IMG/VR virus record: IMGVR_UViG_2775507102_000001
Location: 274-64,273 of that record
Origin: a virus
Taxonomy: Duplodnaviria > Caudoviricetes
DNA: 64,000 nucleotides
Strand: one strand, 5' to 3'
Below, piece after piece: positions 1-64,000 of the stretch. Positions within the stretch are counted from its first letter, which is position 1, and the number at the start of each line of letters is the position of its first letter. The notes under the pieces were generated by a model. That model was not told the DNA's origin, searched no databases, and was given only the letters and a program-made list of their open reading frames with translations. The position numbers were made by a program, and so were the translations under genes.

Positions 1-46
1 ACCGCACTGTACTGCGGTCGCGCGGTGTACTGCGGGTATCTAGCGT
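1..46 (+). promoter_or_regulatory. Putative promoter/operator of the small GntR gene
   Basis: ACCGCA-N6-TGCGGT inverted repeat (1-18), TGTACTGCGG twice (8-17, 26-35), -10-like TAGCGT (41-46) 7 nt before GTG at 54. Confidence 0.4.
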
Positions 47-53
47 CAACCGT

Positions 54-296
54 GTGAGCGTTGATCTTGACCGGACTCGGCCGATCTGGAGACAGATCGC
101 GGCCATCATCACTGGCCGCATCGAAGACGGCACCTACCCGGCCGGCTCCAAGGTTCCCTCCGTCGTGGACATCAGCACCGAGTTCGAGGTGGCGGCCAGC
201 ACCGCCCAGAAAGTGCTCCGCCACCTGAAGGACGAGGGCCTGGTGCGGGCCGAGGTCGGGCTGGGGACGTTCGTGCAGGAGAAGCCGAAGCCATAG
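54..296 (+). CDS. GntR-family winged-helix regulator (DNA-binding domain only)
   Basis: 80 aa; IWRQIAAIITGRIEDGTYPAGSKVPS...FEVAASTAQK...L.DEGLV....GLGTFV is the GntR wHTH pattern. Confidence 0.9.
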   Translation: MSVDLDRTRPIWRQIAAIITGRIEDGTYPAGSKVPSVVDISTEFEVAASTAQKVLRHLKDEGLVRAEVGLGTFVQEKPKP

Positions 297-330
297 CCCG
301 CTGTCAGAGGGGAGCACTACCCTGATCGGC

Positions 331-510
331 ATGCCCACCTCTCCCCCGTCTTCGGGGTCCGCGCGCTCTGTCGAGGAGCTGAACGCGGCGATCCGTGCGC
401 TGTTCTCGCACCGGGATGCGCGGCTGACGGATGAGCAGCGGGAGGAGTATCGGCGGCTGCTCGCCGAGCTGAGGCAGGTCGAGCGCGGGGACGTCACGAC
501 CGCCGCTTAA
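331..510 (+). CDS. Small hypothetical protein (59 aa, not in ORF track)
   Basis: MPTSPPSSGSARSVEELNAAIRALFSHRDARLTDEQREEYRRLLAELRQVERGDVTTAA; -10-like TACCCT 7 nt upstream. Confidence 0.7.
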   Translation: MPTSPPSSGSARSVEELNAAIRALFSHRDARLTDEQREEYRRLLAELRQVERGDVTTAA

Positions 511-521
511 GATCCTGGCTC

Positions 522-725
522 GTGAGCGACATCGAGTTCCCCGACGCCCTGATAGCCCTAGAGCGCGCCGCCTGGGAGGAGCACCAGGCCGGGCGGCTCA
601 CCGTCGCCACCGCCAACGCCGTGCAGGACGCCATCACCGCGCACGCTGAGGCAACCGGGCTGCCGCGGGTCGAGGTCGAGATGGCGCTCAAGCGGGCCGT
701 GCGGCACGCGGAGACGGCCGACTAG
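522..725 (+). CDS. Small hypothetical protein
   Basis: 67 aa helical ORF, GC-rich third positions, -10-like TAAGAT upstream. Confidence 0.7.
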   Translation: MSDIEFPDALIALERAAWEEHQAGRLTVATANAVQDAITAHAEATGLPRVEVEMALKRAVRHAETAD

Positions 726-732
726 AGTCGGA

Positions 733-972
733 TCACAGGCTGCCCTCGACCACGGCCCGGGTCGCCCCAACAATCCGCCCGAGCTTCACAGTCACACACT
801 CCTCGTTGAGGCCGTCGACCGTAAGCACGGGATCGTTCGGCTGCACCCAGCCGAAGTGAGTGGTGGTGCGCACGCTGTCGCCGACCATCTCGGTCAGCTT
901 GACCGTCGCCTCACCCTGGGGATTCCAGGAAATTTCGATCTCCTGCTCCGGAAAATCCGGTTCGAACGCCAA
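733..972 (-). CDS. Hypothetical protein (79 aa, TTG start)
   Basis: GGGAGG RBS before TTG at 972; natural-looking composition, lower GC. Confidence 0.5.
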   Translation of the reverse strand: MAFEPDFPEQEIEISWNPQGEATVKLTEMVGDSVRTTTHFGWVQPNDPVLTVDGLNEECVTVKLGRIVGATRAVVEGSL

Positions 973-1079
973 AGCCCCTCCCGGGTTGCAGCCCCGCCCT
1001 GGGTTCCACGCCGGGCGGGGCGCCAGCAACTCAGCAAACCCGACTTGATCGAAAGCGATGCAATGCCGGAGACCTCAGG

Positions 1080-1295
1080 CTACGCGCCGCCACTGACAAC
1101 GGGACGGCGAGTCGACAGCACGTAAGTGCCCGCACCGAAGCCCTGCCGCGCGGCCCGCTGGGTATCCACCCGCAGCTTCGCGACGCTGTCCGCCATGGGC
1201 CGCAGGCACTCCAACTGGATCACTGGCGCGGGCGGGTAGTGCCGGTCGAGTTGCTTCAGCGCGCGCTCGGGGTTCGGGTACGGGCGGTACGACAT
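1080..1295 (-). CDS. Small hypothetical protein (MSYRPYPNPERAL...)
   Basis: GGAGG RBS before ATG 1295; 71 aa. Confidence 0.65.
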   Translation of the reverse strand: MSYRPYPNPERALKQLDRHYPPAPVIQLECLRPMADSVAKLRVDTQRAARQGFGAGTYVLSTRRPVVSGGA

Positions 1296-1332
1296 GGGCG
1301 CCTCCTCGCGTCGCCGCCAGGATGGCAGACGG

Positions 1333-1542
1333 TCACGCCTCATCTGGCCACTCCGTCAACACGGCGCCGGTGTCCTCGTCGACGAGGGTGACGCGGGCGT
1401 CGGGCAGGGTGCCGTGCTCGCCGATCCACCGCGTGAACTTGGAGCGGGCCACGGGCTCGCTCCCCCACCAGCCGTGCATCACCGGACGGCCGGCGGAGGT
1501 GAGGGTGAGGTGGTAGCGCTCGGGGCTGTGGTTGCTGCTCAC
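1333..1542 (-). CDS. Small hypothetical protein (69 aa, probably leaderless)
   Basis: RYHLTLTSAGRPVMHGWW...VTLVDEDTGAVLTEWP; -10 TAGGGT 7 nt upstream of GTG 1542. Confidence 0.7.
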   Translation of the reverse strand: MSSNHSPERYHLTLTSAGRPVMHGWWGSEPVARSKFTRWIGEHGTLPDARVTLVDEDTGAVLTEWPDEA

Positions 1543-1549
1543 GGCGACC

Positions 1550-1574
1550 ACCCTAGACTCGAACACATGAACGA
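1550..1574. promoter_or_regulatory. Overlapping divergent -10 boxes plus LexA (SOS) box-like motif
   Basis: TAGACT (+, 1554-1559), TAGGGT (-, 1555-1550), TCGAAC-ACAT-GAACGA (1559-1574). Confidence 0.6.
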
Positions 1575-1905
1575 CATGCCGCCTGAGGAGCGTCTCACGA
1601 AGCTAACCGCTTTGGAGGAGTGGCTGGACTACCAGCTGCGCACCACCCGGGCGAAGATCCGCACGCTTGAGGCGGAGCTGGAGCGAGGACAGCGGCAGGC
1701 GCAGCGGGCGCGCGACGAAGCCCGGTGGAAACTAGAGCCGGCACGCGACAGACGCACCGTGCTGCACCGCGGCGGCTGCGGCATCTGGACGGGCGACCAC
1801 GGATTCCTCACCCGTGACGAGGCACTGCTGGCACTGGGGGACGAGAGCCTGCACGTAGAAATGTGCCAGGCCTGCAACCCGGAGCCCGGCCTGCGGGGGA
1901 CGTGA
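1567..1905 (+). CDS. DUF6233-like protein (coiled coil + C-terminal His/Cys metal site)
   Basis: 112 aa; W.LEPAR....VLHRGGC...........EALLAL.......CQACNPEPGL. Confidence 0.75.
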   Translation: MNDMPPEERLTKLTALEEWLDYQLRTTRAKIRTLEAELERGQRQAQRARDEARWKLEPARDRRTVLHRGGCGIWTGDHGFLTRDEALLALGDESLHVEMCQACNPEPGLRGT

Positions 1906-1943
1906 CAGCGCCCGCCGAGACGGGGGATGCTCGGCGGGCGCTG
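1906..1943 (+). terminator. Stem-loop after DUF6233-like gene
   Basis: Perfect 14-bp stem CAGCGCCCGCCGAG / CTCGGCGGGCGCTG, 10-nt loop. Confidence 0.6.
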
Positions 1944-2053
1944 CGGCCAGTGTGGCACGCCCTCCTGACAGGACGGCCGTCTTCCGCGTACCGTGGCCGC
2001 ACCGATCTGGGGAGGCATCATGGACGACGACACGACCTGGGGCTAAGCCCCGG

Positions 2054-2091
2054 ACAGCAGAACGCCCCCGCAGCCGACTGGCTGCGGGGGC
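2054..2091 (-). terminator. Intrinsic terminator downstream of recombinase
   Basis: 12-bp stem (2064-2075/2080-2091) followed on minus strand by GTTCTGCTGT. Confidence 0.7.
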
Positions 2092-2101
2092 ATTGTCGTG
2101 G

Positions 2102-3142
2102 TCAGGATCGATTGTCGCGCGGGAGCAGCGGGTTGTTGCGGCGCCGGTCGGCCGGGCGGACGTAGGTGAGCACCTGTGTCGAGTTCTTGCTCCAGCGTCC
2201 GTGCTCGGCAATGAAGGGCACGGGGACGCCGCGCTCCGCGGCATCGGTCGGCGCCCCGGCTCGAAGGCCGTGCGCGGTCATCCGTTCCGCGTCCGTCAGC
2301 TTGGCGTCCTTGGCCAGTCGCTTCACGATCTCGTTCACCGTCTCGCCGGTCATGCCGGCGCCGACGTTGCCCCATACGTCGATACTCCGCAGGAGCCGAC
2401 CCTCTGTAATGCCATGCTCGGCCAGCCCTTCAAGATAGGAGTTCACGATGGCCCGGGCGTCGATGTCCGGCGCGATGGCCCTGGGGATGTCGATGTCTTC
2501 TCCGTGGGCGCTGGTGTCGGTCTTCGACATGGGGATGAAGACGGTTACCCACTCGTCTGCGACCGTCAGCTGGTCGATGGTGACGGAGGCGAGCTCTGAG
2601 CGGCGGCCCATGAGTCCGTATCCCAGAACGAGAATGGTTGCGTCTCGTCGGCCGCTGAGGGAGCCGGTGTCGCACTGGGCCAGTAGGAGGCGCAGTACGT
2701 CGAGGGTCACGGGTTTGGCTCGCCGAGGGCGCCAGCCGTCGCGCGCGCGGTCCTGCCGGTGCACTTTGATCAGGTCTCGGGCGGCCCTGGAGTTGGGTTG
2801 CCCTTCGAAACCTGCACGGAAGTGCGCGGTTCGGACCGCAGAGAGGGCCTGGTCGAGGCTGGCTGGCGAGTACGGCTTGCCGGTCGCCTGGGACGTGGAG
2901 CGCATGAGGTATCCGATGAACTCGGCGATCGTCTCGGCGGTCATCGGCAGCGGAGTGCGCCCCTCTCGCTCGCACCAGGCGAGGGCCATGTTCCACCAGC
3001 GCGCGTAGGCGCGTTCCGTGTTGGCCGCAGTGGCGCGCTTGAGGTCTTCTGCGGTCTCGCCTGAGATGTGGCGGTCCCTGGCAGCTGACGGCTGTGCGGT
3101 CGGGACGAACTCCACTTCCACCGGTTCGAGTTCACTCGCCAA
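2102..3142 (-). CDS. Cre-like tyrosine recombinase
   Basis: 346 aa; TTG start with AAAGGAG RBS; motifs RRDATILVLGY..GRRSEL, KTD, HGLRAG, HGRW, Y in VLTYVR; NTERAYARWW-type N-terminal domain. Confidence 0.9.
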   Translation of the reverse strand: MASELEPVEVEFVPTAQPSAARDRHISGETAEDLKRATAANTERAYARWWNMALAWCEREGRTPLPMTAETIAEFIGYLMRSTSQATGKPYSPASLDQALSAVRTAHFRAGFEGQPNSRAARDLIKVHRQDRARDGWRPRRAKPVTLDVLRLLLAQCDTGSLSGRRDATILVLGYGLMGRRSELASVTIDQLTVADEWVTVFIPMSKTDTSAHGEDIDIPRAIAPDIDARAIVNSYLEGLAEHGITEGRLLRSIDVWGNVGAGMTGETVNEIVKRLAKDAKLTDAERMTAHGLRAGAPTDAAERGVPVPFIAEHGRWSKNSTQVLTYVRPADRRRNNPLLPRDNRS

Positions 3143-3245
3143 GTTCGGCTCCTTTATGGAAGTTTGTGTAGAACTAGCATACGCCCGACGGTCGTTGATA
3201 TGTGTGGGTTATCGAGAGTGGTACGGCTTAACTCGGCGCCCAGAC

Positions 3246-3280
3246 ACAGCAGAACGCCCCCTCCCGAAGGAGGGGGCGTT
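3246..3280 (-). terminator. Intrinsic terminator ending the late/lysis operon
   Basis: 12-bp stem AACGCCCCCTCC-CGAA-GGAGGGGGCGTT, then CTGCTGT on minus strand. Confidence 0.75.
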
Positions 3281-3282
3281 AC

Positions 3283-3381
3283 TCATTCGTCGTCGGCCGG
3301 CGGCATGGGGGGCGGTTCGCGAAACGGCCAGCGCGACAGATACAACGGCGTGCCGGGATCGTCTTCCGGGACTGGGGGCAT
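3283..3381 (-). CDS. Proline-rich micro-ORF (32 aa, not in ORF track)
   Basis: GGAGG RBS; MPPVPEDDPGTPLYLSRWPFREPPPMPPADDE; stop abuts terminator. Confidence 0.5.
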   Translation of the reverse strand: MPPVPEDDPGTPLYLSRWPFREPPPMPPADDE

Positions 3382-3389
3382 GGGGCCTC

Positions 3390-3701
3390 CTACTTACTGG
3401 CCGGCGTCGTGGGCTTGGTCTTCCGTGGGGCTTTGATCCAGCGCTGTACGGCGGCGACGGTGGCCGGGTCGAGGCTGGCGACGGCCCGGGCGGCGGCCTG
3501 GTCGTCGGCCGCCGTCTCGACCCCGGCCTCCATGAGGGCAGCGGACAGGAGCGCAGCCTCCTTCTCGTCGACCGGGTCCGGGGTAGGCGCTGGCGCGGAC
3601 GCGGGTACGGGCTGGGGTTCGGCCTCCCCCAACTGCACGAGCGACCGCATGTCCGCTGCCGTGTCGTCCCGGCGCGGCTGAAGCGGGATCGGGTCGGACA
3701 T
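3390..3701 (-). CDS. Hypothetical protein (103 aa)
   Basis: GGAGG RBS before ATG 3701; MSDPIPLQPRRDD... Confidence 0.7.
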   Translation of the reverse strand: MSDPIPLQPRRDDTAADMRSLVQLGEAEPQPVPASAPAPTPDPVDEKEAALLSAALMEAGVETAADDQAAARAVASLDPATVAAVQRWIKAPRKTKPTTPASK

Positions 3702-3709
3702 GCGGCCTC

Positions 3710-4414
3710 CTACGGGTATTGGCGGCGGTACGGGTCCACGCCGGCGGCGAGCGGTCCGGGCACGTCGGGTCCGGGTTCCTCTCCGCCGGTCTGGCGGCAG
3801 GTGTAGTGGCTGGAGCCGTCGCCGTCCGGAGTGCAGGTGTAGGTGGCGCCCCGGTACTCGAATGTCCAGCTCGATGGCGCGGGTCCTGCGGGGCCTTGTT
3901 CGCCGCGCTCGCCCTGCGGTCCGGGCGGTCCAGCAGGGCCTGCCTCTCCCTGTGGGCCTGCCGGTCCAGCTGGCCCGGCTTCGCCGTTGGCGCCTGGGCT
4001 TCCGGCCGGTCCCGGTTCTCCGGGGGTGCCCGGGGCTCCGGTCGCCGAGGTGCCGTCTGCTCCGTCGTCTCCGTCGCGACCGGGCTTCCCTGGCGACCCG
4101 CTCGGGCCGGGTGCACCTGACGGGCCCGGTTGTCCAGGCTCGCCGGGCTCCCCCTGCTGGCCTGGCGGCCCGGTCACCGAAGCGCCTGGCTCCCCCCGTG
4201 AGCCGGACGGGCCGGCCACCGGAGTGCCGCCGAGGCGCTGCACCTGGTTGGCAAGGGCGTCGCGGGCGGCTCGCTCGTATCGCAGTTGCTGTGCTTGGTC
4301 GACGACGAGCACGACGAGCACGGCGAACAGGGTAAGCGCGAGGAGGGCGGTGAGGCCGATGAGCCATTCGGCGCGCGGCAGCCGGAGCGTGCGGCGCTTG
4401 TGGAGGCCGGTCAC
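3710..4414 (-). CDS. Membrane-anchored collagen-like protein in lysis cassette
   Basis: N-terminal hydrophobic helix, long interrupted Gly-X-Y run, C-terminal two-Cys motif; GTG overlaps upstream stop. Confidence 0.85.
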
Positions 4415-4761
4415 TTCGCCACCACCGCCCAGATTGCGACAGCCGCCGACATGAGCGCCAGCAGCACCGGGATCACCGCTTGGTAGAGGCGCTTTTGCCT
4501 CTCCTGCTCGCGCCGATCCCGCTCCGCCAGCTGGTACGCCTCGAAGGCGTTCTCCAGCGCGTCACGCGCGTCCGCGACCTTCTGGACGTCCTGGCTGATG
4601 GCGGTGATGCGCTGGTCGGTGTAGGCGGACTGGAGCGTGTAGACCTCGGTGGAAACCACCTTGTCGAGGCGGGCGTTGATGCCCTGCCCCATGGCCTGGA
4701 TCTCCTGGCGCAGGGCAGCGACCGCGCGCCCGAGTTCGCCGACGCTCAGCTCGTCGGGCAC
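4411..4761 (-). CDS. Coiled-coil protein with C-terminal TM helix (lysis-cassette membrane protein)
   Basis: 116 aa; [22 protein letters not shown] terminus. Confidence 0.8.
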
Positions 4762-4773
4762 GTGCTACTCCTG

Positions 4774-5130
4774 TCAGACGCCCCGCGGACCGGCGGGCGC
4801 GGACGGGCTAGAGGGGGTCACCTGCACTCGGGTCAGCAGGGTGAGCAGGGCCAGCACGAAGGTGTTGATGGCGCCGACGGTGCCCTGGCTGACCTCGTAA
4901 CCGAACGCGGCGACGGCAGTGGCGCCGGCCGCGACGATCGCGGTGAACGCCTGAGGCGCGATCGGCCGTGTCATCGCGGCGGCGATACCGCCGAGGATCG
5001 CGGAGACCAGGGCAACGATGACACCAGCCTGCTCGGCGGTCAGGCTCGTCACGCCGAGGCTGACGACGAGACCGAGCACCGCAGACAGGGTGTTTAGTAC
5101 GACGACCGGCTCTCTGCCGAAGATGCGCAT
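4774..5130 (-). CDS. Holin (about 4 TM helices)
   Basis: MRIFGREPVVVLNTLSAVLGLVV...; 118 aa hydrophobic, directly after endolysin. Confidence 0.8.
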   Translation of the reverse strand: MRIFGREPVVVLNTLSAVLGLVVSLGVTSLTAEQAGVIVALVSAILGGIAAAMTRPIAPQAFTAIVAAGATAVAAFGYEVSQGTVGAINTFVLALLTLLTRVQVTPSSPSAPAGPRGV

Positions 5131-5132
5131 GG

Positions 5133-5903
5133 TCAGGACTCCTTCGTGATGGCGGCCCGCAGCTGGGCGACCTCGGTTCGCAGTGCCTTGAGTTCGGTGA
5201 GGATGGCGACGGTGTTCTCGGCGGACTTGCGGGAGTGCGCGTAGCCGGAGCCAAGCGCCACGTCCACGGGGATCTGTCGGTCTTGGAGCCCCTTGTCGTT
5301 GGGCCAGTACTTGGGGATCCAGTCGCCGAGCTTGATGTGGTCGCTGAGCTTCATCTCTGCCTCCGTCGAGGGCTTGGGTGCGGCCGGGGTCGGGGCGGCG
5401 GGCCGTGGCGCGCCGGCCTTGATCCAGGCGTAGATGACGTCGCCGGGGCAGCTGGTGGCGTAGCCGTCGCGGTGGCCGCCGATCCACGTCCCGGCGGGGC
5501 CCTTCTCGCGGCAGTACTCGATGGCGTCGCGGGCGCCGTTGAGCTGGTCGTTCGTGGGCTTGGTCAGGCCGGAGGAGCCGGCCATGAGGAGCACCGCGTA
5601 GTCCTGCTCGTTGAGCGTGGTGTTGCCGTTCGCCGAGTTGCGGCGGTGCAGGCCGCGGCCTTCGTACACGTAGCCGTGGGTGCAGACGACGAAGCTGTAG
5701 CCGATGTCGGACCAGCCGTTGCCGTCCATGTGCTGGGCCTGGATCTGTCGGACGTAGTCGTCGCACTTGTCGTGCGGCCTGTCCGCGTAGGCGGTGCCGA
5801 GGTAGTGGAGCTTCACGCCGCGACGGGGGCGGCTGTACGGGGTGGCGCCGTTGGGCATGCGGTAGGCGCGGGCGCCCCACTGGGATCTGGGGATGAGCTT
5901 CAC
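5133..5903 (-). CDS. Endolysin, N-acetylmuramoyl-L-alanine amidase (PGRP/Amidase_2-like)
   Basis: LHY, HMDGNGWSDIGYSF, VYEGRG, GHRDGYATSCPG; Pro/Ala linker and C-terminal tail. Confidence 0.9.
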   Translation of the reverse strand: MKLIPRSQWGARAYRMPNGATPYSRPRRGVKLHYLGTAYADRPHDKCDDYVRQIQAQHMDGNGWSDIGYSFVVCTHGYVYEGRGLHRRNSANGNTTLNEQDYAVLLMAGSSGLTKPTNDQLNGARDAIEYCREKGPAGTWIGGHRDGYATSCPGDVIYAWIKAGAPRPAAPTPAAPKPSTEAEMKLSDHIKLGDWIPKYWPNDKGLQDRQIPVDVALGSGYAHSRKSAENTVAILTELKALRTEVAQLRAAITKES

Positions 5904-5924
5904 GCGTCCCCCTTTCTGGGCGGG

Positions 5925-6545
5925 TTAGAGGCTGACGGTGACGCCGTTGAAGCCGATCCACGGAGGTTTCGTTGTGCTGCTGAACCCGAACACCTCGAGG
6001 TAGCCGTCCACCCTGACGTCGAGCTTGAGGGCGATGCGGTCACTGGAGACGTCGGAGCAGGGGATCAGCACGGTCCGCAGCGTCGACGGCCGCACGGCGC
6101 TGGGGAGGGCAGTGTTGTTGACGACGTAGCTGCCCGTCGGTGACGTCGGGTACGAGGATCGGCCGAGCGCCCCGCGGAACTGCAGGGACTCCTCGCCGGA
6201 GATGTTGAGGAGCCGGTACTGGAAGGCGCCGTTGTTGTTGCCGTTCTGCGTCCAGGGCGACTCGGGCGTGATGGTCGTCCACGAGGAGCGGCCCACGGAT
6301 ACGGCTACCCAGGTGCTGCCGTCCCACAGGTCGAGGCGGTTGACGTCCTGCAGCCACGTCAGCATGCCCTCGACCGGGCCCGAGGCTCCGGCGAGCGTCG
6401 CGCCGCGGGTAATGGCGGAGGAGAAGCGCAGGATGCTGCGCTGGGCGATCGCATTGACGATGTCCTTCGCCAGCTTCGATGCGTCGGGGGCGTCGGTGAG
6501 GGAGGCGATGTTGATGCCTTGCCCGTAGTCGTCCGGTGTGGGCAC
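5925..6545 (-). CDS. Minor tail protein
   Basis: 206 aa beta-rich, last gene of tail module. Confidence 0.75.
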   Translation of the reverse strand: MPTPDDYGQGINIASLTDAPDASKLAKDIVNAIAQRSILRFSSAITRGATLAGASGPVEGMLTWLQDVNRLDLWDGSTWVAVSVGRSSWTTITPESPWTQNGNNNGAFQYRLLNISGEESLQFRGALGRSSYPTSPTGSYVVNNTALPSAVRPSTLRTVLIPCSDVSSDRIALKLDVRVDGYLEVFGFSSTTKPPWIGFNGVTVSL

Positions 6546-6554
6546 GCGCCCCTC

Positions 6555-7157
6555 CTAGATGGTGTAGCTGAGGCCGTCGAGGGACACCCACGTCGGCAAG
6601 TTCGTGGACTGGAAGGTGCGCAGCGCCCCGGCCGCGGTGATTTCCAGACGGCACACGGCGGGCATCGCCCCGGCGTCGCGGGCGACCGCCCACGCCACGG
6701 CGACGCCCGGGCGGATGGCGGTCGGGATGGTGGCCAGGGTGTCGCCGTCAGGGATCGTGCCGGAGGTGGGTCCGATGCGGCCCCGCATCCAGATGCGGCG
6801 ACCTTCGCGCATCCAGCTGGCGGTATAGCCGTGGCCGGGGTTGGTGTATCCGGCCGCCAGGGCGAGCGTGGTCCATCCGCTGACGGTGGCGAGGGTGCCC
6901 ATCGCCAGCCAGTTGCCGCTGCTGGACTGGTCGATGCGGATGACGTCGCCGACGGCCGGCAGGGTGTAAGTGTCGATGCAGCGAATGTCGTCGATCCCGT
7001 CGGCGTCGACGGTGCCGTTCGGGTTCACGGCGGTGACAGTGGCGAGGCGCCAGTCGGAGCCACGCACGGCCGGGCTGTTGGCGCCCGCGCGGACCGCTTC
7101 GGTGGCCTGGAAGTCGGCGTATTCGCGGGCATGGGCGAAGAGGCTCTTGTCGCTCAC
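6555..7157 (-). CDS. Minor tail protein
   Basis: 200 aa; OB-like N-terminus (ATVTAVNPNGTV) and C-terminal beta domain similar to neighbour. Confidence 0.75.
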   Translation of the reverse strand: MSDKSLFAHAREYADFQATEAVRAGANSPAVRGSDWRLATVTAVNPNGTVDADGIDDIRCIDTYTLPAVGDVIRIDQSSSGNWLAMGTLATVSGWTTLALAAGYTNPGHGYTASWMREGRRIWMRGRIGPTSGTIPDGDTLATIPTAIRPGVAVAWAVARDAGAMPAVCRLEITAAGALRTFQSTNLPTWVSLDGLSYTI

Positions 7158-8248
7158 GCGTCCTCCTTCGCCGAGATCGTCGAGATCGGGAAGTCGCCAC
7201 CCAGGTCGAGCGGCACGGAGAAGCTCGCGACCTGGTGGAGCTCGCGGCTGCCGTCCTCGTGCGTCACGCGGATGACGTCGCCGGGCTCGAGCGCAGGGTT
7301 CGGCAGGGCGGAGATGTCCCCGCTCGCGTTCGGCGCCCGGGCGGCGGCCAGCTTCAGGTTCGCGGCCTGCGCGCAGGCGTTGGTCGTGGTGAGCGTCGAC
7401 GAGCTGTAGAACATCGGCCTGCGGCCATACGGGCCCGACCAGTAGGTGGGGCTCGTCGGGTCGGTGTCGACGGCCAGGTAGGAGACCGGCGGGACGTTCT
7501 CAGAGGTGTTCTCGCCGCGCGCGAGCACGCCGTTGTAGACGCCGTCGCTACTCATGGCCCGGTTGCCGGAGATGTAGACGCCACCCTCGGTGGCCTCGAC
7601 CGCCCACACGGGGGTGGTCGTGAGCAGGTCTGGAAGCGTGGAGATGACGAAGACTCCGTCGGCGTTGGCGTACACCTCGGCGCCGGCCGCCGCCGCGACC
7701 TCCTGCGCGCCGGCCCACGGATCCGCTTCCACGTCGAAGACGCGGGAGCCGATGGGCTGGTCGACGATCAGGCTGATGACGTCGGCGGTGGGGATGCTGC
7801 GCTGGATGAGTGCGGCGACCGCACCGGCGACGGTCCCGGACACCTTGAACGGCGCGGTGAATTTGTCGTCGGCGACGACCGCCTCAAGGCCCTTGCCCTG
7901 CAAGGTGACGGGCCCTTCGGTGACGTCTCCGTCGACGGAGTCCAGCCGGAACACGCCGAGCGGCACGAGTTCGGTGTCGTTGGGGTTGCCGTACTCCACC
8001 CCGCGGGAGATCCGCAGCTTGGCCCCGTAGGTGGCGAGCTGGTCGGCGGGGGTGCGCGGGATGAGGGACGGGTCGGCGACGGTGACGGTGCACGTGCGGC
8101 GGATCGCCTGCGCCCGGTCGACGGTGACGCTGCCCCCGACATGCTCCAGGTCGATGACGCGGCCGTCGGTGAGGAACAGCTTGACCTCGGTGAGCGGCCG
8201 GTGGTCCTCGGCGAGCCGCGGCAGGAACCGGGCGCTGACGGGGTACAT
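7154..8248 (-). CDS. Minor tail / baseplate hub protein (DUF5047-like)
   Basis: 364 aa; GGSVTVDRAQAIRRTC, PNPALEPGDVIRV; synteny. Confidence 0.8.
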   Translation of the reverse strand: MYPVSARFLPRLAEDHRPLTEVKLFLTDGRVIDLEHVGGSVTVDRAQAIRRTCTVTVADPSLIPRTPADQLATYGAKLRISRGVEYGNPNDTELVPLGVFRLDSVDGDVTEGPVTLQGKGLEAVVADDKFTAPFKVSGTVAGAVAALIQRSIPTADVISLIVDQPIGSRVFDVEADPWAGAQEVAAAAGAEVYANADGVFVISTLPDLLTTTPVWAVEATEGGVYISGNRAMSSDGVYNGVLARGENTSENVPPVSYLAVDTDPTSPTYWSGPYGRRPMFYSSSTLTTTNACAQAANLKLAAARAPNASGDISALPNPALEPGDVIRVTHEDGSRELHQVASFSVPLDLGGDFPISTISAKEDA

Positions 8249-8251
8249 CGA

Positions 8252-10489
8252 TCACCTCATTCGCCGGTCGAGGAGCACGTCTTCCCAGGTGGCGTACACG
8301 TCTTGCAGGTCCACCCAGGTCGTGAACTCGGTGAGCACGTCCTGCCAGGTGCGGCCGGCGGCGCCGTTGACGCCGAGGTTGACGGGCATGTCGGCTTCGG
8401 TGAGCGGCAGCGTCCAGGCCCGCCACTGCTCCTGTGCGAGCGCACCGACCCGGGCTTCGGTGACCTGGGCGACGTTGACGTACATGTCGGCCACACCCAT
8501 CCCCGGGGCGGCCTGCCAGAGCAGGGTGTTGCCGGAGTCGAGCAGCAGGTGCAGGGCTGCCCGCTCCTCGTCCGAGCGGGTCCAGATGGCGAGTTCCCCT
8601 TCGAGGCCCTGCCGTTTGCCGCTCAGGACCACCTTGTTGCGGCGCCCCCGGACGATGAAGGCGGCCTGTTCGATGGGGCGCTGCCAGTCCGGTGCACGCT
8701 GCACCACGACCAAACAGTTGCGCTGCGGATTGCCCGGGTCCTTTAGCCAGGCCGTGTTGAGGTCGGCCAGGTCCAGCGTGAGGGCTCCCGAGGAGCGGGT
8801 GCCGTGGACGACACCGCTCGGGTTGTAGATCGTCATCGCGTAGTAGTACTGCACCCCGAGCGGCGCTTCGTGGTCCTCGATGACGAGCAGGTCGGAGGTG
8901 ACGGGCTGCCGGTCGATGAGGCCGGATGGTCCGCGCACGAGGGTGCGGGTTCCGTCCGCGGCGACACGCTGCACGGTGATCGTGTAGTCGTCGAGGGGCA
9001 GTTCACGCAGCGTCAGCGTGGCGTAACCGCCATCGGAGTGCTCCTCGACCGCGGTCTGCGGCAGCACTTCCCACAGCACGACCTGGTCAACGTGCAGCAC
9101 GCTGGCCGTGGCGGCTGCGGTGACCACCAGCTCGATCGCGGCCTGTGTCGCTCCGGCGGGGGCTGTGCTGTCGGACGGTAGGACGTACCAGGCGCTGCCC
9201 GGCAGACCGTAGGAGACGCCGCCACTGGCGCCCAGGTCGTTGCCGGCGGCGTCGTACCAATGAGGCCGCACCACTACCGTCGCCCAGGTGCCAGCAGCCG
9301 GGTGGGCGAGGATCTGCGCTCTCCAGCTCACGCCCCCGGTGACCGGGAATTTCGCGGAGCGGATCGTCGAGGCGCTGGCGGTCGACGAGGTGATGGCCAG
9401 CGAGTAGGCGCCCTCGAAGTAGCTGCTGCCCCACGGGCTGGTGCGGGCGAGCGTTGCCACGCCGCTGGCCACGGTCCATCCGGCGACGCCCTGCTCGAAC
9501 GAGCCGTCCGCATACGGGACGACGGTGCCGGCCTGCAGTTCGGGTGCGACGCCGATGACGATGGTCTCCAGCCGCAGTACCTGCCCCGCCGACGCGCCGT
9601 CCAGGCCCGCGGCGAGGGAGCAGGTGGCTGCGTTGGCGGGCGCCGTGTCGGAGACGCGCTGCCGGTACATGCCGGTCGCCGGGGTCGGCGGCGCCAGCAC
9701 CGAGCGGGTGGCCTGGATCTGGTTGCCATTGGTGTCGTAGAACCTGAGCTCGATCCAGGCGACGGAGGCGACCGTGGGCGGCTGCATGTAGGCGTAGGCC
9801 AGATACTCCTGGCCCGGCGTGACCGCAGGCCGCTCCACGGACAGGATGGAGGCGTTACCCGCGGCCACCGCGGTCATCGCCAGCGTCTGCCCGCCCGCGG
9901 TGTAGTTGGTGACCGCCCAGTTCACGACCGGCACCTGCCGGGTGATGGACGCGTTGACGACCGGCGTCCAGCCGGAGGCGTCGACCTCGCTGCTCTCGGT
10001 GTTGAAGGGCAGCAGGTTGCCGAGGGTCCGGATGGGTGCGCCGAGGTAGATGTTCTCCCAGAAGTGGGAGACATTCGCCGCCGTCTCGGTGGACGACAGC
10101 ACCACTTGCGCACGCGTTGCCGCGCCCGGGGCCACTCCTGCTACGGAGACGCGGTGCCATCCCGAGGAGGACGCCATCGTCGGCACCGACCAGGTGGTGT
10201 TGACTTCCCAGCCGACACTGTTGAGCCACCGGATCCCGATCCGTTCCGGCACCACGCCCGCTGTGTCGGCGAACGTGTAGTAGACGGTGCCTGCCGTCAC
10301 GGGATAGCTGGAGACGGTGCGGGCTTGCATCTCCCCCGCCGCCACCGACTTCACAGCCAGGCAGCCACCGCCGCCCGTCCTCCCTCCAACGCCCATGTTG
10401 ATCGTGCAGTTGAGCTTGGACGTCCAGCCCGACGTGTTCGGGTCGATGGTCTCCGTCGTAGCCGACAACAGGTTCCCGGGGATCGCCAT
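8252..10489 (-). CDS. Distal-tail-like protein with repeated carbohydrate-binding-like beta domains
   Basis: ATG 10489 overlaps TMP stop; 745 aa; three related NLL....S.E...SGW...W.N..G..I modules. Confidence 0.8.
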   Translation of the reverse strand: MAIPGNLLSATTETIDPNTSGWTSKLNCTINMGVGGRTGGGGCLAVKSVAAGEMQARTVSSYPVTAGTVYYTFADTAGVVPERIGIRWLNSVGWEVNTTWSVPTMASSSGWHRVSVAGVAPGAATRAQVVLSSTETAANVSHFWENIYLGAPIRTLGNLLPFNTESSEVDASGWTPVVNASITRQVPVVNWAVTNYTAGGQTLAMTAVAAGNASILSVERPAVTPGQEYLAYAYMQPPTVASVAWIELRFYDTNGNQIQATRSVLAPPTPATGMYRQRVSDTAPANAATCSLAAGLDGASAGQVLRLETIVIGVAPELQAGTVVPYADGSFEQGVAGWTVASGVATLARTSPWGSSYFEGAYSLAITSSTASASTIRSAKFPVTGGVSWRAQILAHPAAGTWATVVVRPHWYDAAGNDLGASGGVSYGLPGSAWYVLPSDSTAPAGATQAAIELVVTAAATASVLHVDQVVLWEVLPQTAVEEHSDGGYATLTLRELPLDDYTITVQRVAADGTRTLVRGPSGLIDRQPVTSDLLVIEDHEAPLGVQYYYAMTIYNPSGVVHGTRSSGALTLDLADLNTAWLKDPGNPQRNCLVVVQRAPDWQRPIEQAAFIVRGRRNKVVLSGKRQGLEGELAIWTRSDEERAALHLLLDSGNTLLWQAAPGMGVADMYVNVAQVTEARVGALAQEQWRAWTLPLTEADMPVNLGVNGAAGRTWQDVLTEFTTWVDLQDVYATWEDVLLDRRMR

Positions 10490-13400
10490 CAGGCCCTCCT
10501 CCCACCACGGCCGGCAGCCATCACCAGACGATCCCGCTCCATGACCACCTGCTGCGCCTCGCCACGCACCCGACCAAGGAACTCGCCGGAGTCGAGGTAG
10601 AGGTCGCCCTCGAATTTGGCTGGGCCCCCAGATCCTTGGCGTGCCGCCAGGGAGGTGAGAGCGTTCGCCTGCGCTGCCGTGAAGACCGGCTCGGGCCGGC
10701 CGGTGCCGTTGTAGGCGAGGTTCATGCCGGGCTGCAGGTAGCCGCCGCTGTCGTAGCTGCCGGGTTTGAAGCCGTACCAGTCGGTGAACAGCGGGCTGTT
10801 GTAGCCGCGAGCCCGCGGGCCGACGACGACTCCCTCGCCACCCCTGGACTCGACCTTGGTCTTGCCCAGGGTGCCGGCCGTGTGGCCGACGCCGGCGTTC
10901 GTGATGCCGATGCGAAACGGGCTGTTGCCGTTCTTCACCCACCCGGGAGGCGCCGTGCGGCCGGAGAAGGCGCCCGTCGCCCAGCGGCGACGGTTCGGCT
11001 TCTGGCCCCGGATGACGTTCTCGATGGCGCCCATGAACCCAGAGCAGTCGAACCCCTTCGGCCCGACCCCGCCCCAGATGTACGGCTTGTCGGCCTGAGC
11101 CTTCGCCCACCGGAGCGCCGCCTGAATCTTCGGCCCGCCGATGCCGCCAGCGCCCCGCTTGTCGGCCTCCTTGCTGTAGCCGAACAGCGTGTCCAGGATT
11201 TTCGTCGGGATGCGGCGGACCAGGCGCCCGATGCCCGTGTCCATGCCAGGGAACGATGCGAGCAGCGGGTCGACGACATTCTTGACGCCCGCGCGGGCCG
11301 ACGCCTCCAGCGTGTCCTTCAACCAGCTGGCGGCCTCCTTCACCTTGTTCCACACCGCCGAGCCAGCACCCGCCACAGACGCAGCCTTCGACTTGATCCA
11401 CCCGAAGATGCCGCCGTCGGCGAACCGCTGCACCACGCCGCCGCCCGCGTAGCGCAGGGAGGTGTCGGTCGGGGTGTTCGGGTTACCGCCGAGCATCGGC
11501 GCCAGGGCCTCCTTGACGCCCTGGGCGCCCCGCGATCGGGCGATGCGGTTGAAGTAGCCGACGAACCCGGAGCCGACCGCGCGGGTGAACTCCGGCCGCA
11601 TGATGGCCTCGCCACCCGACAGCTCAAGCTGGCCACCGGTCGGGGACACGAAGCGGTGCACGTCCCGGCCCGGGGTGTAGCCGGGCATGATGCCGCCAGA
11701 GGCGAACGTGAATCTGTCCAGCTTCGGCGCCCCGAATGCGCTCGCGACCTTGTTCCAGACGCCGCGGATGCCGTTGTTGTAGACGACGTCCACGACGTAC
11801 TGGACGGGCTCGCGCGCCACCCCCTTCAGCTTGTCCCATGCGATCTTGATGGCCTTGCGTGCCGACTCGAAGGCGTCACCGACACTCTTCACCGCCGACT
11901 TGATCGCGTTGAAGGCGGGCCGCAGCCCCTTGGTCCAAGCGATGGTGGCCACGGACACAATGCCGTCCCAGGCAGGCTTCAGCGCGTTCTTCCACAGCCA
12001 CATGCCCTGCTGGCCGACTGCCTGCATGCCCTCGCGGATGGCCCTGAAAATGGGCCGCAGGACGTTGCTCCACAGCCATCTGGCGCCGGCCTCGATACCG
12101 GCCCAGGCGGGCTTGATGGCGTTGTTCCACAGCCACTTCGCCTTGTCGCCGATCCACTGGAAGGCCGGACGGAAGGCGTTGTTCCACAACCACATGGCGA
12201 TCGCGCCGATGGCCTCAAAGGCCGGTTTGATCGCGTTGGACCACAGCCACATGGCGATGGCTCCGACCAGCTTGATCACGGCATAGATCGGCAGGAACAC
12301 GATCGTGACGAGCGCCGTGAGGAGGATCCTCCCAACGAGGACGATGCCATCGAACGCGGGCTTTATGGCGTTCGACCACAGCCACATCGCCCAGCGGCCG
12401 ACCGTCTGCAGGCCGCTCCAGATGGCCGTGAATACCGGCTTGAGAGCGTTGTTCCACAGCCATAGGGCGGCGACTTGGATCGCCGACCACACCGCTTGTA
12501 CGGCGGTGCGGAACCACTCGAAGCGCCGGTACAGGTAGATGACGGCGAGCACCACAGCGCCGATCGCGAGGACGATCCAGCCCCAAGGGCCCGCCATCGA
12601 GATCAGGTTGAAGGCGGCCATGGCGCCGTTCACGATCAGCATGGTCCCTGCCCAGAGGCGTGTCACCACGAACAGGCCCCACATGGCGATGACCAGCTCG
12701 GGCACGTTCGTCGCCAGCGAGCTGATGCCCTCCGCCATCAGGCCGAGCACCTTGAGCAGCGGACCCGAGACGGGTTCGAGCGCCCGCCCGATGTCGATGA
12801 ACGCTGTGGCGATCTTGCCAAGCGCTTCGGCGAGGAGCGGACCGTGCTTCGACGAGTACGCGAGGAACCGCTCGAACTCCGGGCTCCCCTTCAAACTGGT
12901 CCCCCAGGTCGCGAACCGCCTGGTGATCGTTTGCATGCGCTCCGAGATGGAGTCCATGTGAGGCAGGAAGGCGCTGATCACGCCCGTCATGCCCTTGAAG
13001 ATGTTGCCGAAGCTGACGCCGAGCCCTGTGATCGCGGGCTTGATGGAGCCCTCCAGGTCGGCCTTGAACTCCTTCCACCAGGGGGACTTGAAGCCTGCGC
13101 TCGCCCGGTCCTGTAGACCCTTGATGGCGTCTGCGGCCTCCTTCACGAACGGCGTCAACCCCGGCAGAGAGTTCTTCAGGCCCTCGAGAGCCCGCGTGAA
13201 GATGGGCATCACCGCGGGCTGCAAGGCGCGGGACCAGTCCGAGAACGCGCTCTTCAGGTCGAGGAGCGCGTTGAACGTTTCCCGTGCCGCCGGAGTGAGC
13301 TTCGCCAACTCCTGCTGGTACTTGGCCTGCGCGATGGCAGCCTGATCCACACCCCCGGCCGCCGAAAGCGACGCGGAGGCTATCTGACGCTGGGCTGATG

Positions 13401-15018
13401 CGATCGAATCCGCAGCCGACTGTTGCGCCTCGGCCAGTTGCTCCTGGGCGCGGGCTACCGAGCGGGCCCCCTCCTCCTGGGTGAGGGCGACGTTCCGCTG
13501 CGCCTCCGCCACCTCATGCTGGGCCTCGACCTGCTGGCGGGCAGCATCCTGGCGGGCTTGGGTGAGCTCACGCTGCTGGTCGGCGATCGCTTCATCGGTC
13601 TGCCGAACACGCTCCTGCGCGTCCTGCACCGTCTTAGAGCCCTCGACGCCTGCCTTGTTCGCCGCCGCCGTCTCCTGCTTCAGCCGGGCCGTCTCCCGCT
13701 TCTGGTCTTCAAGCCCTTGCTTTGCCCGGTCGTACCGGAGTTGCGCGCGTTCCAGCTCGTCTGCGGTTGCTGCTGAACCCTTCGCCCTCACGGCGTTGAG
13801 TTCCCGCTCGGCGTCCTCCACATCGAGGACGGCTTGCCGCTGGTCCAGCTGGGCACCTGCGAGCCTGCTGTTGAGGTCCTCCAGCTCCCGTGCCGCCGTC
13901 CGCCGCGCGGCCGTCAGGTCCTCCTGAGCCTGACGTGCGTCCCGCTGGGCGTCCGCCAGGGATTCCTCGGCGCGGCTGACCTGCTCGGCGGCCTGACGCT
14001 GCCGGTCTGCGGCCTGCTGCACGGCGTCGGCCAACTGCTGCTTGGCCCGCCGGTTCGCCTCCGATGCGGAGCGCACCGCGTCGGCGACACCCTGCTCGGC
14101 CTGCCGGATCTGGCGTGCCGCGTTGCGGTGCGCGGACGCGAGGGACTGCTGTGCAGACGCCATCTGCAGCGACCGCTGCGCCGCCTGCGAGGAGGCCTGG
14201 CCGCCCTTCAGCGTGGCGGTGGTGGCCGCGTCCTGGGCTGCCTTCTGCGCCTGCATGACCTTGCTCATTTGGACGAACGCCGGCACAGCCACGAGTGCGA
14301 TGGACCCGATACCCGCAGCCGCGGCGGTGGCTGCTGCGGCGATCGCGCCGAGGCCGGCTGCGACCACCGGCAGGGCCGGGATGATCGCCGGGCCGAACAG
14401 AATGGCCGCCTGGTACAGCATCCGCATGTTCGCCGTCGCCGAGTGGGTGTCGACATCGATGTTGGCGGTCTGACCGTCCAGGCGGTTCACCTGTGCCTGG
14501 ATCGCGGCCAGGGTCGTGGCGGCACTCGCCGCGTCAACGCGGATCGCCACATCAGCGTCCGATGCAGACAGCCTCTGCAGACGCTGCTGCAGGTGGTTGA
14601 TCGCCGCGACGGCGTCAGCGGAGCTGATGTCGATGCCGATCCGGGCATCCTGAAGCGCCTGAAGCTGGCGGCGGATGTTGTAGATCTCCCGCTGGGCGTC
14701 CGTGCTGTTGGCGTGCAGCCGGACTTCCGGCAGGTTTCGCAGCGCCGTCTCAAGGGTGGTGCGCAGCGAGCGGGCGAAGGTGCTGCCAGTGGCCTGGCCC
14801 TGCCGGGCGGCCGGGGCTTGTGCGGTCCGGCCGCCGGTGGTGACGCCGTTGCGGATGGCCTGAGCGACCTGCGTGGAAATGTGCCGGCCGATGATGCGGC
14901 CGACCTCGTCCCCGACCTGGTCCGCCGCGGGGATCAGGCTGCGCTGCAACTGCGCGCGGATTCCCCGCGTGTTGGGGACGACGTCGACCTCGACGGAACC
15001 AACGCTGATGGCGGCCAC
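10489..15018 (-). CDS. Tape measure protein with C-terminal NlpC/P60-like domain
   Basis: 1509 aa; long Ala/Gln/Arg coiled coil, W-x(10) repeats, KPYIWGG.GP.GFDCSG...GHT. Confidence 0.93.
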   Translation of the reverse strand: MAAISVGSVEVDVVPNTRGIRAQLQRSLIPAADQVGDEVGRIIGRHISTQVAQAIRNGVTTGGRTAQAPAARQGQATGSTFARSLRTTLETALRNLPEVRLHANSTDAQREIYNIRRQLQALQDARIGIDISSADAVAAINHLQQRLQRLSASDADVAIRVDAASAATTLAAIQAQVNRLDGQTANIDVDTHSATANMRMLYQAAILFGPAIIPALPVVAAGLGAIAAAATAAAAGIGSIALVAVPAFVQMSKVMQAQKAAQDAATTATLKGGQASSQAAQRSLQMASAQQSLASAHRNAARQIRQAEQGVADAVRSASEANRRAKQQLADAVQQAADRQRQAAEQVSRAEESLADAQRDARQAQEDLTAARRTAARELEDLNSRLAGAQLDQRQAVLDVEDAERELNAVRAKGSAATADELERAQLRYDRAKQGLEDQKRETARLKQETAAANKAGVEGSKTVQDAQERVRQTDEAIADQQRELTQARQDAARQQVEAQHEVAEAQRNVALTQEEGARSVARAQEQLAEAQQSAADSIASAQRQIASASLSAAGGVDQAAIAQAKYQQELAKLTPAARETFNALLDLKSAFSDWSRALQPAVMPIFTRALEGLKNSLPGLTPFVKEAADAIKGLQDRASAGFKSPWWKEFKADLEGSIKPAITGLGVSFGNIFKGMTGVISAFLPHMDSISERMQTITRRFATWGTSLKGSPEFERFLAYSSKHGPLLAEALGKIATAFIDIGRALEPVSGPLLKVLGLMAEGISSLATNVPELVIAMWGLFVVTRLWAGTMLIVNGAMAAFNLISMAGPWGWIVLAIGAVVLAVIYLYRRFEWFRTAVQAVWSAIQVAALWLWNNALKPVFTAIWSGLQTVGRWAMWLWSNAIKPAFDGIVLVGRILLTALVTIVFLPIYAVIKLVGAIAMWLWSNAIKPAFEAIGAIAMWLWNNAFRPAFQWIGDKAKWLWNNAIKPAWAGIEAGARWLWSNVLRPIFRAIREGMQAVGQQGMWLWKNALKPAWDGIVSVATIAWTKGLRPAFNAIKSAVKSVGDAFESARKAIKIAWDKLKGVAREPVQYVVDVVYNNGIRGVWNKVASAFGAPKLDRFTFASGGIMPGYTPGRDVHRFVSPTGGQLELSGGEAIMRPEFTRAVGSGFVGYFNRIARSRGAQGVKEALAPMLGGNPNTPTDTSLRYAGGGVVQRFADGGIFGWIKSKAASVAGAGSAVWNKVKEAASWLKDTLEASARAGVKNVVDPLLASFPGMDTGIGRLVRRIPTKILDTLFGYSKEADKRGAGGIGGPKIQAALRWAKAQADKPYIWGGVGPKGFDCSGFMGAIENVIRGQKPNRRRWATGAFSGRTAPPGWVKNGNSPFRIGITNAGVGHTAGTLGKTKVESRGGEGVVVGPRARGYNSPLFTDWYGFKPGSYDSGGYLQPGMNLAYNGTGRPEPVFTAAQANALTSLAARQGSGGPAKFEGDLYLDSGEFLGRVRGEAQQVVMERDRLVMAAGRGGRRA

Positions 15019-15037
15019 GGCACCTCCCCCCGTGGCG

Positions 15038-15493
15038 CTACTCGGCGCCCCCCTGGATGAGTTTGAGCAACGTGTCCGCGCTCTTCTCGGTCAGCTTCGC
15101 CTTCGCCTTGCGCGGCTTCGTGCCAGGCCGGCGGATCGGCTCAGGCGGATCCGGGCGTTGCGACTTCTTCTCGATGTTCACGGTCCACAGCGCCCACTCC
15201 ATGTGGGCCACCCGGTCCGCTACGACCGCGACGAGCTGCTCCAGCTGAGACCAACGGGCCTTCTCCGGCTCGCCTTTCTCGCCCTGCTTGGCGAGGTCAT
15301 CGGGGTCCATGGCGTTGCGCAGCGCCGTCCACGTGGCCGACTCGGGCGGTAGGTGCTGGATGAGGATCCGCAAACGCCGCCACGACATGCGCCCGCGGTG
15401 AACGTCGAGAACATCGACGCCCCGTTCCAGCAGGTCAGCCTCTACCGCTTCCGCGTGCTGCGTGAGGACCTCGAAGGTCCACTGGATTTCCCC
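15038..15493 (-). CDS. Tail assembly chaperone, -1 frameshift extension (G-T fusion part)
   Basis: Open -1 frame from GGGGAAA (15493-15487) reading GEIQWTFEVLTQHAEAVEADLLERG...MSWRRLRILIQHLPPESAT. Confidence 0.85.
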   Translation of the reverse strand, partial: GEIQWTFEVLTQHAEAVEADLLERGVDVLDVHRGRMSWRRLRILIQHLPPESATWTALRNAMDPDDLAKQGEKGEPEKARWSQLEQLVAVVADRVAHMEWALWTVNIEKKSQRPDPPEPIRRPGTKPRKAKAKLTEKSADTLLKLIQGGAE

Positions 15494-15792
15494 AGGGCCT
15501 CACCGCTGATGCGGCTGACGTCGGCGACGAACTTGCCGAAGCCGTCCATGGTCGGATCGAGCTCCTCGTAGATCTCGAAGTCGTCGGGGTGGAGGTTGGT
15601 CTCCATGAAGGTGTCGACGTCGCCGGAGTTGAGGGCGCGGATCGTCGAGGCGCGCCACCGTCCGGAGGGCACGCAGCGGACGTCCTTGGTGACGCCATCG
15701 TGCCCGGCGAGCGGGACGGTGACGTACTCCTGCTCGTCGGCCTCGGCTTCCTGGGCGCGAGCGGCTTCGATCTGGTCTTTGGTGGCGGGCAT
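15442..15792 (-). CDS. Tail assembly chaperone (G)
   Basis: 116 aa acidic, between major tail and TMP; ends LGKSSGPSRSSRSTRKR. Confidence 0.88.
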   Translation of the reverse strand: MPATKDQIEAARAQEAEADEQEYVTVPLAGHDGVTKDVRCVPSGRWRASTIRALNSGDVDTFMETNLHPDDFEIYEELDPTMDGFGKFVADVSRISGEALGKSSGPSRSSRSTRKR

Positions 15793-15831
15793 GGCGCGGG
15801 CCTCCTTCGTTCAGGGCGCGGGCAAGGGGAA

Positions 15832-15874
15832 GGTGGACGGGCCGGGCCCGCGCCAGGGTGGCGGCCCGTCCACC
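15832..15874 (-). terminator. Stem-loop after major tail gene (attenuator or mRNA stabiliser)
   Basis: Perfect 13-bp stem GGTGGACGGGCCG / CGGCCCGTCCACC, 17-nt loop. Confidence 0.55.
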
Positions 15875-15877
15875 AGC

Positions 15878-16465
15878 TCAGGACCCGGTGTAGGCCTCGG
15901 TCTCCGGGACGCGGTCGAAGTGGTAGACCGTGTTGCCGGCGGTGTCCGGGTAGGCGGTGATCGTCCACTCGAAGCCGGCGATCTCGTCCTGCTTGTGGGT
16001 GACGTCCGAGCGCTCCGTGATTTCACCCTCGGGCACGTAGAAGCCGCGTTGGAAGTTGTCGCCGTCGAGGACGACGAACCAGAACGCCCTGCGGTCCGGC
16101 ACGGGGGATGCGGTCTCGGCGAACGTGGTCAGGCCCGACGTCGGGGCCAGGTCGGCGCTGTCGATGCGGTACTGCAGCGACTGCACCGTGGTACGGCCGG
16201 TCTCCCACACCGTCAGCCCGAACGTGCGCAGCGAACTGGTGATGGTGGTGCGGATCGGGGCGGTGTAGCCCCAGGGGGTGAAGGACTGGGTGTCCTCCTC
16301 GAACCCCTGCACCAGGCCGTCGTCGCTGATGGCGCCGAGCGGCAGCCACGGCGACGCCGGCTGAATGGCCGGGTCTCCGGGCGAGGTGCTACCGAGGGGT
16401 GCGACCCAGCCGCCGCCGTTCGCGCCGACTTCCAGAAGGTCCGCCGCGCGGGTGATCGAAACCAT
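15878..16465 (-). CDS. Major tail protein
   Basis: 195 aa; WLPLGAISDDGL, F...ET, ITERSDVTHK......FEWTITAYPD..G. Confidence 0.9.
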   Translation of the reverse strand: MVSITRAADLLEVGANGGGWVAPLGSTSPGDPAIQPASPWLPLGAISDDGLVQGFEEDTQSFTPWGYTAPIRTTITSSLRTFGLTVWETGRTTVQSLQYRIDSADLAPTSGLTTFAETASPVPDRRAFWFVVLDGDNFQRGFYVPEGEITERSDVTHKQDEIAGFEWTITAYPDTAGNTVYHFDRVPETEAYTGS

Positions 16466-16539
16466 GAAGGGTCTCCAGACATGCGAAGACCCCGCGGCAG
16501 GCGGGGTCGGGAAACAGGGTCCGGCGCGGGCCCAGCCGG

Positions 16540-16941
16540 TCAGGAGACCGGGTGACTGTAGATCTCGTAGACCGCCCCGACACGGCGGAGCGATGTGTTC
16601 TCGTAGGGGCGGACGCCAGGCGCGCTGATCGTGCCCACCCGGCTGACCACAGCCGCGTCCGTCGAGGTGCCACGCAGCTCGACGAGTAGCAGACCGCGGA
16701 TGGTCGCCGACAGGGCGATCGCCTCTGCGCGCGTCGCGGCGTACACGTCGATGTCGATGAAGGCCCGGTCGAGCCGGATCCCGTCATCACCGCCTGAGGG
16801 GATCCGCTGAACCTGCACCGTGGGCAGTTCGTTGAGGAGGTTGTTGTCCGTCTCGTCGCGGACGACGACGCCCGGGTCGAGGCGGGCGCGAAGCCACACG
16901 ATGACCTCCAACTCGACATCGACCGAGCCGACGGTGGCCAT
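16540..16941 (-). CDS. Tail terminator protein
   Basis: 133 aa; LPTVQVQRIPSGGDDG..LDRAFIDIDVYA; synteny. Confidence 0.8.
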   Translation of the reverse strand: MATVGSVDVELEVIVWLRARLDPGVVVRDETDNNLLNELPTVQVQRIPSGGDDGIRLDRAFIDIDVYAATRAEAIALSATIRGLLLVELRGTSTDAAVVSRVGTISAPGVRPYENTSLRRVGAVYEIYSHPVS

Positions 16942-17270
16942 CAGTCACCGCCCGAGGCGGCTGCGGCCCGCAGCAGCACGTGATGGGCCGGGACCCGCTC
17001 GGTGCCGTACTCCACCCAGCGGGCGTAGTAGGTCGGATTGCGCACGTAGGCGACGGCCCGGTCACGGCGACGGCCACCGCGCTTCGTGCTCGACACCTCC
17101 CATGCCCCCTTGTACTGACCAGGGTGGGGATCCCGAGCGGAGCCGACCGGGGACAGGGTCACGGCAGTGGCCTTGATGTCCTCCGCCCGGCGCACCAGTT
17201 CACCACGGATCATCTCCGACCGCAGCAGCTGGCCCACGCCCTTGCGCTTCATCTTGAATCGCGCAGCCAT
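16941..17270 (-). CDS. HK97 gp10-like neck protein
   Basis: YARWVEYGT motif; synteny. Confidence 0.8.
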   Translation of the reverse strand: MAARFKMKRKGVGQLLRSEMIRGELVRRAEDIKATAVTLSPVGSARDPHPGQYKGAWEVSSTKRGGRRRDRAVAYVRNPTYYARWVEYGTERVPAHHVLLRAAAASGGD

Positions 17271-17278
17271 GACGCCTC

Positions 17279-17641
17279 CTAGCCCGTGACCCGGTCCGCG
17301 GCGAACTGCACGACCCCGCGCAGCCCGGTGAAGGGATTGCAGCCCCAGTCGCCGGGCTCGCCCGTGATCTCACAAGTGACGCCGCGGATGCGAGCCTTGT
17401 CCGTGGTGTGGATGACTGTCCCGGCAGGGGCGTACACCGTCCAGCCGACGATGACAGTGTCCCTGCCCTGCTGCTCCGAGCCGCCCACCGCTGGGGTCTG
17501 CTCGCGCGGCGCGACGACGCAGCCGGGGACATCGAACGACTCATCCGGGCCGGGTAGCGGCTGCCCGCGCGGATCCCGCCCGGGCGAGGGGCCGGTGCGC
17601 ACGATCCGCACCGTCTCCCCGAACGGATACGGGGCGGGCAT
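17279..17641 (-). CDS. Head closure / head-to-tail stopper
   Basis: 120 aa; TVYAPAGTVIHTTDKARIRG...EITGEP. Confidence 0.75.
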   Translation of the reverse strand: MPAPYPFGETVRIVRTGPSPGRDPRGQPLPGPDESFDVPGCVVAPREQTPAVGGSEQQGRDTVIVGWTVYAPAGTVIHTTDKARIRGVTCEITGEPGDWGCNPFTGLRGVVQFAADRVTG

Positions 17642-18058
17642 CTACACCCACCCCCAGCCCGGCTCGTACTCCAGCGGCGGGCCATAGCCGTCGTCGACCG
17701 GGTAAGTCGGCGACGGATCCGCTGTAGCCGGAGTCGGATCCACAGTGAACGCGCCGCCTCGGCCGGCCGCGCTCTTCAGGGCGGCCTTGTCGGCCCGTGT
17801 CAGATACAGGCCGCCCGAGCCGGACGGGCGCTGCACCGACATGGGGCCGATCGTCTCGTAGGAAACCTGCTGCGGATTGACGTAGGCCCGGCCGGCGGCC
17901 GACAGGACCACTGCCGTGGCCTGGTTGGGAAGCGGCTTGACTACGGTCTCGCACAGAGCCACAGCCTGCTCGATCAGCAGATCCGCGCGAGGGCCGTCGA
18001 TTTCCATCATTCCCAGGTACAGGCCGAGCTGCTCCGCTGTCGGTGCCACGAACGCCAC
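17642..18058 (-). CDS. Head-to-tail adaptor
   Basis: 138 aa; AGRAYVNPQQVSYETIGPMS. Confidence 0.8.
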   Translation of the reverse strand: MAFVAPTAEQLGLYLGMMEIDGPRADLLIEQAVALCETVVKPLPNQATAVVLSAAGRAYVNPQQVSYETIGPMSVQRPSGSGGLYLTRADKAALKSAAGRGGAFTVDPTPATADPSPTYPVDDGYGPPLEYEPGWGWV

Positions 18059-18067
18059 AGCGACCTC

Positions 18068-19090
18068 CTAGGCCAGGGCCTCCACGGCGTCACACCAGGC
18101 GGCCAGTTCAGCGGTCGGATCCAGCTCGGCGCTGCGGGCCTTGGCCCGCTTCGACGCCAGCCGGTACTCGGCAGGCGCCGACAGCTTCCGAAGCACCGCC
18201 TCGTAGCCCGCCACGTCGTTGCGGTCGACGAACACCCCGGCCTCGCCGAGCGACTCGCACAGCCCCGGGGTGGGGTGGGCCACGACGGGGATGCCGGAGG
18301 CGAGCGCCTCACAACCGGCGCGGCCCCACGACTCGTAGGAGGACGGCATCAGCAGCACCTTCGTGCGGCCGTACACCTTCTCCCTCATGTCCTCGCCGCG
18401 GACGTGCTCGACTATCTCGACGTTCGGCAGATCGGGGAGGATCTGGTCGCCGTAGGCGCCGCGGACGGCGATGAACTGCTGGTCCGACATACGGCGGGCC
18501 AGCTTCTCCAGAACCCGGCCGCCCTTCTCCGGATTGCAGTTGACCAGCGTGATCGCCTTGCCCGGCTTCGTCGCGTATTCGTCGGCGAACACCGGTGGAC
18601 GCACGATCAGCGACTGCTCGGGGTGGACGGACTTCGGGTACTCGGCGAAGAACAACTCCGCCTCCCGCTCCATCCAGCGGCTGTTGTAGACCGCCAGCTT
18701 GGTGCCGCCGGCCGCCATGTCGCGGAACGTGGGCCGGTGGGTGTTGTGGCAGAGGACCACCACCGGCTTGTTGTAGCCGCGGGCCAGGGCGGTCGTGTGG
18801 GGCACGCACTCCAGGTGCGAGATGAGGACATTCGCCTTGCGGACCGCCGTGGGGAAGTCGAGCCTCGCTTCCAGCGGCACCACGCGGATGCCCCGGTACT
18901 CGTAGACCTTGCTGGCCTTGCCGTACCGGGACAGCCACACCGACACGTCGTGCCCGCGCTCCACCAGGGGCCGCAGCATGGACACGAGCATGTGCTCGGC
19001 GCCCGCGTTGTGCTCCGGCGGCATCGCATGCACCCGGGCCACGATGCTGAGCGCGGTCCCGCCCGGCGCGGAAGCCGGGACCGCCCCCAT
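18068..19090 (-). CDS. GT-B (family 4-like) glycosyltransferase inside head operon
   Basis: 340 aa; HNAGAEHM N-terminus, MPSSYESWGRAGCEALASGIPVVA (E-x7-E); ATG overlaps capsid stop. Confidence 0.9.
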   Translation of the reverse strand: MGAVPASAPGGTALSIVARVHAMPPEHNAGAEHMLVSMLRPLVERGHDVSVWLSRYGKASKVYEYRGIRVVPLEARLDFPTAVRKANVLISHLECVPHTTALARGYNKPVVVLCHNTHRPTFRDMAAGGTKLAVYNSRWMEREAELFFAEYPKSVHPEQSLIVRPPVFADEYATKPGKAITLVNCNPEKGGRVLEKLARRMSDQQFIAVRGAYGDQILPDLPNVEIVEHVRGEDMREKVYGRTKVLLMPSSYESWGRAGCEALASGIPVVAHPTPGLCESLGEAGVFVDRNDVAGYEAVLRKLSAPAEYRLASKRAKARSAELDPTAELAAWCDAVEALA

Positions 19091-20049
19091 CAGGAACCGC
19101 TCGGCGTGCCGGTGAACTTCACGAACGCCTCGGCGTCGCCCAGAACGAAGCCGTAGTACGCCTCCGCCAGGAGCAGCACCAGGTTCTCCTGGAAGGCGCT
19201 GTGCACGCCGCCGTCCTCGTCGATGTACGTCGCCTCACGCGACAGCTTCACCGAGATGTCCATGCCCACGCCGTAGGCGGCCTGCGAGAAGTCACCGCCG
19301 ATGGCGCGCAGCCCCGAATCCGCAGAGGTGGACTGGCGGCGCAGCTTGCCCGACACGCTGCGGGAGTAGGCGATCGGCTCGCCGATCAGCTCACCCTGCA
19401 GGGCTGCACCCGTGCCAGCGCCGGGCTGGCGGGTCGCCACGAACAGCGGCTCGCCCGTGGTGGAGGTGGCGGCCAGAAGCTTCGGCTTCAGCCGGTTGTC
19501 GGCGACGGTACCGGTGTAGTCCCAGTCGTCGTCGATGATCTCCTCCATGCCGGCGACGAAGTCACCCCAGATACCGCCCTGGTTCTGCGCCGTCGTCCCC
19601 AGCGACACCGCCTTCGAGGTGGCCGCGAAGTAGTCGGCGAAGGGACCGGTGCCGCCCTTCATGTTCTTGCCGTGGATCGTGGCCATGTCGAAAGCCCGCG
19701 CGAACGCCGTCGGGAGATCCCTCTGGAGCTGCGTCCACAGGCCGGCCGCGTTGGACTGGGCGACCTCCATCGACACCGGGATGAGTACGGCGATCTTCTT
19801 GCCGCTCATCTGCTTGACCTCGACACCGCCCGAGCTCAGCGGCTTGCGACCACCCTCAGACACCCAGTCCGCAGTCGGCACATCGAGCGGTACCGGGACC
19901 GCGGTGTTCGCCGTCATCGACAGCGGCACCCGCCGGGCCAGGCTCATGACCGCGGAGCCCTCGATTGACTTCTCGAAGATGGGGCCGACCAGCGTCTCCG
20001 GAAGGAAGATCGGGTCGATGGTGGACAGCTTGATGGGATTCGTCGCCAT
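19090..20049 (-). CDS. Major capsid protein (HK97 fold)
   Basis: 319 aa; ADWVSEGGRKP, KKIAVLIPVSME, GDFSQAAYG, SAFQENLVLLLAEAYYG. Confidence 0.92.
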   Translation of the reverse strand: MATNPIKLSTIDPIFLPETLVGPIFEKSIEGSAVMSLARRVPLSMTANTAVPVPLDVPTADWVSEGGRKPLSSGGVEVKQMSGKKIAVLIPVSMEVAQSNAAGLWTQLQRDLPTAFARAFDMATIHGKNMKGGTGPFADYFAATSKAVSLGTTAQNQGGIWGDFVAGMEEIIDDDWDYTGTVADNRLKPKLLAATSTTGEPLFVATRQPGAGTGAALQGELIGEPIAYSRSVSGKLRRQSTSADSGLRAIGGDFSQAAYGVGMDISVKLSREATYIDEDGGVHSAFQENLVLLLAEAYYGFVLGDAEAFVKFTGTPSGS

Positions 20050-20064
20050 CGGGGGCTACCTTTC

Positions 20065-20661
20065 TCAGTGGCCCCGTGCGAGGCCCTGGGTCATGAAGTC
20101 GGCGAACACAGCCGCCGGATCGTTGGGGGTTCGGTTGCCGTTGCCCGAAGAGCCCTGCGTGCGGTCTGCCTTCGGCGCCCGCGGCGAGGTGTCGGCCGGC
20201 TTGGCGAGGTGCGGCTTGCGCTTCAGCAAGTCCTTCAGGTCCTGCCGGATGGCTGCCGTGTCGACGTCGCCGTCGTCGTCCACATAGGAGGTGAGGTCGA
20301 GGAACGCGTGCGCGTCCTCCGGGTCGGCGAACTCCGCCGCCGCCAGGGCCTTCACCTCGGACCGGACCGCGCGCTGCCGGAACTGCTGGATACGTTGCTC
20401 GGCAGAGGTGAGCTGCTCGGTGAGCCGCTCCTGCTCCGACTTGTTCGCGTCCTCCAGCTCCTGCGCCTTCTGTGCGAGAGGCTTGGCCTCCTGGTACTTC
20501 GTGCGCCAGCCAGCGGACTCCTTGCGGAGTTTCTCGATCTCCTTGCGGGCCTTGGCGGGGTCCGCCCACGGATCCGCCGGGTCCTGCTCCGCCTCCGGGG
20601 CGGCCTCGGACTGCTGCGGCTCCGTCTCGACCTGCTCGGCCGTCTCCTCGTTCTCGGGCAT
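20065..20661 (-). CDS. Capsid scaffolding protein
   Basis: 198 aa acidic coiled coil; LRKESAGWRTK, AEFADPEDA. Confidence 0.85.
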   Translation of the reverse strand: MPENEETAEQVETEPQQSEAAPEAEQDPADPWADPAKARKEIEKLRKESAGWRTKYQEAKPLAQKAQELEDANKSEQERLTEQLTSAEQRIQQFRQRAVRSEVKALAAAEFADPEDAHAFLDLTSYVDDDGDVDTAAIRQDLKDLLKRKPHLAKPADTSPRAPKADRTQGSSGNGNRTPNDPAAVFADFMTQGLARGH

Positions 20662-20721
20662 GGCTAGTTGGCCCTCCAGGGGCTGAGAAAGGCCGCCACC
20701 AGGGCAGCCGAAGGGGGTTGG

Positions 20722-21495
20722 TCAGTTGGAGCCCGGCAGCGGGTTGCTGTCGTGCTCGGCGAGCGCCCGCCTGAACAGGCGCAGCTGGTCACCGGAGTGG
20801 CCCTGCGCGAACTCGCGGTAGATGCGCTCCCACTCACGGGCGTGCTGAGACAGCTCGAACCGCTGCCCCTTGAATACCGGGACCACGCCGCAGTGACAGC
20901 CGTCGTGCGCCCGGAAATCTGCTGTTTCCTGTTCGTACACCGCGCCACGCGAGGCGAGCATCTTGCAGAAAGCGCACGCCCCGCGAGCCGCCGATCGCGC
21001 CCACGCGGTGGCCTGCCGGTCCTGCCGCACCGCCTCCCGGACAGTGCCGCGACCCGTATCAACCACCAACTTCTGCGCGACCTGCTCGGCCTTCTTCTCC
21101 GCCTGCGTAAGGCGGACATCCATCGGCTGCAGCTGGGCCGGCGTCGCCTCCTCCGGGTCCCGCGGCCACAAATCCTTCGTCGCCCACCGCAGCGAGGCCT
21201 CCGTCTGCTCCGGCGGAGGCGGATCCGCGACCGGCACCGTGAACGACCCTGGCACGCCGGCCGCTTCCCGCTGCGCATCGTAGAAGTCCGCCGCCAAAGC
21301 AGCCGAGGTCCGCGCGTACTGGGCGATGACCGTGTTCATCGCCGTCAGCCAGTCCGGGACGCTCTCCCGCAGCCGCGACGGCAGGATCAGCCGCCGCAGA
21401 CCGCGTACATCCCGCACAAGAAGCATCGTCAGCCCAACCTGCGCCGCCCGATAGCGGCGAGCCTCATCGCCGTTATCCGAGACCGTCGTCGCCAC
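20722..21495 (-). CDS. Minor capsid / head maturation protein (MuF-like)
   Basis: 257 aa; WARSAARGACAFCKMLASRGAVY...HDGCHC. Confidence 0.75.
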   Translation of the reverse strand: MATTVSDNGDEARRYRAAQVGLTMLLVRDVRGLRRLILPSRLRESVPDWLTAMNTVIAQYARTSAALAADFYDAQREAAGVPGSFTVPVADPPPPEQTEASLRWATKDLWPRDPEEATPAQLQPMDVRLTQAEKKAEQVAQKLVVDTGRGTVREAVRQDRQATAWARSAARGACAFCKMLASRGAVYEQETADFRAHDGCHCGVVPVFKGQRFELSQHAREWERIYREFAQGHSGDQLRLFRRALAEHDSNPLPGSN

Positions 21496-22903
21496 CAGTC
21501 ACCTCTGCTGCGGCGGGCGGCTCGTCACCCTCGCTCATCGCGGCGAGCCGGTCCATGAGCTGGCGGCTGGCGGCCGTGTTGGCGCTACGGCGACGCTCGG
21601 CGGCTACCCGGCGGCGCTGATCCTCGCTCAGCCCGGCCATCTCCAATACGACATCACCGTCAGCCGGCAGGATGCCCGCATGAACGAGCTTCACCGCGGC
21701 GTCGGCCTGGGCCGCCACCGTCGGCGTTGCCGGGTTGCGCCACACGCACTCGATGCGGCGCGACTTATCCGGCGGCTCCCCATCGCGGAACCACAGCGCC
21801 AGCCTCATCGCGTCCCGGTGCGTCGCCGAGAAGCGGCGGATGCGCCGCTCCGCCTTCTTGATCTGCCCGTTGTCGGCAAAGCGGATCGCGTCAGCGCTCG
21901 CCGGGTTGTCGCTGGTGTAGCCGAGAACGTGAGGGGCCACCGACAACTGCGACGCCATGATGCGGGCGTAGAGGTCGATGATTTTCGTCTGGCCGGACGG
22001 ATCGTGGGCGGCGAACTGCCCCACCGTGGGCACTTCCCCGTTCTCGTCCCGCTCCAGCGCCAACACTCGGCCGATGTACGTCTCCCAGGCCGACTTGGCG
22101 TTGCCCTCCGCGTCCTGGAAGGCGCTCTCCGACACCCCCAGGATGTAGCGCTGCGGCGCCTGGAAGAACTCGGCGCCGACCTCGATACCCATCAGCCGCC
22201 GGCAAGCCGCATCCGTGATCGACATGACCTCAGGCGTGATCTCCGACTTACCGATGCGGTCCGCGGTGCGCTGCCGGTTCGCCATCCGCAGCACCGGCAC
22301 CATGCCCAGGTTGTGGATGTCCCGGTCGAAGACCTCCCAGCCGCCATCCACCTCGGCCGCGTACACCGTCTGATCCGGCAGATACAGGGTCGCGATACGC
22401 ACCCCGTCCTCGACCGACTCCCGCAGAGCAGCCGTCGCCAGACGCAGCCGGGCATCCCAGAACATCGTCATGTCCAGCGGCGACTCGAACGTGATCAGTG
22501 GTGGATCGCCCGCCTCGCCCGAGCCGACCGACACGTACTCGCGGCCGTAGGTCAGGGCGTCCAAGTGGGCCAACGACGCTTCGTCGTACAGGTCGTTCGA
22601 CTCGGCGATCTCCTCCAGATCGGACGGGTCCGTTCCGTCCGCCCAGCGGAACGCCTCCAGGTCGAGGCGCTGCTCCAGCGACTCGACACCGATGCGCGGC
22701 CAGCCGATCACCGTGTGCAGGCCCTTGAGCTGCGGCGGAATCGAGATCCCGAGGTCGCGAACGAGTTGCTCGCCGTTGAAATAGGCGTCGAGCAGCTCCA
22801 GCTTGAACCGCTGCGACAGCAGGTCCGAGCGCAGCGCCGTCAGCAGTTGCGCCTCGTCGCCCGACAGCGACAGGAGCGGCAGCTCGGGGATGGTCGCAGT
22901 CAT
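21473..22903 (-). CDS. Portal protein
   Basis: ATG 22903 overlaps terminase stop; 476 aa; VIGWPRIGVESLEQRL, GMVPVLRMANR, WRNPATPT. Confidence 0.9.
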   Translation of the reverse strand: MTATIPELPLLSLSGDEAQLLTALRSDLLSQRFKLELLDAYFNGEQLVRDLGISIPPQLKGLHTVIGWPRIGVESLEQRLDLEAFRWADGTDPSDLEEIAESNDLYDEASLAHLDALTYGREYVSVGSGEAGDPPLITFESPLDMTMFWDARLRLATAALRESVEDGVRIATLYLPDQTVYAAEVDGGWEVFDRDIHNLGMVPVLRMANRQRTADRIGKSEITPEVMSITDAACRRLMGIEVGAEFFQAPQRYILGVSESAFQDAEGNAKSAWETYIGRVLALERDENGEVPTVGQFAAHDPSGQTKIIDLYARIMASQLSVAPHVLGYTSDNPASADAIRFADNGQIKKAERRIRRFSATHRDAMRLALWFRDGEPPDKSRRIECVWRNPATPTVAAQADAAVKLVHAGILPADGDVVLEMAGLSEDQRRRVAAERRRSANTAASRQLMDRLAAMSEGDEPPAAAEVTGGDDGLG

Positions 22904-24639
22904 CGAAGCACCACCACCCGTCCCTTGCCTGGCGTGCCGCGCTTCGCCCACGCCGTCGAGTTCAACATCATCCGGCGCAGCATCCGCGCCCCGATCGCAC
23001 ACACCGCCAGGTCGATCTTGCGGGCCGACTCGCGATGCTCCTTACCGACCGTGTAGCCCCACTGATTCGTGCGGCGCCGGGCATTCGCCACGTGCTGGCG
23101 CAGCATCCGATGCCCGTCATGGAACAGTTGCCGCTCCAGCACGTCCCGGTAGAAGCGGTCCACAGCTTCCGTGAACGCCTGCTGGCGGCGCCGGTCACGC
23201 ATGTCCCACAGCACCGCGTGCCGGTTCGCGCCGCCCGTCACCGCCTTCAGCTTCAGCTTCTTGCCGTAGCGCTGCGCCCACGCGTCGATGTAGCCGTCCC
23301 AGTAGCGTTCGCCGTCCGCGTCGTCGTGACCGGCGCCCGGGTCGGCGAAGAACGCGATCGGCCGGTAGTCCGCGAACACCTGGTCCACCGTCCCGTCGAC
23401 CTCCTCGCGCGGCACCCGCCACGGCACGTCCTGCGGCCAGTTCGCCGGCCGCTGCCACACGCCCAGCGCGGTGACGAAGCCGTCCGACATGCGGCAGGCC
23501 GCCAGGCCGGTCGCGTCGTCGCTCTTGGAGCCGTCGAAGAACAGGACGATCTCGTCGCCCGGCCGAAGACCCGCATCCTCGCGGCGACAGGCATCCCACT
23601 CATACGGCGCCAGGAAGGCGTCCTCCGCGGCGACGATCTGGTTGAACCAGAAGCGCCGGGACCGGCTGGGCGGATTGCGGACATCAAGGATCGACGCCTT
23701 CAGCCGCTCAATGTCCAGCCAGATCGAATCCCCGCGGACGGCCCGCAGAGTCGGGACGATCCACTCCTCGGTCAACTTCGCCTCGGCCGGAGCCTCCAGG
23801 CTGTCGTAGAACAGGCCCGTGTCCACCACCCGGCCGGCCTCAGCCGACTCGAACGCCTCCCGGGTGCGCTCGGCGACACTGTCCTCGCCGGGTTCGTAGG
23901 CGTTGGTGTTCGCCAAGGTCCTCGACTGGCCGTCCGCGCTCTTGGTGGCGTTGCGCTCGATCACGGCGGCCATTTCGTGGCCCTGGTTCGACTCCAGCCA
24001 GTGGTGCGTCTCCCCCAGATTGACGGCCGTCGGCCGCCCACCCTCCAAGGCCCTCGGAGACGAGGTGACCGCCTCGATGCGAGCCCGGCCCTTGTCGGCG
24101 TAGATGATCTCCTTGCCGAGGTCGATGCGGTACTCCTCGATCGCCCGCTTCGACAGGATCGACGGGAACAGCGTCATCGTGTTCCGCGTCTGATCCTGCG
24201 ACACCGCCGCGATCTGCACCCACGCCGCCGGATGCTGAACCCCCAGCGGTTGCCCCGCCGGAACGCCCCACTCGTTACCCTCGTCGGCGACCTGGCCGAA
24301 GCGGCACGGGCCGACAAACTCGAACGCCGACCAGGTAGCGATCAGGGGGTCTTTGCCCCAGCCCTTCAGCCGCTGGATCACGCCATCCCGCCACAGGAAC
24401 CGGTTCGTCACAGGATCCATCGCGTACCACCACAGCGTCAGCCGAGCCTGCTCGGCGGTATACCGCCAGGGCGCCCCGACGTAGTGCTGCAGGTACGTCG
24501 CCGTCCACGCCAGACAGTGCCAGCCCAGCGTGTACTCGGGCAGGATGAACCGCCCGTCCGGGCCACGCTTCCACGTCGGCCCGATTGTGAACGGCTCGAC
24601 GACCTCCGGAACAGCCTCGTCAGCCACCTGCGAGGTCAC
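22900..24639 (-). CDS. terL: Terminase large subunit
   Basis: 579 aa; QRLKGWGKD (Walker A-like), QIAAVSQDQT, ETHHW, FDGSKSDDAT, KIDLAVC. Confidence 0.93.
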   Translation of the reverse strand: MTSQVADEAVPEVVEPFTIGPTWKRGPDGRFILPEYTLGWHCLAWTATYLQHYVGAPWRYTAEQARLTLWWYAMDPVTNRFLWRDGVIQRLKGWGKDPLIATWSAFEFVGPCRFGQVADEGNEWGVPAGQPLGVQHPAAWVQIAAVSQDQTRNTMTLFPSILSKRAIEEYRIDLGKEIIYADKGRARIEAVTSSPRALEGGRPTAVNLGETHHWLESNQGHEMAAVIERNATKSADGQSRTLANTNAYEPGEDSVAERTREAFESAEAGRVVDTGLFYDSLEAPAEAKLTEEWIVPTLRAVRGDSIWLDIERLKASILDVRNPPSRSRRFWFNQIVAAEDAFLAPYEWDACRREDAGLRPGDEIVLFFDGSKSDDATGLAACRMSDGFVTALGVWQRPANWPQDVPWRVPREEVDGTVDQVFADYRPIAFFADPGAGHDDADGERYWDGYIDAWAQRYGKKLKLKAVTGGANRHAVLWDMRDRRRQQAFTEAVDRFYRDVLERQLFHDGHRMLRQHVANARRRTNQWGYTVGKEHRESARKIDLAVCAIGARMLRRMMLNSTAWAKRGTPGKGRVVVLR

Positions 24640-25054
24640 GGTATGCGTCCAGCGGCTTCACCGACGCCAGCTGCGGCCCGGCTGGCTTCCGCTCCAGCTC
24701 GATCCGCGCCCGACGCCGGTCCCCCTCGGTCGTCAGAAGGCGGGCCATGACGCTGTCCAGCGCGCTGACGTACTGACCGTTTGGCGGCCGGTCCGACGAC
24801 AGGCCGCGCGACATCAGCTCCGCGGCGTACCGAGCCATCGCCCAGTCCGACGGCTGATAGAAGACGGCCTGACCGGACTCCTGCAGAGACAGATACCAGT
24901 CCGTGGCGATCGGATGCCACAGCGGATCCGGGTCCGGCAGATCCGGCAGATCCAGCGGCGGCCCAGACGGGGCTTGCGCCAGCTTCGGCCCGTCGTCCTT
25001 GTTGCGACGACGACGCGCTTCCGAGCGCTCCGGTATGGGTCCACGAGTGCCCAT
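24620..25054 (-). CDS. terS: Terminase small subunit
   Basis: MGTRGPIPERSEARRRRNK...PPLDLPD.....WHPIATDWY...LLTTEGDRRRARIE. Confidence 0.85.
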   Translation of the reverse strand: MGTRGPIPERSEARRRRNKDDGPKLAQAPSGPPLDLPDLPDPDPLWHPIATDWYLSLQESGQAVFYQPSDWAMARYAAELMSRGLSSDRPPNGQYVSALDSVMARLLTTEGDRRRARIELERKPAGPQLASVKPLDAYRDLAGG

Positions 25055-25139
25055 GACGACCTCCAGGGTCAGGCACGCCACCAGGGCGCGCGGGGCAGAT
25101 GCCTTGCGCCGGCCGCGCCAGCCACCCGGGCAGGCGCAG

Positions 25140-25266
25140 TCACGGCGTGTGATCAGATCGGGAGGGGCCTAGGAAACCCGTACAGACAGTCAGGTGCTAT
25201 ACGGCCCCGATCCGGAAAGATCATGGGAGGGGGATCTCCCCCCAGGTGATCATGAGTAATGATCAC
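25140..25266. other. Putative packaging (cos-like) region
   Basis: Non-coding gap before terS, near an HNH gene; GTGATCAT-N5-ATGATCAC inverted repeat, GGGGGATCTCCCCC near-palindrome. Confidence 0.4.
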
Positions 25267-25466
25267 GCACACCAGCGCTCGAACTCGATCTTGCGAGTCT
25301 CCAGGGCTGCGTTGGCGAGACCTCGCGCTTGATCATCCGTCGACGAGTCGGCAATGACCTTGAGCACGTCGACGAGAAGCTGGTCCTCGCGCATGTGTGC
25401 ATCTTCGGGGTCGTCGGCCGCATCGGCTATGGCCTGCACACGCTGCCGCACTTGGGAGACCTCCAT
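25263..25466 (-). CDS. Hypothetical protein
   Basis: 67 aa; GGAGG RBS; ends FERWCA. Confidence 0.7.
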   Translation of the reverse strand: MEVSQVRQRVQAIADAADDPEDAHMREDQLLVDVLKVIADSSTDDQARGLANAALETRKIEFERWCA

Positions 25467-25502
25467 GCCTACCTCCCTCGTGCCCCTCGGGTGGCCGGCT
25501 GC

Positions 25503-25730
25503 CTACCGCCTGCGCCTACCGACGTTGGCCCTGCTCCCCGTGTACACGCCTGTCGCCCTGCGGTGCAGGAGCTGGCAGTAGCCCTTGGCCCTGGCTCCCA
25601 TGTACTTGTGCAGTTGGCGTGTGCACCTGGTCCAGTCGCCGGGTGTGCCCCACCTGATGCGTGCTGCGCCTGGTCCTGTGCTCCAGTACCTGCGCAGTGT
25701 GGATGCGTTGCCTCGTCCCTTGCTTGCCAC
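25503..25730 (-). CDS. Small basic hypothetical phage protein
   Basis: 75 aa; LRRYW...G.G.ARIRWGTPGDWTRC...L.KY...AKGYCQLLH. Confidence 0.75.
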   Translation of the reverse strand: MASKGRGNASTLRRYWSTGPGAARIRWGTPGDWTRCTRQLHKYMGARAKGYCQLLHRRATGVYTGSRANVGRRRR

Positions 25731-25736
25731 AGTGGA

Positions 25737-25937
25737 TCACTCCTCTTGCGGCGCGGGCTCCTGTACGTCTACCCGTTGGATGGACGCGCCTTGCCCGCTG
25801 GGGATGGCGAGGCAGACACCCTTGGCGTCTTCGAGTACGGCCCAGCCGGCGTCGAAGCGGAGGGTGAGGTCGGGGTCTTCGACGAGGACGTCGTCCCTGC
25901 GCTGGTCCCGGGGGTGGACGATGAGATAGCGGGGCAC
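25737..25937 (-). CDS. Hypothetical protein
   Basis: 66 aa, operon spacing. Confidence 0.65.
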   Translation of the reverse strand: MPRYLIVHPRDQRRDDVLVEDPDLTLRFDAGWAVLEDAKGVCLAIPSGQGASIQRVDVQEPAPQEE

Positions 25938-25943
25938 GGGGTT

Positions 25944-26237
25944 TCACCTCAGCCCGGGATGTTGTTCGGGGGGCCGTGTTCGTCCTGGCCGGGGGTTGTT
26001 GCGCTGAGCGTCGTTGCCTTCACGGCTGGACTTGTGGTCGTGGCAGGGGCCGCAGACGCCTTGGAGTCCTTGCTCGCTGTGGTCGTCGGCCTTGGCCACG
26101 ATGTGGTCGCAGTGGGTCGACGGCCGCACGCCGCACAGGGTGCAGATGGGGTTGCGTTCGAGGATGCGGGCCCGGATCTTCGCCCAGCCGGACGGCAGCC
26201 GGGCCTTGCGGTCCGAGCCTTGCCAGCCGCCGCTCAT
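25944..26237 (-). CDS. HNH endonuclease (packaging-associated type)
   Basis: 97 aa; CTLC...STHCDHIV...DDHS...LQGVCGPCHDHKS. Confidence 0.9.
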   Translation of the reverse strand: MSGGWQGSDRKARLPSGWAKIRARILERNPICTLCGVRPSTHCDHIVAKADDHSEQGLQGVCGPCHDHKSSREGNDAQRNNPRPGRTRPPEQHPGLR

Positions 26238-26557
26238 CGCTGCGTCTGCTCGCCGTTGGTCGCCTTGTCGTGGGCGGCGCGCACGTCCTGGTCGCCGAGC
26301 TTGAGGTTGATCTCGTTGCCCGGCTCATGAGGGAGGTAGGCGCTCGCGTCGTTGGCGGGGATGTCGATGGTCTCTTCGAAGACGAGGACTGCGCGGGCGC
26401 CGATCCTCTCGGCTATCCCAGCGAACTGGTCGACGGGCTCGGGCTGGTCGGGGCCGAGGATGTAGCGCTGCGGCTCGTACTGGTCGACGACGAGCACGAA
26501 CGGCGGCCGCTCGTCTCCGGCGCCTTCGGGAAGTTCGAGGATCTGCAAGCGGGCCAT
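26234..26557 (-). CDS. Hypothetical protein
   Basis: MARLQILELPEGAGDERPPFVLVVDQ...; 107 aa; overlapping stop/start. Confidence 0.7.
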   Translation of the reverse strand: MARLQILELPEGAGDERPPFVLVVDQYEPQRYILGPDQPEPVDQFAGIAERIGARAVLVFEETIDIPANDASAYLPHEPGNEINLKLGDQDVRAAHDKATNGEQTQR

Positions 26558-26564
26558 CAGACGG

Positions 26565-26867
26565 TCACCTGCCCAACGGGTAGAAGCGGCGGGTGTAGTT
26601 CTCGCCCTTCCAGGAGATGGTCTCGCCGTCGGGCGAGGCGAAGACTTCCGGGCCGAGCACGGTGACGTCGCCATCCTGGTAGGGGTAGGTGGTGGCCGCC
26701 TTGTCGATGGCGACGATGCTCAGGATGTTGCCAATCGGGATGTACGCGATGGCCGCCCCGTCCTCGGCAGTTGCGAGGTACTGGATCTTGTCGGCGTCGT
26801 AGCTGATCGCGGCGGCTTCGATGGTCTCATCGTCGCCGTTGAGGTACCTGACGTGGTAGCGGGGCAT
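26565..26867 (-). CDS. Hypothetical protein
   Basis: 100 aa, RBS present. Confidence 0.65.
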   Translation of the reverse strand: MPRYHVRYLNGDDETIEAAAISYDADKIQYLATAEDGAAIAYIPIGNILSIVAIDKAATTYPYQDGDVTVLGPEVFASPDGETISWKGENYTRRFYPLGR

Positions 26868-26885
26868 GGCGCGGGCTCCGTGAGG

Positions 26886-27161
26886 TTAGGGCTGTTCGAT
26901 GAGGTGCCAGACGAGTTGTCCGCCGGGCGCGATGGTGGTGCCTCGGTAGTGGGTGCCGTCGGGGATGGGCTGTCCGGTGCCGAAGACGCGGTAGCGCCGA
27001 GCGGGGAGGTCTTCGCGCTGCCACGCCCAGAACTCGACGGTCCATGGGTCCCGGCAGTCGACGTGCAGCGGGGTGCTACATCCGGCGATCTCGTGCCACC
27101 GGTCATCGACGGGGACCTCGTAGCGGAAGATCTGGCCGGTCACGTCCGCGACCACCACCAC
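26886..27161 (-). CDS. DUF7352-like protein
   Basis: IFRYEVPVDD...LHV......VEFWA......RRYRVFGTGQPIP....Y.GT......LVWHLIE. Confidence 0.7.
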   Translation of the reverse strand: MVVVADVTGQIFRYEVPVDDRWHEIAGCSTPLHVDCRDPWTVEFWAWQREDLPARRYRVFGTGQPIPDGTHYRGTTIAPGGQLVWHLIEQP

Positions 27162-27682
27162 ACGCCGAGCGTCTCGCCCCGCATCGACTGGACCTGCCCG
27201 CCGAGTTCGGCGAGCACGTCGTCCATATCGCTGGCGTCCCAGTGATGGAGGTGTTCTTCGTGCGGGTTGCCGTCGACTTCACCCTGCGGCGCTTCGACGA
27301 TGGGCAAGCTGACGAGGATGTTCCACGCTCCGGCCGTCTCCGCCTTGCGCAGGAGGTCGACGGCGTCGCCGCGGGCCATGTGCTCCAGGACGTCGCCGAA
27401 GATGACGAGGTCCCGGTGGAAGAGATGCTCGGGTGCGACGCGGGCGTCGAGGTTGTGGATCTCGTCGTACATGTCCTTGCGCTTGGCCGTGTTCTTCAGC
27501 CCGTAGCGCCGGATGTACGGCTTGTAGATCTCGATGGCGGTCCACCAGACGCCGTGGTGCACGGGCCGGAACAGCTTGGCGTAGGTACCTTCGCCCGGGC
27601 CTACGTCGCACACGGTGTCGGGCTTCTGCTGCTCGAAGATGCGGAGGGACCAGTCCTTGCCCTCGGCGATGCTGGTGGGCAT
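27140..27682 (-). CDS. Class I SAM-dependent methyltransferase (non-DNA type)
   Basis: 180 aa; CDVGPGEGTYA motif I, LVIFGDVLEHM; no NPPY or PC DNA-MTase motif. Confidence 0.85.
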   Translation of the reverse strand: MPTSIAEGKDWSLRIFEQQKPDTVCDVGPGEGTYAKLFRPVHHGVWWTAIEIYKPYIRRYGLKNTAKRKDMYDEIHNLDARVAPEHLFHRDLVIFGDVLEHMARGDAVDLLRKAETAGAWNILVSLPIVEAPQGEVDGNPHEEHLHHWDASDMDDVLAELGGQVQSMRGETLGVWWWSRT

Positions 27683-27691
27683 GGCGGTCTC

Positions 27692-27856
27692 CTACATCGG
27701 GACGATGGTGATCTGCGGCTGGGTGACGACGAGCTTGCGGCCGTACCGGGCGAGGACGGCTTCGAGTTCGGCGCGGCACTCTTCGGTCTTCCGTTGCTCG
27801 TCTTCAGCGACGATGCGGCGGGCTTCGTCGACAGGGTTGGTCTTCTCGTCGGCCAT
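27692..27856 (-). CDS. Small coiled-coil protein, possible fibre assembly chaperone (54 aa, not in ORF track)
   Basis: MADEKTNPVDEARRIVAEDEQRKTEECRAELEAVLARYGRKLVVTQPQITIVPM, directly after spike gene. Confidence 0.65.
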   Translation of the reverse strand: MADEKTNPVDEARRIVAEDEQRKTEECRAELEAVLARYGRKLVVTQPQITIVPM

Positions 27857-27880
27857 GGGCGCGGGCCTTTCGGATGCGGG

Positions 27881-29068
27881 TTAGGTGGTGCTGTCGGTGA
27901 TGAGCCCGATCGTGGCGAGCTGCGTGAGGAGGCTGGCGAGTGCGGCGTTGCCGCCTCGGGAGCCGGTCACGGTGCGCCGGGTGGTGTCGAAGACGACCCC
28001 GGCCGCGTTGCGGACCTTGAAAACGCCACCCTGGCTGTAGGCGATGACGCCGCCGGTCGGGTTCGTGGTGGGCGCCGTGGTGGCGTCCTTCATCGAGATG
28101 ACCGCGCCGCCGGAGCCGCCCAGGTCGCTGCTGGTCGAGCCGAGCTGCAGACTGTTGGTGTAGAAGCTGATCGCCCGGTGCACGATCGCCCCGCTGCTGC
28201 CAACCTCCAGCGTCGCCGTGCCCGCAGAGGTTTTCGTCTGGAACAGCGGCGAAGTGGTGGCCGCGATGCCGGTGACGACGAGGCCGGGCGTGGTGGTGTC
28301 GGGCTGCTTCACTTCGAGTGACGCTTCGGGCGCTTCACCGATGTCCATGCCGACGCCGGCCCGTCCGGTGCCTTTGACGACGAAGTCGTCGCGCCCGTTG
28401 TTGCGGAGGACGATCAGGTTGCCGGTGGTGGCGCCTTCGGTCGCGGTGAGGAAGATGCCTTGTGCGGCGGTGCCCGGCTTGCCGTTGCGCTGTAGGTCGA
28501 TGCTGAGCGCGGACGCGCCTGCATCGTCCGTGGCCCCTGCCCCGCCGTTCTTGTGGGTGACCTTCAGCGTTCCGCGGGCGGTCTCGTGCCCGGTCAGATA
28601 CATCGCCGAGTCGGTCGGCTTGTCCGAGATCACGTTCAGGGCGACACCGGAGGTGCCCGAGGTGGCGGCCTGATAGATCGTGACCACATGTTCGGTCGTC
28701 GACGTCGTCTTGAAGAACGCTGCCCGCACGGCCAGGTCGGCGAACAGGCCTCCGGTGAGCGTTCCGCCGGCGAGCGGCAGGAACTTGGCATCGGCGTAGG
28801 CCCGGTCGCCGTGCGGGTCGGTCGCGGCGACGTGCGCGTCGACCTTCGCCGTGGCGTCTGCGGCGGCTGTCGCGATCGCCGCCGCCTGCGCGGTTGCTGC
28901 GGAGCCGGCCGGGTCAGCACCTACGATCTCGGCGGTGAGCGTGACGCCGCCGGTGCGGCCGTTGACGCTGGATACGAGCCCGGCGTTGACGTGGACGATG
29001 CGGCCGGTCTGCCCGCCATTGACGGTGATGGAGTCGACGGGGCGTTCGCCGATGACGCGGATCCTCAC
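27881..29068 (-). CDS. Spike/fibre protein with phage hyaluronate lyase (HylP)-like triple beta-helix
   Basis: ALNVISD...SAMYLTGHETARGTLKVTH...ASALSIDL...GTAAQGIF...TTGNLI.LRN...DFVV parallels Streptococcus phage HylP as I recall it. Confidence 0.75.
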   Translation of the reverse strand: MRIRVIGERPVDSITVNGGQTGRIVHVNAGLVSSVNGRTGGVTLTAEIVGADPAGSAATAQAAAIATAAADATAKVDAHVAATDPHGDRAYADAKFLPLAGGTLTGGLFADLAVRAAFFKTTSTTEHVVTIYQAATSGTSGVALNVISDKPTDSAMYLTGHETARGTLKVTHKNGGAGATDDAGASALSIDLQRNGKPGTAAQGIFLTATEGATTGNLIVLRNNGRDDFVVKGTGRAGVGMDIGEAPEASLEVKQPDTTTPGLVVTGIAATTSPLFQTKTSAGTATLEVGSSGAIVHRAISFYTNSLQLGSTSSDLGGSGGAVISMKDATTAPTTNPTGGVIAYSQGGVFKVRNAAGVVFDTTRRTVTGSRGGNAALASLLTQLATIGLITDSTT

Positions 29069-30177
29069 CGGGTCACCTCCGGGGAGACGACTGCCCGGCC
29101 GTTGAGCAGCCGCACGACGGTGGGCCCGTTGACGACTTCCAGGTCCCAGCGTCCGTTGCGGGTCAGCGTGCCGGTGACCGCCGCGGGGACTGCGACGCGG
29201 ATCGTGCCGCCGATGATCTCCAGGTAGGGCGTGAGGTCGAGGAGGAGTTCACCGGCCTCGGATGCCTCCGACCGGATCTGCGAACGGGCTGTCCAGCCCT
29301 CCCAGGTGAAGTCCGGATCGTCGTCGACGACGAACTCCTGCACGAACGTGGCGCCTTGCTCGATGTACAGGTCCCAGTCTCCGGCGGACAACTCGGCCAC
29401 CTCCGGGATCTCCGTGTCGGCGGATACGGCGGTGAGCCTCGCCTCGCCGGACAGGGCGGCTGCCACGTGCGCGGACAGGACGGGCGCCGCAGTGAGGCTG
29501 CTGTCCGCACCGAGTGCGGCTGTGGCGCTGGCCGCTACGAGGGCGGCGGCACCGAGTGTCGTCTGCGCGGACAGGTCGGCGGATGCCGTCCACACGGCCC
29601 CGTTGGAGAGCGTGTTGACCAGATCGAACTCCGCGTAGTCGGCGGTGCCGGAGTCGCGGTGAGCGCTCATGTCGAGCGCGCACGCCTCCGCATCAGCAAC
29701 GATCCACGCCGGGGTGGCGAGAGTCCGTCTGGTCGTCCACGTGCTGCCGTCCGGGCTGGTGTCCCAAGTGAGGTTCACCCCGTCTTCGACGAGCCGCAGG
29801 AACAGGTGCGCGACCGGATCGTAGGTGAGCTCGACGGCCGCATCGTCCCAGTAGTCCGTCTCGGACACGCACCGCAGGAGCCCGCTCACGGCGTTCATCG
29901 AGAACCCGACCCGCGTACCAGCGACGGCACCCTGGACGGTGACCGCGAAGTACGCCTCAGCCGCGGCCCCGCCAGCGGCTGGCGCGGTGGGCACCTGCAC
30001 GAAGAAGCTCGCGCCGGCCAGCGTCCACGCGTAGCCGGTCTGACAGCCCGCATAGTCGGTAGTGCATGGCACGCGGGCCCGGCCGCCGACGACCGCCGTG
30101 CCGCCGTAGGAGTTGCCCCACTCGGGCCCGAGCGACCCCGCGTTGAAATTGTCGATCAAAGTGGAGAGGCTCGGCAT
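29065..30177 (-). CDS. Virion appendage protein: lectin-like N-domain, Ala-rich shaft, C-terminal BppU-like beta-sandwich
   Basis: 370 aa; C-terminal LYIEQGATF...WEGWTARSQIR...LDLT...RWDLEV....VVRLLNGRAVVSPEVTR. Confidence 0.7.
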   Translation of the reverse strand: MPSLSTLIDNFNAGSLGPEWGNSYGGTAVVGGRARVPCTTDYAGCQTGYAWTLAGASFFVQVPTAPAAGGAAAEAYFAVTVQGAVAGTRVGFSMNAVSGLLRCVSETDYWDDAAVELTYDPVAHLFLRLVEDGVNLTWDTSPDGSTWTTRRTLATPAWIVADAEACALDMSAHRDSGTADYAEFDLVNTLSNGAVWTASADLSAQTTLGAAALVAASATAALGADSSLTAAPVLSAHVAAALSGEARLTAVSADTEIPEVAELSAGDWDLYIEQGATFVQEFVVDDDPDFTWEGWTARSQIRSEASEAGELLLDLTPYLEIIGGTIRVAVPAAVTGTLTRNGRWDLEVVNGPTVVRLLNGRAVVSPEVTR

Positions 30178-30189
30178 GCGGGCCTCCGA

Positions 30190-30576
30190 TCACGCCAGGG
30201 ACAGAGTGAGCTGCCCCGCGGAAAGCACCAGCTCATCCCCCGCAGACACGGTGCGGGACGCAGTAAGCGGCCCATACCAGAGCCTCACCGGTGTCCCCGC
30301 CGAGTCCCAGATCTCCACACCGACGACGGTCGCGGCCGGCATACCCGACCAGACGAGGTCGGCCGAGTTGCTGGTGGCCCCGGCAACGGCTGCGGCGACA
30401 GCGAGATCCTGCCGCGCGTAGGAGCCACCGGTCACCTCGGTGCCCGCCGCCGTGTCCGTGCCGTTGGCTGTCACCAGCGCGACCTTCAGCGGGGTTGTGG
30501 GGCGGGTCGGGGTGCCGACGCCGAGGATCCAGTCGAGCGTTAGGTTTTCGGCGGTGTTGCTGAGGTTGTCGGCCAT
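30190..30576 (-). CDS. Small fibre/appendage structural protein
   Basis: 128 aa; LKVALVTANGTDTAAGTEVTGGSYARQ. Confidence 0.75.
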   Translation of the reverse strand: MADNLSNTAENLTLDWILGVGTPTRPTTPLKVALVTANGTDTAAGTEVTGGSYARQDLAVAAAVAGATSNSADLVWSGMPAATVVGVEIWDSAGTPVRLWYGPLTASRTVSAGDELVLSAGQLTLSLA

Positions 30577-30586
30577 GGTGCCTCCG

Positions 30587-32638
30587 TCAGTCGGTGCGGA
30601 TGATGTCGGAGACGGGCAGGACTTTGATGCCGCGGGCCGCGATCCCGTCCATGATCGCGTTGAAGTCGGCGAGACTGCACTGGTTCGTGGTCGTCGCCGC
30701 GCCGCTGGTGATCTCGTGGAAGGTCAGCTGGAGCCACGAGCCGGTCGACGCGCACCGGTCGAGCGGCCCACCGGCGGCGAGCATGGTCGACGGGTAGGCG
30801 GGGCTCGCCGCGCCGGCCATCGAGCCGATGCCCGTGATGCTCCGCATCCTGTAGGCCATGCCGGGCGGGACCGTCTCGGCGGCGTTGTCGGCTGAGCTGA
30901 TGCCGCGGCCGGTGCTGAAGTACCGGGCGGTGAGCTGGTCGATCGGGTCGCCGTCGGTGGTGGGCCCGAACCACCCGCCGGGGTAGGCGAAATGCTCCGA
31001 CGGGAAGCCGTTGGCGACCATCCAGGCGCGCAGAATCCGCAGCTCATCCAGCACGGCCTGCGTCGACAGGGTCGTGTACTTGGCGTTGTGCGCGGCGACC
31101 GTCGCGGCGTGCCCGGCGATCTCCCAGCCGCTGAAGTCCTGCATGCTGCGCATCTGCGCCTTGGTCAGGTAGACGCCGCTGGTGTCGACGACGTCAGCGA
31201 TCGTGTAGATCGTGCCGCGGTAGTTGAGCGAGTCCATCTTGGGCCGGGCCAGGGACCAGACCGAGGAGTAGCAGTCGTCGAACGTGATCGACACCGCTCC
31301 GCCGGGGAAGTCCGTCACCGTGCCGTCGATGAGCTCGACGGATTGCAGGTGGACGGTGGCCGCCCCGGTCCCCTTGTCGACGACCTGAAACGCCATGTCG
31401 GTGAAGCCGGACGTCGCCGACGGCACGCCGGTCGGACCGACGGTGTACGTGCCGGTTGGCGACCGGACACCGGACCACTGGAGCGTGACCGTGACCCATT
31501 CGCCGCTCTGCACCTGGTTCTGCGCCGTGGCGGAGTGCGTGAACACCCGCCAGCTGTAGCTGTTCGCGAGGGTGCTGCTGCCGACCAGGAAGTTTATTTG
31601 GTTGATCCTGGAGACGTCCGCCACTCGGAAGACGAGCCGGATCGCCTTGCCGGTCAGATCGAACTGCGGCGCCCCGTAGCGGCGGATGTTCGCGACCGCG
31701 CCTGTGCCCGTGGTGGTCATGGCGAACGACTGCGTGCCCTTCACGAACTGGCTGGTGTCGTTTGCGTTCGACGAGGCGACGCCAGAGCCGGACGTCGACC
31801 ATCCGTGGTTGGCCTGCATCAGCGTCACCGTGCTCGACGCATCCCGCCACGTCGGCCGGGATGTATGCGGCAGCAGCGGCAGCGCGAACCCGGAGGCGGT
31901 GAGCCGGCCGGTGACCTGGGCATTGTTGGTGACGTTCAGGGCGGACAGCCAGGCGGTGCCCTGCTCGATCGCCGAAACCCGGTTGAGGGCGTCGTTGAGG
32001 TAACCGTCGATCGCACTGACCGTGCTCCCCAACGCGAACTTGCTGTCGGCCCAGGAGCGGTCGCCGTGCGGATCCGCAGCGGCCACATGCCCGGCGACGG
32101 CTACTGTGGCCGTCCCCGCCGGGTCGGCGCCGACATCGGCGGCACTGAGCGACACGGTGCCCTGCTCACCGTTGACGGACTGGACCAGGTTCGTAGCCGG
32201 GTCGCCCGGATCACCCTGCGGACCTTCCGGACCTTCGGGGCCAGCCGGTCCAGCAGGCCCGGCGGGGCCTGTCACGACGACGTACTCGCCCTCCGACGGC
32301 GCGGTCGGCGCCACATCGGCCAGGTCGACAGCCGGCGCCGCAGCCGGGAGGGACAGCGGGTAGGAGCGGCCCGGCGTGTCGTACCAGCGTTCCGTCACCC
32401 GGTACGTCCACCCGACCGGTGTCACATCCGGATCGTCCGTGGCCAGCAGGCTGACAGTGAACTGGCCGTTGTTGTCGAGAACGACCTCGACGTCGCCGAT
32501 GACCAGCGTGCCGTGCGCCGCCGAGGTGAGTACCTCAGGCTCCGGGCGGAAGACGAGCCGGCCGCTGTACGGCGTGCCGTTGGGGTGCAGGTAGGTGCCG
32601 GTGACCGTGACGGTGGAGAGTCCGGGAGGCAGGGCCAC
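30587..32638 (-). CDS. Spike protein with N-terminal attachment domain, collagen hinge and C-terminal polysaccharide deacetylase (CE4/NodB)
   Basis: 683 aa; [22 protein letters not shown]; VSITFDD, EIAGH, HFAYPGG, LTFHEI. Confidence 0.82.
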   Translation of the reverse strand: MALPPGLSTVTVTGTYLHPNGTPYSGRLVFRPEPEVLTSAAHGTLVIGDVEVVLDNNGQFTVSLLATDDPDVTPVGWTYRVTERWYDTPGRSYPLSLPAAAPAVDLADVAPTAPSEGEYVVVTGPAGPAGPAGPEGPEGPQGDPGDPATNLVQSVNGEQGTVSLSAADVGADPAGTATVAVAGHVAAADPHGDRSWADSKFALGSTVSAIDGYLNDALNRVSAIEQGTAWLSALNVTNNAQVTGRLTASGFALPLLPHTSRPTWRDASSTVTLMQANHGWSTSGSGVASSNANDTSQFVKGTQSFAMTTTGTGAVANIRRYGAPQFDLTGKAIRLVFRVADVSRINQINFLVGSSTLANSYSWRVFTHSATAQNQVQSGEWVTVTLQWSGVRSPTGTYTVGPTGVPSATSGFTDMAFQVVDKGTGAATVHLQSVELIDGTVTDFPGGAVSITFDDCYSSVWSLARPKMDSLNYRGTIYTIADVVDTSGVYLTKAQMRSMQDFSGWEIAGHAATVAAHNAKYTTLSTQAVLDELRILRAWMVANGFPSEHFAYPGGWFGPTTDGDPIDQLTARYFSTGRGISSADNAAETVPPGMAYRMRSITGIGSMAGAASPAYPSTMLAAGGPLDRCASTGSWLQLTFHEITSGAATTTNQCSLADFNAIMDGIAARGIKVLPVSDIIRTD

Positions 32639-32701
32639 TGAAAACCTCCCGGACGAATTGGGGCCCCGCCGTCCGCGGGACCGGCACGAACGGCGGGACG
32701 A

Positions 32702-32926
32702 TCAGGCGGCCTTGGGTCGGCCCGGCTTCACCTTGGCTGCGGCCTCGATGGTCGGCAGGTGATAGAGCGGCTGGTCACCGTCGAGCGGAACTCGCTCGAT
32801 CTTGCCGCGGGTTTCCCAGACGCGGATCGTGCCGGGCTTCACGCCGGCCACTCGGGCGGCTTCCCAGATGTCGCCGAGGTCGCGCTGATACAGCTCGTAC
32901 AGCGCAGGGTTGGAGAAGGTCGGCAC
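32702..32926 (-). CDS. MerR-like HTH DNA-binding protein
   Basis: GGAGG RBS before GTG 32926; IWEAARVAGVKPGTIRVWETRGKI; 74 aa. Confidence 0.8.
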   Translation of the reverse strand: MPTFSNPALYELYQRDLGDIWEAARVAGVKPGTIRVWETRGKIERVPLDGDQPLYHLPTIEAAAKVKPGRPKAA

Positions 32927-32946
32927 GGCACCTCCCCGGAATGCGC

Positions 32947-32976
32947 AAACCCCCGCCGGATAGCTCACGGCGGGGG
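32947..32976 (-). terminator. Intrinsic terminator in leader of late operon
   Basis: 9-bp stem CCCCCGCCG-N9-CGGCGGGGG then TTT on minus strand. Confidence 0.65.
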
Positions 32977-33018
32977 CTCTGGGTGCTCTTGCGACGGGTG
33001 TTCCACCATCGACTTCGG

Positions 33019-33047
33019 AGATTACAGATTCAGCGATCAACTAGCAA
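33019..33047 (-). promoter_or_regulatory. Housekeeping-sigma-type promoter heading the late operon
   Basis: TTGCTA (33047-33042) - N17 - TAATCT (33024-33019). Confidence 0.65.
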
Positions 33048-33054
33048 GTAGGTG

Positions 33055-33354
33055 CTATCCGCTGGTCTCCGCGTACAGCTCCTCCCTCTCCTGGTGCTGC
33101 TCCTCCCAGCGCTTGTCGCAGCGCTTGCAGAGCCCTTCGGAGACCGGGGCGCCGGAGCCGAGGTAGAGGTGGTGGGCGCAGTAGTAGCCGCCGCAGCCGT
33201 ACTCGTCGCCGCCGGGCTCGTTGCCGCAGAGGTAGGCGAGGCCACGGTCGATCTGCTCGTTGCAGCCCTCCTCCTCGCAGACGGTCTCGACGCCGTATCC
33301 GGCGGTGATGCGCTCACCGTTCGGCCGGGTGATCTTATAGCAGGCGTTTCCCAT
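33055..33354 (-). CDS. Cys-rich (putative Zn-binding) hypothetical protein
   Basis: 99 aa; CEEEGC..IDRGLAYLCG....CGGYYC..H...LCKRC. Confidence 0.75.
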   Translation of the reverse strand: MGNACYKITRPNGERITAGYGVETVCEEEGCNEQIDRGLAYLCGNEPGGDEYGCGGYYCAHHLYLGSGAPVSEGLCKRCDKRWEEQHQEREELYAETSG

Positions 33355-33356
33355 GG

Positions 33357-33605
33357 CTAGACCTCCTGAGTTGTGAGGGTACGGACGTGTACGGGTATCG
33401 CCACTCCGCAGTGCTGCATCGCCCCTTCGAGCGCGGCCTGCGCCCCACTGTCCCGCCACGCCGCGGCAACATCGGCCCGGGCGAAGGTGAGCCGCAGCGT
33501 GCCGCCAACGACGGTGGGGGTGGCGTGGGCGAGGAGCATGCCCGCCGCCTGACGACGCAGAGACGTCGCGGCCAGCACCTGCGGCCACCAGATGGGTTCG
33601 GTCAT
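33357..33605 (-). CDS. Hypothetical protein
   Basis: 82 aa, operon spacing. Confidence 0.6.
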   Translation of the reverse strand: MTEPIWWPQVLAATSLRRQAAGMLLAHATPTVVGGTLRLTFARADVAAAWRDSGAQAALEGAMQHCGVAIPVHVRTLTTQEV

Positions 33606-33805
33606 GACGCAGCCTTCTCGCGGATGGCGTCGACGAGTCCCAGGTCATCGACTTCGATGACGGTCCCGCAGGTGCGGCAGGTGTATGTGCGGTCGCCGTA
33701 CCTGTCCGTGCCCTCGTCTTTCATTTCCTCGCCGTGGCAGTCGGGTACGCCGTCCTCGATCTCCATGCCGAGGACCAGCTCCATGCCGTAGATCGTCGGT
33801 TCCAT
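33602..33805 (-). CDS. Small acidic Zn-ribbon protein
   Basis: 67 aa; DCHGEEM...YTCRTCG; AAGGAG RBS. Confidence 0.7.
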   Translation of the reverse strand: MEPTIYGMELVLGMEIEDGVPDCHGEEMKDEGTDRYGDRTYTCRTCGTVIEVDDLGLVDAIREKAAS

Positions 33806-33816
33806 TGCGGTCTCCT

Positions 33817-34284
33817 TCACTGCTGATTGTTGGTTTTGGCCCACAGGCCGGTGGTCTTCGTCTGGACGGTGCGCTGGTCGACGTGGCCGGTGTAGTGCTG
33901 GTGGATCTCGGCGGGGGCGGCCTGGCCGGCTCGGCGCAGGAGCCGGGCCAGGGCGAGGATCGGCACGGCGATCGCGGCTGGCGCGGCGCAGATCATGCCA
34001 ATGACGGTCGGGTTGGCGTGCTCAGAGGCGACCATCACGGCGACCGCGATCAGGCCCGGGGGCACGGTGGCGAGGCTGCAGAACATGACGGCCCGGGCGG
34101 TCTCGGTGGTGCGCTGCGACATCGGCGGGATGCCGGGCTGCGGTACGGGCGGGGCGTCTCCGTACCGCGGGAGCGGGGTCTGGTCACGGTAGGAGGTGGC
34201 GAAGTCGGCGATGATCTGGCGCGCCTGCGCTTCAGCCTCGGCGTCGGTCATTCCGGTGCGGGTCGGGTCGGTCTTGGCGGACAT
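33817..34284 (-). CDS. Two-TM membrane protein, Spd (spread)-like
   Basis: 155 aa; two hydrophobic segments; downstream of traB. Confidence 0.7.
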   Translation of the reverse strand: MSAKTDPTRTGMTDAEAEAQARQIIADFATSYRDQTPLPRYGDAPPVPQPGIPPMSQRTTETARAVMFCSLATVPPGLIAVAVMVASEHANPTVIGMICAAPAAIAVPILALARLLRRAGQAAPAEIHQHYTGHVDQRTVQTKTTGLWAKTNNQQ

Positions 34285-34410
34285 GGCGGGCTCCTGCGGG
34301 GTGATCGTTCCGGGTGGTCTGGGGGCTGTTCGGGCCGTCCTGGCCCTCGTCCGGGCCTGTGTTTGTGCTGGTCAGGGTTCGGCGGTGGCCCGTCTGCAGG
34401 GTCGAGGGGC

Positions 34411-34505
34411 CCGTCCCGGCCGGACGGAGTCGCGACGGCCGGGACGGGGGCTGGACGGGGTTCATACCGGGTCAAACCAGGTCAGTGGACGGGGGTTGGA
34501 CGGGG
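34411..34505. repeat. clt-like locus: 8-bp direct repeats GGACGGGG (CCCCGTCC on minus)
   Basis: Exact copies at 34442, 34453, 34487, 34498 (two pairs at 11-bp spacing), 1-mismatch copy at 34422; 11-bp inverted repeat 34411-34421/34437-34447; ends 2 nt from traB stop. Confidence 0.75.
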
Positions 34506-34506
34506 C

Positions 34507-36609
34507 TCACAGGCCGATGTCGTAGCGGTCGAGGACCGCCCGGCGCACCGCGGTGAGCGGGTAGACGGACACCTTGCTGCCGCTGACTTCCTGCCGCCGC
34601 TTCTCCTCGTCGGTGCGCGGCACGAGCACGGCCAGCCGGTCGGCAGTCACCGGATGGCCGGCTGCGGCAAGCCCTTCGGTGACCCGGGCAGTGGGCAGCA
34701 TCTCGACGCCTTCCGGGTACAGGCCGAACAGGGTGGCGAGGATCTCGCCGTCCTCACCTGCGGCGCGCAGCCGGTCAAGCGGGCCCAGCGGCAGCGTCCC
34801 GGCCTCCTGTCGCAGCGAGTAGGCGCGGCCCAGGATTGCGGCGACCTCGTCGTCGTCGTAGTAGTCGCCGCGGACCAGCTCCGGCTCGGCGCCTTCGCCG
34901 TCCATGTAGATGCCCACGCCGCGCTGCGACTTGAGGATGTCCTGGGCGTTGTGCCCGGCGGAGGCGTAGCCCTGTCCGAGGATCGTGTCGGAGGCCTGCG
35001 GGGTGAGGCAGCGCATCGCCCAGCGGATGGAGAGGATGTCGCGGATCCCGGTGGGTACGGAATCGCTGTCGGGCTTCTGTGTGGCGGCGAGGCTGATGAT
35101 GCCGAGCGCCCGGCCCTGCTGGACGATCAGCCGCAGCAGCCGTTCCATCTCCTGCCGTGTCTTCTGGTCGGCGGCGGCACCGTAGGACGACCACTCGTCG
35201 ACGAGGAGAACGGCCAAGCAGACCCGCGGGTCGACGGCGGCCATCGCCTCGGTCAGCTTGCGGGAGCCGTGCTCCTTGGCGAGCGCCCGCCGCTCCTTGA
35301 TCTCGACGTCCCACATGTACTGCAGGATGTCGAGGAGCTTGTCGGGGTCGCCGTCGGTGTCGTACATGGTGGCGATCGGCTCGAACGGGGTGATGTCGGC
35401 GCCGGCCTTGCCGTCGGCGAGGTACATGCGCACGGTCGGGTCGAGCGCGGCGGCGAGCAGCAGGTCGTTGGCTGCGGCGGACTTGCCGGAGCCGGGCTCG
35501 CCACCGAAGAGTCCGGACCGCTCGACCCACGAGGTGATGACTTCCTCGCCGCGCAGGTTGACGCCCATCCGGATGGGCTGCCACAGGTTGACCCGCTCGG
35601 CGTCGAGCAGCGGGCCCCGGGTCGGCTTGGTGGAGAACGGCAGCTTCAGCGACACCCGCAGGTGGATGGTGTCTTCGCGGTCGCCGCGGGTCTGGTGGAC
35701 CTGCTGCACGGACACGCCGAAGCCGTTGGCGATGCCCTCGCGCGCTCCGAGCGCCTTCTTAGCGGGGGTGCCAGACGGCAGCTGGAACACGACCTGCCAG
35801 GCCTTGCCGTCGGCGGTGAGCGTGCAGGGGGTGCTGAGGCGCAGGGTGTCGTCGGCGGCGATGACGCGGGCGTCGCGGTACACCCGGTTGACCATGTCGT
35901 CGGTCATCCGGTCCCCGTCGCCGATCTTCGCGTCGCGGTCGGTGTACAGCTCCCCCGCCGTGGTGCGCCGCCCGATCAGGGCGAACGTGGCCAGGGTTGC
36001 GGCCGTGGCGGCGAGCCCGCCGGGGGTGCCGAGCAGTTGCAGGCTCGCTCCTTCAACTCCGGCGATCGGAGTGAGGGCAGCAACGCCCCGCACGGCCCGC
36101 CGCATGCGGGCGTCCCGCTGCGCCGACCGGTACTTGCTCATCGCCGACGCCGAGTCGGCGAACGCGCCCTCCATCTCCCGGCGCCGCTTCTCCTTCTCCT
36201 TGCCGGGCATCAGCCGCCGGTCGTGCGCCCACTTCGCAGCCTTGTAATCGCGCTGCGTCTGCTGCACCTCGTACCGGGCGGCGAGGACCTGCGCGCCCTC
36301 GGTGCCCTGCACCCACAGGACGGTGCGGCGGATCCCGCGACCGATCTGCGAGGCGTGCCCGTGCTCTGTGGCCTGCCGACGCAGCCACTTGCGGAAGCCG
36401 CGGACGGTGTTGACGCGGCCGACCTCGGCGCGGCTCTTCCACCCGGTGCGGGTCTTCGTCCAGGCGGGGGTGAGGGGGGTGTCGCCCATCAGGTCGACGG
36501 ACGTCGTCTGCTTCTCGACGGGCGCCTCGCCGGGGGCGTTCAGGTAGCCGCCGACGATGCGCTCCCACTCCGGGTCGGGGGTGCTGCTGGGGGTCGTCTC
36601 GATGCTCAC
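34507..36609 (-). CDS. traB: TraB-like FtsK/SpoIIIE conjugative DNA translocase
   Basis: 700 aa; N-terminal TM region, Walker A GEPGSGKS, Walker B LLVDEW, GRALGI...ATQKP, C-terminal wHTH-sized domain. Confidence 0.88.
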   Translation of the reverse strand: MSIETTPSSTPDPEWERIVGGYLNAPGEAPVEKQTTSVDLMGDTPLTPAWTKTRTGWKSRAEVGRVNTVRGFRKWLRRQATEHGHASQIGRGIRRTVLWVQGTEGAQVLAARYEVQQTQRDYKAAKWAHDRRLMPGKEKEKRRREMEGAFADSASAMSKYRSAQRDARMRRAVRGVAALTPIAGVEGASLQLLGTPGGLAATAATLATFALIGRRTTAGELYTDRDAKIGDGDRMTDDMVNRVYRDARVIAADDTLRLSTPCTLTADGKAWQVVFQLPSGTPAKKALGAREGIANGFGVSVQQVHQTRGDREDTIHLRVSLKLPFSTKPTRGPLLDAERVNLWQPIRMGVNLRGEEVITSWVERSGLFGGEPGSGKSAAANDLLLAAALDPTVRMYLADGKAGADITPFEPIATMYDTDGDPDKLLDILQYMWDVEIKERRALAKEHGSRKLTEAMAAVDPRVCLAVLLVDEWSSYGAAADQKTRQEMERLLRLIVQQGRALGIISLAATQKPDSDSVPTGIRDILSIRWAMRCLTPQASDTILGQGYASAGHNAQDILKSQRGVGIYMDGEGAEPELVRGDYYDDDEVAAILGRAYSLRQEAGTLPLGPLDRLRAAGEDGEILATLFGLYPEGVEMLPTARVTEGLAAAGHPVTADRLAVLVPRTDEEKRRQEVSGSKVSVYPLTAVRRAVLDRYDIGL

Positions 36610-37850
36610 TGCGACTCCTTCTTCGCGGCGGTCTGCTTGGCGGTGATGGCGGCCTGACGACGGGCGGCGGGGGCGTACTTCACGTCACCCTTGGTGCGCT
36701 TTCCGCGGCGGGCGGGAGGGTTGTAGACGCGGGGCTTCTTCGCGCCGGGCACTTGCGATGCGACCTGCTGCGATGATCCGTTCACGGAGCGCTTCTGCCG
36801 GGCGGCTTCGACCCTCGCTTCGGCGGCGTTGCGCAGTCGGATAATCTCCGCGGACTCCGACGGGTCGGCACCCTCCACGTCTCGGTGCGCGCGCTTCCAG
36901 ACCGCCTCGGTGACGGTCGTCTCGCCGAGCGCTGCGGCGAGCCGCAGTGCGTGCTGCCACACCTTCGGGAACTCCTTGGCGCGGGCCTGCGCGAGCTTCT
37001 CCGCGGCCTCGGCCGCGGCACGCTCGGCGGCCTCCTTGTCGGCAGCCCGTCGCTTCTCCTCCGCGGCCTGGCGGGCGGCCTCGGCTCGCTCGGCTTTCGC
37101 CTGGGCCTTGCGCTGCTTGCGGGTGAGCGCGCCGTCGCGCTTGCGGATCTGCCCGTGCTCGTGGAGGTCATACACGCCGGGACCGGCGATGGACGCGAAC
37201 GCGGTGCCGATCGCGGTGGCCGGGTCGAAGGCGTGCAGCCCGTGCCACAGGTTGATCGCTGCCGCGATGAAGGCCAGCACCCAAGCGATTAGCCGGTAGT
37301 GCCAGTGCGGGCGACGGTCGACTGCCGCAGCCCGGGCGCCCTTGAGGACGACCCACGCACCGCCTTCGAGCATGATCGGCGCGGCCATCAGCCACAGGGC
37401 GTTCGGGTTGTAGAACGCGGCAATCTGCACGGGCAGAGCGACGATTGAGCAGACGGCGTAGAAGCGCAGCGCGTACTGGCGCCACTGCTCCTCGGCGGCA
37501 GCGACCTCTGCGGCCTTCGCGGCTTCGGCCTTCTCCTCGGCGGCAGCCTTCTCCTCGGCCTCCCGGGCGGCGCGCTCCTCCTCGTCGCGCTCCCGGTTGA
37601 GCTTGGCGATGCGGGCCGCGCGGGCGGCCTGCTCCTCAAGGGCCCGGGCCTCGGCCTTGTCGTTGGCGATCCTCTGCTTGCGGGCTTCCTCAGCGGCCTT
37701 GATCTTCTCGGCCTCAGCCTCACCTTCGGCCTTGATGCGGGCGGCTTCTGCTTCGGCGGCGGCGCGGGTCCGGATCGCCTCCGCCTCGGCCAGCGCGACC
37801 GGGTCAAAGCGGTCCTGGCCGTTGACCATTTCGAACGACGTGGCGGTCAC
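36606..37850 (-). CDS. Coiled-coil multi-TM transfer/spread protein (SpdB2/DUF2637-like)
   Basis: 414 aa; Ala/Glu coiled coil, about 4 TM segments, second coiled coil; stop overlaps traB start. Confidence 0.75.
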   Translation of the reverse strand: MTATSFEMVNGQDRFDPVALAEAEAIRTRAAAEAEAARIKAEGEAEAEKIKAAEEARKQRIANDKAEARALEEQAARAARIAKLNRERDEEERAAREAEEKAAAEEKAEAAKAAEVAAAEEQWRQYALRFYAVCSIVALPVQIAAFYNPNALWLMAAPIMLEGGAWVVLKGARAAAVDRRPHWHYRLIAWVLAFIAAAINLWHGLHAFDPATAIGTAFASIAGPGVYDLHEHGQIRKRDGALTRKQRKAQAKAERAEAARQAAEEKRRAADKEAAERAAAEAAEKLAQARAKEFPKVWQHALRLAAALGETTVTEAVWKRAHRDVEGADPSESAEIIRLRNAAEARVEAARQKRSVNGSSQQVASQVPGAKKPRVYNPPARRGKRTKGDVKYAPAARRQAAITAKQTAAKKESQ

Positions 37851-37871
37851 GGGTATCAGTCCCTTCGGATC

Positions 37872-38078
37872 TCAGGCGGTGGCGGTCTTGACGGGGGCGG
37901 GCCGGTGCTTCAGCCAGGCGGCGACGGCGGCGAGCAACAGCACCGGCCCGGGGATCGCGGCGAGGACGACGTTCGCGCCGGTAGCGGCCCAGTCGATCGG
38001 GGCGGCAGCCGGCGGCCACAAGCCGACGACGATCAGGAACGCTGCGAGCAGCAGCCAGACGAAGACACGACGGAACAT
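37872..38078 (-). CDS. Small two-TM protein, Spd-like
   Basis: 68 aa hydrophobic. Confidence 0.7.
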   Translation of the reverse strand: MFRRVFVWLLLAAFLIVVGLWPPAAAPIDWAATGANVVLAAIPGPVLLLAAVAAWLKHRPAPVKTATA

Positions 38079-38132
38079 GACGACCTCTTTGGTCGGAACG
38101 GACGGGGAGGGTGACGCTGCGCCAGTTCTCCA

Positions 38133-38428
38133 GGGCCCACGTGCGAGACGCGGGCCGCGGGCAGCCGGTCAGCTGAGGCGCTCGACCTTGACGTCGAGGT
38201 CGCGCGGGTCGGTCTTCGCGGCCTTCACGCGGCGGTCGAGGTCCGCCTGGCTGTAGACGGTCACCGAGTCGGTGGAACCGCCCAGCGGGTTGACCTTCTG
38301 GCCGGTGCGGCTGGTCGCGGTGAGCTTGAACTTCGGCACGGAGTCGTCCTCTCGGGTAGATGGCGGAACGCTGAGCGGTTCCCCTCGACCGGGCCCGTGC
38401 GAGACGGGCCCGGCGGGCAGCCGGTCAG
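38133..38428 (-). repeat. Two copies of a post-stop stem-loop element flanking a 56-aa ORF
   Basis: Identical GCGGGCAGCCGGTCAG (38157-38172, 38413-38428) and GTGCGAGACG (38141-38150, 38397-38406). Confidence 0.75.
38169..38339 (-). CDS. Small hypothetical protein (56 aa, not in ORF track)
   Basis: MPKFKLTATSRTGQKVNPLGGSTDSVTVYSQADLDRRVKAAKTDPRDLDVKVERLS; GAGGA RBS. Confidence 0.7.
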   Translation of the reverse strand: MPKFKLTATSRTGQKVNPLGGSTDSVTVYSQADLDRRVKAAKTDPRDLDVKVERLS

Positions 38429-38598
38429 TCCTCGTACAGGGCTCGGGCTCGCCGCCAGATCGGCTGCTCGCGCAACTTGCGGTCGAGTTCGGCGTTGACG
38501 GCCTGGGCTTCCTGCGAGTCGCAGCCGTTCTTGCCGTCGGGGTCCGGTCGGGCGGCCATCAGCCGCTTGATCTCGGCACGGTCCTGCTTCCAGCCCAT
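38425..38598 (-). CDS. Small hypothetical protein (57 aa, not in ORF track)
   Basis: MGWKQDRAEIKRLMAARPDPDGKNGCDSQEAQAVNAELDRKLREQPIWRRARALYED; AGGAG RBS. Confidence 0.7.
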   Translation of the reverse strand: MGWKQDRAEIKRLMAARPDPDGKNGCDSQEAQAVNAELDRKLREQPIWRRARALYED

Positions 38599-38676
38599 GA
38601 CGGGCTCCTCTCGGGTTGAGTCGGTCGGGGTGCCGGGCGCGGCAAGGGGATGGACCGCGCCCGGCGGATCAGGGGG

Positions 38677-38859
38677 TCAGCGGCAGCCGTTCTTGGCGTG
38701 GTCCTCGCACGGCGGGCACGGCTCGTTGTCCTTGCCGAGGCCGAGCCAGTTGCCCTTGTGCAGCTCCGCGTGCTCCTCGCACTGCGCGCAGCGGCCCTCA
38801 GGCACGAGGACTCCCCTCGGGTAGGCCGGCCGCCCGGCAGATGTCAGCCGGGGACGCAC
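38677..38859 (-). CDS. Small Cys/His Zn-binding protein (pRL2-8-like plasmid family); start uncertain
   Basis: CAQCEEHA...CPPCEDHAKNGC. Confidence 0.6.
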   Translation of the reverse strand: MRPRLTSAGRPAYPRGVLVPEGRCAQCEEHAELHKGNWLGLGKDNEPCPPCEDHAKNGCR

Positions 38860-39004
38860 CCGCCTGCTGCGCCTCGACAGCGAGCTTCAGCGCCCGGCCA
38901 GCGGCCAGATGGGTCACCTCGTGCGTCTCGCCGAATACGCTCGCCGCCCGGTAGGTGTCGACAGTCGCCTCACCCGCAGCCCGGGCCAGCTCCTCGCCGG
39001 CCAT
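38798..39004 (-). CDS. Hypothetical protein
   Basis: 68 aa, coupled to upstream stop. Confidence 0.55.
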   Translation of the reverse strand: MAGEELARAAGEATVDTYRAASVFGETHEVTHLAAGRALKLAVEAQQAGASPADICRAAGLPEGSPRA

Positions 39005-39249
39005 CAGGCGGCAGCCGGGTAGTTGTCGAAGCCGTCCAACTCGGCCAGCAGCTCTGGGTCGATGGCGTAGGCGTGGTCGCGGATCAGGCTCATCTGGTCG
39101 AAGCGGCCGGCCGCCCGGGCGTCAGCGAACTCGACGATCAGGGACGCGGCGTGGTCGGCCATGGCATCGGCGACCGTGATCGTCTTACGGCGGAGGGCGC
39201 CCAGGTCGGTCGTGGCGGCAAGGTCGGCGTCGGACAGGTACGGAGACAT
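39004..39249 (-). CDS. Hypothetical protein
   Basis: 81 aa, AAAGGG RBS. Confidence 0.7.
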   Translation of the reverse strand: MSPYLSDADLAATTDLGALRRKTITVADAMADHAASLIVEFADARAAGRFDQMSLIRDHAYAIDPELLAELDGFDNYPAAA

Positions 39250-39347
39250 GGCGGAATAGCCCTTTCGGGTGCAGGTATGGGTGGGGTGGGAAGCCGCGGT
39301 GGCGGGACGGGGGCGAACACCGCCACCGCGGCGGTATGGGGTGGGCG

Positions 39348-39563
39348 TCAGCCCTGAGGGTGCCGCGCCTCTTCCTCGCGCAGCTTCCGGCGCAGGTAGT
39401 CGGCGTTCCAGGCGAGACGACCCCGGTCCTCGGCAAGCGCCTCACGGGCGACGACGCGGGCGAGGCTGGCACGGCGAAGGATCCGCTGGTCGTAGTCGTC
39501 GCTGCCGTGAGGCAGCGTCAAGGCCTCCACGACCGCCTCCAGCAGGTCCCGCTCGGCGGTCAC
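39348..39563 (-). CDS. Hypothetical protein
   Basis: 71 aa, overlapping start/stop. Confidence 0.7.
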   Translation of the reverse strand: MTAERDLLEAVVEALTLPHGSDDYDQRILRRASLARVVAREALAEDRGRLAWNADYLRRKLREEEARHPQG

Positions 39564-39730
39564 GACCTCTCACCGCGCTCCGCCACGACAATGAACCGGT
39601 CGTTCTTCGGGTCCATGCGGACCGTGGCCGGAGTACCCGACCGGGTCAGCTCAGCCGCACGCTCCTCCGCCGGCCACGAGCCACGCGGGTGACCCGCCGG
39701 GAAGTGGTCGAGAACCTCACGGGCGCTCAC
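39560..39730 (-). CDS. Small hypothetical protein of plasmid/AICE-type transfer regions
   Basis: MSAREVLDHFPAGHPRGSWPAEERAAELTRSG...; 56 aa. Confidence 0.7.
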   Translation of the reverse strand: MSAREVLDHFPAGHPRGSWPAEERAAELTRSGTPATVRMDPKNDRFIVVAERGERS

Positions 39731-40230
39731 CGGGACACCTTCTCGATGGCAGCGCGACGCATGTCCAGGCCCGGCTGGCCGAGCAGAGTGGTGACCCGGC
39801 CATGCAGCGAAGCGATGTGGTACATCCACTCAAGCGCGTCCGCCCGATCGACCGCGTCCACCATGGCGAGGGCCCGGCCCGTACCGTCGAGGCTCGTCAC
39901 AACCAACAGCACGTCGCCGTCAGGGGAGACCTCCGACACGAAGTCGACGATGACCTCGATGTGGGCGAAGTGCCCCATGCGGTCGGCAAGCATCTCGCCG
40001 CCGGCCGTGGGGATGAGGCCGTTCGCGCCGACGTTGCGCAGGTACCTCTCGCGGGAGCTCCACGAGATGTGCGTGGCTGCCTCGTGAGCGAGGCGATCAG
40101 CGAGCGACAGGTTGCGGTCAGTCATCGCACGCTCGTAACCGTGCAGCGCCACAGCGGCGGCCGGCGGAAGCGGGGCGGTGCCCGCGTGGTCGGTGCGCTC
40201 GTGCGCACCGGTCTCGACTGCTGTGCTCAT
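39727..40230 (-). CDS. Hypothetical protein
   Basis: 167 aa, coupled both ends. Confidence 0.65.
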   Translation of the reverse strand: MSTAVETGAHERTDHAGTAPLPPAAAVALHGYERAMTDRNLSLADRLAHEAATHISWSSRERYLRNVGANGLIPTAGGEMLADRMGHFAHIEVIVDFVSEVSPDGDVLLVVTSLDGTGRALAMVDAVDRADALEWMYHIASLHGRVTTLLGQPGLDMRRAAIEKVSR

Positions 40231-40916
40231 CAGCGTGCCTTCTTCCTGGCTTCGTGGCGACTTTGAGAGGCGGCCCGGCAGGCACGGCAGTGCTTGTAGC
40301 CCTTCGGGTCTGTGTAGGTGTTCTGGGAGTCGAGGACATGACCCTTGGCGCAGACCTCCGAGCCACGACGGCGACGCGGCGCGGGTGGGCTGGAGAGGGC
40401 AATGGGCGCCTCGTTGAGAGGCGTGTTGGTGGCAGTTGCGTACCGCTGACGTGCCGACGTGATGGCGCAGGTACGGCAGCGGCGGCCACCGTCTTCGCGC
40501 ACTTCAAGGTTGTCGCCAGAGAGCGGGTGACCCCGCTTGCAGTGGGTCTTGTCCGCGTTGACCGCAGCAGGCGCAATCGGCGAGCGCATGATGTTCTCGT
40601 GGCAGGTGACGGCCTGAAGGTGCTGCGGGTTGCAGCACTCACGAACCCGGCACAGGTGGTCGAGGTGTGCGCCCTGAGGGATCTCGCCAATGAAGATCAT
40701 GTACATGATGCGGTGGGCGTACATGGCCTTCTGGTTGAGGTCAAAGGCTCCATAGCCAGCCTTGAACCGTCGGCCGGTCCAGATCCAGCAGCCGCTCTCG
40801 CTCTGCGTGACACGGGGCCAGAGCCTGTCGAGCTCCGGCTGGGTGAGCTGGCGGCTCAGGCCAGACGGCAACGTGACCGGCTTCAAGCTGTGGAGGTCGG
40901 GCTTTGCGGTCTTCAC
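40230..40916 (-). CDS. HNH homing-endonuclease-like protein with two C-terminal Cys/His modules
   Basis: GCWIWTG...GYG...AHR...LDHLCRVRECCNPQHL; THCKRGH..RRCRTC and VCAKGH..KHCRAC. Confidence 0.88.
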   Translation of the reverse strand: MKTAKPDLHSLKPVTLPSGLSRQLTQPELDRLWPRVTQSESGCWIWTGRRFKAGYGAFDLNQKAMYAHRIMYMIFIGEIPQGAHLDHLCRVRECCNPQHLQAVTCHENIMRSPIAPAAVNADKTHCKRGHPLSGDNLEVREDGGRRCRTCAITSARQRYATATNTPLNEAPIALSSPPAPRRRRGSEVCAKGHVLDSQNTYTDPKGYKHCRACRAASQSRHEARKKAR

Positions 40917-41138
40917 CTAGGCCACCTCACCCGGGACCTGCGCGGTGCGCAGGAACTCGGAAAGCGTGGATTCGGCGATTCGGAAGCGGGGGCGCCCGAC
41001 TCCCTTGGCGATGTTGATCGCGGACAGCCGTCCTGAGGTGATGAGGCTGCGCACATGCTGGGGCGTACTGCCGATGCGCTTCGCCACCTGTCCGGTGGTC
41101 AGGTAGTCGCCCGTGGGGGCGACAGATGCAGACGTCAC
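40917..41138 (-). CDS. Excisionase-like HTH DNA-binding protein
   Basis: GTG 41138 with GGGGAG RBS; YLTTGQVAKRIGSTPQHVRSLITSGRL. Confidence 0.8.
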   Translation of the reverse strand: MTSASVAPTGDYLTTGQVAKRIGSTPQHVRSLITSGRLSAINIAKGVGRPRFRIAESTLSEFLRTAQVPGEVA

Positions 41139-41189
41139 TAGGTGCTCCCCTGCGGTCGACTGGGGTGGACACCTAGATAGAAGCAGATC

Positions 41190-41217
41190 GCTCCAGAGCA
41201 ATCAATAGCTCTAGAGC
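41190..41217. promoter_or_regulatory. Palindromic operator(s) upstream of transfer operon
   Basis: GCTCTAGAGC (41208-41217) and 1-mismatch GCTCCAGAGC (41190-41199). Confidence 0.65.
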
Positions 41218-41240
41218 AGATGGAGCACATCTAAGACAAC

Positions 41241-41269
41241 AAAAAAGCCCCCACCCGATGGGTGGGGGC
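41241..41269 (-). terminator. Intrinsic terminator of GntR gene
   Basis: 10-bp stem GCCCCCACCC / GGGTGGGGGC followed by T6 on minus strand. Confidence 0.85.
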
Positions 41270-41284
41270 CGACGAAGTGGCAGG

Positions 41285-42040
41285 TCAGGCGGGGAAGTCG
41301 TACACCAGTAGGAACCTGGAAGCGTCCAGAATCATTCGGTTGATCTCGACGACACGACCATCTGCACGCATCGCAGAGCGGTGCTGCTCTACAACGGGCG
41401 CGCCGGCCGCCAGGTGCAGGTCATCCACTTCCGCCGGGGTAGCCAGTCGACACCGCAGCTGCTCACGGAACTGCACCGGCCCGTGCCCCGCTTCGCGGAG
41501 TCGCGCATAGGTTCCACCCGGGCCGGAGTCGATCTGTGTGATGCGCGTGCCGCGCGCGAGGTCGTCCGGGATGTACGAGGTCGCGCGCATGACGACTTCC
41601 CCTTCGACGACGTAGCGCCGATTCCGCCGCCACACCGGCTCGCCCTCTTCCAGATCGAGGGCGCGGGCCACTTCCGCCGGGGCGTCGATCAGTTCAATCT
41701 GCACGTCACGTGCCTCAAGCTGACGGTCATCGATGTCGACGTCCCACATCGATCGCCCTTCGCCCCACTGAGCGGTCGAGAGCCGCTTGAGGGCGTTACG
41801 AACGATGGGCCGCCATTCGGCGACGTACCAGCCGGAGCCGACGCGCGACTCGATCAGGCCCTCGTCGCGCAGCACGCCAAGGGCCTGGCGAACGGTCATC
41901 TGCGAGACGTCGTAGAGCGCGCGCAGATCCCGCTCGGAGGGCAACTTTCGCTTCTCGCCGAACTCGCCGGCATTGATCCGCCTACGCAGGTCGTCGGCGA
42001 TCTCCCGGTACTTGTGCGGCTCGCCGGGCTTGCGTGGCAC
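41285..42040 (-). CDS. GntR-family repressor with UTRA domain (KorSA/TraR-like)
   Basis: 251 aa; YREIADDLRRRI..G.....KLPSERDL...VSQMTVRQAL..L..EGLI; C-terminal UTRA-like fold. Confidence 0.9.
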   Translation of the reverse strand: MPRKPGEPHKYREIADDLRRRINAGEFGEKRKLPSERDLRALYDVSQMTVRQALGVLRDEGLIESRVGSGWYVAEWRPIVRNALKRLSTAQWGEGRSMWDVDIDDRQLEARDVQIELIDAPAEVARALDLEEGEPVWRRNRRYVVEGEVVMRATSYIPDDLARGTRITQIDSGPGGTYARLREAGHGPVQFREQLRCRLATPAEVDDLHLAAGAPVVEQHRSAMRADGRVVEINRMILDASRFLLVYDFPA

Positions 42041-42062
42041 AGGCTCTCCTTAGGGACGGATT

Positions 42063-42164
42063 CATCTAGAGCAACGCTACCTGCTCTACATCAGCGCTGG
42101 TCAATGCGCACCTTTGGCAGATCCCGGCGAGAGACTGGCGCCAATTGCTCTAGAGCGCTACGTT
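42063..42164. promoter_or_regulatory. Divergent promoter region with the same operator
   Basis: GCTCTAGAGC (42147-42156), TCTAGAGC (42065-42072); -10-like TAGCGT (-, 42079-42074) and TACGTT (+, 42159-42164). Confidence 0.6.
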
Positions 42165-42316
42165 GGCGTAGCCGCGTTGTGACAGTGCGCACACCGCAGC
42201 GGGGCCTCGCACGCCCACACACGAAAACGGCCGGACGGTCGCCACCGTCCGGCCGAAGAAACGGCGGGTCGCCACCCGCCGACAGCAACTCAATCCTGCT
42301 GAGATGGAGTCTGCCC

Positions 42317-42592
42317 ATGACTGTAGCGCCTGCTATCGCCACCGACCACCTGCTCGACACCCCGCTCCCCCAGCTCCTCGCCGAGCTGGACGTGGACCTG
42401 GTCGACTCCAGCATCACCGACCGGGGCTTCTTCGGCGCCTTGGTGGAGCGCCGTGACGGCTCGCGGGTCCTGTCGATGCCGCCCGGCCGGAGCGCCTTCG
42501 AGCGGGACACCGCGGCCCGGATGCTCCTCGCGGAGGGGCTGGACCTGGACTCCCCGCCGGTGCCGGCGCCGCTGGCGGTGTCGCGCGTCTGA
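42317..42592 (+). CDS. Hypothetical protein divergent from GntR (91 aa)
   Basis: MTVAPAIATDHLLDTPLPQLLAEL...GFFGALVE; ATGGAG RBS. Confidence 0.75.
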   Translation: MTVAPAIATDHLLDTPLPQLLAELDVDLVDSSITDRGFFGALVERRDGSRVLSMPPGRSAFERDTAARMLLAEGLDLDSPPVPAPLAVSRV

Positions 42593-42602
42593 AGCATGAT
42601 TC

Positions 42603-42638
42603 AAAGCCCCCGCCCGGATCACTCCGGGCGGGGCTTTC
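42603..42638. terminator. Bidirectional-type terminator
   Basis: AAAGCCCC(C)GCCCGGA-TCAC-TCCGGGCGGGGCTTT. Confidence 0.7.
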
Positions 42639-42684
42639 TGCGTTCGCCTGTCGTCGTTCTTGCCGTCGGTCCAGACTGCCGTCC

Positions 42685-43062
42685 ATGGATCTTTCGAAGG
42701 GGGCGATGTCTCCAGAGCCTCGGGTGTTCAAGGGCTGGCAGGCGTCGGCGTTGCTGTTTGCGGATCGGGTCGAGTTCAAGAGGATCTGGGTGGCGCGGCT
42801 GGGTGGCAACCGCAGCGGCAGCGTCCAGTTGTCAGACGTGCTGAAGATCCACAGTGTGCCGCCGACGAGGCTGGTGAATGGGCACGTGCATCTGATGACG
42901 GCCGAGGATCCGGGTGCGCTCCGCAACTTAACGACGGCGACGCAACAGCAGCCGGCAGGGAATCCGAGGACGATTCTCTTCTCCTGGAACCAGCGGGATG
43001 CGTACACGAAATTCCTGGCCGCTGTGGAGGCGGCGTGGCGAGAGCAGGGCCCGCAGCTGTAG
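42685..43062 (+). CDS. DUF4429-like (PH-fold-like) protein containing a TTA codon
   Basis: 125 aa; in-frame TTA at 42928-42930. Confidence 0.7.
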   Translation: MDLSKGAMSPEPRVFKGWQASALLFADRVEFKRIWVARLGGNRSGSVQLSDVLKIHSVPPTRLVNGHVHLMTAEDPGALRNLTTATQQQPAGNPRTILFSWNQRDAYTKFLAAVEAAWREQGPQL

Positions 43063-43186
43063 CCGTGTCGCCGTGTTGATGCGGGGGTGTTCTGCGTGTG
43101 CGCCCACTTCGCGCCCTTGTGGGACTGTCGCACTCCGCCGACCGTGATCGGTGAGCGGGGTGTCGCGACCACGACAGGGGGCTTTC

Positions 43187-43432
43187 ATGGCGCGTAGGTT
43201 CGATGACACGGCTGGCCGGCTGCTGCTGGCGTTGGCGGTGTTCCTGCACCGCACGGTGGCGGGTGGCCCGGCGCGGGAGCGGTGGCAGCTGCGGCGTAAT
43301 GAGGCACTGCGGGCGGCGAACCGGCACGGTGTGCCGGTGGCGGAGCTGGCGGCGCGGCTGGGGCTCAGCGAGGGATGGGTGCGGCAAGTGCTCAACGGCA
43401 AGAGGACGCCGGTGATCGAGGAAGCCGCGTAG
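43187..43432 (+). CDS. Small HTH protein
   Basis: 81 aa; GVPVAELAARLGLSEGWVRQVL. Confidence 0.7.
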   Translation: MARRFDDTAGRLLLALAVFLHRTVAGGPARERWQLRRNEALRAANRHGVPVAELAARLGLSEGWVRQVLNGKRTPVIEEAA

Positions 43433-43447
43433 GCGGAAATGCAAGAG

Positions 43448-43476
43448 GGGCCCGACCGCGGGTTGCGGTCGGGCCC
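43448..43476. terminator. Terminator between convergent genes
   Basis: Perfect 12-bp stem GGGCCCGACCGC / GCGGTCGGGCCC. Confidence 0.7.
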
Positions 43477-43484
43477 TTCAGTGT

Positions 43485-44030
43485 CTACTCGAAGTCGCGG
43501 AGCTTGATCTTCGCCATCGCGCCGTCGGGGTGGTGGTAGACGATGCCTTCCCACTGGTGTCGGTGGAGGAAGTTGGCGATGTCGTCGTAGGTGCGGTGGG
43601 CGAAGTCGGGGTCGACGCGTTCGGCGGTGGCGTGTCGGATGAGCGTGTGCCGGTCGAGCGCTTCCGGGTTGCCGTTGATCTTCGGTCCGCAGAGTTCGTA
43701 GGTACCGTGCGCCCAGTCGGCCCGGATCTCGCGCGCCTCGGTGAAGAACTTGATGAAGGAGGACTGTTCGACGGGCTCCCAGCCGACGGTCTTACCGGTC
43801 GTCTCGTCGTGCTCCACGGGCACGTAGTTCGCCGGCGACGTCTTCCCAGACTTGACCTCCCTCCGGGCCCACCATTCGCCGGACTCGTCGAGGAGGATGC
43901 AGGTTCCGTCGTACTTGCGGGTCGCCGCGCCTTGACCTTCGAGGACCCACTCGCAACCGGGGGTGATCTCGGGCAGGACGCGCCGCCGGTCGTCGGGGTT
44001 GCGGACGAACAGGGTCGGGATTTTCTGCAT
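43485..44030 (-). CDS. RNA ligase-like nucleotidyltransferase (DUF5565-like)
   Basis: 181 aa; motif I RKYDGT, III TYELCG, IV EGIV, V MAKIK. Confidence 0.75.
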   Translation of the reverse strand: MQKIPTLFVRNPDDRRRVLPEITPGCEWVLEGQGAATRKYDGTCILLDESGEWWARREVKSGKTSPANYVPVEHDETTGKTVGWEPVEQSSFIKFFTEAREIRADWAHGTYELCGPKINGNPEALDRHTLIRHATAERVDPDFAHRTYDDIANFLHRHQWEGIVYHHPDGAMAKIKLRDFE

Positions 44031-44085
44031 GGTTGGGGCCTTTCAGTGGGGAGGGTGGCGGGCTAACGAATTGCGGCAGGGCAGT

Positions 44086-44718
44086 TCACGCCGCCCGCCT
44101 CTCCGCAACGGTGAGCTGGAGCGCTTCCGAGTGCCCGTACTCGGCCCCGCAGCCGCGGCATTGGAACCCGTCGGTGTCGAGGGTGACGGCGCGGACGGTG
44201 CCGCAGGGGCAGGTGACGGGGATGCGGCGGGGTGCCCGTTCGCCGCTGATGATCGCTTCGGCTTGACGGACGATCCGCGCTATCTCGTCGGCGCATTCGT
44301 CCAGGGCCGGGTGTCGGCTGGCAGCCCGGGTGAGGTTGCGGCGGAGGGTGTCGACGGCTTGGTCGACGCGGTGCTGGAGCCGGCCGCCGGTGCCGTGGAC
44401 GCCGAGCCCGTAGCTGGCCCAGTCCTCGACCCAAGTCTCCAGCGTGGACACCAGACCCCCGTTGGCGGTCATCGTCAGCACGGCCTCGTTGCAGGGCATG
44501 GGGTGGCCGCTGCTGCGGGTGACGACGGGCCCGTCGCTGCCGCCGCGGCCGGGCTGGATGCGCAGGCAGAGCCGGGCGTAGAGGCCTGCGGGCCCGGCCA
44601 ACTTGCGCAGGTCCTGGTCGATGCGGTGCTCGCATCGCAGGCAAATGAACCTCCCGGTCTCGTGGTCGAGCAGCTGGCGCGGGCAGATCACGCAACGGGG
44701 CGACGGGGCGTCGAGCAT
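44086..44718 (-). CDS. Zn-finger protein, candidate late regulator
   Basis: 210 aa; CVIC..ICLRC N-terminus, CPC..CRGCG C-terminus; last gene of early operon. Confidence 0.7.
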   Translation of the reverse strand: MLDAPSPRCVICPRQLLDHETGRFICLRCEHRIDQDLRKLAGPAGLYARLCLRIQPGRGGSDGPVVTRSSGHPMPCNEAVLTMTANGGLVSTLETWVEDWASYGLGVHGTGGRLQHRVDQAVDTLRRNLTRAASRHPALDECADEIARIVRQAEAIISGERAPRRIPVTCPCGTVRAVTLDTDGFQCRGCGAEYGHSEALQLTVAERRAA

Positions 44719-44748
44719 GGCGGGCTCCTTGGTGCGGGGCGGTGCGGG

Positions 44749-44889
44749 CTATGCGGGGAGGTGCTGCAGGATCCAGAGCAGGGCGGCAAGGGCCCAGTTG
44801 ACGACGGTCACAACCGCGATGGCCGCGAAGGACAGGGTGATCCAGCGGGGCACAGCAATGGGCTCGTTGAGCCAGCGAGGGTCACCCAT
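44749..44889 (-). CDS. Small single-TM protein (46 aa)
   Basis: MGDPRWLNEPIAVPRWITLSFAAIAVVTVVNWALAALLWILQHLPA. Confidence 0.6.
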   Translation of the reverse strand: MGDPRWLNEPIAVPRWITLSFAAIAVVTVVNWALAALLWILQHLPA

Positions 44890-45482
44890 CACTCGCCCGC
44901 CTTCTGCAGCGGCCAGAGCCGGTCGTTGGCGGCGCATTCGGCGACGCTGGGGCCGTCGTTGTGGGCGGGCGGCTCGTCGAGCGCGCGGATGGTGCCGCAG
45001 GGCCAGGGCGCGGACAGCCGACCGAAGTCGGTGGTGCAGAGGGCGCAGTAGTCGCCGTCTTGGTAGTGCAGGGCGCGGACGCGGGCGATGGCGGCCTCGG
45101 CCTGATCGGTGCGCTTGCTCTTGGCGGCCAGTTCGGTGCGCAGGTCGGCGTTGATGCACCGCTGGTGCACGGCCCGGCCGCGAGCGCTGTGCCATGCCGC
45201 GCGGTAGATGGCCATGCGCTCGTTGAGCGCGTCGAGTTCCGGCTGGGGGACGGTCGTTGTGCTCGGCCGGCCGCCCGCCTCGCGCAGCTCGGCGTAGTGG
45301 CGGGCCCAGTCGACGGGGCCGCGGGGCTGCTTCTCGCCATCGAGGCCCTCAGCGCCCTCCTGCGAGCCGTTCTGACCCCTCAGGGCCTCTCGCTGCCCAC
45401 TCGACCCCTCAGAGGCGCTCTGGCGGCCTTCTGTGGCCTTCTGGGGCACCTCGGGGGTGTTGGGGTCCGGTCGCGTCGTCAT
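44889..45482 (-). CDS. Hypothetical phage protein with His/Cys motif
   Basis: 197 aa; ARVRALH...YCALC...WPCGTIRAL. Confidence 0.65.
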   Translation of the reverse strand: MTTRPDPNTPEVPQKATEGRQSASEGSSGQREALRGQNGSQEGAEGLDGEKQPRGPVDWARHYAELREAGGRPSTTTVPQPELDALNERMAIYRAAWHSARGRAVHQRCINADLRTELAAKSKRTDQAEAAIARVRALHYQDGDYCALCTTDFGRLSAPWPCGTIRALDEPPAHNDGPSVAECAANDRLWPLQKAGE

Positions 45483-45727
45483 GCGGCGGCCTCTCGCTGA
45501 GTGTCGGGGATGTGGATCTGGTGCACGCCGAGCTCCCCCACCGCGAGGGCGATGGCGACGGCCTGGGCGCGGTCTGAGGCGCCGAGCCGGCGGTAGGCGG
45601 CGGTGAGGATCTCGGCGACCGAGTGCGGGCTGACGCCAAGCCAGGTGGCGATGGCGGCGTTGGTGTTGCCGTTGGCGGCGAGCAGCAGCACCTGGCGCTG
45701 CCGGGCGGTCAGGGATCTCACGGTCAC
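45479..45727 (-). CDS. LuxR-type HTH regulator
   Basis: LTARQRQVLLLAANGNTNAAIATWLGVSPHSV...YRRLGASDRAQAVA. Confidence 0.9.
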   Translation of the reverse strand: MTVRSLTARQRQVLLLAANGNTNAAIATWLGVSPHSVAEILTAAYRRLGASDRAQAVAIALAVGELGVHQIHIPDTQREAAA

Positions 45728-45772
45728 TCCAGGGGTGGGGCCGGCCGCGCGAGACGGCCGGCGGGCGGGTGG

Positions 45773-46807
45773 TCAGGCGGCGTCTTCGGCGGTGACGGGC
45801 TGGCCGGAGCGGCAGGCCCACGGGGAGCAGCCGTCGGGGTCGCCGTTCTCGGCGAGTTCGGCTTCGTAGGCGGCGTCGAAGATCGTGTCCATCTGCCATT
45901 CGGATCGGCGGATCTTGTCGATTGGCGCTTCGCTGAGGGGCAGCCGGGAGATGTGCAGGAACCGTTCGTGGCGGAGGCCTGGCCCGGTCCGGTACGCCTT
46001 GTCGAACGCGACCGCCTCACGCCACGACTCGGGGTCGGTGTCGCGCATGCGCCGCCACTCGGCGTTGCCGTGGAACGGGCAACCGATGCACGCCGACTTC
46101 TCGACCGACGTCCAGCCGTGGTGCTTCAGGTAGGCGTCGCACTGGGTGCGCGACATGTTCAGCTCCAGCAGCGGGTGCCGCGACCGCGAGTAGCGGGTGT
46201 CGCCGCGGTCGGAGACGCGGCCGATCTCGTCGGTGGAGAACCCGATCCACGTCTCGGCCCACACGCCGGCCGGGGGCTGGTTGACGCGGGAGAGGGTGCC
46301 GGTGCCGTCGCACACGGAGCACGGACCGGGCGTCATGTCGTTGCGCTTGATCCGCCACGGGGCGATCCGCTTGCCCTTGCCGTCGCAGTACCGACACGGC
46401 TTCGGGTCGGACGTCGTCGCACCGAGCAGGAGGCGGGTCTGACGGAGGATCGGGGTGAGCTTGTACGTCTGCGTGCAGCGCCGGTTCAGCATGCCGTCCT
46501 CGCCCGTCTCCGGGTCGCGGGTGTGCGCCGGGAGGGAGCGCTGCTTGTCCGGGTCGAGGACGTCGTCCTGGATCCGGCCGGTCGACACCCGGTAGATCGG
46601 GATCCCGGCGGGCTTGGCGATCTCCTCCTCCAGCCGGTCGAGGTGCTCGTACACGGCGGCGGGCTCCCACCCGGTGTCGGCGAAGATCGCACCGTCCAAG
46701 CCGGGGAGGCGCCCCTCAGCGGCGAGCATCAGCAGGGTGGTGGACTGGACGCCGGCGCCGAGAGACAGCAGGCGCAGGGTCGGGGGCGTGTCGGGCTGGG
46801 TGGTCAT
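45773..46807 (-). CDS. PP-loop / PAPS-reductase-like (adenine nucleotide alpha hydrolase) protein with inserted Zn finger
   Basis: 344 aa; LLSLGAGVQST, IFADTGWE, RRCT..YK, KSACIGCPFH; CRYCDGKG and CSVCDGTG. Confidence 0.8.
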   Translation of the reverse strand: MTTQPDTPPTLRLLSLGAGVQSTTLLMLAAEGRLPGLDGAIFADTGWEPAAVYEHLDRLEEEIAKPAGIPIYRVSTGRIQDDVLDPDKQRSLPAHTRDPETGEDGMLNRRCTQTYKLTPILRQTRLLLGATTSDPKPCRYCDGKGKRIAPWRIKRNDMTPGPCSVCDGTGTLSRVNQPPAGVWAETWIGFSTDEIGRVSDRGDTRYSRSRHPLLELNMSRTQCDAYLKHHGWTSVEKSACIGCPFHGNAEWRRMRDTDPESWREAVAFDKAYRTGPGLRHERFLHISRLPLSEAPIDKIRRSEWQMDTIFDAAYEAELAENGDPDGCSPWACRSGQPVTAEDAA

Positions 46808-46880
46808 CGGGTTCCTCCGGGTCTGGGTAGGGTCGGTACCAGGCCCGCTCCGGATACGCCCCGGAGCGGGCCGTCTGCGG

Positions 46881-47498
46881 TCACGGGGCAGGGGTGGCGG
46901 CGGGGCGCTCGGTGCGGTACGCCCGCATGGCCAGCACGGGGCTGATGAGCTCGTGGCCGGGCACGTACTTCCGGCACTCACGCTCGTGCAGGCCGCTACT
47001 CCGGGCGCAGGTGCAGGGCAGTTCGCCGCGCAGGTCCAGCAGCACCTCGTACAGGGCTGAGGCGCGCCCGTGGTCGGGCTCGACCGAGAGCTTGTCGTCG
47101 ACGACACCGGCAGCCCAGTCGATGGTCTGGCTACGCACGACGGCGATCTCGGCGCGCAGCTTGTCCACTTCGGCCTGCGGGGTAATCAGGTCGAGGGCGT
47201 TGGCCCACGGGGAGTTGTCGGCAGTGTGCTCACCGATGACGTCCTCCGCGGCGACGGCATAGGCCAGCTTGTCGGCGGCATCCTGGGCGCGGTCGCGGTC
47301 GTCGATGGTGTCGCCGTGCAGCCGCTCCTGGCGGGCGAGTTCGGCGCGCAGCCTGTCGATCTCCACCTTCAGGCCGAGCGCGATCTCGTGCAGTGCCTTC
47401 TCGGCGCCGTCGTTGTAGGTGGCGGTCGACCAGGTGCTGGTGCGTTCGCCGTACTGGGCGAGGCGGACTTCGGCAGGGGTTAGGCGGTCGGTGCTCAT
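46881..47498 (-). CDS. Coiled-coil hypothetical phage protein
   Basis: 205 aa; AGGAG RBS. Confidence 0.7.
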   Translation of the reverse strand: MSTDRLTPAEVRLAQYGERTSTWSTATYNDGAEKALHEIALGLKVEIDRLRAELARQERLHGDTIDDRDRAQDAADKLAYAVAAEDVIGEHTADNSPWANALDLITPQAEVDKLRAEIAVVRSQTIDWAAGVVDDKLSVEPDHGRASALYEVLLDLRGELPCTCARSSGLHERECRKYVPGHELISPVLAMRAYRTERPAATPAP

Positions 47499-47544
47499 CG
47501 GTGTCTCCTCTGGTGGTCAGGCGGGCGTCAACGCGCGGCGGGCA

Positions 47545-47817
47545 TCAGGCGGCGGGGCGCGGCGGTTGGGTGGCGATGCGGATGCGGAGTTGGGCGACGA
47601 GGTCCTCGAGCCCGACGGGGTCCGCGGGCGGGGTCGGGGGCTGCGGGCCGGCCTGGACGCTCCAGGCACAGGTCCAGGTGTGACCGCAGGCGGGGCACCG
47701 ATAGGCGGCTATGAGGCCGCCGTCCCCGTCCGGCAGGGCCATCGCGGGCCGGACGACGGTGCGGGCCCGGGCGAGGCACTCCTCGCAGGTGTCGGCGTAG
47801 GGCGGGTACTCGGTCAC
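47545..47817 (-). CDS. Small Zn-ribbon protein
   Basis: 90 aa; CEEC...YRCPACGHTWTCAW; overlaps helicase stop. Confidence 0.7.
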   Translation of the reverse strand: MTEYPPYADTCEECLARARTVVRPAMALPDGDGGLIAAYRCPACGHTWTCAWSVQAGPQPPTPPADPVGLEDLVAQLRIRIATQPPRPAA

Positions 47818-49127
47818 CAGATCGCTCCCGTCTCGCTGTAGCCGGTGAGGGGGTCGGCGTCGATGGGCTTGTAGGAGATCCAGGGCCACTTGTCGCCCTG
47901 CTTGATGAAGGCGGGGAAGTCGCGTTCGTCGCGCATGCCGCGCCACGGGAGGACCCGCCGGCCGCGGGCGCCGTCGCCGGGTGCGGCGGACTTCTCGTCC
48001 TCGACGGGGCGCAGGCCGAAGCCGAACTCGGGCCAGCGCATCCACAGCGACGAGCCGACGGGGCGCAGGGTGCGGTGCTGCCCGAAGCCGTTGTGGTGCG
48101 GGCTGTGGGCTTCCATGAGGACGGCGCATCCGGCGGTGGCGCGGGCCTCGTCGATGACCACGCTGACCTTGCGGGCGAGCTCCTCCGAGTTGGGGTCACC
48201 GGCGTGGAGCCGGTAGATCGGACCGATGATCAGCAGGTCGGGCTTGGCCTTCTCGACGCGGCGCATCATCCAGGCACGGTCCTGCGCGCGGGTGAGGTCG
48301 AGGCCTTCGGGCCGGCACTCGATGTGGAACTGGCCGCGCTGCACGGGCTGCTCGAGGTCGCTCGCCGCGGCAAGCAGGGGGCGGTACTTGCGGCGGCTGG
48401 AGCTGGCGCTGTTCTCGCAGTCGAGGGTGAGGACCCGGATCGGGTCGATGGTCTTCCACGTGTCGAACGGGTGGATGCCGGCGGCGAGAGTGACGGCCAT
48501 CTGCCGGAGCAGCACGGACTTGCCGCCGCCTTCAGAGGCGGTGAGGATCAGCCGGTCCATGCGCTCGAGCAGGCCGGGCACGATCCAGTCGTAGGTGTCC
48601 TCGTGCTGGACGAAGTCGAGGATGTCCTCCAGCGGCAGATCCTCAGCCTCGCGGCCCTGGTCGCGCAGTTCGCGGGTGAGGGTCACCGCCCGTTCGATGA
48701 TCTCGGTGGTTTCGCCGTCCGGGCTGTAGCCCATCTGTGCCAGCCGGGTGCCGAGTTCGATCAGCGACCTGCGCAGGCCGCGGTCCTGGACGACCTCGGC
48801 GTAGTACGGGCCGTTCTCCGGGGTGGGGACGGCCCGGACGAGCTCCCACAGGTAGACCTGGCCGCCGATCCGGGCGAGGTCGCCGCGGTCGCCGAGGTAC
48901 TTGGCGACGGTGATCTGGTCGATGGGCTCGCCGGCCATGAACAGGTCGGCGATCGCGCAGTGGATCGTTGCGTGCTGCGGCTTGTAGTAGGCCTCGGGGG
49001 TGACGGTGGCGAGGACTTCGGCGCAGGCGCTGCGCGACATGAGGCAGGCGCCGAGGGCGGACTGCTCGGCGGCGATGTCGCGGGGCGGGGTCCGCTCGAG
49101 CAGCTCTGGCTCGAGGTCGATCGTCAC
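47814..49127 (-). CDS. DnaB-like replicative helicase (DnaB N-domain + RecA-like ATPase)
   Basis: 437 aa; AEQSALGACL...FY.P.H..I, ASEGGGKS Walker A, LLIIGPIY. Confidence 0.88.
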   Translation of the reverse strand: MTIDLEPELLERTPPRDIAAEQSALGACLMSRSACAEVLATVTPEAYYKPQHATIHCAIADLFMAGEPIDQITVAKYLGDRGDLARIGGQVYLWELVRAVPTPENGPYYAEVVQDRGLRRSLIELGTRLAQMGYSPDGETTEIIERAVTLTRELRDQGREAEDLPLEDILDFVQHEDTYDWIVPGLLERMDRLILTASEGGGKSVLLRQMAVTLAAGIHPFDTWKTIDPIRVLTLDCENSASSSRRKYRPLLAAASDLEQPVQRGQFHIECRPEGLDLTRAQDRAWMMRRVEKAKPDLLIIGPIYRLHAGDPNSEELARKVSVVIDEARATAGCAVLMEAHSPHHNGFGQHRTLRPVGSSLWMRWPEFGFGLRPVEDEKSAAPGDGARGRRVLPWRGMRDERDFPAFIKQGDKWPWISYKPIDADPLTGYSETGAIW

Positions 49128-49369
49128 TAGAAGATCCCCTTCTCGGCGTAGGACTCGTAGGTGTTGGTGGGCTTGGCGCGGCGGACGATGTCGGCGGGCA
49201 TGGCGGGCTTGGTCGTCTCGCGGTAGTGCTCGCGCAATGCGATCCGGGCGGCCTCGAAGGGGATGTCGTCGAGGACCATCTGCCAGGCGCGAACGTCGGA
49301 TTCGCCGAGCGTGCGCTTGTCGATGGCGGCGGCGATGGACAGCAGGTCTGCGGTTTCGGCGAGGGTCAT
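49127..49369 (-). CDS. Helicase loader/inhibitor-like protein
   Basis: 80 aa; AAIDKRT......AWQMVLDD.....A..ALREHY.....MPADI; position between initiator and helicase. Confidence 0.65.
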   Translation of the reverse strand: MTLAETADLLSIAAAIDKRTLGESDVRAWQMVLDDIPFEAARIALREHYRETTKPAMPADIVRRAKPTNTYESYAEKGIF

Positions 49370-50262
49370 GCGGGCTCCTGGTTGGTGTGGCCAGCCTCGA
49401 GGGCGTGCTGCTCCTGCTCGCGGAACATGGCGGCGAGGGCCTGGCCCTGGGCGACGCGCTGGTCGGCGGTGGACCGGCTGGCGGGCACGGCGTGGAGTGC
49501 GGGCCGCGGGGTGTCGGCGGGCGGGATGGGTGCGAGTTCGCTCCAGCCCGGCATGAAGTAGCGGGCGGAGTCGACCGGGGTGCGGGCTGCGACCTTGAGG
49601 GCGTGGTCGACCATGGCGGGCACGCCGGACTTCTTGATGAGCGCGAGCAGGGGGAACCAGTCGTTGCCGCGGAAGGGCCAGCGGACGTTGACGCCTGCTG
49701 CCGCGAGGCTGTTGATGAGCGGGCGCGCGTCGGCGGGGATCCCGTAGTCAAGATCAGCGGCGGGCTGCCAGCTAGCTAGCTTCTTTGAGTCTGAGGAGTA
49801 TGAGGAGAAGGGGGGAGCCACGGCACCTTCAGAAGGAGCCACGGCACCTTCTGAGTGAGCCGTGGCTCCCCCTTGTGGGGGTGAAGGGGTAGCCGTGGCT
49901 CCCCCTAGAGGTAGCCCGGGCTCTCCCTTGCCACTGGAAGGGGTAGCCGTGGCTCCCCCTTCGAAGTGGGGCACGAGGAACGTCATCCGGGTGCCGGGCA
50001 CCGCGTACAGAGCGCGCCCGTCCTTGCCCTTGCCGATCGGAACCCGGAACTCCCAGCCGGCCGCGGCAAGCCGCTTCAGCGCGTTCCGGACGACGCTCCC
50101 GTCCTTGGCGCCGGTCCAGCGCGCCAGGTCCTCGAGCGCGGCCCAGCTTCGCCGCGTGCGCTCGTTGGCGTCGTCGGCGATCTCCAGCGCGACAGCGCGC
50201 TGGAGGCCGGTGATGTCCGGCCCAAGCGCCTCGCGCAGTTGGCGGCGGAGCTCGTAGCCCAT
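49366..50262 (-). CDS. Replication initiator-like protein
   Basis: 298 aa; N-terminal wHTH-like region, central repeat-encoded linker (iterons), upstream of loader and helicase. Confidence 0.7.
   Translation of the reverse strand: MGYELRRQLREALGPDITGLQRAVALEIADDANERTRRSWAALEDLARWTGAKDGSVVRNALKRLAAAGWEFRVPIGKGKDGRALYAVPGTRMTFLVPHFEGGATATPSSGKGEPGLPLGGATATPSPPQGGATAHSEGAVAPSEGAVAPPFSSYSSDSKKLASWQPAADLDYGIPADARPLINSLAAAGVNVRWPFRGNDWFPLLALIKKSGVPAMVDHALKVAARTPVDSARYFMPGWSELAPIPPADTPRPALHAVPASRSTADQRVAQGQALAAMFREQEQHALEAGHTNQEPA
49811..49960. repeat. Iteron-like repeats (putative origin) inside initiator gene
   Basis: GGAGCCACGGCACCTTC x2 (49814, 49835); AGCCGTGGCTCCCCCT x3 (49858, 49891, 49945); 24-bp exact repeat 49883-49906/49937-49960. 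Confidence 0.75.
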
Positions 50263-50350
50263 GGGGTTCTCTCTTCTTGGTCAGAGCGGGCGGCGGATGG
50301 CTTGTCGGTGCTGGCGGGTCAGGGTCCGGCGCGCGGCCGGCGGGCCGCGG

Positions 50351-52165
50351 TCACGCGGCGGTCGCCAACTGCGGCTCGGGCTCGGTGTGCCGGTCGAGCT
50401 CCTCGCCGGTGATGGCTTCGACGAGGGCGGCGACGATGACTTCGGCGCAGTTGGGGGTGACGGCGTTGCCGTACTGGCGGACGCGCTCCCGCTTCGAGCC
50501 GAGGACGATGTAGGCGTCCGCGAAGCTCATCGCGCGGCCGATCTCGTGCGGCTCCAACATCCGGAAGAGGACGTCCTCGATGTCGACGTCGCCCTGGACG
50601 AGCGCGTACCGGTCCCGGGTGGAGAGCGTGCCGACGGGCTCGCGGACCGTCTTCGCCGTGCCGTTGCCGTAGTAAGGGACGAGGAGGTGCTCCCAGGTGA
50701 CGAGCGACTGGTGGCCGGCCGTCGTCATGGTGCGGAAGTACTCAGCGGCGGAGGTGCAGTGCTCGCCGCCGTCGCCAGTGCTGCCGTTGTTGCGCATCAC
50801 GAACGCGGGCAGGTTCGGGGTGACGAGGCCGTGGTGGTTGCCGTTCGCGGACACGGTCCCGACGGGCTCGCCGATGGAGCGTCCGCGCAGCTGATCGCCG
50901 CCGCCGCGCATGGTGACCATGAACGGGAGCCAGGCGAGGCCGGTCTCGTTGCGGGCGGTCTGGGTTCGCAGCGGGTCGTTGGCCGACCGCGGGTCCTTGC
51001 CGTCGCGGCCTTCGACAGGGATGAGGAGCGGCGGGATCGCGAGTCCGTCGTTCTCCCGGGTGGTGCGGCAGGCCATGGGGTCCAGCACGCTGGACGGGTC
51101 GTTGCGCCAGGTGCCTCCGGCCGGGACCATGAACGGCTCGTAGGCCATGGCCTTGGTCGCTGTCGTGGTCTGGGTCGTCAAGGGCGCGTCGACGGGCCAG
51201 GTACGGACGCGCGGGCGCCGCTCAAAGGTGTTGCCCGCGGCCTCCAGGGTGATCGGCCGGGCGAACTTGTCGAGGCCGGCCTGGATCCGGGCGAGGGTCT
51301 TGTCGGCCAGAGGCTTGGCACGGTCGCCGATGCGCTGGCCGGGGATCGTCCAGTCGATGGCGACGGCTGCCGGGAGCGTCTCGGGTTCGACGATCTGGCT
51401 GCGGCAGGTGGTGTTGGGGCACCGGTAGACGTACTGCTGCCGGTACCGGCCCATGTCGCGGCCGGGCTGCTTGAACCGCTGGACGGCCTGCACCCAGGTG
51501 TCGCAGCCGGTGCACCAGGCGCGCGGCCTGAGCCACTTGTCCCAGTCGGGGGTACGGGCGAGGGTCTTGTGCCAGTAGGCGACGTACAGGCGGTCGCGGG
51601 ACTGCGGGGCCTTGTGCACGGTGCGCGGGTCGGCGTGCATGCTGTTGAGGGCGATGACCCGCGTGCGGTAGCCGAGCTTGCGGATCTCGCCGAGCCAGCG
51701 GTCCCACTGGTCCCAGGCGCGGACGTCGACGACGTTCTCCACCACTCCGGCCTTGACGAGGCCACCGCGGGCGATGACCCCGCGCAGATACATGGGGACT
51801 TCCTCCATCAGGGCGCGGCTGCGCTCGACCTCCTCGGAGGGGCCGAAGCCGTCGAAGAGGTCGCCCTGGAGGGAGGCGTCGAAGTCGCGCTTCTTGCCGC
51901 GGGCGTTGGACCACTGTGGGCACTCCGGGGAGGCCCAGAAGATGTCCGTCACCGGCCACTTGTCGACCGGGGCTTCTCGGATGTCGCCGCGGTAGTGGTC
52001 GACGGTGGGGAAGTTCGCGGCGTGCGACTCGATCGCCCGCTCCCAGTGGTTCGCCGCGCGCTCCATGCGGACGCCGGGGATGGAGTGCATGCCCTGGCTG
52101 GAGCCGCCGGCGCCGCAGAACCAGTCCATGACCGTGAGCGCGTCGTTGTCGTGGCGGTACATCAT
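50351..52165 (-). CDS. C5-cytosine DNA methyltransferase
   Basis: 604 aa; DWFCGAGG, ASPECP, VENV, QSRDR, RQYGNAV. Confidence 0.92.
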   Translation of the reverse strand: MMYRHDNDALTVMDWFCGAGGSSQGMHSIPGVRMERAANHWERAIESHAANFPTVDHYRGDIREAPVDKWPVTDIFWASPECPQWSNARGKKRDFDASLQGDLFDGFGPSEEVERSRALMEEVPMYLRGVIARGGLVKAGVVENVVDVRAWDQWDRWLGEIRKLGYRTRVIALNSMHADPRTVHKAPQSRDRLYVAYWHKTLARTPDWDKWLRPRAWCTGCDTWVQAVQRFKQPGRDMGRYRQQYVYRCPNTTCRSQIVEPETLPAAVAIDWTIPGQRIGDRAKPLADKTLARIQAGLDKFARPITLEAAGNTFERRPRVRTWPVDAPLTTQTTTATKAMAYEPFMVPAGGTWRNDPSSVLDPMACRTTRENDGLAIPPLLIPVEGRDGKDPRSANDPLRTQTARNETGLAWLPFMVTMRGGGDQLRGRSIGEPVGTVSANGNHHGLVTPNLPAFVMRNNGSTGDGGEHCTSAAEYFRTMTTAGHQSLVTWEHLLVPYYGNGTAKTVREPVGTLSTRDRYALVQGDVDIEDVLFRMLEPHEIGRAMSFADAYIVLGSKRERVRQYGNAVTPNCAEVIVAALVEAITGEELDRHTEPEPQLATAA

Positions 52166-53142
52166 GCGGCGAGCTCCGTCTCGGTGTGGGGGTGGCGCTT
52201 GAGCGCCTGCTGGAGGTGGTTTTTGCTGACGCCGAGCCGGGCGGCTGCCTGCTCGTAGCCGACGCCGTAGCCGAGGAGTTCGCGGCCGTCGGCGGCGAGG
52301 TCGGCTTCGCGGGAGACGGCGGCGTTGCGGGCCTTGAACAGGGCCTGGTTGCGCAGCCGCGGATCGAGGTCGTTGTGCTCGGCCAGCCACTCCTGGTGGG
52401 CCTGCTCGCAGCGCTGGCACATCGGCAGCTGCTGGCGCTGGTGGATCCACCAGCCGCGGTCGGTGCCGCAGTGTCCGGTCCAGTCGGGGTGGGCGGTGGG
52501 GTCGTCGATGGTGTCGTCGTCCCAGGCGCCGGGCGGGGCCCAGCCGTTGGCCCGGGCGAAGTTGCGGGTGCGGCTGGTGTACTTGTTGGCCGTCGGCCGG
52601 ACGGATGCGAGTTGCTGGTAGGCGGACTCCAGGCGTTCGGCGAGGTCGCGGCGGATGGTGGGCTGCCGGCCGTTGGCGATGCTGAGGATGCGGTTGTGGG
52701 AGGTGTTCGCGGCGTCGGCGATGGTCGCGTAGGAGTGGCCGAGGGAGGACAGGGCCTGGGCTCGGCGCGTGCTGCCGGTGGCGTCGAGGTATTGGCCGCG
52801 GTCGCCCTGTGCGGGCGCGGTGACGGCCATGATCTTTGCGTGGGTTTCGTTGCGGATCTTCGTGCGTTGGCCGTTGTAGATCCGCAGGAGGGCGTTGAGC
52901 TCCAGGCCGGTGGCGGTAACGAGGGTTTTCCAGGACATGGTCTGGTGCAGTTCGCGGAGTCGGGCCTGCGCCTGGTCCGGGCTGGTGAAGGGGCTGCGGC
53001 CGAGCTGCCGGTTGACGCGCGTCTGCTTGTGGTGGCGGCGGCGTGCGGTGTTGCACGGCTCGCACTTGCAGGGCGGGCGGTATCCGGGGCTGCCGTAGGC
53101 GCGGGCGGTGGTTCCGTGCGGCGGGGTGGGGCGGGCGGCCAT
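52162..53142 (-). CDS. Multi-HTH / Zn-binding phage protein
   Basis: 326 aa; HGT...Y...CKCEPC, two HTH-like segments, C-terminal AAARLGVS. Confidence 0.7.
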   Translation of the reverse strand: MAARPTPPHGTTARAYGSPGYRPPCKCEPCNTARRRHHKQTRVNRQLGRSPFTSPDQAQARLRELHQTMSWKTLVTATGLELNALLRIYNGQRTKIRNETHAKIMAVTAPAQGDRGQYLDATGSTRRAQALSSLGHSYATIADAANTSHNRILSIANGRQPTIRRDLAERLESAYQQLASVRPTANKYTSRTRNFARANGWAPPGAWDDDTIDDPTAHPDWTGHCGTDRGWWIHQRQQLPMCQRCEQAHQEWLAEHNDLDPRLRNQALFKARNAAVSREADLAADGRELLGYGVGYEQAAARLGVSKNHLQQALKRHPHTETELAA

Positions 53143-53339
53143 CAGTCCTCCTTCCGGGTGGCGGTGGGCAGTGCGTTGATGCGGCGGCAGGTCCACAGGT
53201 CGGTGGTGTCGGTGGGCGGCTGGTTGTCGGGGGCGGCGGGGAGGTGGCGGGCGGGCCGGGTGATGAGCGCGAAGGCGACGGCGGCGACGCCGACGGTGAG
53301 GCCGAAGCCGGCGAGGAACAGGGCGGTGGAGTGGCCCAT
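53142..53339 (-). CDS. Small membrane protein
   Basis: 65 aa, N-terminal TM helix. Confidence 0.65.
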   Translation of the reverse strand: MGHSTALFLAGFGLTVGVAAVAFALITRPARHLPAAPDNQPPTDTTDLWTCRRINALPTATRKED

Positions 53340-53668
53340 CAGGCGACCCTCCCCTGCATGGCGGCGACGGTGCCGCGCCAGCGGCGGACGGCGGACTTGT
53401 CGCGGGTGTGGCCGAAGCCGTCGCAGCGGGTCACGCCGTCTTTGTGAAGGCTCACGGCGAACCGACCCCAGTCGTGGTCGCGGTCCGGGGGGTCAGGCAG
53501 CTCGTGGTCGCGGGCGACCTTCCAGAACAGAAACGGCTGGCCAGTGCGGGCTATCTCGACGAAGGTGGGGCGGACGAGGTCAACCCAGGTTTCATAGTCG
53601 TCGATTCGCTGCTGAGTGCGAGACTTCGGCACAGAGCCGTCGAGAGCCAGCTGTATGGGAGCGCTCAT
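53339..53668 (-). CDS. Hypothetical phage protein (5' end appears recoded)
   Basis: 109 aa; N-terminus duplicates that of upstream HNH gene. Confidence 0.75.
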   Translation of the reverse strand: MSAPIQLALDGSVPKSRTQQRIDDYETWVDLVRPTFVEIARTGQPFLFWKVARDHELPDPPDRDHDWGRFAVSLHKDGVTRCDGFGHTRDKSAVRRWRGTVAAMQGRVA

Positions 53669-54450
53669 CGCTGCACCTCCTTCCTGCGCCGCTTGTAGGC
53701 AGCGCTCGCTGCGTTCTGGCAGGCGCGGCAGGCCCGCCCGTCGGGACGGGCGTAGGTGTTCTCAGGGGTGAATTCGTGGCCGCGGTGGCAGTGGGTCTTG
53801 CGAGCGTTCTTGGCCCATGTGCTGCGTCCGCGCAGGACGTTCACTGTGTCCGTTACGGGCTCAAGGTGGGCGGGGTTGATGCAGCGTCGGTGCATGCAGT
53901 CGGTGCCACCGGGGCATGTCGGAGCGTTGCTGTGACAGCGGTGGTCTATGACCATCCCGGCCGGTATGGGTCCTATGAAGGCGAGGAACGAAGCGCGGTG
54001 CGCGCTCTCGCGCTTGGGCGCGCCACACACGCCGTATCCATCGCGGTCGAGAGCCTTCTGCCAGATCCAGCAGCCAGTGTGGGGATCCTCAACGCTGTTG
54101 GCGATCAGCCGATGCTTGGTCGCTTCCCGGTACTGCTTGTCGTAGGGACGGTTGCCGGTGAGGTCGGCAGACCATGTGGGGCGCGGCGGTGCCGCCGGGA
54201 GCGGGAGCCCAGCGCGCCTGAACTCTGCCTTCCAGCGCTGGTAGTGCATCTCGCACATTCCGCGCTTCGCCGCCTCGCGGTCGCAGCCCGAGTTGCTGCA
54301 TTCCACGAACGGCTTGGCCAAGGCGTGACCGTTCAGGCCGCCGGGGACTTCGGCGAGCCACGTCTCGTAGTCCTCGGCCTGCCGCTGCGTCTTCGTCTTG
54401 CGCGGCTCGGGGACGCTGCCGTCGAGGGCGGGCTGCACGGTCGCGGTCAT
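53665..54450 (-). CDS. HNH homing-endonuclease-like protein fused to a phage gene N-terminus
   Basis: 261 aa; GCWIWQ...DGYG...AHR...IDHRC...CINPAHL...THCHRGH..RACRAC. Confidence 0.88.
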   Translation of the reverse strand: MTATVQPALDGSVPEPRKTKTQRQAEDYETWLAEVPGGLNGHALAKPFVECSNSGCDREAAKRGMCEMHYQRWKAEFRRAGLPLPAAPPRPTWSADLTGNRPYDKQYREATKHRLIANSVEDPHTGCWIWQKALDRDGYGVCGAPKRESAHRASFLAFIGPIPAGMVIDHRCHSNAPTCPGGTDCMHRRCINPAHLEPVTDTVNVLRGRSTWAKNARKTHCHRGHEFTPENTYARPDGRACRACQNAASAAYKRRRKEVQR

Positions 54451-54845
54451 GACACCGGCTCCTTGATCTGTGCGGTGACGGCGGTGAGCACGTCGTCGCT
54501 GGGCGTCCAGAAGCCGAGCGCGCCCTTGGCGGGCACGGGCTCCGGGAGGGCAATGACGTTGGTCAACTCCCAGTGGTAGAGGCCGGGCTGGGCCCAGTAG
54601 CTGCAGCAGACCTGGTTGCCGTTGTCGAAGTGGCAGCCGGTGATCGTGGCGATGGCGACGACCGCGGAGTACACGTCGAGGTGGTCGCCGTAGACCTGGG
54701 CGTCACGGTCGGGCTGGGCTCCGGCGTGGATGAGGATGTGGGCGCCCTCGTGCTTGGCGGGGAGCTTCCAGCTGCGGTTCTCGACACGCTTCGACTGGTG
54801 GGCGATCGCGCCAGCCCAGGGCTGGCGAATGGTCAGGGCCTTCAT
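54447..54845 (-). CDS. ASCH domain protein
   Basis: MKALTIRQPWAGAI....KRVENRSW....ILIHAG. Confidence 0.88.
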   Translation of the reverse strand: MKALTIRQPWAGAIAHQSKRVENRSWKLPAKHEGAHILIHAGAQPDRDAQVYGDHLDVYSAVVAIATITGCHFDNGNQVCCSYWAQPGLYHWELTNVIALPEPVPAKGALGFWTPSDDVLTAVTAQIKEPVS

Positions 54846-55276
54846 CGGCTGGTCTCCTCGCTGGTGTGCTGGTGCAGGAGGTGGGTGTCGTCGATGCCGC
54901 GGTCGTGGAGAACGTGGTTCACGGCGCCCCGGATGGCTCCGGTGAGTGCTTCGCGGAGTTCTGTCGAGAGACCGGGCCGGTGGGCGATCTGGACGGCGAG
55001 ATCCCAGGCGTCGCCGCCGCGGCCCCAGGCGAGTTCAGTGGTGGTCTTGAGGTAGCGGGCGCCGAGGTTCACGGACCAGGCCGACATGTCGACGGCGCTG
55101 TCGAGGAGGCTGACGAGTTCGTCGCACGCCTCGTCGATCTGCTCGTCGCTGGCCTTCCCGGCCCAGCGGTGCTCGACGGCGCTCCGGATTCGGCCCTCAG
55201 CGTCGAGAGCGGCTTGTGCCTGCAGCTTCGCCGCGAGGGCGCGGAGGTCGTCGTCGGTGTAGGTGAGGTCGGTCAT
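54842..55276 (-). CDS. Hypothetical protein
   Basis: 144 aa. Confidence 0.7.
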   Translation of the reverse strand: MTDLTYTDDDLRALAAKLQAQAALDAEGRIRSAVEHRWAGKASDEQIDEACDELVSLLDSAVDMSAWSVNLGARYLKTTTELAWGRGGDAWDLAVQIAHRPGLSTELREALTGAIRGAVNHVLHDRGIDDTHLLHQHTSEETSR

Positions 55277-55340
55277 CTGTGATTCCCTTGGGGTGAGAGG
55301 CCGCCCGCACTGCCCGCGGGCGGCCGTTCGCGTGTGCGGG

Positions 55341-56174
55341 CTACTGCTCGGTGGGGGTGGTGGCCGGCTTGCCGGTCTTGCCGCCGGTGAGCTCGTCGGC
55401 GCTCACGCGGGGGGCCGGGAACTCGTCCTCGGCGGTGACCTCGCCGCGCTGGATCGACTTGTAGATGACGATCAGCTGGGCGACGTCGTGCTCGGTCCAC
55501 TTCGTCGACGGCCGGTCCAGGCGGTTTTCGATGCGGTCGGCGGTGATGCCGATGCCCTCGAACGTCTTGATGGCGTCCGCGACGCGCTGGGCGAGGGGCT
55601 TGCCGCCGCCGTCCCGCAGCGTCTGGTTGCACAGCTCCTTGGCCTCCTCGACGAACCAGGGCGGCAGGATCGCGAAGATCGCCTCGCGGACGCGGCGGGC
55701 GCCGTTGTTGGCGTTGTTCTCGTAGATGTCCCGCATGTCCGTGAGCTGCTTGCTGCCGTTCTTCGTGTCGCGGCGGTGCGGGACGATGAACGTCGAACTG
55801 TTGCGGGAGTTGGTCTGGACGTCCCAGGCGAAGGCCTGCATCTCGGACTGGCCGTAGTCGTCGTCGCGGCGCATCTCGACCAGCCCGTACTGGACGTTGC
55901 CCCAGACGCGGGCCAGCTCGCGGGCGAGGTGGACGGACGCGCCGGTGACGGTGGAGCCGCCGCGGGAGTAGCGGAAGAAGGCGCGCTCGGCGAGGCCCTG
56001 CTGCTTGCACGACTCGCGCATCTCGGCGACGGCGGCCTGAATGTTGCGGGGGCACTGCTGGGCCACGACGACCGCGGCCTGCACCTCGGCGGCGGCGCGG
56101 GACTGCTCGACGGCCGTGCCCTGCCCGATGCGGGCCGGCGCGCTGTTGGACGGGATGGGGATGGGCTGGTTCAC
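55341..56174 (-). CDS. Single-strand annealing protein (RecT-like recombinase)
   Basis: 277 aa; AVEQSRAAAEVQAAVVVAQQCPR...GASVHLARELAR.WGN; follows exonuclease. Confidence 0.75.
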   Translation of the reverse strand: MNQPIPIPSNSAPARIGQGTAVEQSRAAAEVQAAVVVAQQCPRNIQAAVAEMRESCKQQGLAERAFFRYSRGGSTVTGASVHLARELARVWGNVQYGLVEMRRDDDYGQSEMQAFAWDVQTNSRNSSTFIVPHRRDTKNGSKQLTDMRDIYENNANNGARRVREAIFAILPPWFVEEAKELCNQTLRDGGGKPLAQRVADAIKTFEGIGITADRIENRLDRPSTKWTEHDVAQLIVIYKSIQRGEVTAEDEFPAPRVSADELTGGKTGKPATTPTEQ

Positions 56175-57061
56175 AGGTACTCCTCTTGGTCGCGCTTCTC
56201 CGCGTAGGGCGGGAGAGGCAGGTAGGTGATGCGGTCGTTGAAGCCGGGCCAGGTGTCGGTGCGCTGGCATTCGGCGTAGATCTGCAGGGCGCGGTCGTTG
56301 CGGGCGGCGCCGAGGGTGAGTGCGGGGAAGTCGAGTTCGACCAGGTGCACCAGGTAGGGCGCGGTCTTCGTCTGGAACACGAAGACGAACGCGGGCTCCT
56401 GGCCGCCGGTGAGGTCGAGGGCTTTGACGGCGTCGAGGTACCAGGCGGCTTGGGCGTGGTAGCCGTGCTCGTACACGGCCCGCTGGAGTGCAGTGGGGTC
56501 GACGGCCCGGGCGGTCTTGTAGTCGACGACGACGAGCCGGCCGTTGTCCTGGCGGTGGGGCATCCAGTCGGGGCGGGCTCGGCGCCACACGCCGTGGCGC
56601 TCGTCCTGCCAGAAGAGGGACTGCTCGGCGACACCATTGCCGGGGGCGAACAGGGCGCCTGCGGTGGGGTGCTGGCGGATCGCCTCCGCCATGGCCTGTA
56701 CCTGCTCGTGCTCCTTGGTGAGCAGTGGCACCTTGCCCTCGTCGTAGGCGAGGTCGCGCAGTTCGCGCGCGGCGACCTTCTTCCAGTCGGGGAAGTCGAT
56801 GACCTCCAGTTCCGGGCCCTCCCCGAGTACGGCGAGGTGGGCGGCGTGGCCGAGGTCGAACTCGCGCTTGCGGGGCTGCTGGTTGTCGCGCTCCCACTTG
56901 AAGATGGCGGGGCATCCGGGGTCGAGGAGCTTGCGGGCGCCGGAGGAGGAGAGGCTGCCGCCGGGGACCGGGTCGGCGTGGTAGACGTCGATCGGCATGC
57001 CCGGGTACACGCCCCGCTCCGTGACGACCGATCCGGTCGGCGCCTCGACGGCGGCGGTCAC
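56171..57061 (-). CDS. RecE/exonuclease VIII-like PD-(D/E)XK nuclease
   Basis: 296 aa; YHAD...LSSSGAR, FDLGHAAH, RARPD, VDYKT, GYHAQAAWY. Confidence 0.88.
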   Translation of the reverse strand: MTAAVEAPTGSVVTERGVYPGMPIDVYHADPVPGGSLSSSGARKLLDPGCPAIFKWERDNQQPRKREFDLGHAAHLAVLGEGPELEVIDFPDWKKVAARELRDLAYDEGKVPLLTKEHEQVQAMAEAIRQHPTAGALFAPGNGVAEQSLFWQDERHGVWRRARPDWMPHRQDNGRLVVVDYKTARAVDPTALQRAVYEHGYHAQAAWYLDAVKALDLTGGQEPAFVFVFQTKTAPYLVHLVELDFPALTLGAARNDRALQIYAECQRTDTWPGFNDRITYLPLPPYAEKRDQEEYL

Positions 57062-57402
57062 GCCACACCGTCCAGGGGCATGGGGCGGGCGCACGGCTCG
57101 CACAGCGGCTGTCGGGGCGCCCCGACGAACGGGCCGTCCTCGTCGCCGCACCGGATGCAGACCAGCCCGGCGGCCCTCTTCAGCTTGTCGATGCCGTCCT
57201 CGTCGTACTTGGCCATGCGGACGGCTTCGGCCTCTGCCGGGTAGGCCGGGGTGAGCTTCGCCAGTTCCACCGGCGGGGCGTAGGCGAGGAGGTCGAGGAG
57301 CTTCTGGTGGTAGGTGCCGGGCTGGTAGCCGCCTCGGTGCCCGAACGTCCACAGCACGTGGCGGGCGACTTCGGCGGGAATGGTGTGACTCGTGGTGCTC
57401 AT
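57058..57402 (-). CDS. Hypothetical protein with C-terminal Zn ribbon
   Basis: 114 aa; CIRC...LCEPC. Confidence 0.7.
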   Translation of the reverse strand: MSTTSHTIPAEVARHVLWTFGHRGGYQPGTYHQKLLDLLAYAPPVELAKLTPAYPAEAEAVRMAKYDEDGIDKLKRAAGLVCIRCGDEDGPFVGAPRQPLCEPCARPMPLDGVA

Positions 57403-57536
57403 GAGGTCTCCAAAAGGGTGTGCTGGTTGGCGGGCAGCCGCCCCTGACCGGGGGGTGGGCGGGGCGACTGCCCTGGGGTGGCGGCGCGGAGTGGGGGGCT
57501 CGACGCGTCGCCGGTCTTCGGTTGTGGATCAGGCGG

Positions 57537-58301
57537 TCAGGTGTGGGCTGCGACCTTCGGGATCACGGCGATCACGGTGTTGACGCCGGTGCCGGACTCC
57601 TTGAACGCGCCCTCAGGTAGCGGGTGCAGCTCACCGCCCTGCATGTCGAGGAGCGCCCGGAACTCTCGAGTCAGGGGCGTGTTCCGGAAGGTGACGCCGT
57701 TCGACATGACCGCCACCAGCAGGCCGCCCGCCTTCAGGAAGCGGTGGGCGTGCATGACGTGCCGGATGTCGTCCTGCCGGGCGAACGGCGGGTTCATCAC
57801 CACCCGGTCGTAGCCGGGGATGCCGGCGCCGGGCGCGGTGGTCAGGAAGTCGCGGACCAGGATGAGGTTGGCGTAGCCCGCGTCGAAGATGACCGTGGCG
57901 TTCGACTCCTGCACTTCGATGCAGTCGACTACGCAGCCCTCGGCTGCGACCGCCGACGCGATGGCGCCCTGCCCGGCGGACGGCTCCAGCACGGTCATGC
58001 CGGGCTTGATGTCGGCCAGTTCGATGAGCTGCTGGACGACCGGGCCGGGGGTGGGGAAGTAGCCGAACTGCTGCTTGTTGCTGACGATCTCGCCGGTGAG
58101 GATGACGGGCTCGATCGCCTCGGCGGCGTCGCCGTCGAACAGGTGGGCGCGCTCCTTACGGTTCCACTTGCCGCCTGCCGCCTCGAGTACCTTCGCGGTG
58201 TCGAGGTACAGCTTGCGGTCGAGGGTGCCGGTGAGGACGAGTCGGGGCCCGTCGAACTCGGCGCGGTCGAGGACTTCAAGGACGATGGTGGGGACCTTCA
58301 C
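57537..58301 (-). CDS. Amino (N6-adenine type) DNA methyltransferase
   Basis: 254 aa; FFPTP-like GYFPTP, VLEPSAGQG, VMNPPF. Confidence 0.85.
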   Translation of the reverse strand: MKVPTIVLEVLDRAEFDGPRLVLTGTLDRKLYLDTAKVLEAAGGKWNRKERAHLFDGDAAEAIEPVILTGEIVSNKQQFGYFPTPGPVVQQLIELADIKPGMTVLEPSAGQGAIASAVAAEGCVVDCIEVQESNATVIFDAGYANLILVRDFLTTAPGAGIPGYDRVVMNPPFARQDDIRHVMHAHRFLKAGGLLVAVMSNGVTFRNTPLTREFRALLDMQGGELHPLPEGAFKESGTGVNTVIAVIPKVAAHT

Positions 58302-58375
58302 GGTCTTCTCCTGGGATGCTGGTGTCGGATCCCCGGGCGGTTGCGACGTCCGGGGCTTCTTGTTGGGGTGCAGGG

Positions 58376-58552
58376 TCAGCGGTTCGTGGGCTTGCGGCGG
58401 CGGGCGATGCGCGCCGGCTGGGTGTCGCGGGCCTGGCAGGGGCAGTTCGGGTGGTGCTGGCGGTTGATGGCGAGCTGTCCCGGCAGGCCGCTGACGGTGG
58501 TGCGGATCAGGTGGCCGTCACGGATGCCGTCGATGCTGGTGGGCCTACTCAT
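58376..58552 (-). CDS. Small basic hypothetical protein (58 aa)
   Basis: MSRPTSIDGIRDGHLIRTTVSGLPGQL...; overlaps upstream stop region. Confidence 0.5.
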   Translation of the reverse strand: MSRPTSIDGIRDGHLIRTTVSGLPGQLAINRQHHPNCPCQARDTQPARIARRRKPTNR

Positions 58553-58682
58553 CGGCGGTGTCCTCGTTGAGGCTGGCCTCGAACTCGGCTTCCACGGCGT
58601 CGTCGAGGTCGCGGAAGAAGTTGGTGGCGAAGCGGTGGAAGGCCTCCCCGTCGGGGGTCAGTTCGGTGGTGTTGTCGGACAC
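58545..58682 (-). CDS. Small highly acidic protein (45 aa, not in ORF track)
   Basis: AAGGAG RBS; MSDNTTELTPDGEAFHRFATNFFRDLDDAVEAEFEASLNEDTADE. Confidence 0.65.
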   Translation of the reverse strand: MSDNTTELTPDGEAFHRFATNFFRDLDDAVEAEFEASLNEDTADE

Positions 58683-58750
58683 GGGTGCTCCTTGTGGTGG
58701 TAGTTGTGCGCCGCTCCGCCGGCCCGGTGGTCATCCGGCGGGCGGCGAGA

Positions 58751-59152
58751 TCAGTTGGTCTTGGCCTGCGGTGACTGGTGCAGGGGCACGACCGGGGTGA
58801 TGCCGGGCATCTCCTGCGTGCGCTCGGCCGCGGTCTCGGCGAGGCGCCGGATGTCGAGGCGTCGTTCGGCGTCGGCCAGGCGGCCTTCGAGGTCGGCCAC
58901 CCACCGGGTGCGCACTTCCAGGTCGGCCTTCGTGGCGGCGTGGGCGCGCTTCTCCTGGGCCAGTTCCGCCTCCAGGTCGGTGGCGTACTGGTCCTGGATC
59001 ATGAAGAAGTCGTCTGCGGCGGCCTGTCGGGTGAGGAGCTTGACGTTCTCCTCGCGCAGTTGGCCGACGAGGCCCTCCAGTTCGGCGATACGGTCGGCAG
59101 CCCGGTGGCTGCCGGTGCCCTTCAGGCCGGGGATGTGGTCGATGAGGCTCAC
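58751..59152 (-). CDS. Coiled-coil hypothetical protein
   Basis: 133 aa. Confidence 0.7.
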   Translation of the reverse strand: MSLIDHIPGLKGTGSHRAADRIAELEGLVGQLREENVKLLTRQAAADDFFMIQDQYATDLEAELAQEKRAHAATKADLEVRTRWVADLEGRLADAERRLDIRRLAETAAERTQEMPGITPVVPLHQSPQAKTN

Positions 59153-59361
59153 GACGCTTCTCCCTTGCTGGTGGTGGAGAAGTCGGCCTGGGTGCGGTGG
59201 TGGCGGCCGTCGCGGACGCAGGCGGAGCAGTTGTCGCGGTAGTACACGGAGTTGCCGCGGACCTGGGTGACGGTGCCGGCGGTGACGGTGCCGCAGCGGG
59301 AGTCGATGATGGTGTCGCCGACCTGGAAGTCGATCGGCTCGTTCAGGCGGGCGATGGTCAC
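59149..59361 (-). CDS. Small hypothetical protein
   Basis: 70 aa; GGAGG RBS. Confidence 0.65.
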   Translation of the reverse strand: MTIARLNEPIDFQVGDTIIDSRCGTVTAGTVTQVRGNSVYYRDNCSACVRDGRHHRTQADFSTTSKGEAS

Positions 59362-59867
59362 GACGCCTCCAGTCCGGTGCGGTCGATGTAGCCGGCGGCT
59401 GCCGTGTCGGCGTAGTCGCGGGCGGTGGTGAGCTCGAAGTTGCGCTCGCGCTCGAAGGCCAGCTCGGCTTCCAGTCCGGCCTCCCGGACCGTGAGCCGCT
59501 GGATCGCGGCCCGCATGTCGGCGTTCGACATCGGGCGCCGCACGGTGACCGTGTTCGTCTCGGCCGTCCACGTCTGGGGGCGGTCCCAGTCGGCGCCCGG
59601 GTAGGCGCCCTGGAGGAGGGCGGCGATGCGCTGGGAGCCGCCGGCCGCGAACTTGATGATCTGGCCGTCGACGCCGAGGGCGCGGGCGAGGTAGGTGCGT
59701 TCGGTGGCCCCGGTGGCGTCGGTCCAGATCGGGGTGACGAGGATGGTGGCGGCGCCGGGGGCGATCTGGTGGAGGCGGTAGCCGAGTTGGTGCTGGTGCC
59801 GCCGGCGCCTGGACGCTGACGCTTTGCGGGGGCGGGCCGGGAGGGCTTCCATGACGGTGGTCATCAC
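59358..59867 (-). CDS. Hypothetical protein
   Basis: 169 aa. Confidence 0.7.
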   Translation of the reverse strand: MMTTVMEALPARPRKASASRRRRHQHQLGYRLHQIAPGAATILVTPIWTDATGATERTYLARALGVDGQIIKFAAGGSQRIAALLQGAYPGADWDRPQTWTAETNTVTVRRPMSNADMRAAIQRLTVREAGLEAELAFERERNFELTTARDYADTAAAGYIDRTGLEAS

Positions 59868-60085
59868 GCCACCTGCCGCAGGGTGCGGGCCCGGTTGTCG
59901 GCTGCGGCCTGGGCGGTGATGGTGGCGAGCTTGTCGAGGGCGGCCTGGCTGGTGAGGCTGAGGGCGATCTGGATGCCGCCGAGGGCGATGAACGCGTGCC
60001 CGTCGTGCTGGTCGTAGTGGATGCTGTCGGGGTTGTCGCCGAGGGCGATCGTCTGGTTGAGCACGCGGGTCGGGTTGTTGGTCAC
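59864..60085 (-). CDS. Hypothetical protein
   Basis: 73 aa. Confidence 0.7.
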   Translation of the reverse strand: MTNNPTRVLNQTIALGDNPDSIHYDQHDGHAFIALGGIQIALSLTSQAALDKLATITAQAAADNRARTLRQVA

Positions 60086-61134
60086 GACGCCTCCTCGGCG
60101 CGGTCGGTGGTGGAGTCGGCGGCGTCGGCGAAGGTGATCAGCGTCGAGGGCGTCGGTCCGTTTTGGTCCGGGTCCACGCGCGAGATGGCGTCGTCCCAGC
60201 CCTCGCGCCAGTTGGCGTTGTAGAGGCCCTCGCTATCGGCCGAGGCGCGCACCGTGGCCGCGTCCTCAATAGCCTCGGCCAGGGCGTGCTCGCCGATGGC
60301 CTGCTGGTAGCGCAGGTGGGTGTCCTCGGCGAGGATCGTGCGGAGATAGGCGTCGATCTGAGCGGGCGTCGCGTGAAAGCGGGAGGGTCGCGCCTCGGCC
60401 TTCTCCGCCCGCTCGCGCCAGCACTGCTTGCCCGCTTGGTGGTGCTCGACGGCGCGGCGGAGCTCCGGCAGCGTGTTGCGCTCCATGAAGGCGGCGTCCT
60501 CGCGGGCGCTGGCCAGTGCCGCCTTGAGGCGCGCGACTTCGGCTTTGGCCGCCTTCCCCTGCCGGGACAGTTCGCTGCGCAGTCGGCCGACGAGTTGACG
60601 CTCCCGGGTGAGGCGGAGGTCGTCGCGGACCCAATTCCCGTGGTAGGCGTTCGCCTTGCGCCAGCCGATTTGCTCCCAGTGGCGGTGGTAGGCCACGGCG
60701 GCGAGTAGCTCGGTGACCATGGTCGGTGCGGCGGCGGTGAACGCGGCGTCGGCATGGTCCTGCTTTCCGCCGCCGAACACTGCGAGCGGCTCGCCTGCCT
60801 GATTGGTGACGACGCCGATGCGTTCGTTGGCTAGCCACGGCCCGTCGGTGGCAGCCTCCAGCAGGGCCGCGTACTCCGCGAGCCGGGTGTCGTTGAGCGG
60901 CTGGGGCTGGTCGCCGACCGGCACCGGCAGCGCACCCTGCGCGGCCACAGCGGCGGGCAGCGTGTGCCCTGCCCTGGTCGCGTAGGCGATCTGCTCGGGC
61001 GTCAACGGCTCGTCGTGCTCCTCAGCACGGTGCGCCGCCAGGTGCCAGGCGCGGGCCTCGGTGTACTTGTCGGGGATACCGTGCGCCGCCCAGTAGCAGT
61101 CGGAGTCCGGGCAGTGGATCGGGGAGATGTTCAT
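60082..61134 (-). CDS. Ead/Ea22-like domain protein
   Basis: 350 aa; LLEAATDGPW...DAAFTAAAP.MV.ELL followed by coiled coil. Confidence 0.65.
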   Translation of the reverse strand: MNISPIHCPDSDCYWAAHGIPDKYTEARAWHLAAHRAEEHDEPLTPEQIAYATRAGHTLPAAVAAQGALPVPVGDQPQPLNDTRLAEYAALLEAATDGPWLANERIGVVTNQAGEPLAVFGGGKQDHADAAFTAAAPTMVTELLAAVAYHRHWEQIGWRKANAYHGNWVRDDLRLTRERQLVGRLRSELSRQGKAAKAEVARLKAALASAREDAAFMERNTLPELRRAVEHHQAGKQCWRERAEKAEARPSRFHATPAQIDAYLRTILAEDTHLRYQQAIGEHALAEAIEDAATVRASADSEGLYNANWREGWDDAISRVDPDQNGPTPSTLITFADAADSTTDRAEEAS

Positions 61135-61514
61135 GCCGCTACCTGCCTCTGCTCGCCGGGGTGGGTGAGGTTGCGGACGGGCTTCCACGGGAACTTGCCG
61201 GAGCCGGGGCACTGCTCGGACCAGTTGCGGCCGTACCAGCGGTGGTTGCCCATGACGCAGTCCTTCGTCATGGCCCGGTCCTTCAGGCAGCACTGGCACC
61301 AGCCGCGCGGGCGGGCAGGCTCGGGAACGGCGGGGTAGACGATGCGGTAGCAGGGGTGGCCGACGGTGCGGCGCTTCTCGCCGTCGATGCGGAAGCGGAG
61401 GTATCCGCCGCCCGCGCCGACGATCGTGGCGGGCTTGCCGTCGTACTCGATCCGCATGCCGTGCCGGGCGGGCACGTCGTAGGTTCGGCGGATCCACTCC
61501 ATCGTGCTGGTCAC
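61131..61514 (-). CDS. Hypothetical protein with Cys motif
   Basis: 127 aa; IRRTYDVPARHGMRIEYDG.PATIVGA.GGYLRFRIDG. Confidence 0.7.
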   Translation of the reverse strand: MTSTMEWIRRTYDVPARHGMRIEYDGKPATIVGAGGGYLRFRIDGEKRRTVGHPCYRIVYPAVPEPARPRGWCQCCLKDRAMTKDCVMGNHRWYGRNWSEQCPGSGKFPWKPVRNLTHPGEQRQVAA

Positions 61515-61780
61515 AGCGCACCTCCCATGGCCTCGAATGCGGCGCGTCGTTCGCGGTCGGACTGGAGGGCGGTCCACCAGCAGTAGAAGAGGGCGTCCAG
61601 CGCGGCCGGCTTCTCCTCGTCGGGCAGGCAGTCGAAGGCGATCCGGCCGATCTCCTCGACCTCGAAGCCCTCCGGGTGCGTCTCGGTCAGCAGCTCCTCC
61701 GCCTCGTTCCAGACGGCCTGGAACGCGGACAGCTGCGGGAGCTTCGCGGTGATCTCGTCGAACGGGGTCAGGTCGTTCAC
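61511..61780 (-). CDS. Acidic hypothetical protein
   Basis: 89 aa. Confidence 0.7.
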   Translation of the reverse strand: MNDLTPFDEITAKLPQLSAFQAVWNEAEELLTETHPEGFEVEEIGRIAFDCLPDEEKPAALDALFYCWWTALQSDRERRAAFEAMGGAL

Positions 61781-62100
61781 GACGCACCGCCCTCAAGCAG
61801 TGCGCCGATCGCGGCGACGACGTCGGACACGGCCTGGTTGTACGCCTCGTCCTCCGGCGTGCCGGTGTCCTCGTGCAGGTACTCGCTGCGGGCGGCCTCG
61901 ATCGCCTCGTTCACAACAGAGGGGCGCGCTTCGCGTCGCCCCTCAAGCAGCGACTCGGCGATCAGCTCGTCCAGGGTGTCCACGGCGTCGCGGGCATCGC
62001 CCGAAGCGAGCGTCGACTTCAGTAGGTGCGCCAGCTCTTCACGCAGTTCGGCGCGACGGCTGGGGCTAGAAGGGTCCGGACTCTGAGAAGATGTGGACAT
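61777..62100 (-). CDS. Hypothetical protein
   Basis: 107 aa; AGGAG RBS. Confidence 0.65.
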   Translation of the reverse strand: MSTSSQSPDPSSPSRRAELREELAHLLKSTLASGDARDAVDTLDELIAESLLEGRREARPSVVNEAIEAARSEYLHEDTGTPEDEAYNQAVSDVVAAIGALLEGGAS

Positions 62101-62189
62101 GGTCCACGCTCCTGTTCTTCAGGGTTCTGGTGGTGTGGATCGAGGCCGTTCCCCGTGCTTGGCCGTTCGGGGGGCGGCCTCTTTGCCGC

Positions 62190-62414
62190 TCAGGCGGCGG
62201 CGCGGGCCGGCTTGTCGTCGGCGGTTTCGCCGTTGAGCCAGGCGTCGAGGTCGCTGACCTTGTAGGCGTAGCGGCGGAGCCCGTGGCGCTTGCCCTTCGG
62301 GCCGACTCCTTCACTGCGCCACCGGTAGAGGGTGACGACGTGGACGCCGAGGTAGTCGGCGGCGTCGGCGCTCCAGAGCCATCCCTTCGGCGGAGGCTTG
62401 GGCTTGTTCGGCAT
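62190..62414 (-). CDS. AlpA/excisionase-like HTH protein
   Basis: 74 aa; WLWSADAADYLGVHVVTLYRWRSEGVGP...YKVSDLDAWL. Confidence 0.85.
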   Translation of the reverse strand: MPNKPKPPPKGWLWSADAADYLGVHVVTLYRWRSEGVGPKGKRHGLRRYAYKVSDLDAWLNGETADDKPARAAA

Positions 62415-62418
62415 CGGT

Positions 62419-62715
62419 CTATTCCTTACCTGTGGGGGTGGATGATCGAGACGTTCGTTTCTGATCTGGAGACGACGGAGGCGCGAAAAGGGGCCATATG
62501 GCACTACCGACGGCCTCCGCGAGGGCTGTCGCGTCATCGACGTCCGCGTTGTCCTGCCTGCCGGTCAGGAGCTTCTCTATGACTCCCTGGCTGACTCCGG
62601 ACTCTTCGGCCAGGGAACGGACCGAGAAGGGTTGCCCTCGACCCGGAAACTCCATGTAGTGCTTGAAGATCAGGATGCTGCGCAGGGTCCAGCGCCTGCT
62701 TGCACGTCGGCTCAC
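62419..62715 (-). CDS. Cro-like XRE HTH protein
   Basis: FSVRSLAEESGVSQGVIEKLLTG; first gene of leftward early operon. Confidence 0.8.
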   Translation of the reverse strand: MSRRASRRWTLRSILIFKHYMEFPGRGQPFSVRSLAEESGVSQGVIEKLLTGRQDNADVDDATALAEAVGSAIWPLFAPPSSPDQKRTSRSSTPTGKE

Positions 62716-62773
62716 GATGCCCCCGAGTGGTGCGGAACTGTTTGCCTAACAGAGCAAAGCATAGTGGAGCCGA

Positions 62774-62851
62774 TTCGTCTACAGATCCGAGACGATCCGC
62801 CGACGACTATCAGCAAAGTTCTTGTCTAGATAGCATTGATCTGTAGACGAA
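62774..62851. promoter_or_regulatory. Immunity-region operator pair
   Basis: Perfect 14-bp inverted repeat TTCGTCTACAGATC (62774-62787) / GATCTGTAGACGAA (62838-62851) in AT-richer divergent gap. Confidence 0.65.
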
Positions 62852-62958
62852 CTGTCTCGGATCTCAGATGGTTGTACGGACTGAGCTGGTACTTTCCACC
62901 AGCACGCCACCCCCCTAGAGAGACAGTCGGTACTCAAGTGACTCAAGAGGAAGAGGAC

Positions 62959-63390
62959 ATGACGGCAGCCGCCCAAGACCGTCCGACCGGTACGGGCGAG
63001 CCAAGCCCCCGAGGTGCACTCTCGCAGCTCATCCAGGACGCCAACGACCGCGGCCTGTCCTACGCCAAGATGTCCGAGCGAGCCGTCGACCCGGACACTG
63101 GCACCAAACTGTCCAAGCCCTACCTCCAGCGCCTCGTCACCAACCCTCCAGCCAACGCGCCCAGCCCGGCCCAAATGCGAGCCATAGCCGAGGCCCTGCG
63201 CATCAGCGAGCGGCGCGTCAAGGCCGCCGCAGCCGAGCAATGGCTGGAATACAAAGCAACAGAGCTGGCGGGCTACAACGACGACGTGCGCATCATCGTC
63301 GCCCACCTCGGGGACATGTCCGAGCCTGAACTGCGCCGTTGGCGGGCGATGATTGAGGCCGACGAGCGAGCGCGCCGCGAAGGCGAGTAG
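62959..63390 (+). CDS. CI-like prophage repressor
   Basis: ATG 62959 with GAGG RBS; 143 aa; HTH-like GLSYAKMSERA...LSKPYLQRL; divergent from Cro-like gene. Confidence 0.75.
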   Translation: MTAAAQDRPTGTGEPSPRGALSQLIQDANDRGLSYAKMSERAVDPDTGTKLSKPYLQRLVTNPPANAPSPAQMRAIAEALRISERRVKAAAAEQWLEYKATELAGYNDDVRIIVAHLGDMSEPELRRWRAMIEADERARREGE

Positions 63391-63550
63391 CACCGGACCC
63401 CGAAGCGGCGGCGGCACGTGACTGAAAAAGTCCCTAAGTAGACATTCATCAGAACGGATTGTCGCCGTCTGCTCACCGGACGTACCCTTCCACAACCGTG
63501 TGCCCCCGGCACACGGTTGCCCAAGTGCAACGCACCAACGGGAGGGCGCC

Positions 63551-64000
63551 ATGCTGCGCGTCGAGTACGAAGCCACCGAAAGCCTGCCTCCTGGGCAACT
63601 GGTCGACATAACCGAATCTCGCGGCCGGGTGGACGTCAAGATCCGCCAAGACGCCGACGCCCACGAGTACACAGCGGCCCTCAATGTCGCACTGAAACTT
63701 TTCCTCGCCGACTGCAACTGGTTCCAGATCTGGCGCGGCAGGGTGATCAGCGCCCACTCCCCCGACAGCCCGCTCACTGTTGAGTACCAGGTGGACGACC
63801 AGATCGACCGGCGCAAGTGCGTGGAGGTCCGCGAGTCCTGCGGCCACGTGGTAGTGCACGTCGCCAGATCCGCGACAGTTGCCGACTTCGTCAACGCCAT
63901 CAACCCCTCGACCGAAGCTTTCCTGGCCGGCGGGCAGTGGTTCCAGCTTTGGCAGGGTGAGATCATCACGATGGACTCCCCAGGCAGCGCCGCTGCCTGA
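63551..64000 (+). CDS. Hypothetical protein (internal two-fold repeat) downstream of repressor
   Basis: 149 aa; GGAGG RBS; both halves end WFQ.W.G.(V/I)I. Confidence 0.8.
   Translation: MLRVEYEATESLPPGQLVDITESRGRVDVKIRQDADAHEYTAALNVALKLFLADCNWFQIWRGRVISAHSPDSPLTVEYQVDDQIDRRKCVEVRESCGHVVVHVARSATVADFVNAINPSTEAFLAGGQWFQLWQGEIITMDSPGSAAA

Follow-up and report, generated by a model that had tools for sequence, protein, structure and literature searches.

A five-gene cassette ahead of the terminase genes of an integrated Streptomyces phage probably encodes a modular, enzyme-headed side-fibre apparatus

Five structural-looking genes located at the head of a phage late operon, far from the tail genes, raise the question of which structure they build and why they carry domains acting on glycans. 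In the stretch of DNA analysed here (64,000 nucleotides, the window), this five-gene cassette sits in an integrated Streptomyces phage at positions 27692-32638, and all five ORFs were verified at their coordinates on the minus strand, with a coding-type GC3 of 0.85-0.91. The genes are spaced by 9-24 nt, with the stop of g370 and the start of g395 overlapping as GTGA, and are tightly packed and co-oriented at the head of the structural operon; as in the sequence-only reading, they open the late operon. Downstream of the cassette follow in order a methyltransferase, DUF7352, HNH, TerS, TerL, portal, capsid, tape measure, tail-tip genes and endolysin, with the relevant genes positioned as follows:

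25944-26237, HNH gene
24620-25081, TerS
22900-24639, TerL
10489-15018, tape measure
5925-10486, tail-tip genes

The small-terminase gene is found ~2.6 kb downstream of the cassette with the HNH gene in between, and the tail-tip genes are ~17 kb away. Because of this gene order, the earlier placement of the cassette before the terminase and about 17 kb upstream of the tail-tip genes is correct. The tail-tip block of this prophage comprises four genes only and lacks a long fibre. We consider that the cassette probably constitutes a modular side-fibre apparatus, combining receptor binding and depolymerase functions, of a temperate VWB-like Streptomyces siphophage, displaced from the tail genes.

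The protein g683 matches the tail fibre family phrog_14726 (E 3.8e-35) and is composed of the following predicted parts:

30587..32638, minus strand, g683, 683-aa fibre protein with a CE4 deacetylase head (ORF; phrog_14726; PF01522)
32261..32638, minus strand, g683 residues 1-126, N-terminal beta-sandwich attachment domain (pLDDT 93-97)
32198..32269, minus strand, g683 residues 124-147, collagen-like Gly-X-Y stalk of 8 triplets (translation; weak PF01391 match)
31319..31855, minus strand, g683 residues 262-440, CBM-like beta-sandwich (AF2 model)
30590..31306, minus strand, g683 residues 445-683, CE4 polysaccharide deacetylase head (PF01522)

The N-terminal domain is held in common with the tail fibres phiC31 gp49, phiBT1 gp49 and Samy gp28, and 36 cultured Streptomyces phages carry it in tail fibre or minor tail proteins whose genes lie in the tail module, with Samy as the closest match (50% identity) and phiC31 at 35%. 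Homologues of residues 1-215 number 179, including phiC31 gp49 (E 7e-19), phiBT1 gp49 and TG1, and bear differing heads, such as CE4, GDSL/SGNH, GDPD or pectate-lyase beta-helix, or none. Residues 262-440 (AF2 model, VIA) give Z ~11 against CBM4/11/29/30 and CBM-like domains of phage tailspikes. The CE4 head matches PF01522 at 28.5 bits (curated cut-off 23.1) and is 27-33% identical to the actinophage 'minor tail protein / glucosaminyl deacetylase', and the CBM and CE4 half as a whole resembles such minor tail proteins of Gordonia and Arthrobacter phages. Unlike those actinophage fibre genes, which come after the tape measure and tail-tip genes, the g683 gene precedes the terminase. In canonical CE4 enzymes, motif 1 (TFDD) provides the catalytic base and a metal ligand, motif 2 (H(S/T)xxH) provides metal ligands and motif 3 is RxPY. 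In g683, motif 1 is TFDD at 452-455, and D454, D455, H510, H517, Y552-P553 and H641 are invariant across 12 orthologues; motif 2 (H510-x6-H517) and motif 3 (AYPGG, without Arg) are invariant and off-canonical, and lie where the model is of low confidence.

The next two genes encode a candidate bead protein and a multidomain protein:

30190..30576, minus strand, g128, Gp80-type chain-fibre bead protein (PF23140; PDB 8JOU)
29602..30177, minus strand, g370 residues 1-192, GH16/ConA-like jelly-roll (AF2 pLDDT ~90)
29392..29601, minus strand, g370 residues 193-262, three central 20-aa repeats, candidate 'rope' (pLDDT <50)
29068..29385, minus strand, g370 residues 265-370, LtfC/p132-like collar domain (Foldseek; weak PF23926; Atlas)

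Both had been proposed as adaptors, and this assignment was retained for g370 (29065) and replaced for g128 (30190). Residues 4-126 of g128 cover positions 1-128 of 128 of PF23140 (92.4 bits, cut-off 27, E 3.7e-26) and match PDB 8JOU, GP4 gp80 (E 1e-3), making it a full-length member of the family of the chain-like fibres of podophages GP4, VP1 and A1002, hence a fibre bead; no Gp80 homologue was found among cultured actinophages. The C-domain of g370 matches the collar protein by which T5/DT57C anchor their lateral fibres, with top Foldseek matches 8hqz_Q/T and 7qg9_J/L (E 1e-6 to 4.5e-6, TMt 0.55-0.59) and assignment to the Atlas LtfC-like cluster (0.95), while its match to Pfam LtfC PF23926 is below cut-off (17.3 bits, cut-off 27, E 0.0074). 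The N-domain (VIA) gives Z 17-18 to GH16 glucanases, GH43 C-domains and L-type lectins, with no ExDxxE motif seen in its sequence. Three repeats are kept in 35/35 g370 homologues with variable repeat sequence; some close homologues carry a precomputed PF23926 match. The identity of g128 tracks that of the g370 repeat region (Mantel r 0.84, p 5e-5), a p-value which overstates independence because the 13 loci represent about 3-4 lineages. At the same time, it does not track the C-domain (r 0.00) or the N-domain (r 0.38), though the latter lies between g128 and the repeats on the DNA. Given their low pLDDT, the repeats could also be a plain flexible linker, and all structure models are of single chains only.

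Translationally coupled to g370 is g395, followed by a small gene:

27881..29068, minus strand, g395, 395-aa fibre with a PL16 (HylP/Hyal_Sk-like) head (PF07212; PDB 4UFQ)
28979..29068, minus strand, g395 residues 1-30, N-terminal latch, kept in 12/12 related loci regardless of head
28175..28747, minus strand, g395 residues 108-298, PL16 triple-stranded beta-helix region (alignment to 4UFQ residues 19-205)
27692..27856, minus strand, g54, small acidic protein, candidate head-specific helper (co-occurrence with HylP-type heads)

The match of g395 to PF07212 (HylP/PL16) is at 156.2 bits (cut-off 27, E 8.6e-46), the best PDB match is 4UFQ (2.2e-43 over residues 108-298), and HylP1/2/3 are matched at 1e-16 to 1e-19. 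Thus, as in streptococcal HylP1-3 and Hyal_Sk of Streptomyces koganeiensis, its head is predicted to be a PL16 triple-stranded beta-helix. As in HylP, this head belongs to a phage fibre with a stalk ahead of it; unlike HylP, the N-terminal part is different, and Hyal_Sk is known as an isolated helix domain only. Which PL16 residues are catalytic is unsettled in the literature, HylP1 and HylP2/3 differing in this respect (review PMC11669647). With PF01522 above cut-off in g683, both enzyme heads are predicted from sequence to be of glycan-active type, as the earlier reading held.

Comparison of heads across relatives upholds its further proposal of swappable catalytic heads on conserved N-terminal parts. 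In 12/12 related Streptomyces prophage loci, whose terminases are just 31-96% identical, g128, g370 and the g395 N-terminus are kept upstream of HNH/terminase, and the head at the g395 position is HylP in eight, a ~1000-aa beta-helix in two and a 260-aa protein followed by a separate NlpC/P60-containing gene in two. Similarly, 161 homologues of g395 residues 1-100 have PL16, beta-helix, GDSL or short heads, and across the family the exchangeable heads include PL16, pectate-lyase beta-helix, CE4, GDSL and GDPD. Family searches with g54 gave no match. Its gene follows HylP-type heads in 8/8 loci and other heads in 0/4, which fits a candidate head-specific helper, in line with the chaperone role suggested earlier. 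Domain matches (phrog_14726, PF23140 and the LtfC fold) also agree with the prediction of structural, fibre-type virion proteins.

The two enzyme-bearing proteins share a motif with the consensus LVxSVNGxxGxVxLxAxDVGADPAG ... HVAAxDPHGDR, which within the 8.8-Mb genome is restricted to them:

32036..32188, minus strand, motif copy 1, g683 residues 151-201 (BLASTP E 2e-11 to g395)
28781..28978, minus strand, motif copy 2, g395 residues 31-96 (BLASTP to g683)

The similarity is real, with 34/66 identical residues and one 15-aa gap in the alignment. It had been taken as a common anchor, namely a docking segment plugging both enzyme proteins into one adaptor to give one branched, two-headed fibre. 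That its SVNGxxGxV core is invariant in 13/13 aligned sequences, including the 12 related-locus proteins at the g395 position with any head, and that LtfA, FtbP and Gp80 dimers attach by beta-strand docking, is consistent with such a role. However, the g683 copy is internal, with a distinct attachment domain and the collagen stalk ahead of it, and the g683 orthologue of L014/P0020 (71-81% identical, same cassette) has ~33 aa in place of residues 146-254 and lacks the motif. The L015 and L018 cassettes contain no g683-type gene at all, and the motif halves turn up separately among relatives, in repeats and at positions 20 to 394. The sole solved look-alike is the trimeric stalk unit of FtbO, a side-fibre protein of monocin, the Listeria F-type tailocin, two stalk repeats of which, bearing the VxSVNGxxGxVxLxAxDV unit, are matched by the motif profile (E 1.1e-4). 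In FtbO the equivalent unit is the stalk, and docking is done by the latch preceding it (PMC11830787). Common docking is hence improbable, and the motif is most likely a trimeric stalk unit following an attachment element rather than the attachment element itself, and an optional cassette in the family. The latch-stalk-head trimeric fibres of monocin (FtbN/FtbO/FtbP), docking on an adaptor by sheet complementation, provide a parallel, with the differences that the FtbO stalk terminates in HxH iron sites, whereas the unit here ends in H-x5-DPH, and that monocin heads are binding domains, not enzymes.

Attachment elsewhere than on the tail also has to be weighed. One or both fibre systems might reside on the head-tail connector, like the A-1(L) neck fibres, T4 whiskers or lactococcal neck passage structures, and serve reversible first contact or environment sensing rather than action at the tail tip. 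Residues 9-123 of the g683 N-domain superpose on A-1(L) gp82N (Z 10.4, rmsd 2.3 A, 98 residues, 16% identity), the domain fixing the A-1(L) neck fibre to the neck ring (PMC10966104), and the cassette adjoins packaging and head genes, not tail genes. This fold, however, is a common small beta-sandwich and the identity is low, the same domain is encoded in the tail module of the 36 cultured phages, and the LtfC-like domain, Gp80 beads and FtbO-like stalk each have precedents in tail-borne fibres, which renders a neck location rather unlikely. Far less expected still is that the proteins are not virion parts, acting instead as soluble late enzymes that loosen hyphal matrix or wall for release and spread of progeny, or as morons serving the lysogen. 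The location outside the tail block speaks for it, as does the fact that Hyal_Sk, which is closely related to the g395 head, was described as a bacterial enzyme of 21.6 kDa and not a virion protein; against it, each enzyme is joined to fibre components (attachment domain, collagen, stalk unit or latch), the enzymes have a fibre bead and a collar-like adaptor as neighbours, and the genes are co-oriented and tightly packed at the structural-operon head.

Under the favoured side-fibre reading, the cassette would encode two fibre systems, placed at the late-operon head rather than after the tail-tip genes. The first would be a g683 trimer with attachment domain, collagen stalk, stalk cassette (motif and coiled coil), CBM-like domain and CE4. 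The second would be a composite unit of g128, g370, g395 and g54, in which the LtfC-like C-domain of g370 may form a collar or adaptor on the tail, and the latch of the g395 trimer may plug into it by strand donation, comparable to LtfA into LtfC of DT57C, displaying the PL16 head. The three 20-aa repeats of g370 would act as a short rope that holds g128 dimers, similar to the GP4/A1002 chain-like fibres, and that ends in the GH16/ConA-like sugar-binding domain, while g54 would aid folding or assembly of the PL16 head. LtfC is known to anchor lateral fibres via beta-augmentation (PMC10713586), and Gp80-type dimers to bind the rope protein (PMC13730344). Upon contact with hyphae or spores, the heads might bind, deacetylate or cleave surface glycopolymers, such that the tail tip reaches the envelope. 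Candidate lyase substrates would be uronic-acid polymers, e.g. teichuronic acid, and N-acetylated glycans those of CE4. To our knowledge, Streptomyces does not make hyaluronan, and hence the natural substrate of g395 is probably another uronic-acid glycopolymer. Domain identities, the motif, gene order, exchange of heads and the joint variation of g128 and rope are observed. We infer virion presence, attachment site, rope-bead binding, substrates and the g54 role, as well as tail-collar attachment and the bead-on-rope and branched assembly.

The design is a known one, built here from an unusual mix of parts. A branched fibre as in T5/DT57C (LtfC/p132, LtfA, LtfB) is plausible, with g370 carrying the LtfC/p132 fold and g395 resembling LtfA in its conserved short, strand-rich N-terminus and variable distal part. 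Differences from T5/DT57C are the Gram-positive host, a sequence match that stays below the Pfam threshold, and the placing of the LtfC-like domain as the C-terminal third of a 370-aa protein with a jelly-roll and repeats, whereas T5 LtfC is a stand-alone protein of ~140 aa. T5 LtfC forms a dodecameric ring at the tail tip, surrounding the tube-like ring TTMP, and a homologue of this TTMP-like ring protein was not recognised in this phage. The repeat segment of g370, flanked by folded domains of which one is Ig-like, recalls the A1002 nozzle-rope protein; unlike podophage chain fibres, this is a siphophage with three repeats instead of 5-11 dimer sites, the rope is not in the nozzle, and binding is putative. 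Tentatively, a T5-type fibre collar domain, a short bead-on-rope fibre of podophage type and a lectin-like domain may be fused in a single adaptor of this siphophage. With an exchangeable trimer bearing enzyme heads held by the same adaptor, this would make a three-way glycan-processing side-fibre. We know of no solved virion in which this design has been seen so far.

How Streptomyces phages recognise their receptors is poorly understood, and databases list the products of this cassette as 'hypothetical'; annotation limited to the region downstream of the tape measure gene misses such receptor-binding genes. In nature, heads are exchanged on a conserved scaffold of g128, g370 and the g395 latch. 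The g395 position takes a PL16 lyase or a pectate-lyase-like beta-helix, and the g683-type fibre takes CE4, GDSL or GDPD. This list of heads offers ready enzymes against Streptomyces surface glycopolymers and a handle for host-range prediction. The findings also extend Gp80-type chain fibres, known from podophages, and LtfC-type collars, known from T5-like coliphages, to a siphophage of a Gram-positive host, and suggest a prophage-fibre origin for a biotechnology hyaluronidase. If the fused-adaptor reading is true, 'bacterial' Streptomyces PL16 hyaluronidases of the Hyal_Sk type would be prophage fibre heads, whose natural substrate would be a Streptomyces wall glycopolymer.

The five minus-strand genes at 27692-32638, named here by the length of their products in residues (g683, g128, g370, g395 and g54), constitute a real, conserved and modular fibre and depolymerase unit. 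This cassette belongs to a long minus-strand prophage, carried by the window, in an 8.8-Mb Streptomyces-type genome (GC of the window about 69%). Judged by its tail-tip proteins, the prophage is nearest, among cultured phages, to Streptomyces phage VWB, with 52-55% identity in the 744-aa and 364-aa proteins. In minus-strand order, the landmarks are:

34507-36609, minus strand, TraB/FtsK-like gene upstream of the cassette
32702-33040, minus strand, MerR-type HTH gene between the TraB/FtsK-like gene and the cassette
27692-32638, minus strand, the cassette
25944-26237, minus strand, HNH gene
10489-15018, minus strand, tape measure gene
5925-10486, minus strand, four tail-tip genes, followed by an amidase endolysin gene

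The cassette is followed by genes for a methyltransferase and a DUF7352 protein, small ORFs and the HNH gene, and then by TerS, TerL, the portal, head genes, the major tail protein and the tape measure. The sequence-only reading had placed five ORFs ahead of the terminase and far from the tail-tip genes, and this arrangement is borne out by the coordinates (about 2.6 kb ahead of TerS and about 17 kb ahead of the tail-tip genes). All five have a coding-type GC3 of 0.85-0.91. Intergenic gaps measure 9-24 nt, and the g370 stop and g395 start overlap in GTGA. A promoter and terminator scan of the cassette revealed neither a sigma-70-type promoter nor a terminator, a result that speaks neither for nor against the start of an operon.

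Several neighbouring genes deserve mention in their own right. The SAM-methyltransferase-like gene (27140-27682) and the DUF7352 gene (26886-27161), located between the cassette and the HNH gene, recur in roughly half of the loci related to this one and hence represent a variable accessory block that is no part of the fibres. The TraB/FtsK-like gene, of about 700 aa and a few kb ahead of the cassette, has possible counterparts, ORFs of about 700 aa, at the matching spot in several related loci (L010:3482-5578, L014:3705-5783 and L018:6348-8450), the likeness being one of length and position. The tape measure (1509 aa) has a weak NlpC/P60 match around residues 1311-1330 (E 4e-4, below the cut-off), and that of VWB is annotated 'endolysin'. 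Beside the capsid region, a 340-aa protein (18068-19090) with a strong phrog_26352 match and a weak glycosyltransferase PHROG match could be a candidate glycosylator of virion proteins.

Both enzyme-bearing proteins combine an N-terminal part with an exchangeable head. The g683 protein begins with a stretch (residues 1-126) that is similar to the tail-fibre family phrog_14726 (E 3.8e-35) and is confidently predicted to form a beta-sandwich (pLDDT 93-97), followed by eight Gly-X-Y triplets, the motif shared with g395 (151-201), a helix, a CBM-like beta-sandwich (262-440) and a CE4 head (PF01522). By structure comparison, the second sandwich resembles CBM4/11/29/30 and also the CBM-like domains of Klebsiella and CBA120 tailspikes, with Z about 11 in both cases. 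The CE4 residues TFDD, H510, H517, Y552-P553 and H641 are invariant among 12 orthologues, and the C-terminal 60% of g683 is 27-33% identical to 'minor tail protein / glucosaminyl deacetylase' of Gordonia and Arthrobacter phages. No match was obtained for the g683 sequence in the PDB, nor anything useful for its N-domain alone in Pfam at E up to 10. A large protein collection contains 179 homologues of residues 1-215, carrying CE4, GDSL/SGNH, glycerophosphodiester phosphodiesterase or beta-helix heads or none, and homologues of this N-terminal part include gp49 of phiC31, gp49 of phiBT1 and a TG1 minor tail protein. The gene is optional, as in loci L015 and L018 the MerR gene directly precedes g128.

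In g395, a 30-aa N-terminus is followed by the motif (31-96) and a triple-stranded beta-helix domain of the PL16 family (PF07212, E 8.6e-46), whose best solved match is Streptomyces koganeiensis Hyal_Sk (4UFQ, 2e-43), with streptococcal HylP1-3 at about 1e-19. Residues 1-100 have 161 homologues in the large collection, whose heads are of the PL16, beta-helix or GDSL type or are short. Hyal_Sk in PDB 4UFQ is the beta-helix alone and is called the first bacterial PL16 enzyme in a review; from its match to the g395 head (28175-28747), such 'bacterial' Streptomyces hyaluronidases may be heads of prophage fibres. The last gene, g54, could not be assigned to a family, and PADLOC returned nothing for g54 and the small genes downstream. 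It is present behind each of the eight PL16 heads and absent behind the four heads of other types, an association that is a lead and not a statistic because the loci are related.

The motif common to g683 and g395 is confirmed (E 2e-11, 34 of 66 residues identical) and within the 8.8-Mb genome occurs only in these two proteins, but its interpretation as a common anchor calls for correction. In g683 it is internal, coming after the attachment domain and the collagen stalk, and P0020, the orthologue in locus L014 with 71% identity in the N-terminal part and 81% in the head, lacks it, about 33 residues taking the place of residues 146-254. Among relatives its halves SVNGxxGxVxL and DPH are separable, its start ranges over residues 20 to 394, and copies of the DPH unit can follow one another at 20-residue intervals. 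A profile built from the N-terminal alignment matched solved proteins of one kind, namely FtbO of the monocin side fibres (E 1e-4), which contains VxSVNGKxGxVxLxAxDV in each of two stalk segments; in FtbO these segments form trimeric units of the stalk, and docking is the task of the N-terminal latch in front of them (PMC11830787). Given the internal place, the absence from P0020, the separable halves and the FtbO match, we read the motif as a putative trimeric stalk unit that tends to come after an attachment element. A weaker form of the shared docking idea is kept as a rival because the first half of the motif is invariant in the g395 family, where it may be part of the docking region. The isolated motif gave nothing useful in Pfam at E up to 10, and the 51-aa version had no tblastn match at E 0.05 among 50,697 phage records. 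Some relatives, seen with the g683 N-part homologues P0040 and P0078, have 3-5 'DPH' units spaced exactly 20 residues apart; these repeats, without a Pfam family, look like a fibre-shaft unit and are possibly metal-binding.

The model of g370 has two confident domains separated by a low-confidence centre. Residues 1-192 adopt a GH16/ConA-like jelly-roll (Z 17-18). The canonical GH16 catalytic motif is ExDxxE, which is not seen in the sequence of this domain, and hence the domain is read as putatively sugar-binding. For residues 265-370, the top fold matches are T5 p132 and DT57C LtfC chains (E 1e-6, TMt 0.55-0.59), concordant with a weak Pfam LtfC match and a language-model match. LtfC is a dodecameric collar holding lateral tail fibres, whose sheets are extended by short N-terminal strands of LtfA (PMC10713586). 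The centre (193-262) consists of three 20-aa repeats of the type xSAHAxAxLxAxSxLTAxx, of variable sequence and constant number (three in 35 of 35 homologues examined). By sequence, g370 had no match in the PDB, and its repeats gave noise only in the PDB and nothing useful in Pfam at E up to 10.

Instead of the adaptor previously proposed, g128 proved to be a full-length member of the Gp80-type family PF23140 (E 3.7e-26). It weakly matches the solved GP4 gp80, and no homologue was found among cultured actinophages. In podophages GP4, VP1 and A1002, such proteins are arranged as dimers along a 'rope' segment by beta-augmentation, generating chain-like tail fibres (PMC13730344). By analogy, the g370 repeats would serve as rope and g128 dimers as beads. 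Across 13 loci, pairwise identity of g128 follows that of the repeats in g370 (r 0.84 and p 5e-5 in a Mantel test; partial r 0.81 once the N-domain of g370 is removed) and not that of the N-domain (r 0.38) or C-domain (r 0.00). On the DNA, g128 and the repeats are separated by the N-domain, so that linkage alone would predict the opposite; the 13 loci comprise only about 3-4 lineages, and the co-variation is thus supportive, short of conclusive. Strand-rich repeats are also seen, at the start or elsewhere, in the product of the gene that follows the Gp80 homologue in two unrelated phages, in both of which this gene is located amid fibre or baseplate genes. CRP-4 gp54, neighbour of a podophage Gp80 homologue, was tried as a GP4-type rope and rejected, having no PDB match.

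The earlier proposal of a branched fibre or head/neck appendage stands as to the fibre-type parts, and as to the site the tail is favoured, being put at about twice as likely as the neck. The LtfC-like fold has precedents in tail-borne fibres, as do the Gp80 family and the FtbO-like stalk; the g683 N-domain occurs in fibre genes of the tail module in 36 cultured Streptomyces phages (the best match being Samy gp28, which closes the tail and lysis block), and the tail-tip block of the window prophage has no long fibre. Attachment at the neck, a possible though less probable site, draws on the superposition of the g683 N-domain on A-1(L) gp82N, the domain through which that phage's neck fibre is attached to its ring (16% identity, with Z 10.4 and rmsd 2.3 A over 98 residues); this fold is small and common. 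The two fibre systems need not share a site. The pre-terminase position is unusual and not new, as podophage CRP-4 likewise has Gp80-type fibre genes ahead of the terminase; literature on Bxb1 gp6 and pre-terminase minor tail genes yielded nothing usable.

VWB itself lacks the cassette, which is therefore not a general VWB-type feature, and its pre-terminase ORFs gp24-27 are unrelated (gp24 is DUF2637). The VWB region (16326-19846) contains a 54-aa ORF, gp27, alongside large ORFs, and as far as BLAST shows its equal length to g54 would be a coincidence. In a sample of 301 Streptomyces species genomes, 3 have full-length g370 and 20 its N-domain alone.

When the window proteins were mapped onto the 12 Streptomyces loci with g370 homologues (61-84% identity), g128 and g370 were adjacent in all 12, and the gene that follows invariably opens, right at the g370 stop, with sequence homologous to the g395 N-terminus. 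Behind this conserved N-terminus are PL16 (eight loci), a pectate-lyase-type beta-helix of about 1000 aa (two) or a protein of about 260 aa followed by a separate NlpC/P60-containing gene (two). In these last loci (L013:11893-13437 and L021:11917-13464), the PL16 fibre gives way to the latch-bearing protein of about 260 aa followed by a protein of about 515 aa with an NlpC/P60 peptidase domain, a sign that this slot may hold a peptidoglycan-cutting alternative. The cassette lies upstream of HNH and terminase in every locus whose flank extends far enough, and the terminases are only 31-96% identical, pointing to a mobile unit that keeps its place in a mosaic phage group. We infer its presence in the virion, its attachment site, the binding of bead to rope, its substrates and a role for g54. 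The design, in which enzymatic heads are exchanged on a conserved attachment part, is a known one, and this combination of parts is undescribed in any solved or characterised phage.

Follow-up and report, generated by a model that had tools for sequence, protein, structure and literature searches.

The DNA analysed here, referred to throughout as the window, is a 64,000-nucleotide stretch of a viral contig, and its middle part carries a compact set of genes of plasmid-transfer type, with the following features listed from the promoter side downwards.

42317–42592, plus strand: ORF of 91 aa, running divergently from the GntR gene, with no family and no Pfam match
42063–42156, unstranded: candidate promoter/operator region of the GntR gene, with a perfect palindrome GCTCTAGAGC at 42147–42156
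41285–42040, minus strand: TraR/KorA-like repressor with GntR HTH and UTRA domains (PF00392, E 9e-22; PF07702, E 2.5e-23)
41246–41270, minus strand: terminator-like hairpin with a T-run, 3′ of the GntR gene
41190–41217, unstranded: candidate operators of the transfer operon, GCTCTAGAGC perfect at 41208 and GCTCCAGAGC at 41190
40917–41201, minus strand: HTH_17 protein of the excisionase family, encoded first in the operon (PF12728, 28.5 bits, cut-off 27)
40230–40916, minus strand: HNH_3 endonuclease (PF13392, E 7.8e-12)
38169–40230, minus strand: small ORFs in a row, 56–167 aa, without family assignment
37872–38078, minus strand: small Spd-like protein of 68 aa, two hydrophobic segments
36606–37850, minus strand: SpdB2 homologue of 414 aa, three hydrophobic segments, overlapping the traB start by 4 nt
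34507–36609, minus strand: TraB, FtsK/SpoIIIE-type dsDNA translocase of 700 aa (PF01580, 33.5 bits, cut-off 24)
34411–34505, unstranded: clt-like array with four copies of CCCCGTCC (gene strand), starting 2 nt past the traB stop
33817–34284, minus strand: protein of 155 aa, two hydrophobic segments, 3′ of the clt-like array (phrog_19266, E 1.6e-37)
33357–33844, minus strand: two small ORFs, one of 80 aa with Zn-ribbon-like Cys pairs and one of 82 aa
32702–33040, minus strand: MerR-like HTH gene of uncertain start that heads the fibre/late genes (phrog_2474; PF13411, weak)

The repressor on the promoter side matched the GntR protein of plasmid pSVH1 (29% identity over the full length, E 1e-21) and the family phrog_10724 (E 8e-53). 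Only two perfect GCTCTAGAGC palindromes are present in the 64 kb, one 5′ of the HTH gene (41208) and one 5′ of the GntR gene (42147), and copies with two mismatches at 42063–42072 and 42083–42092 flank a TTGACC...TAGCGT promoter-like pair. These palindromes, together with the PF12728 and PF00392/PF07702 matches, agree with the initial annotation, which had described an Xis-like HTH protein and a GntR-UTRA repressor with operators of its own. The two perfect palindromes and the terminators appear to insulate the cassette as a unit. The HTH_17 protein scored 24.9 bits against TIGR01764, under the cut-off of 28.8, and its gene likely starts at the GTG at 41138, before which lies a GGGGAG ribosome-binding site. 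The HNH_3 gene was not found at the corresponding place in the prophages G059 or G286 and is, by this distribution, variable cargo. The small ORFs do form a run as annotated, but the plasmid-type nature ascribed to 38169–39563 found no support, since no family matches were obtained there. We also observed tblastn matches to the frame range of the 91-aa ORF in relatives and UViGs, for which the strand is ambiguous.

The three membrane proteins that had been noted beside TraB were all recovered (414 aa with three hydrophobic segments, 68 aa with two and 155 aa with two). The largest of them aligned with pSVH1 SpdB2 in BLASTP (32% over 214 aa, E 4e-14) and had no Pfam match, while a homologue of the 155-aa protein, 61% identical, occupies the equivalent position in G059. 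The MerR-like HTH gene, accompanied by a hairpin at 32947–32981 (inverted repeat I5), marks the lower edge of the cassette.

The profile search suggested earlier for 34507–36609 returned an FtsK_SpoIIIE motor and a TraB of the pSVH1 type: the protein shares 44.7% identity with the characterised pSVH1 TraB, 82% of the query being aligned, its homology to TraBs of the pSVH1 type can be followed to residue 698, and the match to phrog_1358 has an E of 1.9e-118. It carries the Walker A motif GEPGSGKS and an LLVDE motif, its profile matches the FtsK motor 2IUU (E 2e-19), and its motor region (residues 230–610) was modelled by AF2 at pLDDT 80–92, with FtsK 6T8B as a Foldseek match (TM 0.67). Against NF041214 (plasmid_TraB) it scored 21.2 bits, the equivalog cut-off being 800, and on this score the pWTY27/pJV1/pCQ4 lineage was rejected in favour of the pSVH1 lineage. 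Of the 700-aa ATPase with N-terminal transmembrane segments in the initial annotation, the ATPase stands (PF01580, Walker A) and the segments are borne out only in part, as the N-terminal side has no more than a moderately hydrophobic stretch at residues 172–213 (Kyte-Doolittle maximum 1.26), where AF2 confidence is low. This side of TraB has no clear transmembrane helix, which counts against a role in transfer, and so does the low pLDDT (40–50) at which AF2 gives the C-terminal domain as a helix-helix-helix-hairpin.

The four CCCCGTCC copies behind traB form two pairs 11 bp apart, and degenerate and inverted copies lie besides. Four of the nine copies in the window fall within 64 bp, and nowhere else in the window does an 8-mer recur four or more times within 200 nt. 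After the traB stop, an 8-mer repeated at least three times in 200 nt was found in 8 out of 10 prophages, compared with 2.75% of background windows. The C-terminal 95-aa subtype of TraB predicts which 8-mer recurs 3′ of the gene, with at least five specificity groups; in the contig L055 the motor is 96% identical to the window TraB, yet the C-terminus and the repeat both differ. Such covariation argues for working TraB-clt pairs and lends indirect support to a putative C-terminal winged helix that would read the 8-bp repeats. At the sequence level, short direct repeats are thus adjacent to traB, and the clt site that had been assigned to the cassette would be the array directly 3′ of this gene.

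The cassette lies within a larger element, of which the following parts frame it.

62190–62537, minus strand: another HTH_17 (Xis-like) gene, on the side of the prophage close to its integrase (PF12728, E 4.1e-11)
22900–25081, minus strand: small and large terminase subunits, TerS and TerL (PF25673, E 1.8e-42)
10489–23002, minus strand: portal, head, head-tail, tail tube and tape-measure genes
C38:128381–129679, just beyond the window edge: tyrosine integrase

Extension of the contig demonstrated integration, as presumed at the outset: 67,132 bp form a precise insertion with 91-bp direct repeats (attL/attR) that match exactly at both ends (G000:C38:62686 and 129818). A gene encoding a C39-like peptidase domain received the insertion at its 3′ end, and the same site is empty in a close relative, G017 (95–96% nucleotide identity). 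Terminase, portal, HK97-fold capsid, tail, lysis, integrase and att were all found, as expected of Caudoviricetes at the level of genes, and by this content the window is part of a temperate siphovirus prophage of a Streptomyces-type genome. The early genes beside the cassette include a DnaB helicase, a C5-methylase and a PD-(D/E)XK nuclease, and its late side has fibre genes, TerS, TerL, portal, capsid, tape measure and amidase. Early genes, cassette and late genes are all on the minus strand, in keeping with the annotated position of the block between early genes and late operon in the phage's direction of transcription. No ParA-sized match was present among the ORFs scanned.

TerL homologues in related prophages are 84–88% identical, and the closest TerL of an isolated phage, among 50,697 phage records, reaches 50%. 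The lack of a close isolated phage in these records would fit a prophage that has become defective, or a conjugative island of phage origin, no longer able to make virions and left with TraB as the only transfer route. We find this highly improbable, given that TerS, TerL, portal, capsid, tail, tape measure, lysin and integrase are complete and intact, the att repeats are exact and near-identical genomes were recovered in several metagenome viral contigs.

Domain searches detected no integrase or Rep in the block, and no att-like or direct repeats flank it. A nested AICE was rejected on these grounds and because the whole 67-kb element is the precise insertion; to the initial annotation, likewise, the block did not look like an autonomous AICE. 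When related prophages were searched for the block, as had been proposed, a TraB-type gene proved to be kept at the same early/late junction, both in the prophage G286 (TerL 86% identical) and in five IMG/VR contigs (L053, L054, L057, L058 and L059; TerL 93–98%). The closest cassette (TraB 62%, GntR 65%) was found in G059, even though its portal, protease and capsid set is different. In more distant TerL relatives (G024, G045, G197, G270 and G273) a P-loop TraB-like gene lies at the same place with an SpdB2-like match just 5′ of it, while G015 has there a TraB of the other lineage (61% to pCQ4 TraB, 36.5% to pWTY27 TraA) followed by six copies of CTGACACC. The repeat footprinted by pWTY27 TraA is TGACACC (PMC3583192). 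One TerL relative, G116, counts against this pattern: its large protein at this place is unconnected to TraB by sequence and no repeat array follows. Dozens of viral contigs in IMG/VR carry such cassettes. By its conserved placement, the transfer cassette is a component of the phage lineage's own genome.

A nested AICE or plasmid insertion, or the decayed remains of one, carried as a passenger without function for the phage, would agree with the HNH gene and the many orphan small ORFs in the block. Exchange with plasmids has indeed happened, as the TraBs of the window and G059 are sister to the pSVH1/pSTS2 plasmid clade (SH-aLRT 96) and the phage-borne TraBs are paraphyletic. This explanation is already largely refuted and we give it hardly any credence: besides the missing integrase, Rep and flanking direct repeats, every gene is intact, the position is shared by many related prophages and viral contigs and by a prophage with unrelated head genes, and the repeat arrays covary with the TraB C-terminus.

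We favour, with a probability of roughly 55%, the reading that this phage-lineage TraB cassette pumps circular phage DNA between hyphae, free of capsid and receptor. The sequences themselves establish the anatomy, the homology, the integration and the conservation among relatives; DNA binding, regulation and transfer are here inferred, the last from synteny and from the covariation of C-terminus and repeat. The TraR-like GntR protein probably binds the GCTCTAGAGC operators and holds the operon and its own gene off. Upon derepression of the operon, TraB hexamers would use their C-terminal domain to dock on circular phage DNA at its CCCCGTCC repeats, either in the excised form, the substrate proposed in the initial annotation, or in the replicating form; TraB would pump the dsDNA into a contacting hypha, and the Spd-type membrane proteins would then take it through septal cross-walls. 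Because the phage carries plasmid mating parts, it may also spread as naked DNA between hyphae; it has no plasmid-type Rep, which counts against this, and establishment in the recipient would depend on its own replication genes, which are of phage type (DnaB helicase), and on its integration genes. If this is true, the phage gains a route of spread without capsids or receptors.

The same TraB-clt-Spd pump could act within one mycelium rather than in mating, moving phage DNA across cross-walls to neighbouring compartments or to prespores, whether in infection, upon induction or in the lysogenic state. Chromosomal FtsK-type pumps work at septa; moreover, TraB has retained as neighbours SpdB2 and the small membrane proteins, whose task in plasmids is spread within the mycelium, and the cassette follows the phage's transcription direction at the early/late junction. 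Its own repressor, operators and terminators, however, suggest control separate from the lytic cascade, and we judge the intramycelial role unlikely, bearing in mind that plasmid cassettes of this type do both jobs and the two readings are therefore not exclusive. TraB might also have been co-opted for exclusion of, or competition with, plasmids and AICEs, for kil-type host takeover, or for chromosome mobilisation from the integrated clt. In plasmids, traB is a kil gene and requires its Kor repressor, an integrated clt would turn the chromosome into a cis substrate, and PHROGs files the actinophage FtsK-like family under 'moron, auxiliary metabolic gene and host takeover', which counts against transfer. 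The tight covariation of C-terminal subtype and repeat on one element, and the non-orthologous swap to a pWTY27/pCQ4-type TraB with its own repeats, point instead to recognition of own DNA, which makes co-option quite improbable in our view.

Between-hyphae transfer by TraB can be compared with several known systems. AICEs of the pSAM2, SLP1 and pMEA300 type share with the element a tyrosine integrase, an Xis-like gene, a GntR (Kor) regulator, an FtsK-type Tra and Spd proteins. They are about 9–24 kb, encode RepSA, RepAM or Prim-Pol and are without virion genes (PMC3218068, PMC2440964), whereas the element, at 67,132 bp with a complete virion and lysis gene set and no AICE-type Rep, was rejected as an AICE; neither the block nor the element's larger ORFs showed a RepSA, RepAM or Prim-Pol domain. 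The phrog_1358 FtsK-like proteins of Cluster J mycobacteriophages and of the Streptomyces phages Jaresh and AndoPrime are likewise phage-borne motors with a variable C-terminal DNA-binding part, and reports on them name neither a function nor a partner site (PMC3706429, PMC13587820). Unlike these, the window motor is accompanied by SpdB2, a Kor-type repressor and a cognate repeat array.

With its TraB, SpdB2 and GntR homologues, the module is indeed a transfer cassette of the pSVH1 type, and it is collinear with pSVH1 (traR-spdB2-traB-clt; NC_007431.1) and pSTS2-type plasmids: SpdB2, TraB, an 8-bp repeat array and small membrane proteins follow in the same order, a gene order that also matches other plasmids. 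The plasmids are 12–30 kb, whereas the window cassette sits in a 67-kb integrating tailed phage, has CCCCGTCC as its repeat, lacks a plasmid Rep and adds excisionase-type HTH and HNH genes to the operon. The GntR gene is divergent in pSVH1 but co-oriented with the operon in the window, which counts against transfer.

Finally, in the plasmid-phage pCQ4 (NC_019307.1) the terminase, portal and capsid genes come immediately behind a GntR gene with a tra operon, and the window too combines such an operon, 5′ of terminase, with a tailed-phage gene set. The layout of phage plus tra is thus already seen in pZL12 and pCQ4. PMC3583192, citing Zhong 2010, states that conjugal transfer of pZL12 needs a tra gene and two neighbouring genes; pZL12 is a precedent, which the initial annotation had called partial. 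ParA/ParB are reported for pZL12 and pSLE1 in PMC4487206. Both pZL12 and pCQ4 are circular plasmids of 85–90 kb with a TraB of the NF041214 lineage (pWTY27/pJV1 type), whereas the window TraB belongs to the pSVH1 lineage and the element is integrated, with integrase and att; its exact 91-bp repeats, its integrase and the empty site in G017 led us to reject extrachromosomal maintenance. The novelty first claimed, which was seen in an apparently integrating lambda-like phage with this module, is therefore smaller in extent, given the pCQ4 layout, the published pZL12 transfer, the IMG/VR contigs and PHROGs, where TraB, the 155-aa protein and GntR are already viral families.

We located the window at positions 64357-128356 of contig C38 in G000, a Streptomyces-type genome of 8.79 Mb and about 70% G+C, and GC3-based gene calling placed nearly all of its genes on the minus strand. 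The block at 33817-42592 contained the following features.

Features of the block (window positions, in order of transcription)
41285-42040, minus strand: GntR regulator with UTRA domain (Pfam E about 1e-22)
41270-41246, minus strand: terminator hairpin, 3' of the GntR gene
40917-41201, minus strand: HTH_17/excisionase-family gene (Pfam)
40230-40916, minus strand: HNH_3 endonuclease gene, within the transfer operon (Pfam)
Between the HNH_3 gene and the 68-aa gene, minus strand: small orphan ORFs in a row
37872-38078, minus strand: 68-aa protein with two hydrophobic segments
36606-37850, minus strand: 414-aa SpdB2-like protein with three hydrophobic segments
34507-36609, minus strand: TraB, an FtsK/SpoIIIE protein of 700 aa
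34411-34505, intergenic, between traB and the 155-aa gene: clt-like repeat array
33817-34284, minus strand: 155-aa protein with two hydrophobic segments
Downstream of the 155-aa gene, minus strand: two small ORFs

Gene calling, Pfam and hydrophobicity confirmed the gene inventory that the initial annotation had given for the block. Its transmembrane segments at the N-terminus of TraB did not hold up: residues 172-213 formed merely a moderately hydrophobic stretch, and clear transmembrane helices were not found. A 91-aa ORF without family (42317-42592, plus strand) was divergent from the GntR gene, with which it had the operator-bearing gap in common, and is a possible regulatory partner. The prophage had a second HNH_3 endonuclease gene at 53665-54450, on the minus strand like the one at 40230-40916 in the operon, and the presence of these two genes varied among relatives.

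The window TraB shared 38-45% identity, along most of the protein, with TraB of small Streptomyces plasmids (44.7% for pSVH1 TraB, NC_007431.1). A profile of this protein and eight homologues matched FtsK motor structures at E 2e-19, and its AlphaFold model, confident at residues 230-610, superposed on DNA-bound FtsK (6T8B) and on the coupling protein TcpA in structure comparison. Pfam and NCBIfam searches gave no match for the 414-aa protein, whose homology to pSVH1 SpdB2 was visible only by pairwise BLASTP (32% over 214 aa, E 4e-14). The GntR regulator aligned end to end with that of pSVH1 (29%, E 1e-21), and the 155-aa protein was unrelated to the pSVH1 ORF at the corresponding position. 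The gene order of pSVH1, pSTS2 and one further plasmid (SpdB2, TraB, repeats, small membrane proteins) was the same as in the window, and the sole layout difference was the orientation of the GntR gene. Judged by homology and gene order, the block is a pSVH1-type transfer cassette.

The clt-like array started 2 nt past the traB stop and comprised four copies of CCCCGTCC (gene strand) as two pairs 11 bp apart, together with degenerate and inverted copies. Over the whole window this motif was no commoner than expected (9 copies against 9.1), and 4 of the 9 copies fell within 64 bp; the array was the only spot in the 64 kb with any 8-mer four times per 200 nt. The putative operator palindrome GCTCTAGAGC had just two perfect copies in the window, one at 41208 upstream of the HTH gene and the other at 42147 upstream of the GntR gene, each adjoined by imperfect copies.

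Upstream of the cassette (higher coordinates) were early phage genes for a DnaB-type helicase, a C5-methylase fusion, a PD-(D/E)XK nuclease and methyltransferases. Downstream (lower coordinates) we found first the fibre-like genes (HylP-like, Gp80 and CE4 deacetylase fusion), then TerS, TerL, an SPP1-type portal, VG15, capsid and tail genes, and finally a 1509-aa tape measure, an amidase and a tyrosine recombinase. That an element with this gene content is a defective prophage seems very improbable to us. The fibre-like genes (27881-32638, minus strand) were placed before the terminase, not behind the tape measure; the deacetylase domain and a collagen repeat were found in one protein of 683 aa, and the whole stretch was highly variable between otherwise close relatives. 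Other genes on the minus strand included a GT4-family glycosyltransferase (18068-19090) directly after the major capsid gene, inside the head module, which was 73% conserved in the G286 prophage. The early region also coded for a 444-aa protein with a match to the DnaJ-type CXXCXGXG zinc finger (45773-47107, minus strand), and its C5 cytosine methylase domain was part of a 904-aa fusion protein (50351-53065, minus strand).

Extension of the contig past the window, which the initial annotation had proposed as the way to find attL, attR and an integrase, revealed a 91-bp direct repeat whose copies, at window positions -1670 and 65462 (spacing 67,132 bp), match exactly and are the only two in the whole genome, together with a 432-aa tyrosine integrase just inside the right-hand copy. 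This repeat formed the 3' terminus of a gene that codes for 732 aa, including a C39-like peptidase domain. The genome of G017, a close relative with 95-96% nucleotide identity, had both flanks of the element directly joined, with an overlap of exactly the repeat; the 67-kb element is therefore a precise insertion. The window had no tRNA genes, and thus no tRNA att site. The block itself might have been a nested AICE, an alternative for which an integrase or Rep and bounding att-like repeats had been named as the signs. Integrase, Rep and flanking repeat pair were all absent from the block, and the repeat search around it returned, at low similarity, just ribosome-binding-site/start regions and two terminator hairpins, so that this alternative is essentially excluded.

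Past the lysis genes, 3.7 kb inside attL, the prophage encoded a further tyrosine recombinase (346 aa, PF00589; 2102-3142, minus strand). Next to it were small genes at -1600 to 2100 (L009:8400-12100), one of them HTH_3 repressor-like and several of them orphan ORFs. The recombinase may represent a second integrase, an Xer-like resolvase or a nested islet. In sequencing run X2 (Logan) the element was a single 67,101-bp contig, equal to the inter-att stretch plus k-mer overlaps. Its depth of 95, compared with 47-104 for six other contigs there, is too weak to indicate excision or extra copies and gives at most a faint hint of the latter.

The two closest TraBs in a sample of 300 genomes of the genus (66% and 48%) were both in prophages. 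One of these prophages, G286:C73, resembled the window in TerL (86%), portal (75%) and capsid (75%), and its TraB was at the identical early/late junction. In the other, G059:C19, the head genes were of another kind (PF04860 portal, S78 protease and a distinct capsid), and its cassette kept the gene order (TraB 62%, GntR 65%, HTH gene 49%, 155-aa protein 61%). The next-closest TraBs (43-45%) were on contigs without an HK97-type capsid gene and look plasmid- or AICE-borne. We compared seven more TerL relatives (TerL 63-87% identical), chosen for enough flanking DNA, and five of them (G024, G045, G197, G270 and G273) coded at the corresponding site for a P-loop protein of 680-830 aa, chained to TraB by phmmer, with an SpdB2-like match directly upstream. 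The sixth, sibling prophage G015 (C1; L040:5924-7951; TerL 85%) had a TraB of another lineage (61% to pCQ4 TraB, 36.5% to pWTY27 TraA) with CTGACACC six times within 200 nt downstream of the gene; this is a non-orthologous replacement of the pSVH1-type TraB at an unchanged locus. The repeat footprinted by pWTY27 TraA in the pWTY27 clt is TGACACC (PMC3583192). In G116, the seventh of these relatives, the large protein at the TraB position was unrelated and a repeat array was not found.

A relative was present at 78 IMG/VR loci, and TraB reached at least 40% identity at about 30 of these; five metagenome viral contigs were of the same phage type (TerL 93-98%) with TraB (74-96%) in place. A TraB-type gene was present at the same junction in related prophages and in IMG/VR contigs; a search of related prophages had been suggested in the initial annotation. 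Among 50,697 phage records there was no match to the block (megablast) or to TraB (tblastn), and the closest isolated phages had a TerL identity of at most 50%. Some 54-59 kb 'plasmids' with TraB seemed to be candidate phage-plasmids; the one examined proved to be a dimer of an ordinary plasmid. A 7163-bp soil-metagenome contig (run X4), compared over 34152-38999, matched both flanks and had 5827 other letters in place of 4846 bp with TraB and SpdB2, a sign that the cassette may have been exchanged between flanks that stayed conserved. The TraB tree placed the window and G059 as the sister group of the pSVH1/pSTS2 plasmid clade, with G286, G045 and G273 branching next. This makes the TraBs of phages paraphyletic, and there has been exchange with plasmids, in one or the other direction. 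By this comparison the cassette is a lineage component of the phage.

Eight out of ten prophages had some 8-mer at least three times within the 200 nt past the TraB stop, compared with 2.75% of background 200-nt windows (0.31% for at least four times). The repeat type differed among elements and tracked the subtype to which the C-terminal 95 residues of TraB belonged.

Repeat types by C-terminal subtype of TraB in prophages (G) and loci including IMG/VR viral contigs (L)
Window, L053, L054, L056: CCCCGTCC
G059, L055, L057, L063, L066: CACAGGG / CCCTGTG
L059, L065, L067, L068: CCTGGACA
G286, L070, L073, L084: ACCCTGCC
L071, L072, L075: GCCCGTGA type
L074, L076 (resembling pSVH1-type plasmid TraBs): ACCCGGAC

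The G024 repeat, CCGTGACG, had the CGTGA core in common with the GCCCGTGA group (compared by repeat alone). The clearest case was L055, in which residues 1-609 were 96% identical to the window TraB and the C-terminus and repeat were of another type. This covariation would be expected from a C-terminal domain that recognises its own element's array, as published for pSVH1 TraB (Vogelmann 2011, summarised by PMC3583192). It argues that C-terminus and repeat array are working pairs under selection. A different, domesticated role of TraB, which we consider quite unlikely, would fit the covariation more poorly.

The interpretation in the initial annotation, a TraB, Spd, KorSA-like repressor and clt module within a phage genome, was partly supported, namely for a pSVH1-type cassette that is phage-owned and part of an integrated phage. 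The best-supported reading, with a probability of roughly 0.55, has the phage in possession of a working TraB-clt-Spd system under separate regulation, one that would act on the phage's own circular DNA and pass it between hyphae and/or across cross-walls. The comparative data fit inter-strain mating and intramycelial spread alike, and that the cassette serves the latter rather than the former is an unlikely version. Tentatively, and at slightly less than even odds, integrating temperate Streptomyces phages may be widespread 'conjugative phages', which would move their own genome between hyphae via TraB-clt-Spd without capsids or receptors and exchange TraB C-terminus and clt as specificity units, preventing cross-mobilisation of co-resident elements.

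If the cassette works, the host range of Streptomyces phages and their spread would depend on more than adsorption: a prophage could reach receptor-less or resistant strains through mating and cross compartmented mycelium without lysis. The boundary between phage, AICE and plasmid would be blurred, which matters for how genes move horizontally in antibiotic producers. How TraB recognises DNA could be decoded from the natural swaps of its C-terminus and repeat array, a data set already at hand.

FtsK-like genes have been reported from phages before, with no function assigned (PMC3706429, PMC13587820), and PHROGs already includes the window TraB (phrog_1358, E 1.9e-118), the 155-aa protein and GntR. 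We found no paper on TraB cassettes in integrated Streptomyces prophages in our literature search, and nothing on pCQ4 biology. For the plasmid-phage pZL12, PMC3583192 reports transfer via a tra gene together with two genes next to it, and the pCQ4 record has the same layout as the window (GntR gene, tra operon, then terminase, portal and capsid). The window element differs from both in being integrating (integrase, att, no partition genes) and in its pSVH1-lineage cassette. The loci compared here further document a joint exchange of TraB C-terminus and clt among phages.

Follow-up and report, generated by a model that had tools for sequence, protein, structure and literature searches.

An 8-bp repeat array behind traB in a Streptomyces prophage is the probable clt of the adjacent TraB translocase

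The window analysed here, a stretch of 64,000 nucleotides of tailed-phage DNA, contains a cluster of 8-bp direct repeats placed immediately after a traB gene. This raises the question of what such repeats are for in a phage, and in particular whether it is the neighbouring TraB that reads them. Judged from sequence comparison, it is likely that the array is the clt of the adjacent TraB and that its recognition word is CCCCGTCC (traB sense). The layout is known from Streptomyces plasmids; here it occurs inside an integrated phage, very probably as a new member of the pSVH1 kind of clt. The analysis also provides a concrete, testable candidate word for a TraB that has hitherto not been studied.

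On the plus strand an exact search of the window places GGACGGGG at 34442, 34453, 34487 and 34498, the four positions that an earlier note on this DNA had listed. The copies form two pairs with a start-to-start distance of 11 bp within each pair, in agreement with the phasing of about one helical turn described there, and 45 bp between the pairs. Each pair belongs to a 23-nt unit that is duplicated 45 bp apart. Read in the sense of traB (minus strand), the repeats are numbered outwards from the gene. TRS1 (34498–34505, -), an exact CCCCGTCC, starts 1 nt past the stop codon, so that the immediate adjacency claimed previously stands, although the distance is not 2 nt: a single base (34506) precedes the TCA at 34507–34509 of the plus strand. 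TRS2 (34487–34494, -) is again CCCCGTCC and lies 11 bp from TRS1. TRS3 (34453–34460, -) and TRS4 (34442–34449, -), both CCCCGTCC, form the second pair with the same 11-bp step; TRS3 shows the lowest conservation among the repeat positions in relatives, and TRS4 supplies the 5' arm of a hairpin. These four sites are defined by exact search and conservation, with hairpin analysis in addition for TRS4. Between the pairs, alignments reveal two central tandem 10-mers, ACCTGGTTTG and ACCCGGTATG in the traB sense (34463–34482, -). TRS5 (34422–34429, -) is the one-mismatch copy already noticed at 34422; it reads GGACGGAG on the plus strand and CTCCGTCC in the traB sense, and was assigned by mismatch search and conservation, its CCGTCC being invariant across 8 aligned loci.

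Beyond the direct repeats a mismatch-tolerant search finds inverted copies. The first of these, GCCCGTCC at 34409–34416 (+, one mismatch), is also conserved and forms the 3' arm of the hairpin in the traB sense. Three more degenerate copies follow between 34333 and 34395 (+), identified by mismatch search and alignment: GCCCGTCT at 34388–34395 (two mismatches), CCTCGTCC at 34345–34352 (one) and GGCCGTCC at 34333–34340 (two), the GACGG cores of which are kept in relatives. The array had been delimited at 34411–34505, and it does lie there, but with the inverted copies reaching 34333 the feature fills the entire 222-bp gap at 34285–34506. This gap has the highest density in the window of octamer copies with at most one mismatch; besides five direct and about four inverted copies it contains the conserved central tandem 10-mer. 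From this density, and from its alignment with the pSVH1 clt and related loci, the complete intergenic region (34285–34506, -) is proposed as the clt. Repeat search and folding also show that the inverted repeat reported here as 11 bp is real and longer, a perfect 13-mer (34410–34422 and 34436–34448) with a 13-nt loop. This structure, spanning 34410–34448 with no strand assigned, might be a terminator that lacks a U-tract, or a cruciform.

The octamer itself is not a rare sequence. It occurs 9 times in the window against 9.1 expected, and 1228 times in the 8.79-Mb host genome (71% GC) against 1228 expected under a maximal-order Markov model, with a strand distribution of 628 to 600. Its arrangement is a different matter, as the array after traB is the sole 4-copy GGACGGGG cluster in the genome, and its two pairs are the sole exact 11-bp-phased GGACGGGG pairs. 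Any 8-mer occurring at least four times within 70 bp is found at just 58 genome loci, and the spacings there are mostly divisible by 3, which marks them as coding repeats. Chance is thus ruled out for the cluster and not for the word. The comparison with background that the earlier note had proposed as a refutation test gives a divided answer: locally the cluster is unique, whereas genome-wide the octamer density is exactly that of background. The runner-up cluster, with three copies on contig C308, was set aside as an unrelated Pro/Gly-rich coding repeat. The 8-mer search also returned other arrays that look noncoding, at C107:14537, C174:24464, C72:15974 and C350:330996, with spacings such as 41, 10, 10 or 40, 13, 9. 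The host genome yielded no further TraB homologue at E≤0.001, so these may be iterons or other protein-binding arrays.

A guide sequence of the KOPS type is a dispersed, over-represented word with strand skew. Such a reading of the octamer was dropped, as was the idea of many chromosomal clt-like clusters in this host: the octamer has no genome-wide enrichment and no strong strand skew, the large contigs included. The word here forms one cluster instead of being scattered. An analogy can still be drawn with the FtsK gamma/KOPS system, in which an FtsK-family motor with a C-terminal tail of the winged-helix type reads an 8-bp word (PMC4447253). The pSVH1 word, by comparison, forms 25 chromosomal clusters of four in S. 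coelicolor (PMC5133688), whereas the host here contains no further 4-copy cluster.

The gene before the array (34507–36609, -) encodes, on Pfam and homology evidence, a 700-aa double-stranded DNA translocase of the FtsK/SpoIIIE type (FtsK_SpoIIIE, PF01580) with a C-terminal winged-helix-like tail. Its naming as traB proved correct, the product being 41% identical to pSVH1 TraB over 681 aa (E=5e-139) in an alignment that reaches the last residues. It also matches further Streptomyces plasmid TraBs and, strongly, PHROG family phrog_1358, while its motor region matches solved FtsK structures and carries the Walker A sequence GGEPGSGKS at residue 370. As a possible N-terminal membrane anchor the protein shows only a moderately hydrophobic stretch at about residues 175–213 (Kyte–Doolittle mean 1.26). 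Against four relatives dN/dS is 0.14–0.41 for the whole gene and 0.09–0.27 for the motor; traB is under purifying selection, and is full-length and selectively maintained. The AF2 model of the last 115 aa (pLDDT 86.6) consists of helices and a β-hairpin. Its best fold matches in VIA-align are winged-helix domains at weak scores (Z 5.0–5.5), namely those of Rex, TFIIIC, RAP30, Zur, IclR, PadR and MCM8; the FtsK gamma domain is absent among these matches, and Foldseek returned nothing from the PDB at E≤0.001. The model is therefore consistent with a winged helix, but weakly so.

Upstream of traB, a gene for an SpdB2-like membrane protein (36606–37850, -), 32% identical to pSVH1 SpdB2 over 214 aa (E=4e-14), has a stop codon that overlaps the traB start, and a GntR/UTRA regulator (41285–42040, -; Pfam GntR and UTRA) belongs to the same family as the regulator beside the pSVH1 transfer genes. 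On the other side of the array lies a 155-aa gene (33817–34284, -; phrog_19266, E=1.6e-37), a conserved neighbour of traB in relatives, with tblastn matches downstream of traB in L003, L005 and L032–L034; its product has no similarity to that of the pSVH1 gene downstream of clt. In one relative, L042, traB and the CCCCGTCC array are kept, and the 10 kb upstream contain no called GntR/UTRA gene.

The closest described counterpart of the array is the clt of pSVH1, the 8-bp repeats of which are recognised by the TraB winged-helix tail according to published accounts (PMC4447253, PMC3583192, PMC5133688). Both elements share the gene order GntR, small genes, spdB2, traB and then a repeat-bearing gap of about 220 bp. 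In both, 8-bp direct repeats begin within 1–4 nt of the traB stop (4 nt for the GACCCGGA copies of pSVH1), the first pair is 11 bp apart, a central element of the CCNGGWTTG type follows, and the distal end carries inverted copies, one being noted for pSVH1. A MAFFT alignment places the gap in register with the pSVH1 clt and with nine other loci of the pSVH1 class (class A), and the elements that fall in register are the first repeat pair, the central CCNGGTTTG/NCCNGGTATG element, the later repeats and the inverted copy. The words in this alignment vary by locus, with all copies of one locus, direct and inverted, changing together. By this alignment, the array and the pSVH1 clt are homologous in position. 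The differences lie in the details and in the carrier. The word is CCCCGTCC here and GACCCGGA in pSVH1, the TraB tails are only 45% identical, and the putative recognition and wing stretch reads RRQEV...VSVYP as against AKRPW...VTGYP in pSVH1. The array is more compact than the pSVH1 clt, and is carried by an integrated prophage of about 67 kb, whereas pSVH1 is a 12.6-kb rolling-circle plasmid.

Other systems can be compared by description. The clts of pWTY27 (which uses TraA) and pJV1 consist of short direct and inverted repeats that are bound by Tra, essential for transfer and situated next to tra (PMC3583192). The array here likewise combines short direct and inverted repeats beside the tra gene, with a unit of 8 bp rather than the 7 bp (TGACACC/CCCGCCC) of pWTY27 or the 9 bp of pJV1. 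The pWTY27 clt extends 16 bp into traA, whereas the present array begins past the traB stop.

Repeats adjoin the 3' end of traB in the window, in pSVH1 and in most of 33 homologous loci. An 8-mer present at least three times in the 200 nt past the stop occurs at 20 of 33 TraB loci and in 4 of 256 coding windows (Fisher p=1.5e-18), and an identical 7-mer pair 10–12 nt apart at 17 of 33 and in 11 of 256, respectively. Even the offsets recur, being 0, 11, 45, 56 and 76 here and 4, 15, 48, 69 and 90 in L008. A search with TraB residues 600–700 returned 23 proteins of about 700 aa with tails 68–91% identical. The footprint set was formed from 8 loci that share this C-terminal domain, the window and the contigs of seven relatives (L037–L043). 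TRS1, TRS2, TRS4, TRS5 and the first inverted copy all retain CCGTCC across the 8 aligned gaps, and the spacers have diverged, for which there was time given a traB dS of 0.25–0.44. Core columns show 88% pairwise identity, compared with 62% elsewhere, a value that none of 5000 permutations reaches; the test is slightly biased, since the cores were defined from the window's own sequence. Across 32 sites in the 8 loci, positions 1–8 read C C C C G T C C with 72–100% conservation and the flanks are mixed. Eight informative positions with unconserved flanks support the unit of 8 bp and the word CCCCGTCC, both of which had been suggested from the single locus.

In the central 10-mers GGTTTG is invariant in the 8 aligned loci, and an element of this type is present in most clts of the pSVH1 class and, in class-B loci, right after the stop, irrespective of the 8-bp word. 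It could represent a bend or a second binding site.

The word changes with the TraB tail. TraB tails fall into two classes, and the window TraB combines a class-B-like motor (82% identical to that of L032) with a tail of the pSVH1 class. The word CCTGGACA is common to L032 and L005, whose motors are 34% and tails 71% identical, and likewise to L003 and L005 (motor 33%, tail 70%). Words differ between L033 and L034, which have near-identical motors (92%) and tails of 54% identity, and between L003 and L034 (motor 87%, tail 48%). Identity of the downstream ORF, in comparison, is 38–50% among CCTGGACA loci and 51% between loci with different words. In these comparisons the word tracks the last 70 residues of TraB and not the motor domain or the downstream gene, so that tail and array behave as a single exchangeable cassette. 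Of the computational arguments for TraB, and against a neighbour, as the reader of the repeats, this co-variation is the strongest. The loci collected here also yield a set of matched tail–word pairs, with the words CCCCGTCC, CCTGGACA, GGGTGCAT, CCCTGTGT, CCCTGTCC, CCCGTRCA, CCCTGGAC and GACCCGGA, from which one could derive the code by which TraB winged-helix tails read DNA.

The position of the array between two genes on one strand invites readings that concern their expression. It lies upstream of the 155-aa gene, which has GGAG as its ribosome-binding site, and several small proteins without an assigned function are encoded nearby, so that the repeats could be operators at which the GntR repressor, the 155-aa protein or an Spd-type protein controls the genes past traB. 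Similarity between downstream ORFs is no guide to the repeat word, however, L042 retains the array in spite of the missing GntR call, and the word is non-palindromic, direct and helically phased, like the TraB-bound repeats of pSVH1 (PMC4447253, PMC3583192). Operator function is thus regarded as improbable. Still more so is the view that the region serves the traB operon merely as a transcription terminator or a 3' UTR structure, with the repeats as by-products of the hairpin arms. The perfect 13-bp stem does exist and belongs to the transcript's minimum-free-energy fold; it is conserved in the 8 loci, and in 4 of its 13 pairs both bases have changed with pairing preserved. Yet on the traB strand the stem lacks a following U-tract, a scan of that strand found no terminator-like site, the fold of the whole gap is unexceptional (z = -1.68), and the covariation term amounts to just -0.19 kcal/mol, the core pairs being invariant. 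TRS1, TRS2, TRS3 and the central 10-mers are conserved although they lie outside the hairpin, and a hairpin fails to explain why the word tracks the TraB tail. What the distal copies do form is a conserved hairpin with few compensatory changes, so that termination of transcription may account for some of the conservation.

The nature of the carrier suggests yet another use. Iterons are typically short, phased direct repeats, and in a phage such repeats could belong to prophage replication or to a packaging site. A matching architecture after traB is seen, however, in small plasmids such as pSVH1, which carry no phage genes; in the window the distance from the array is about 9 kb to the terminase genes and about 13 kb to the DnaB-type helicase, and relatives with two different head and packaging modules retain a matching array beside traB. 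An iteron or packaging role therefore appears scarcely credible.

If the array is the clt of TraB, as preferred here, its function may be pictured by analogy with work on pSVH1 (cited in PMC4447253, PMC3583192 and PMC5133688). The docking site would comprise the direct copies, five in number and including two pairs spaced by one helical turn, together with the inverted copies (about four) and the central 10-mer. A membrane-bound TraB hexamer would bind the repeats through its winged-helix tails, load double-stranded DNA into its central channel and then, driven by ATP, pump it into a neighbouring hypha or compartment. The distal hairpin formed by TRS4 and the inverted copy may in addition end traB transcription. 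With the module in the middle of a prophage, the likely substrate would be the excised or replicating phage genome.

Perfect 91-bp direct repeats at window positions -1670 to -1580 (L035:4330–4420) and 65462–65552 (L036:1562–1652) bracket about 67.2 kb, and are probably the attL and attR of a prophage. The right repeat lies within the 3' end of a 732-aa Peptidase_C39_2 gene, and just inside it are genes for a 432-aa tyrosine integrase (L036:125–1423, starting near window position 63481) and an Xis-like HTH_17 protein (62190–62537). Flanking repeats together with an integrase and an Xis-like gene at the right end place the traB module in the middle of a prophage of about 67 kb. Over most of the window all genes are on the minus strand, including those for the tape measure, tail, major head, large terminase and portal proteins; the early genes (DnaB-type helicase, methylases and nuclease) are on the opposite side of the traB module. 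In L033, a related prophage whose terminase is 96% identical, traB occupies the matching slot but has a different tail and word. Among seven contigs with the same TraB tail, five carry terminase or portal genes within 10 kb, with two head types represented, and the remaining two extend only to Gp80-like genes. The prophage around the module appears to be complete, and terminase or portal genes also adjoin at least five of the relatives that share this tail.

In the literature consulted, a search on TraB in Streptomyces prophages gave nothing relevant, and the sole published precedent found there for the spread of a phage as naked double-stranded DNA is the plasmid-phage pZL12/phiZL12 (Zhong et al., 2010), as cited in PMC3583192 and PMC4487206. 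According to those sources it is a Streptomyces phage genome with a conjugation-essential tra, maintained as a plasmid by ParAB, and its transfer requires tra and two adjacent genes. On that description both elements are Streptomyces phage genomes carrying a tra gene, and they differ in that pZL12 is plasmid-maintained whereas the element here is integrated, with a tyrosine integrase and 91-bp repeats. A tblastn search with TraB against 50,697 phage records gave no matches at E≤1e-5, which despite the match to phrog_1358 suggests that its relatives are borne by prophages or plasmids and not by isolated phages.

The prophage setting makes the array a cis element with which to ask whether phages also spread as naked double-stranded DNA. 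It is tentatively proposed, with somewhat less than even confidence, that a whole family of integrated Streptomyces tailed prophages uses these repeats as a handle for capsid-free movement of the phage genome between hyphae or compartments; that tail and word are swapped as a cassette among phages and plasmids, generating private transfer-specificity groups; and that NCCNGGTWTG, present twice, is a second and hitherto undescribed docking element common to clts with different words.

Some further observations concern the surroundings of the array. The sequence CTGACCAGC..AAAC (traB sense, 34361–34379), between the inverted copies and the start of the 155-aa gene, is conserved in all 8 aligned gaps and may be a promoter or other site; a promoter scan of 33700–34700 found no sigma-70-like promoter, and Rfam gave nothing near threshold in 34100–34700. 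The 683-aa protein encoded at 30587–32638 (-), with a collagen-like stretch and a polysaccharide deacetylase domain, is without a counterpart in the otherwise syntenic L033. In L037–L043 and L033 a near-identical traB module stands beside two head and packaging sets, the SPP1-portal/Terminase_7 set, as in the window, and a Phage_portal/Peptidase_S78/Phage_capsid set, which points to mosaic exchange among Streptomyces temperate phages. Finally, a second gene of the integrase family (346 aa, Phage_integrase) is present within the prophage at 2102–3142 (-), about 3.8 kb from the left repeat.
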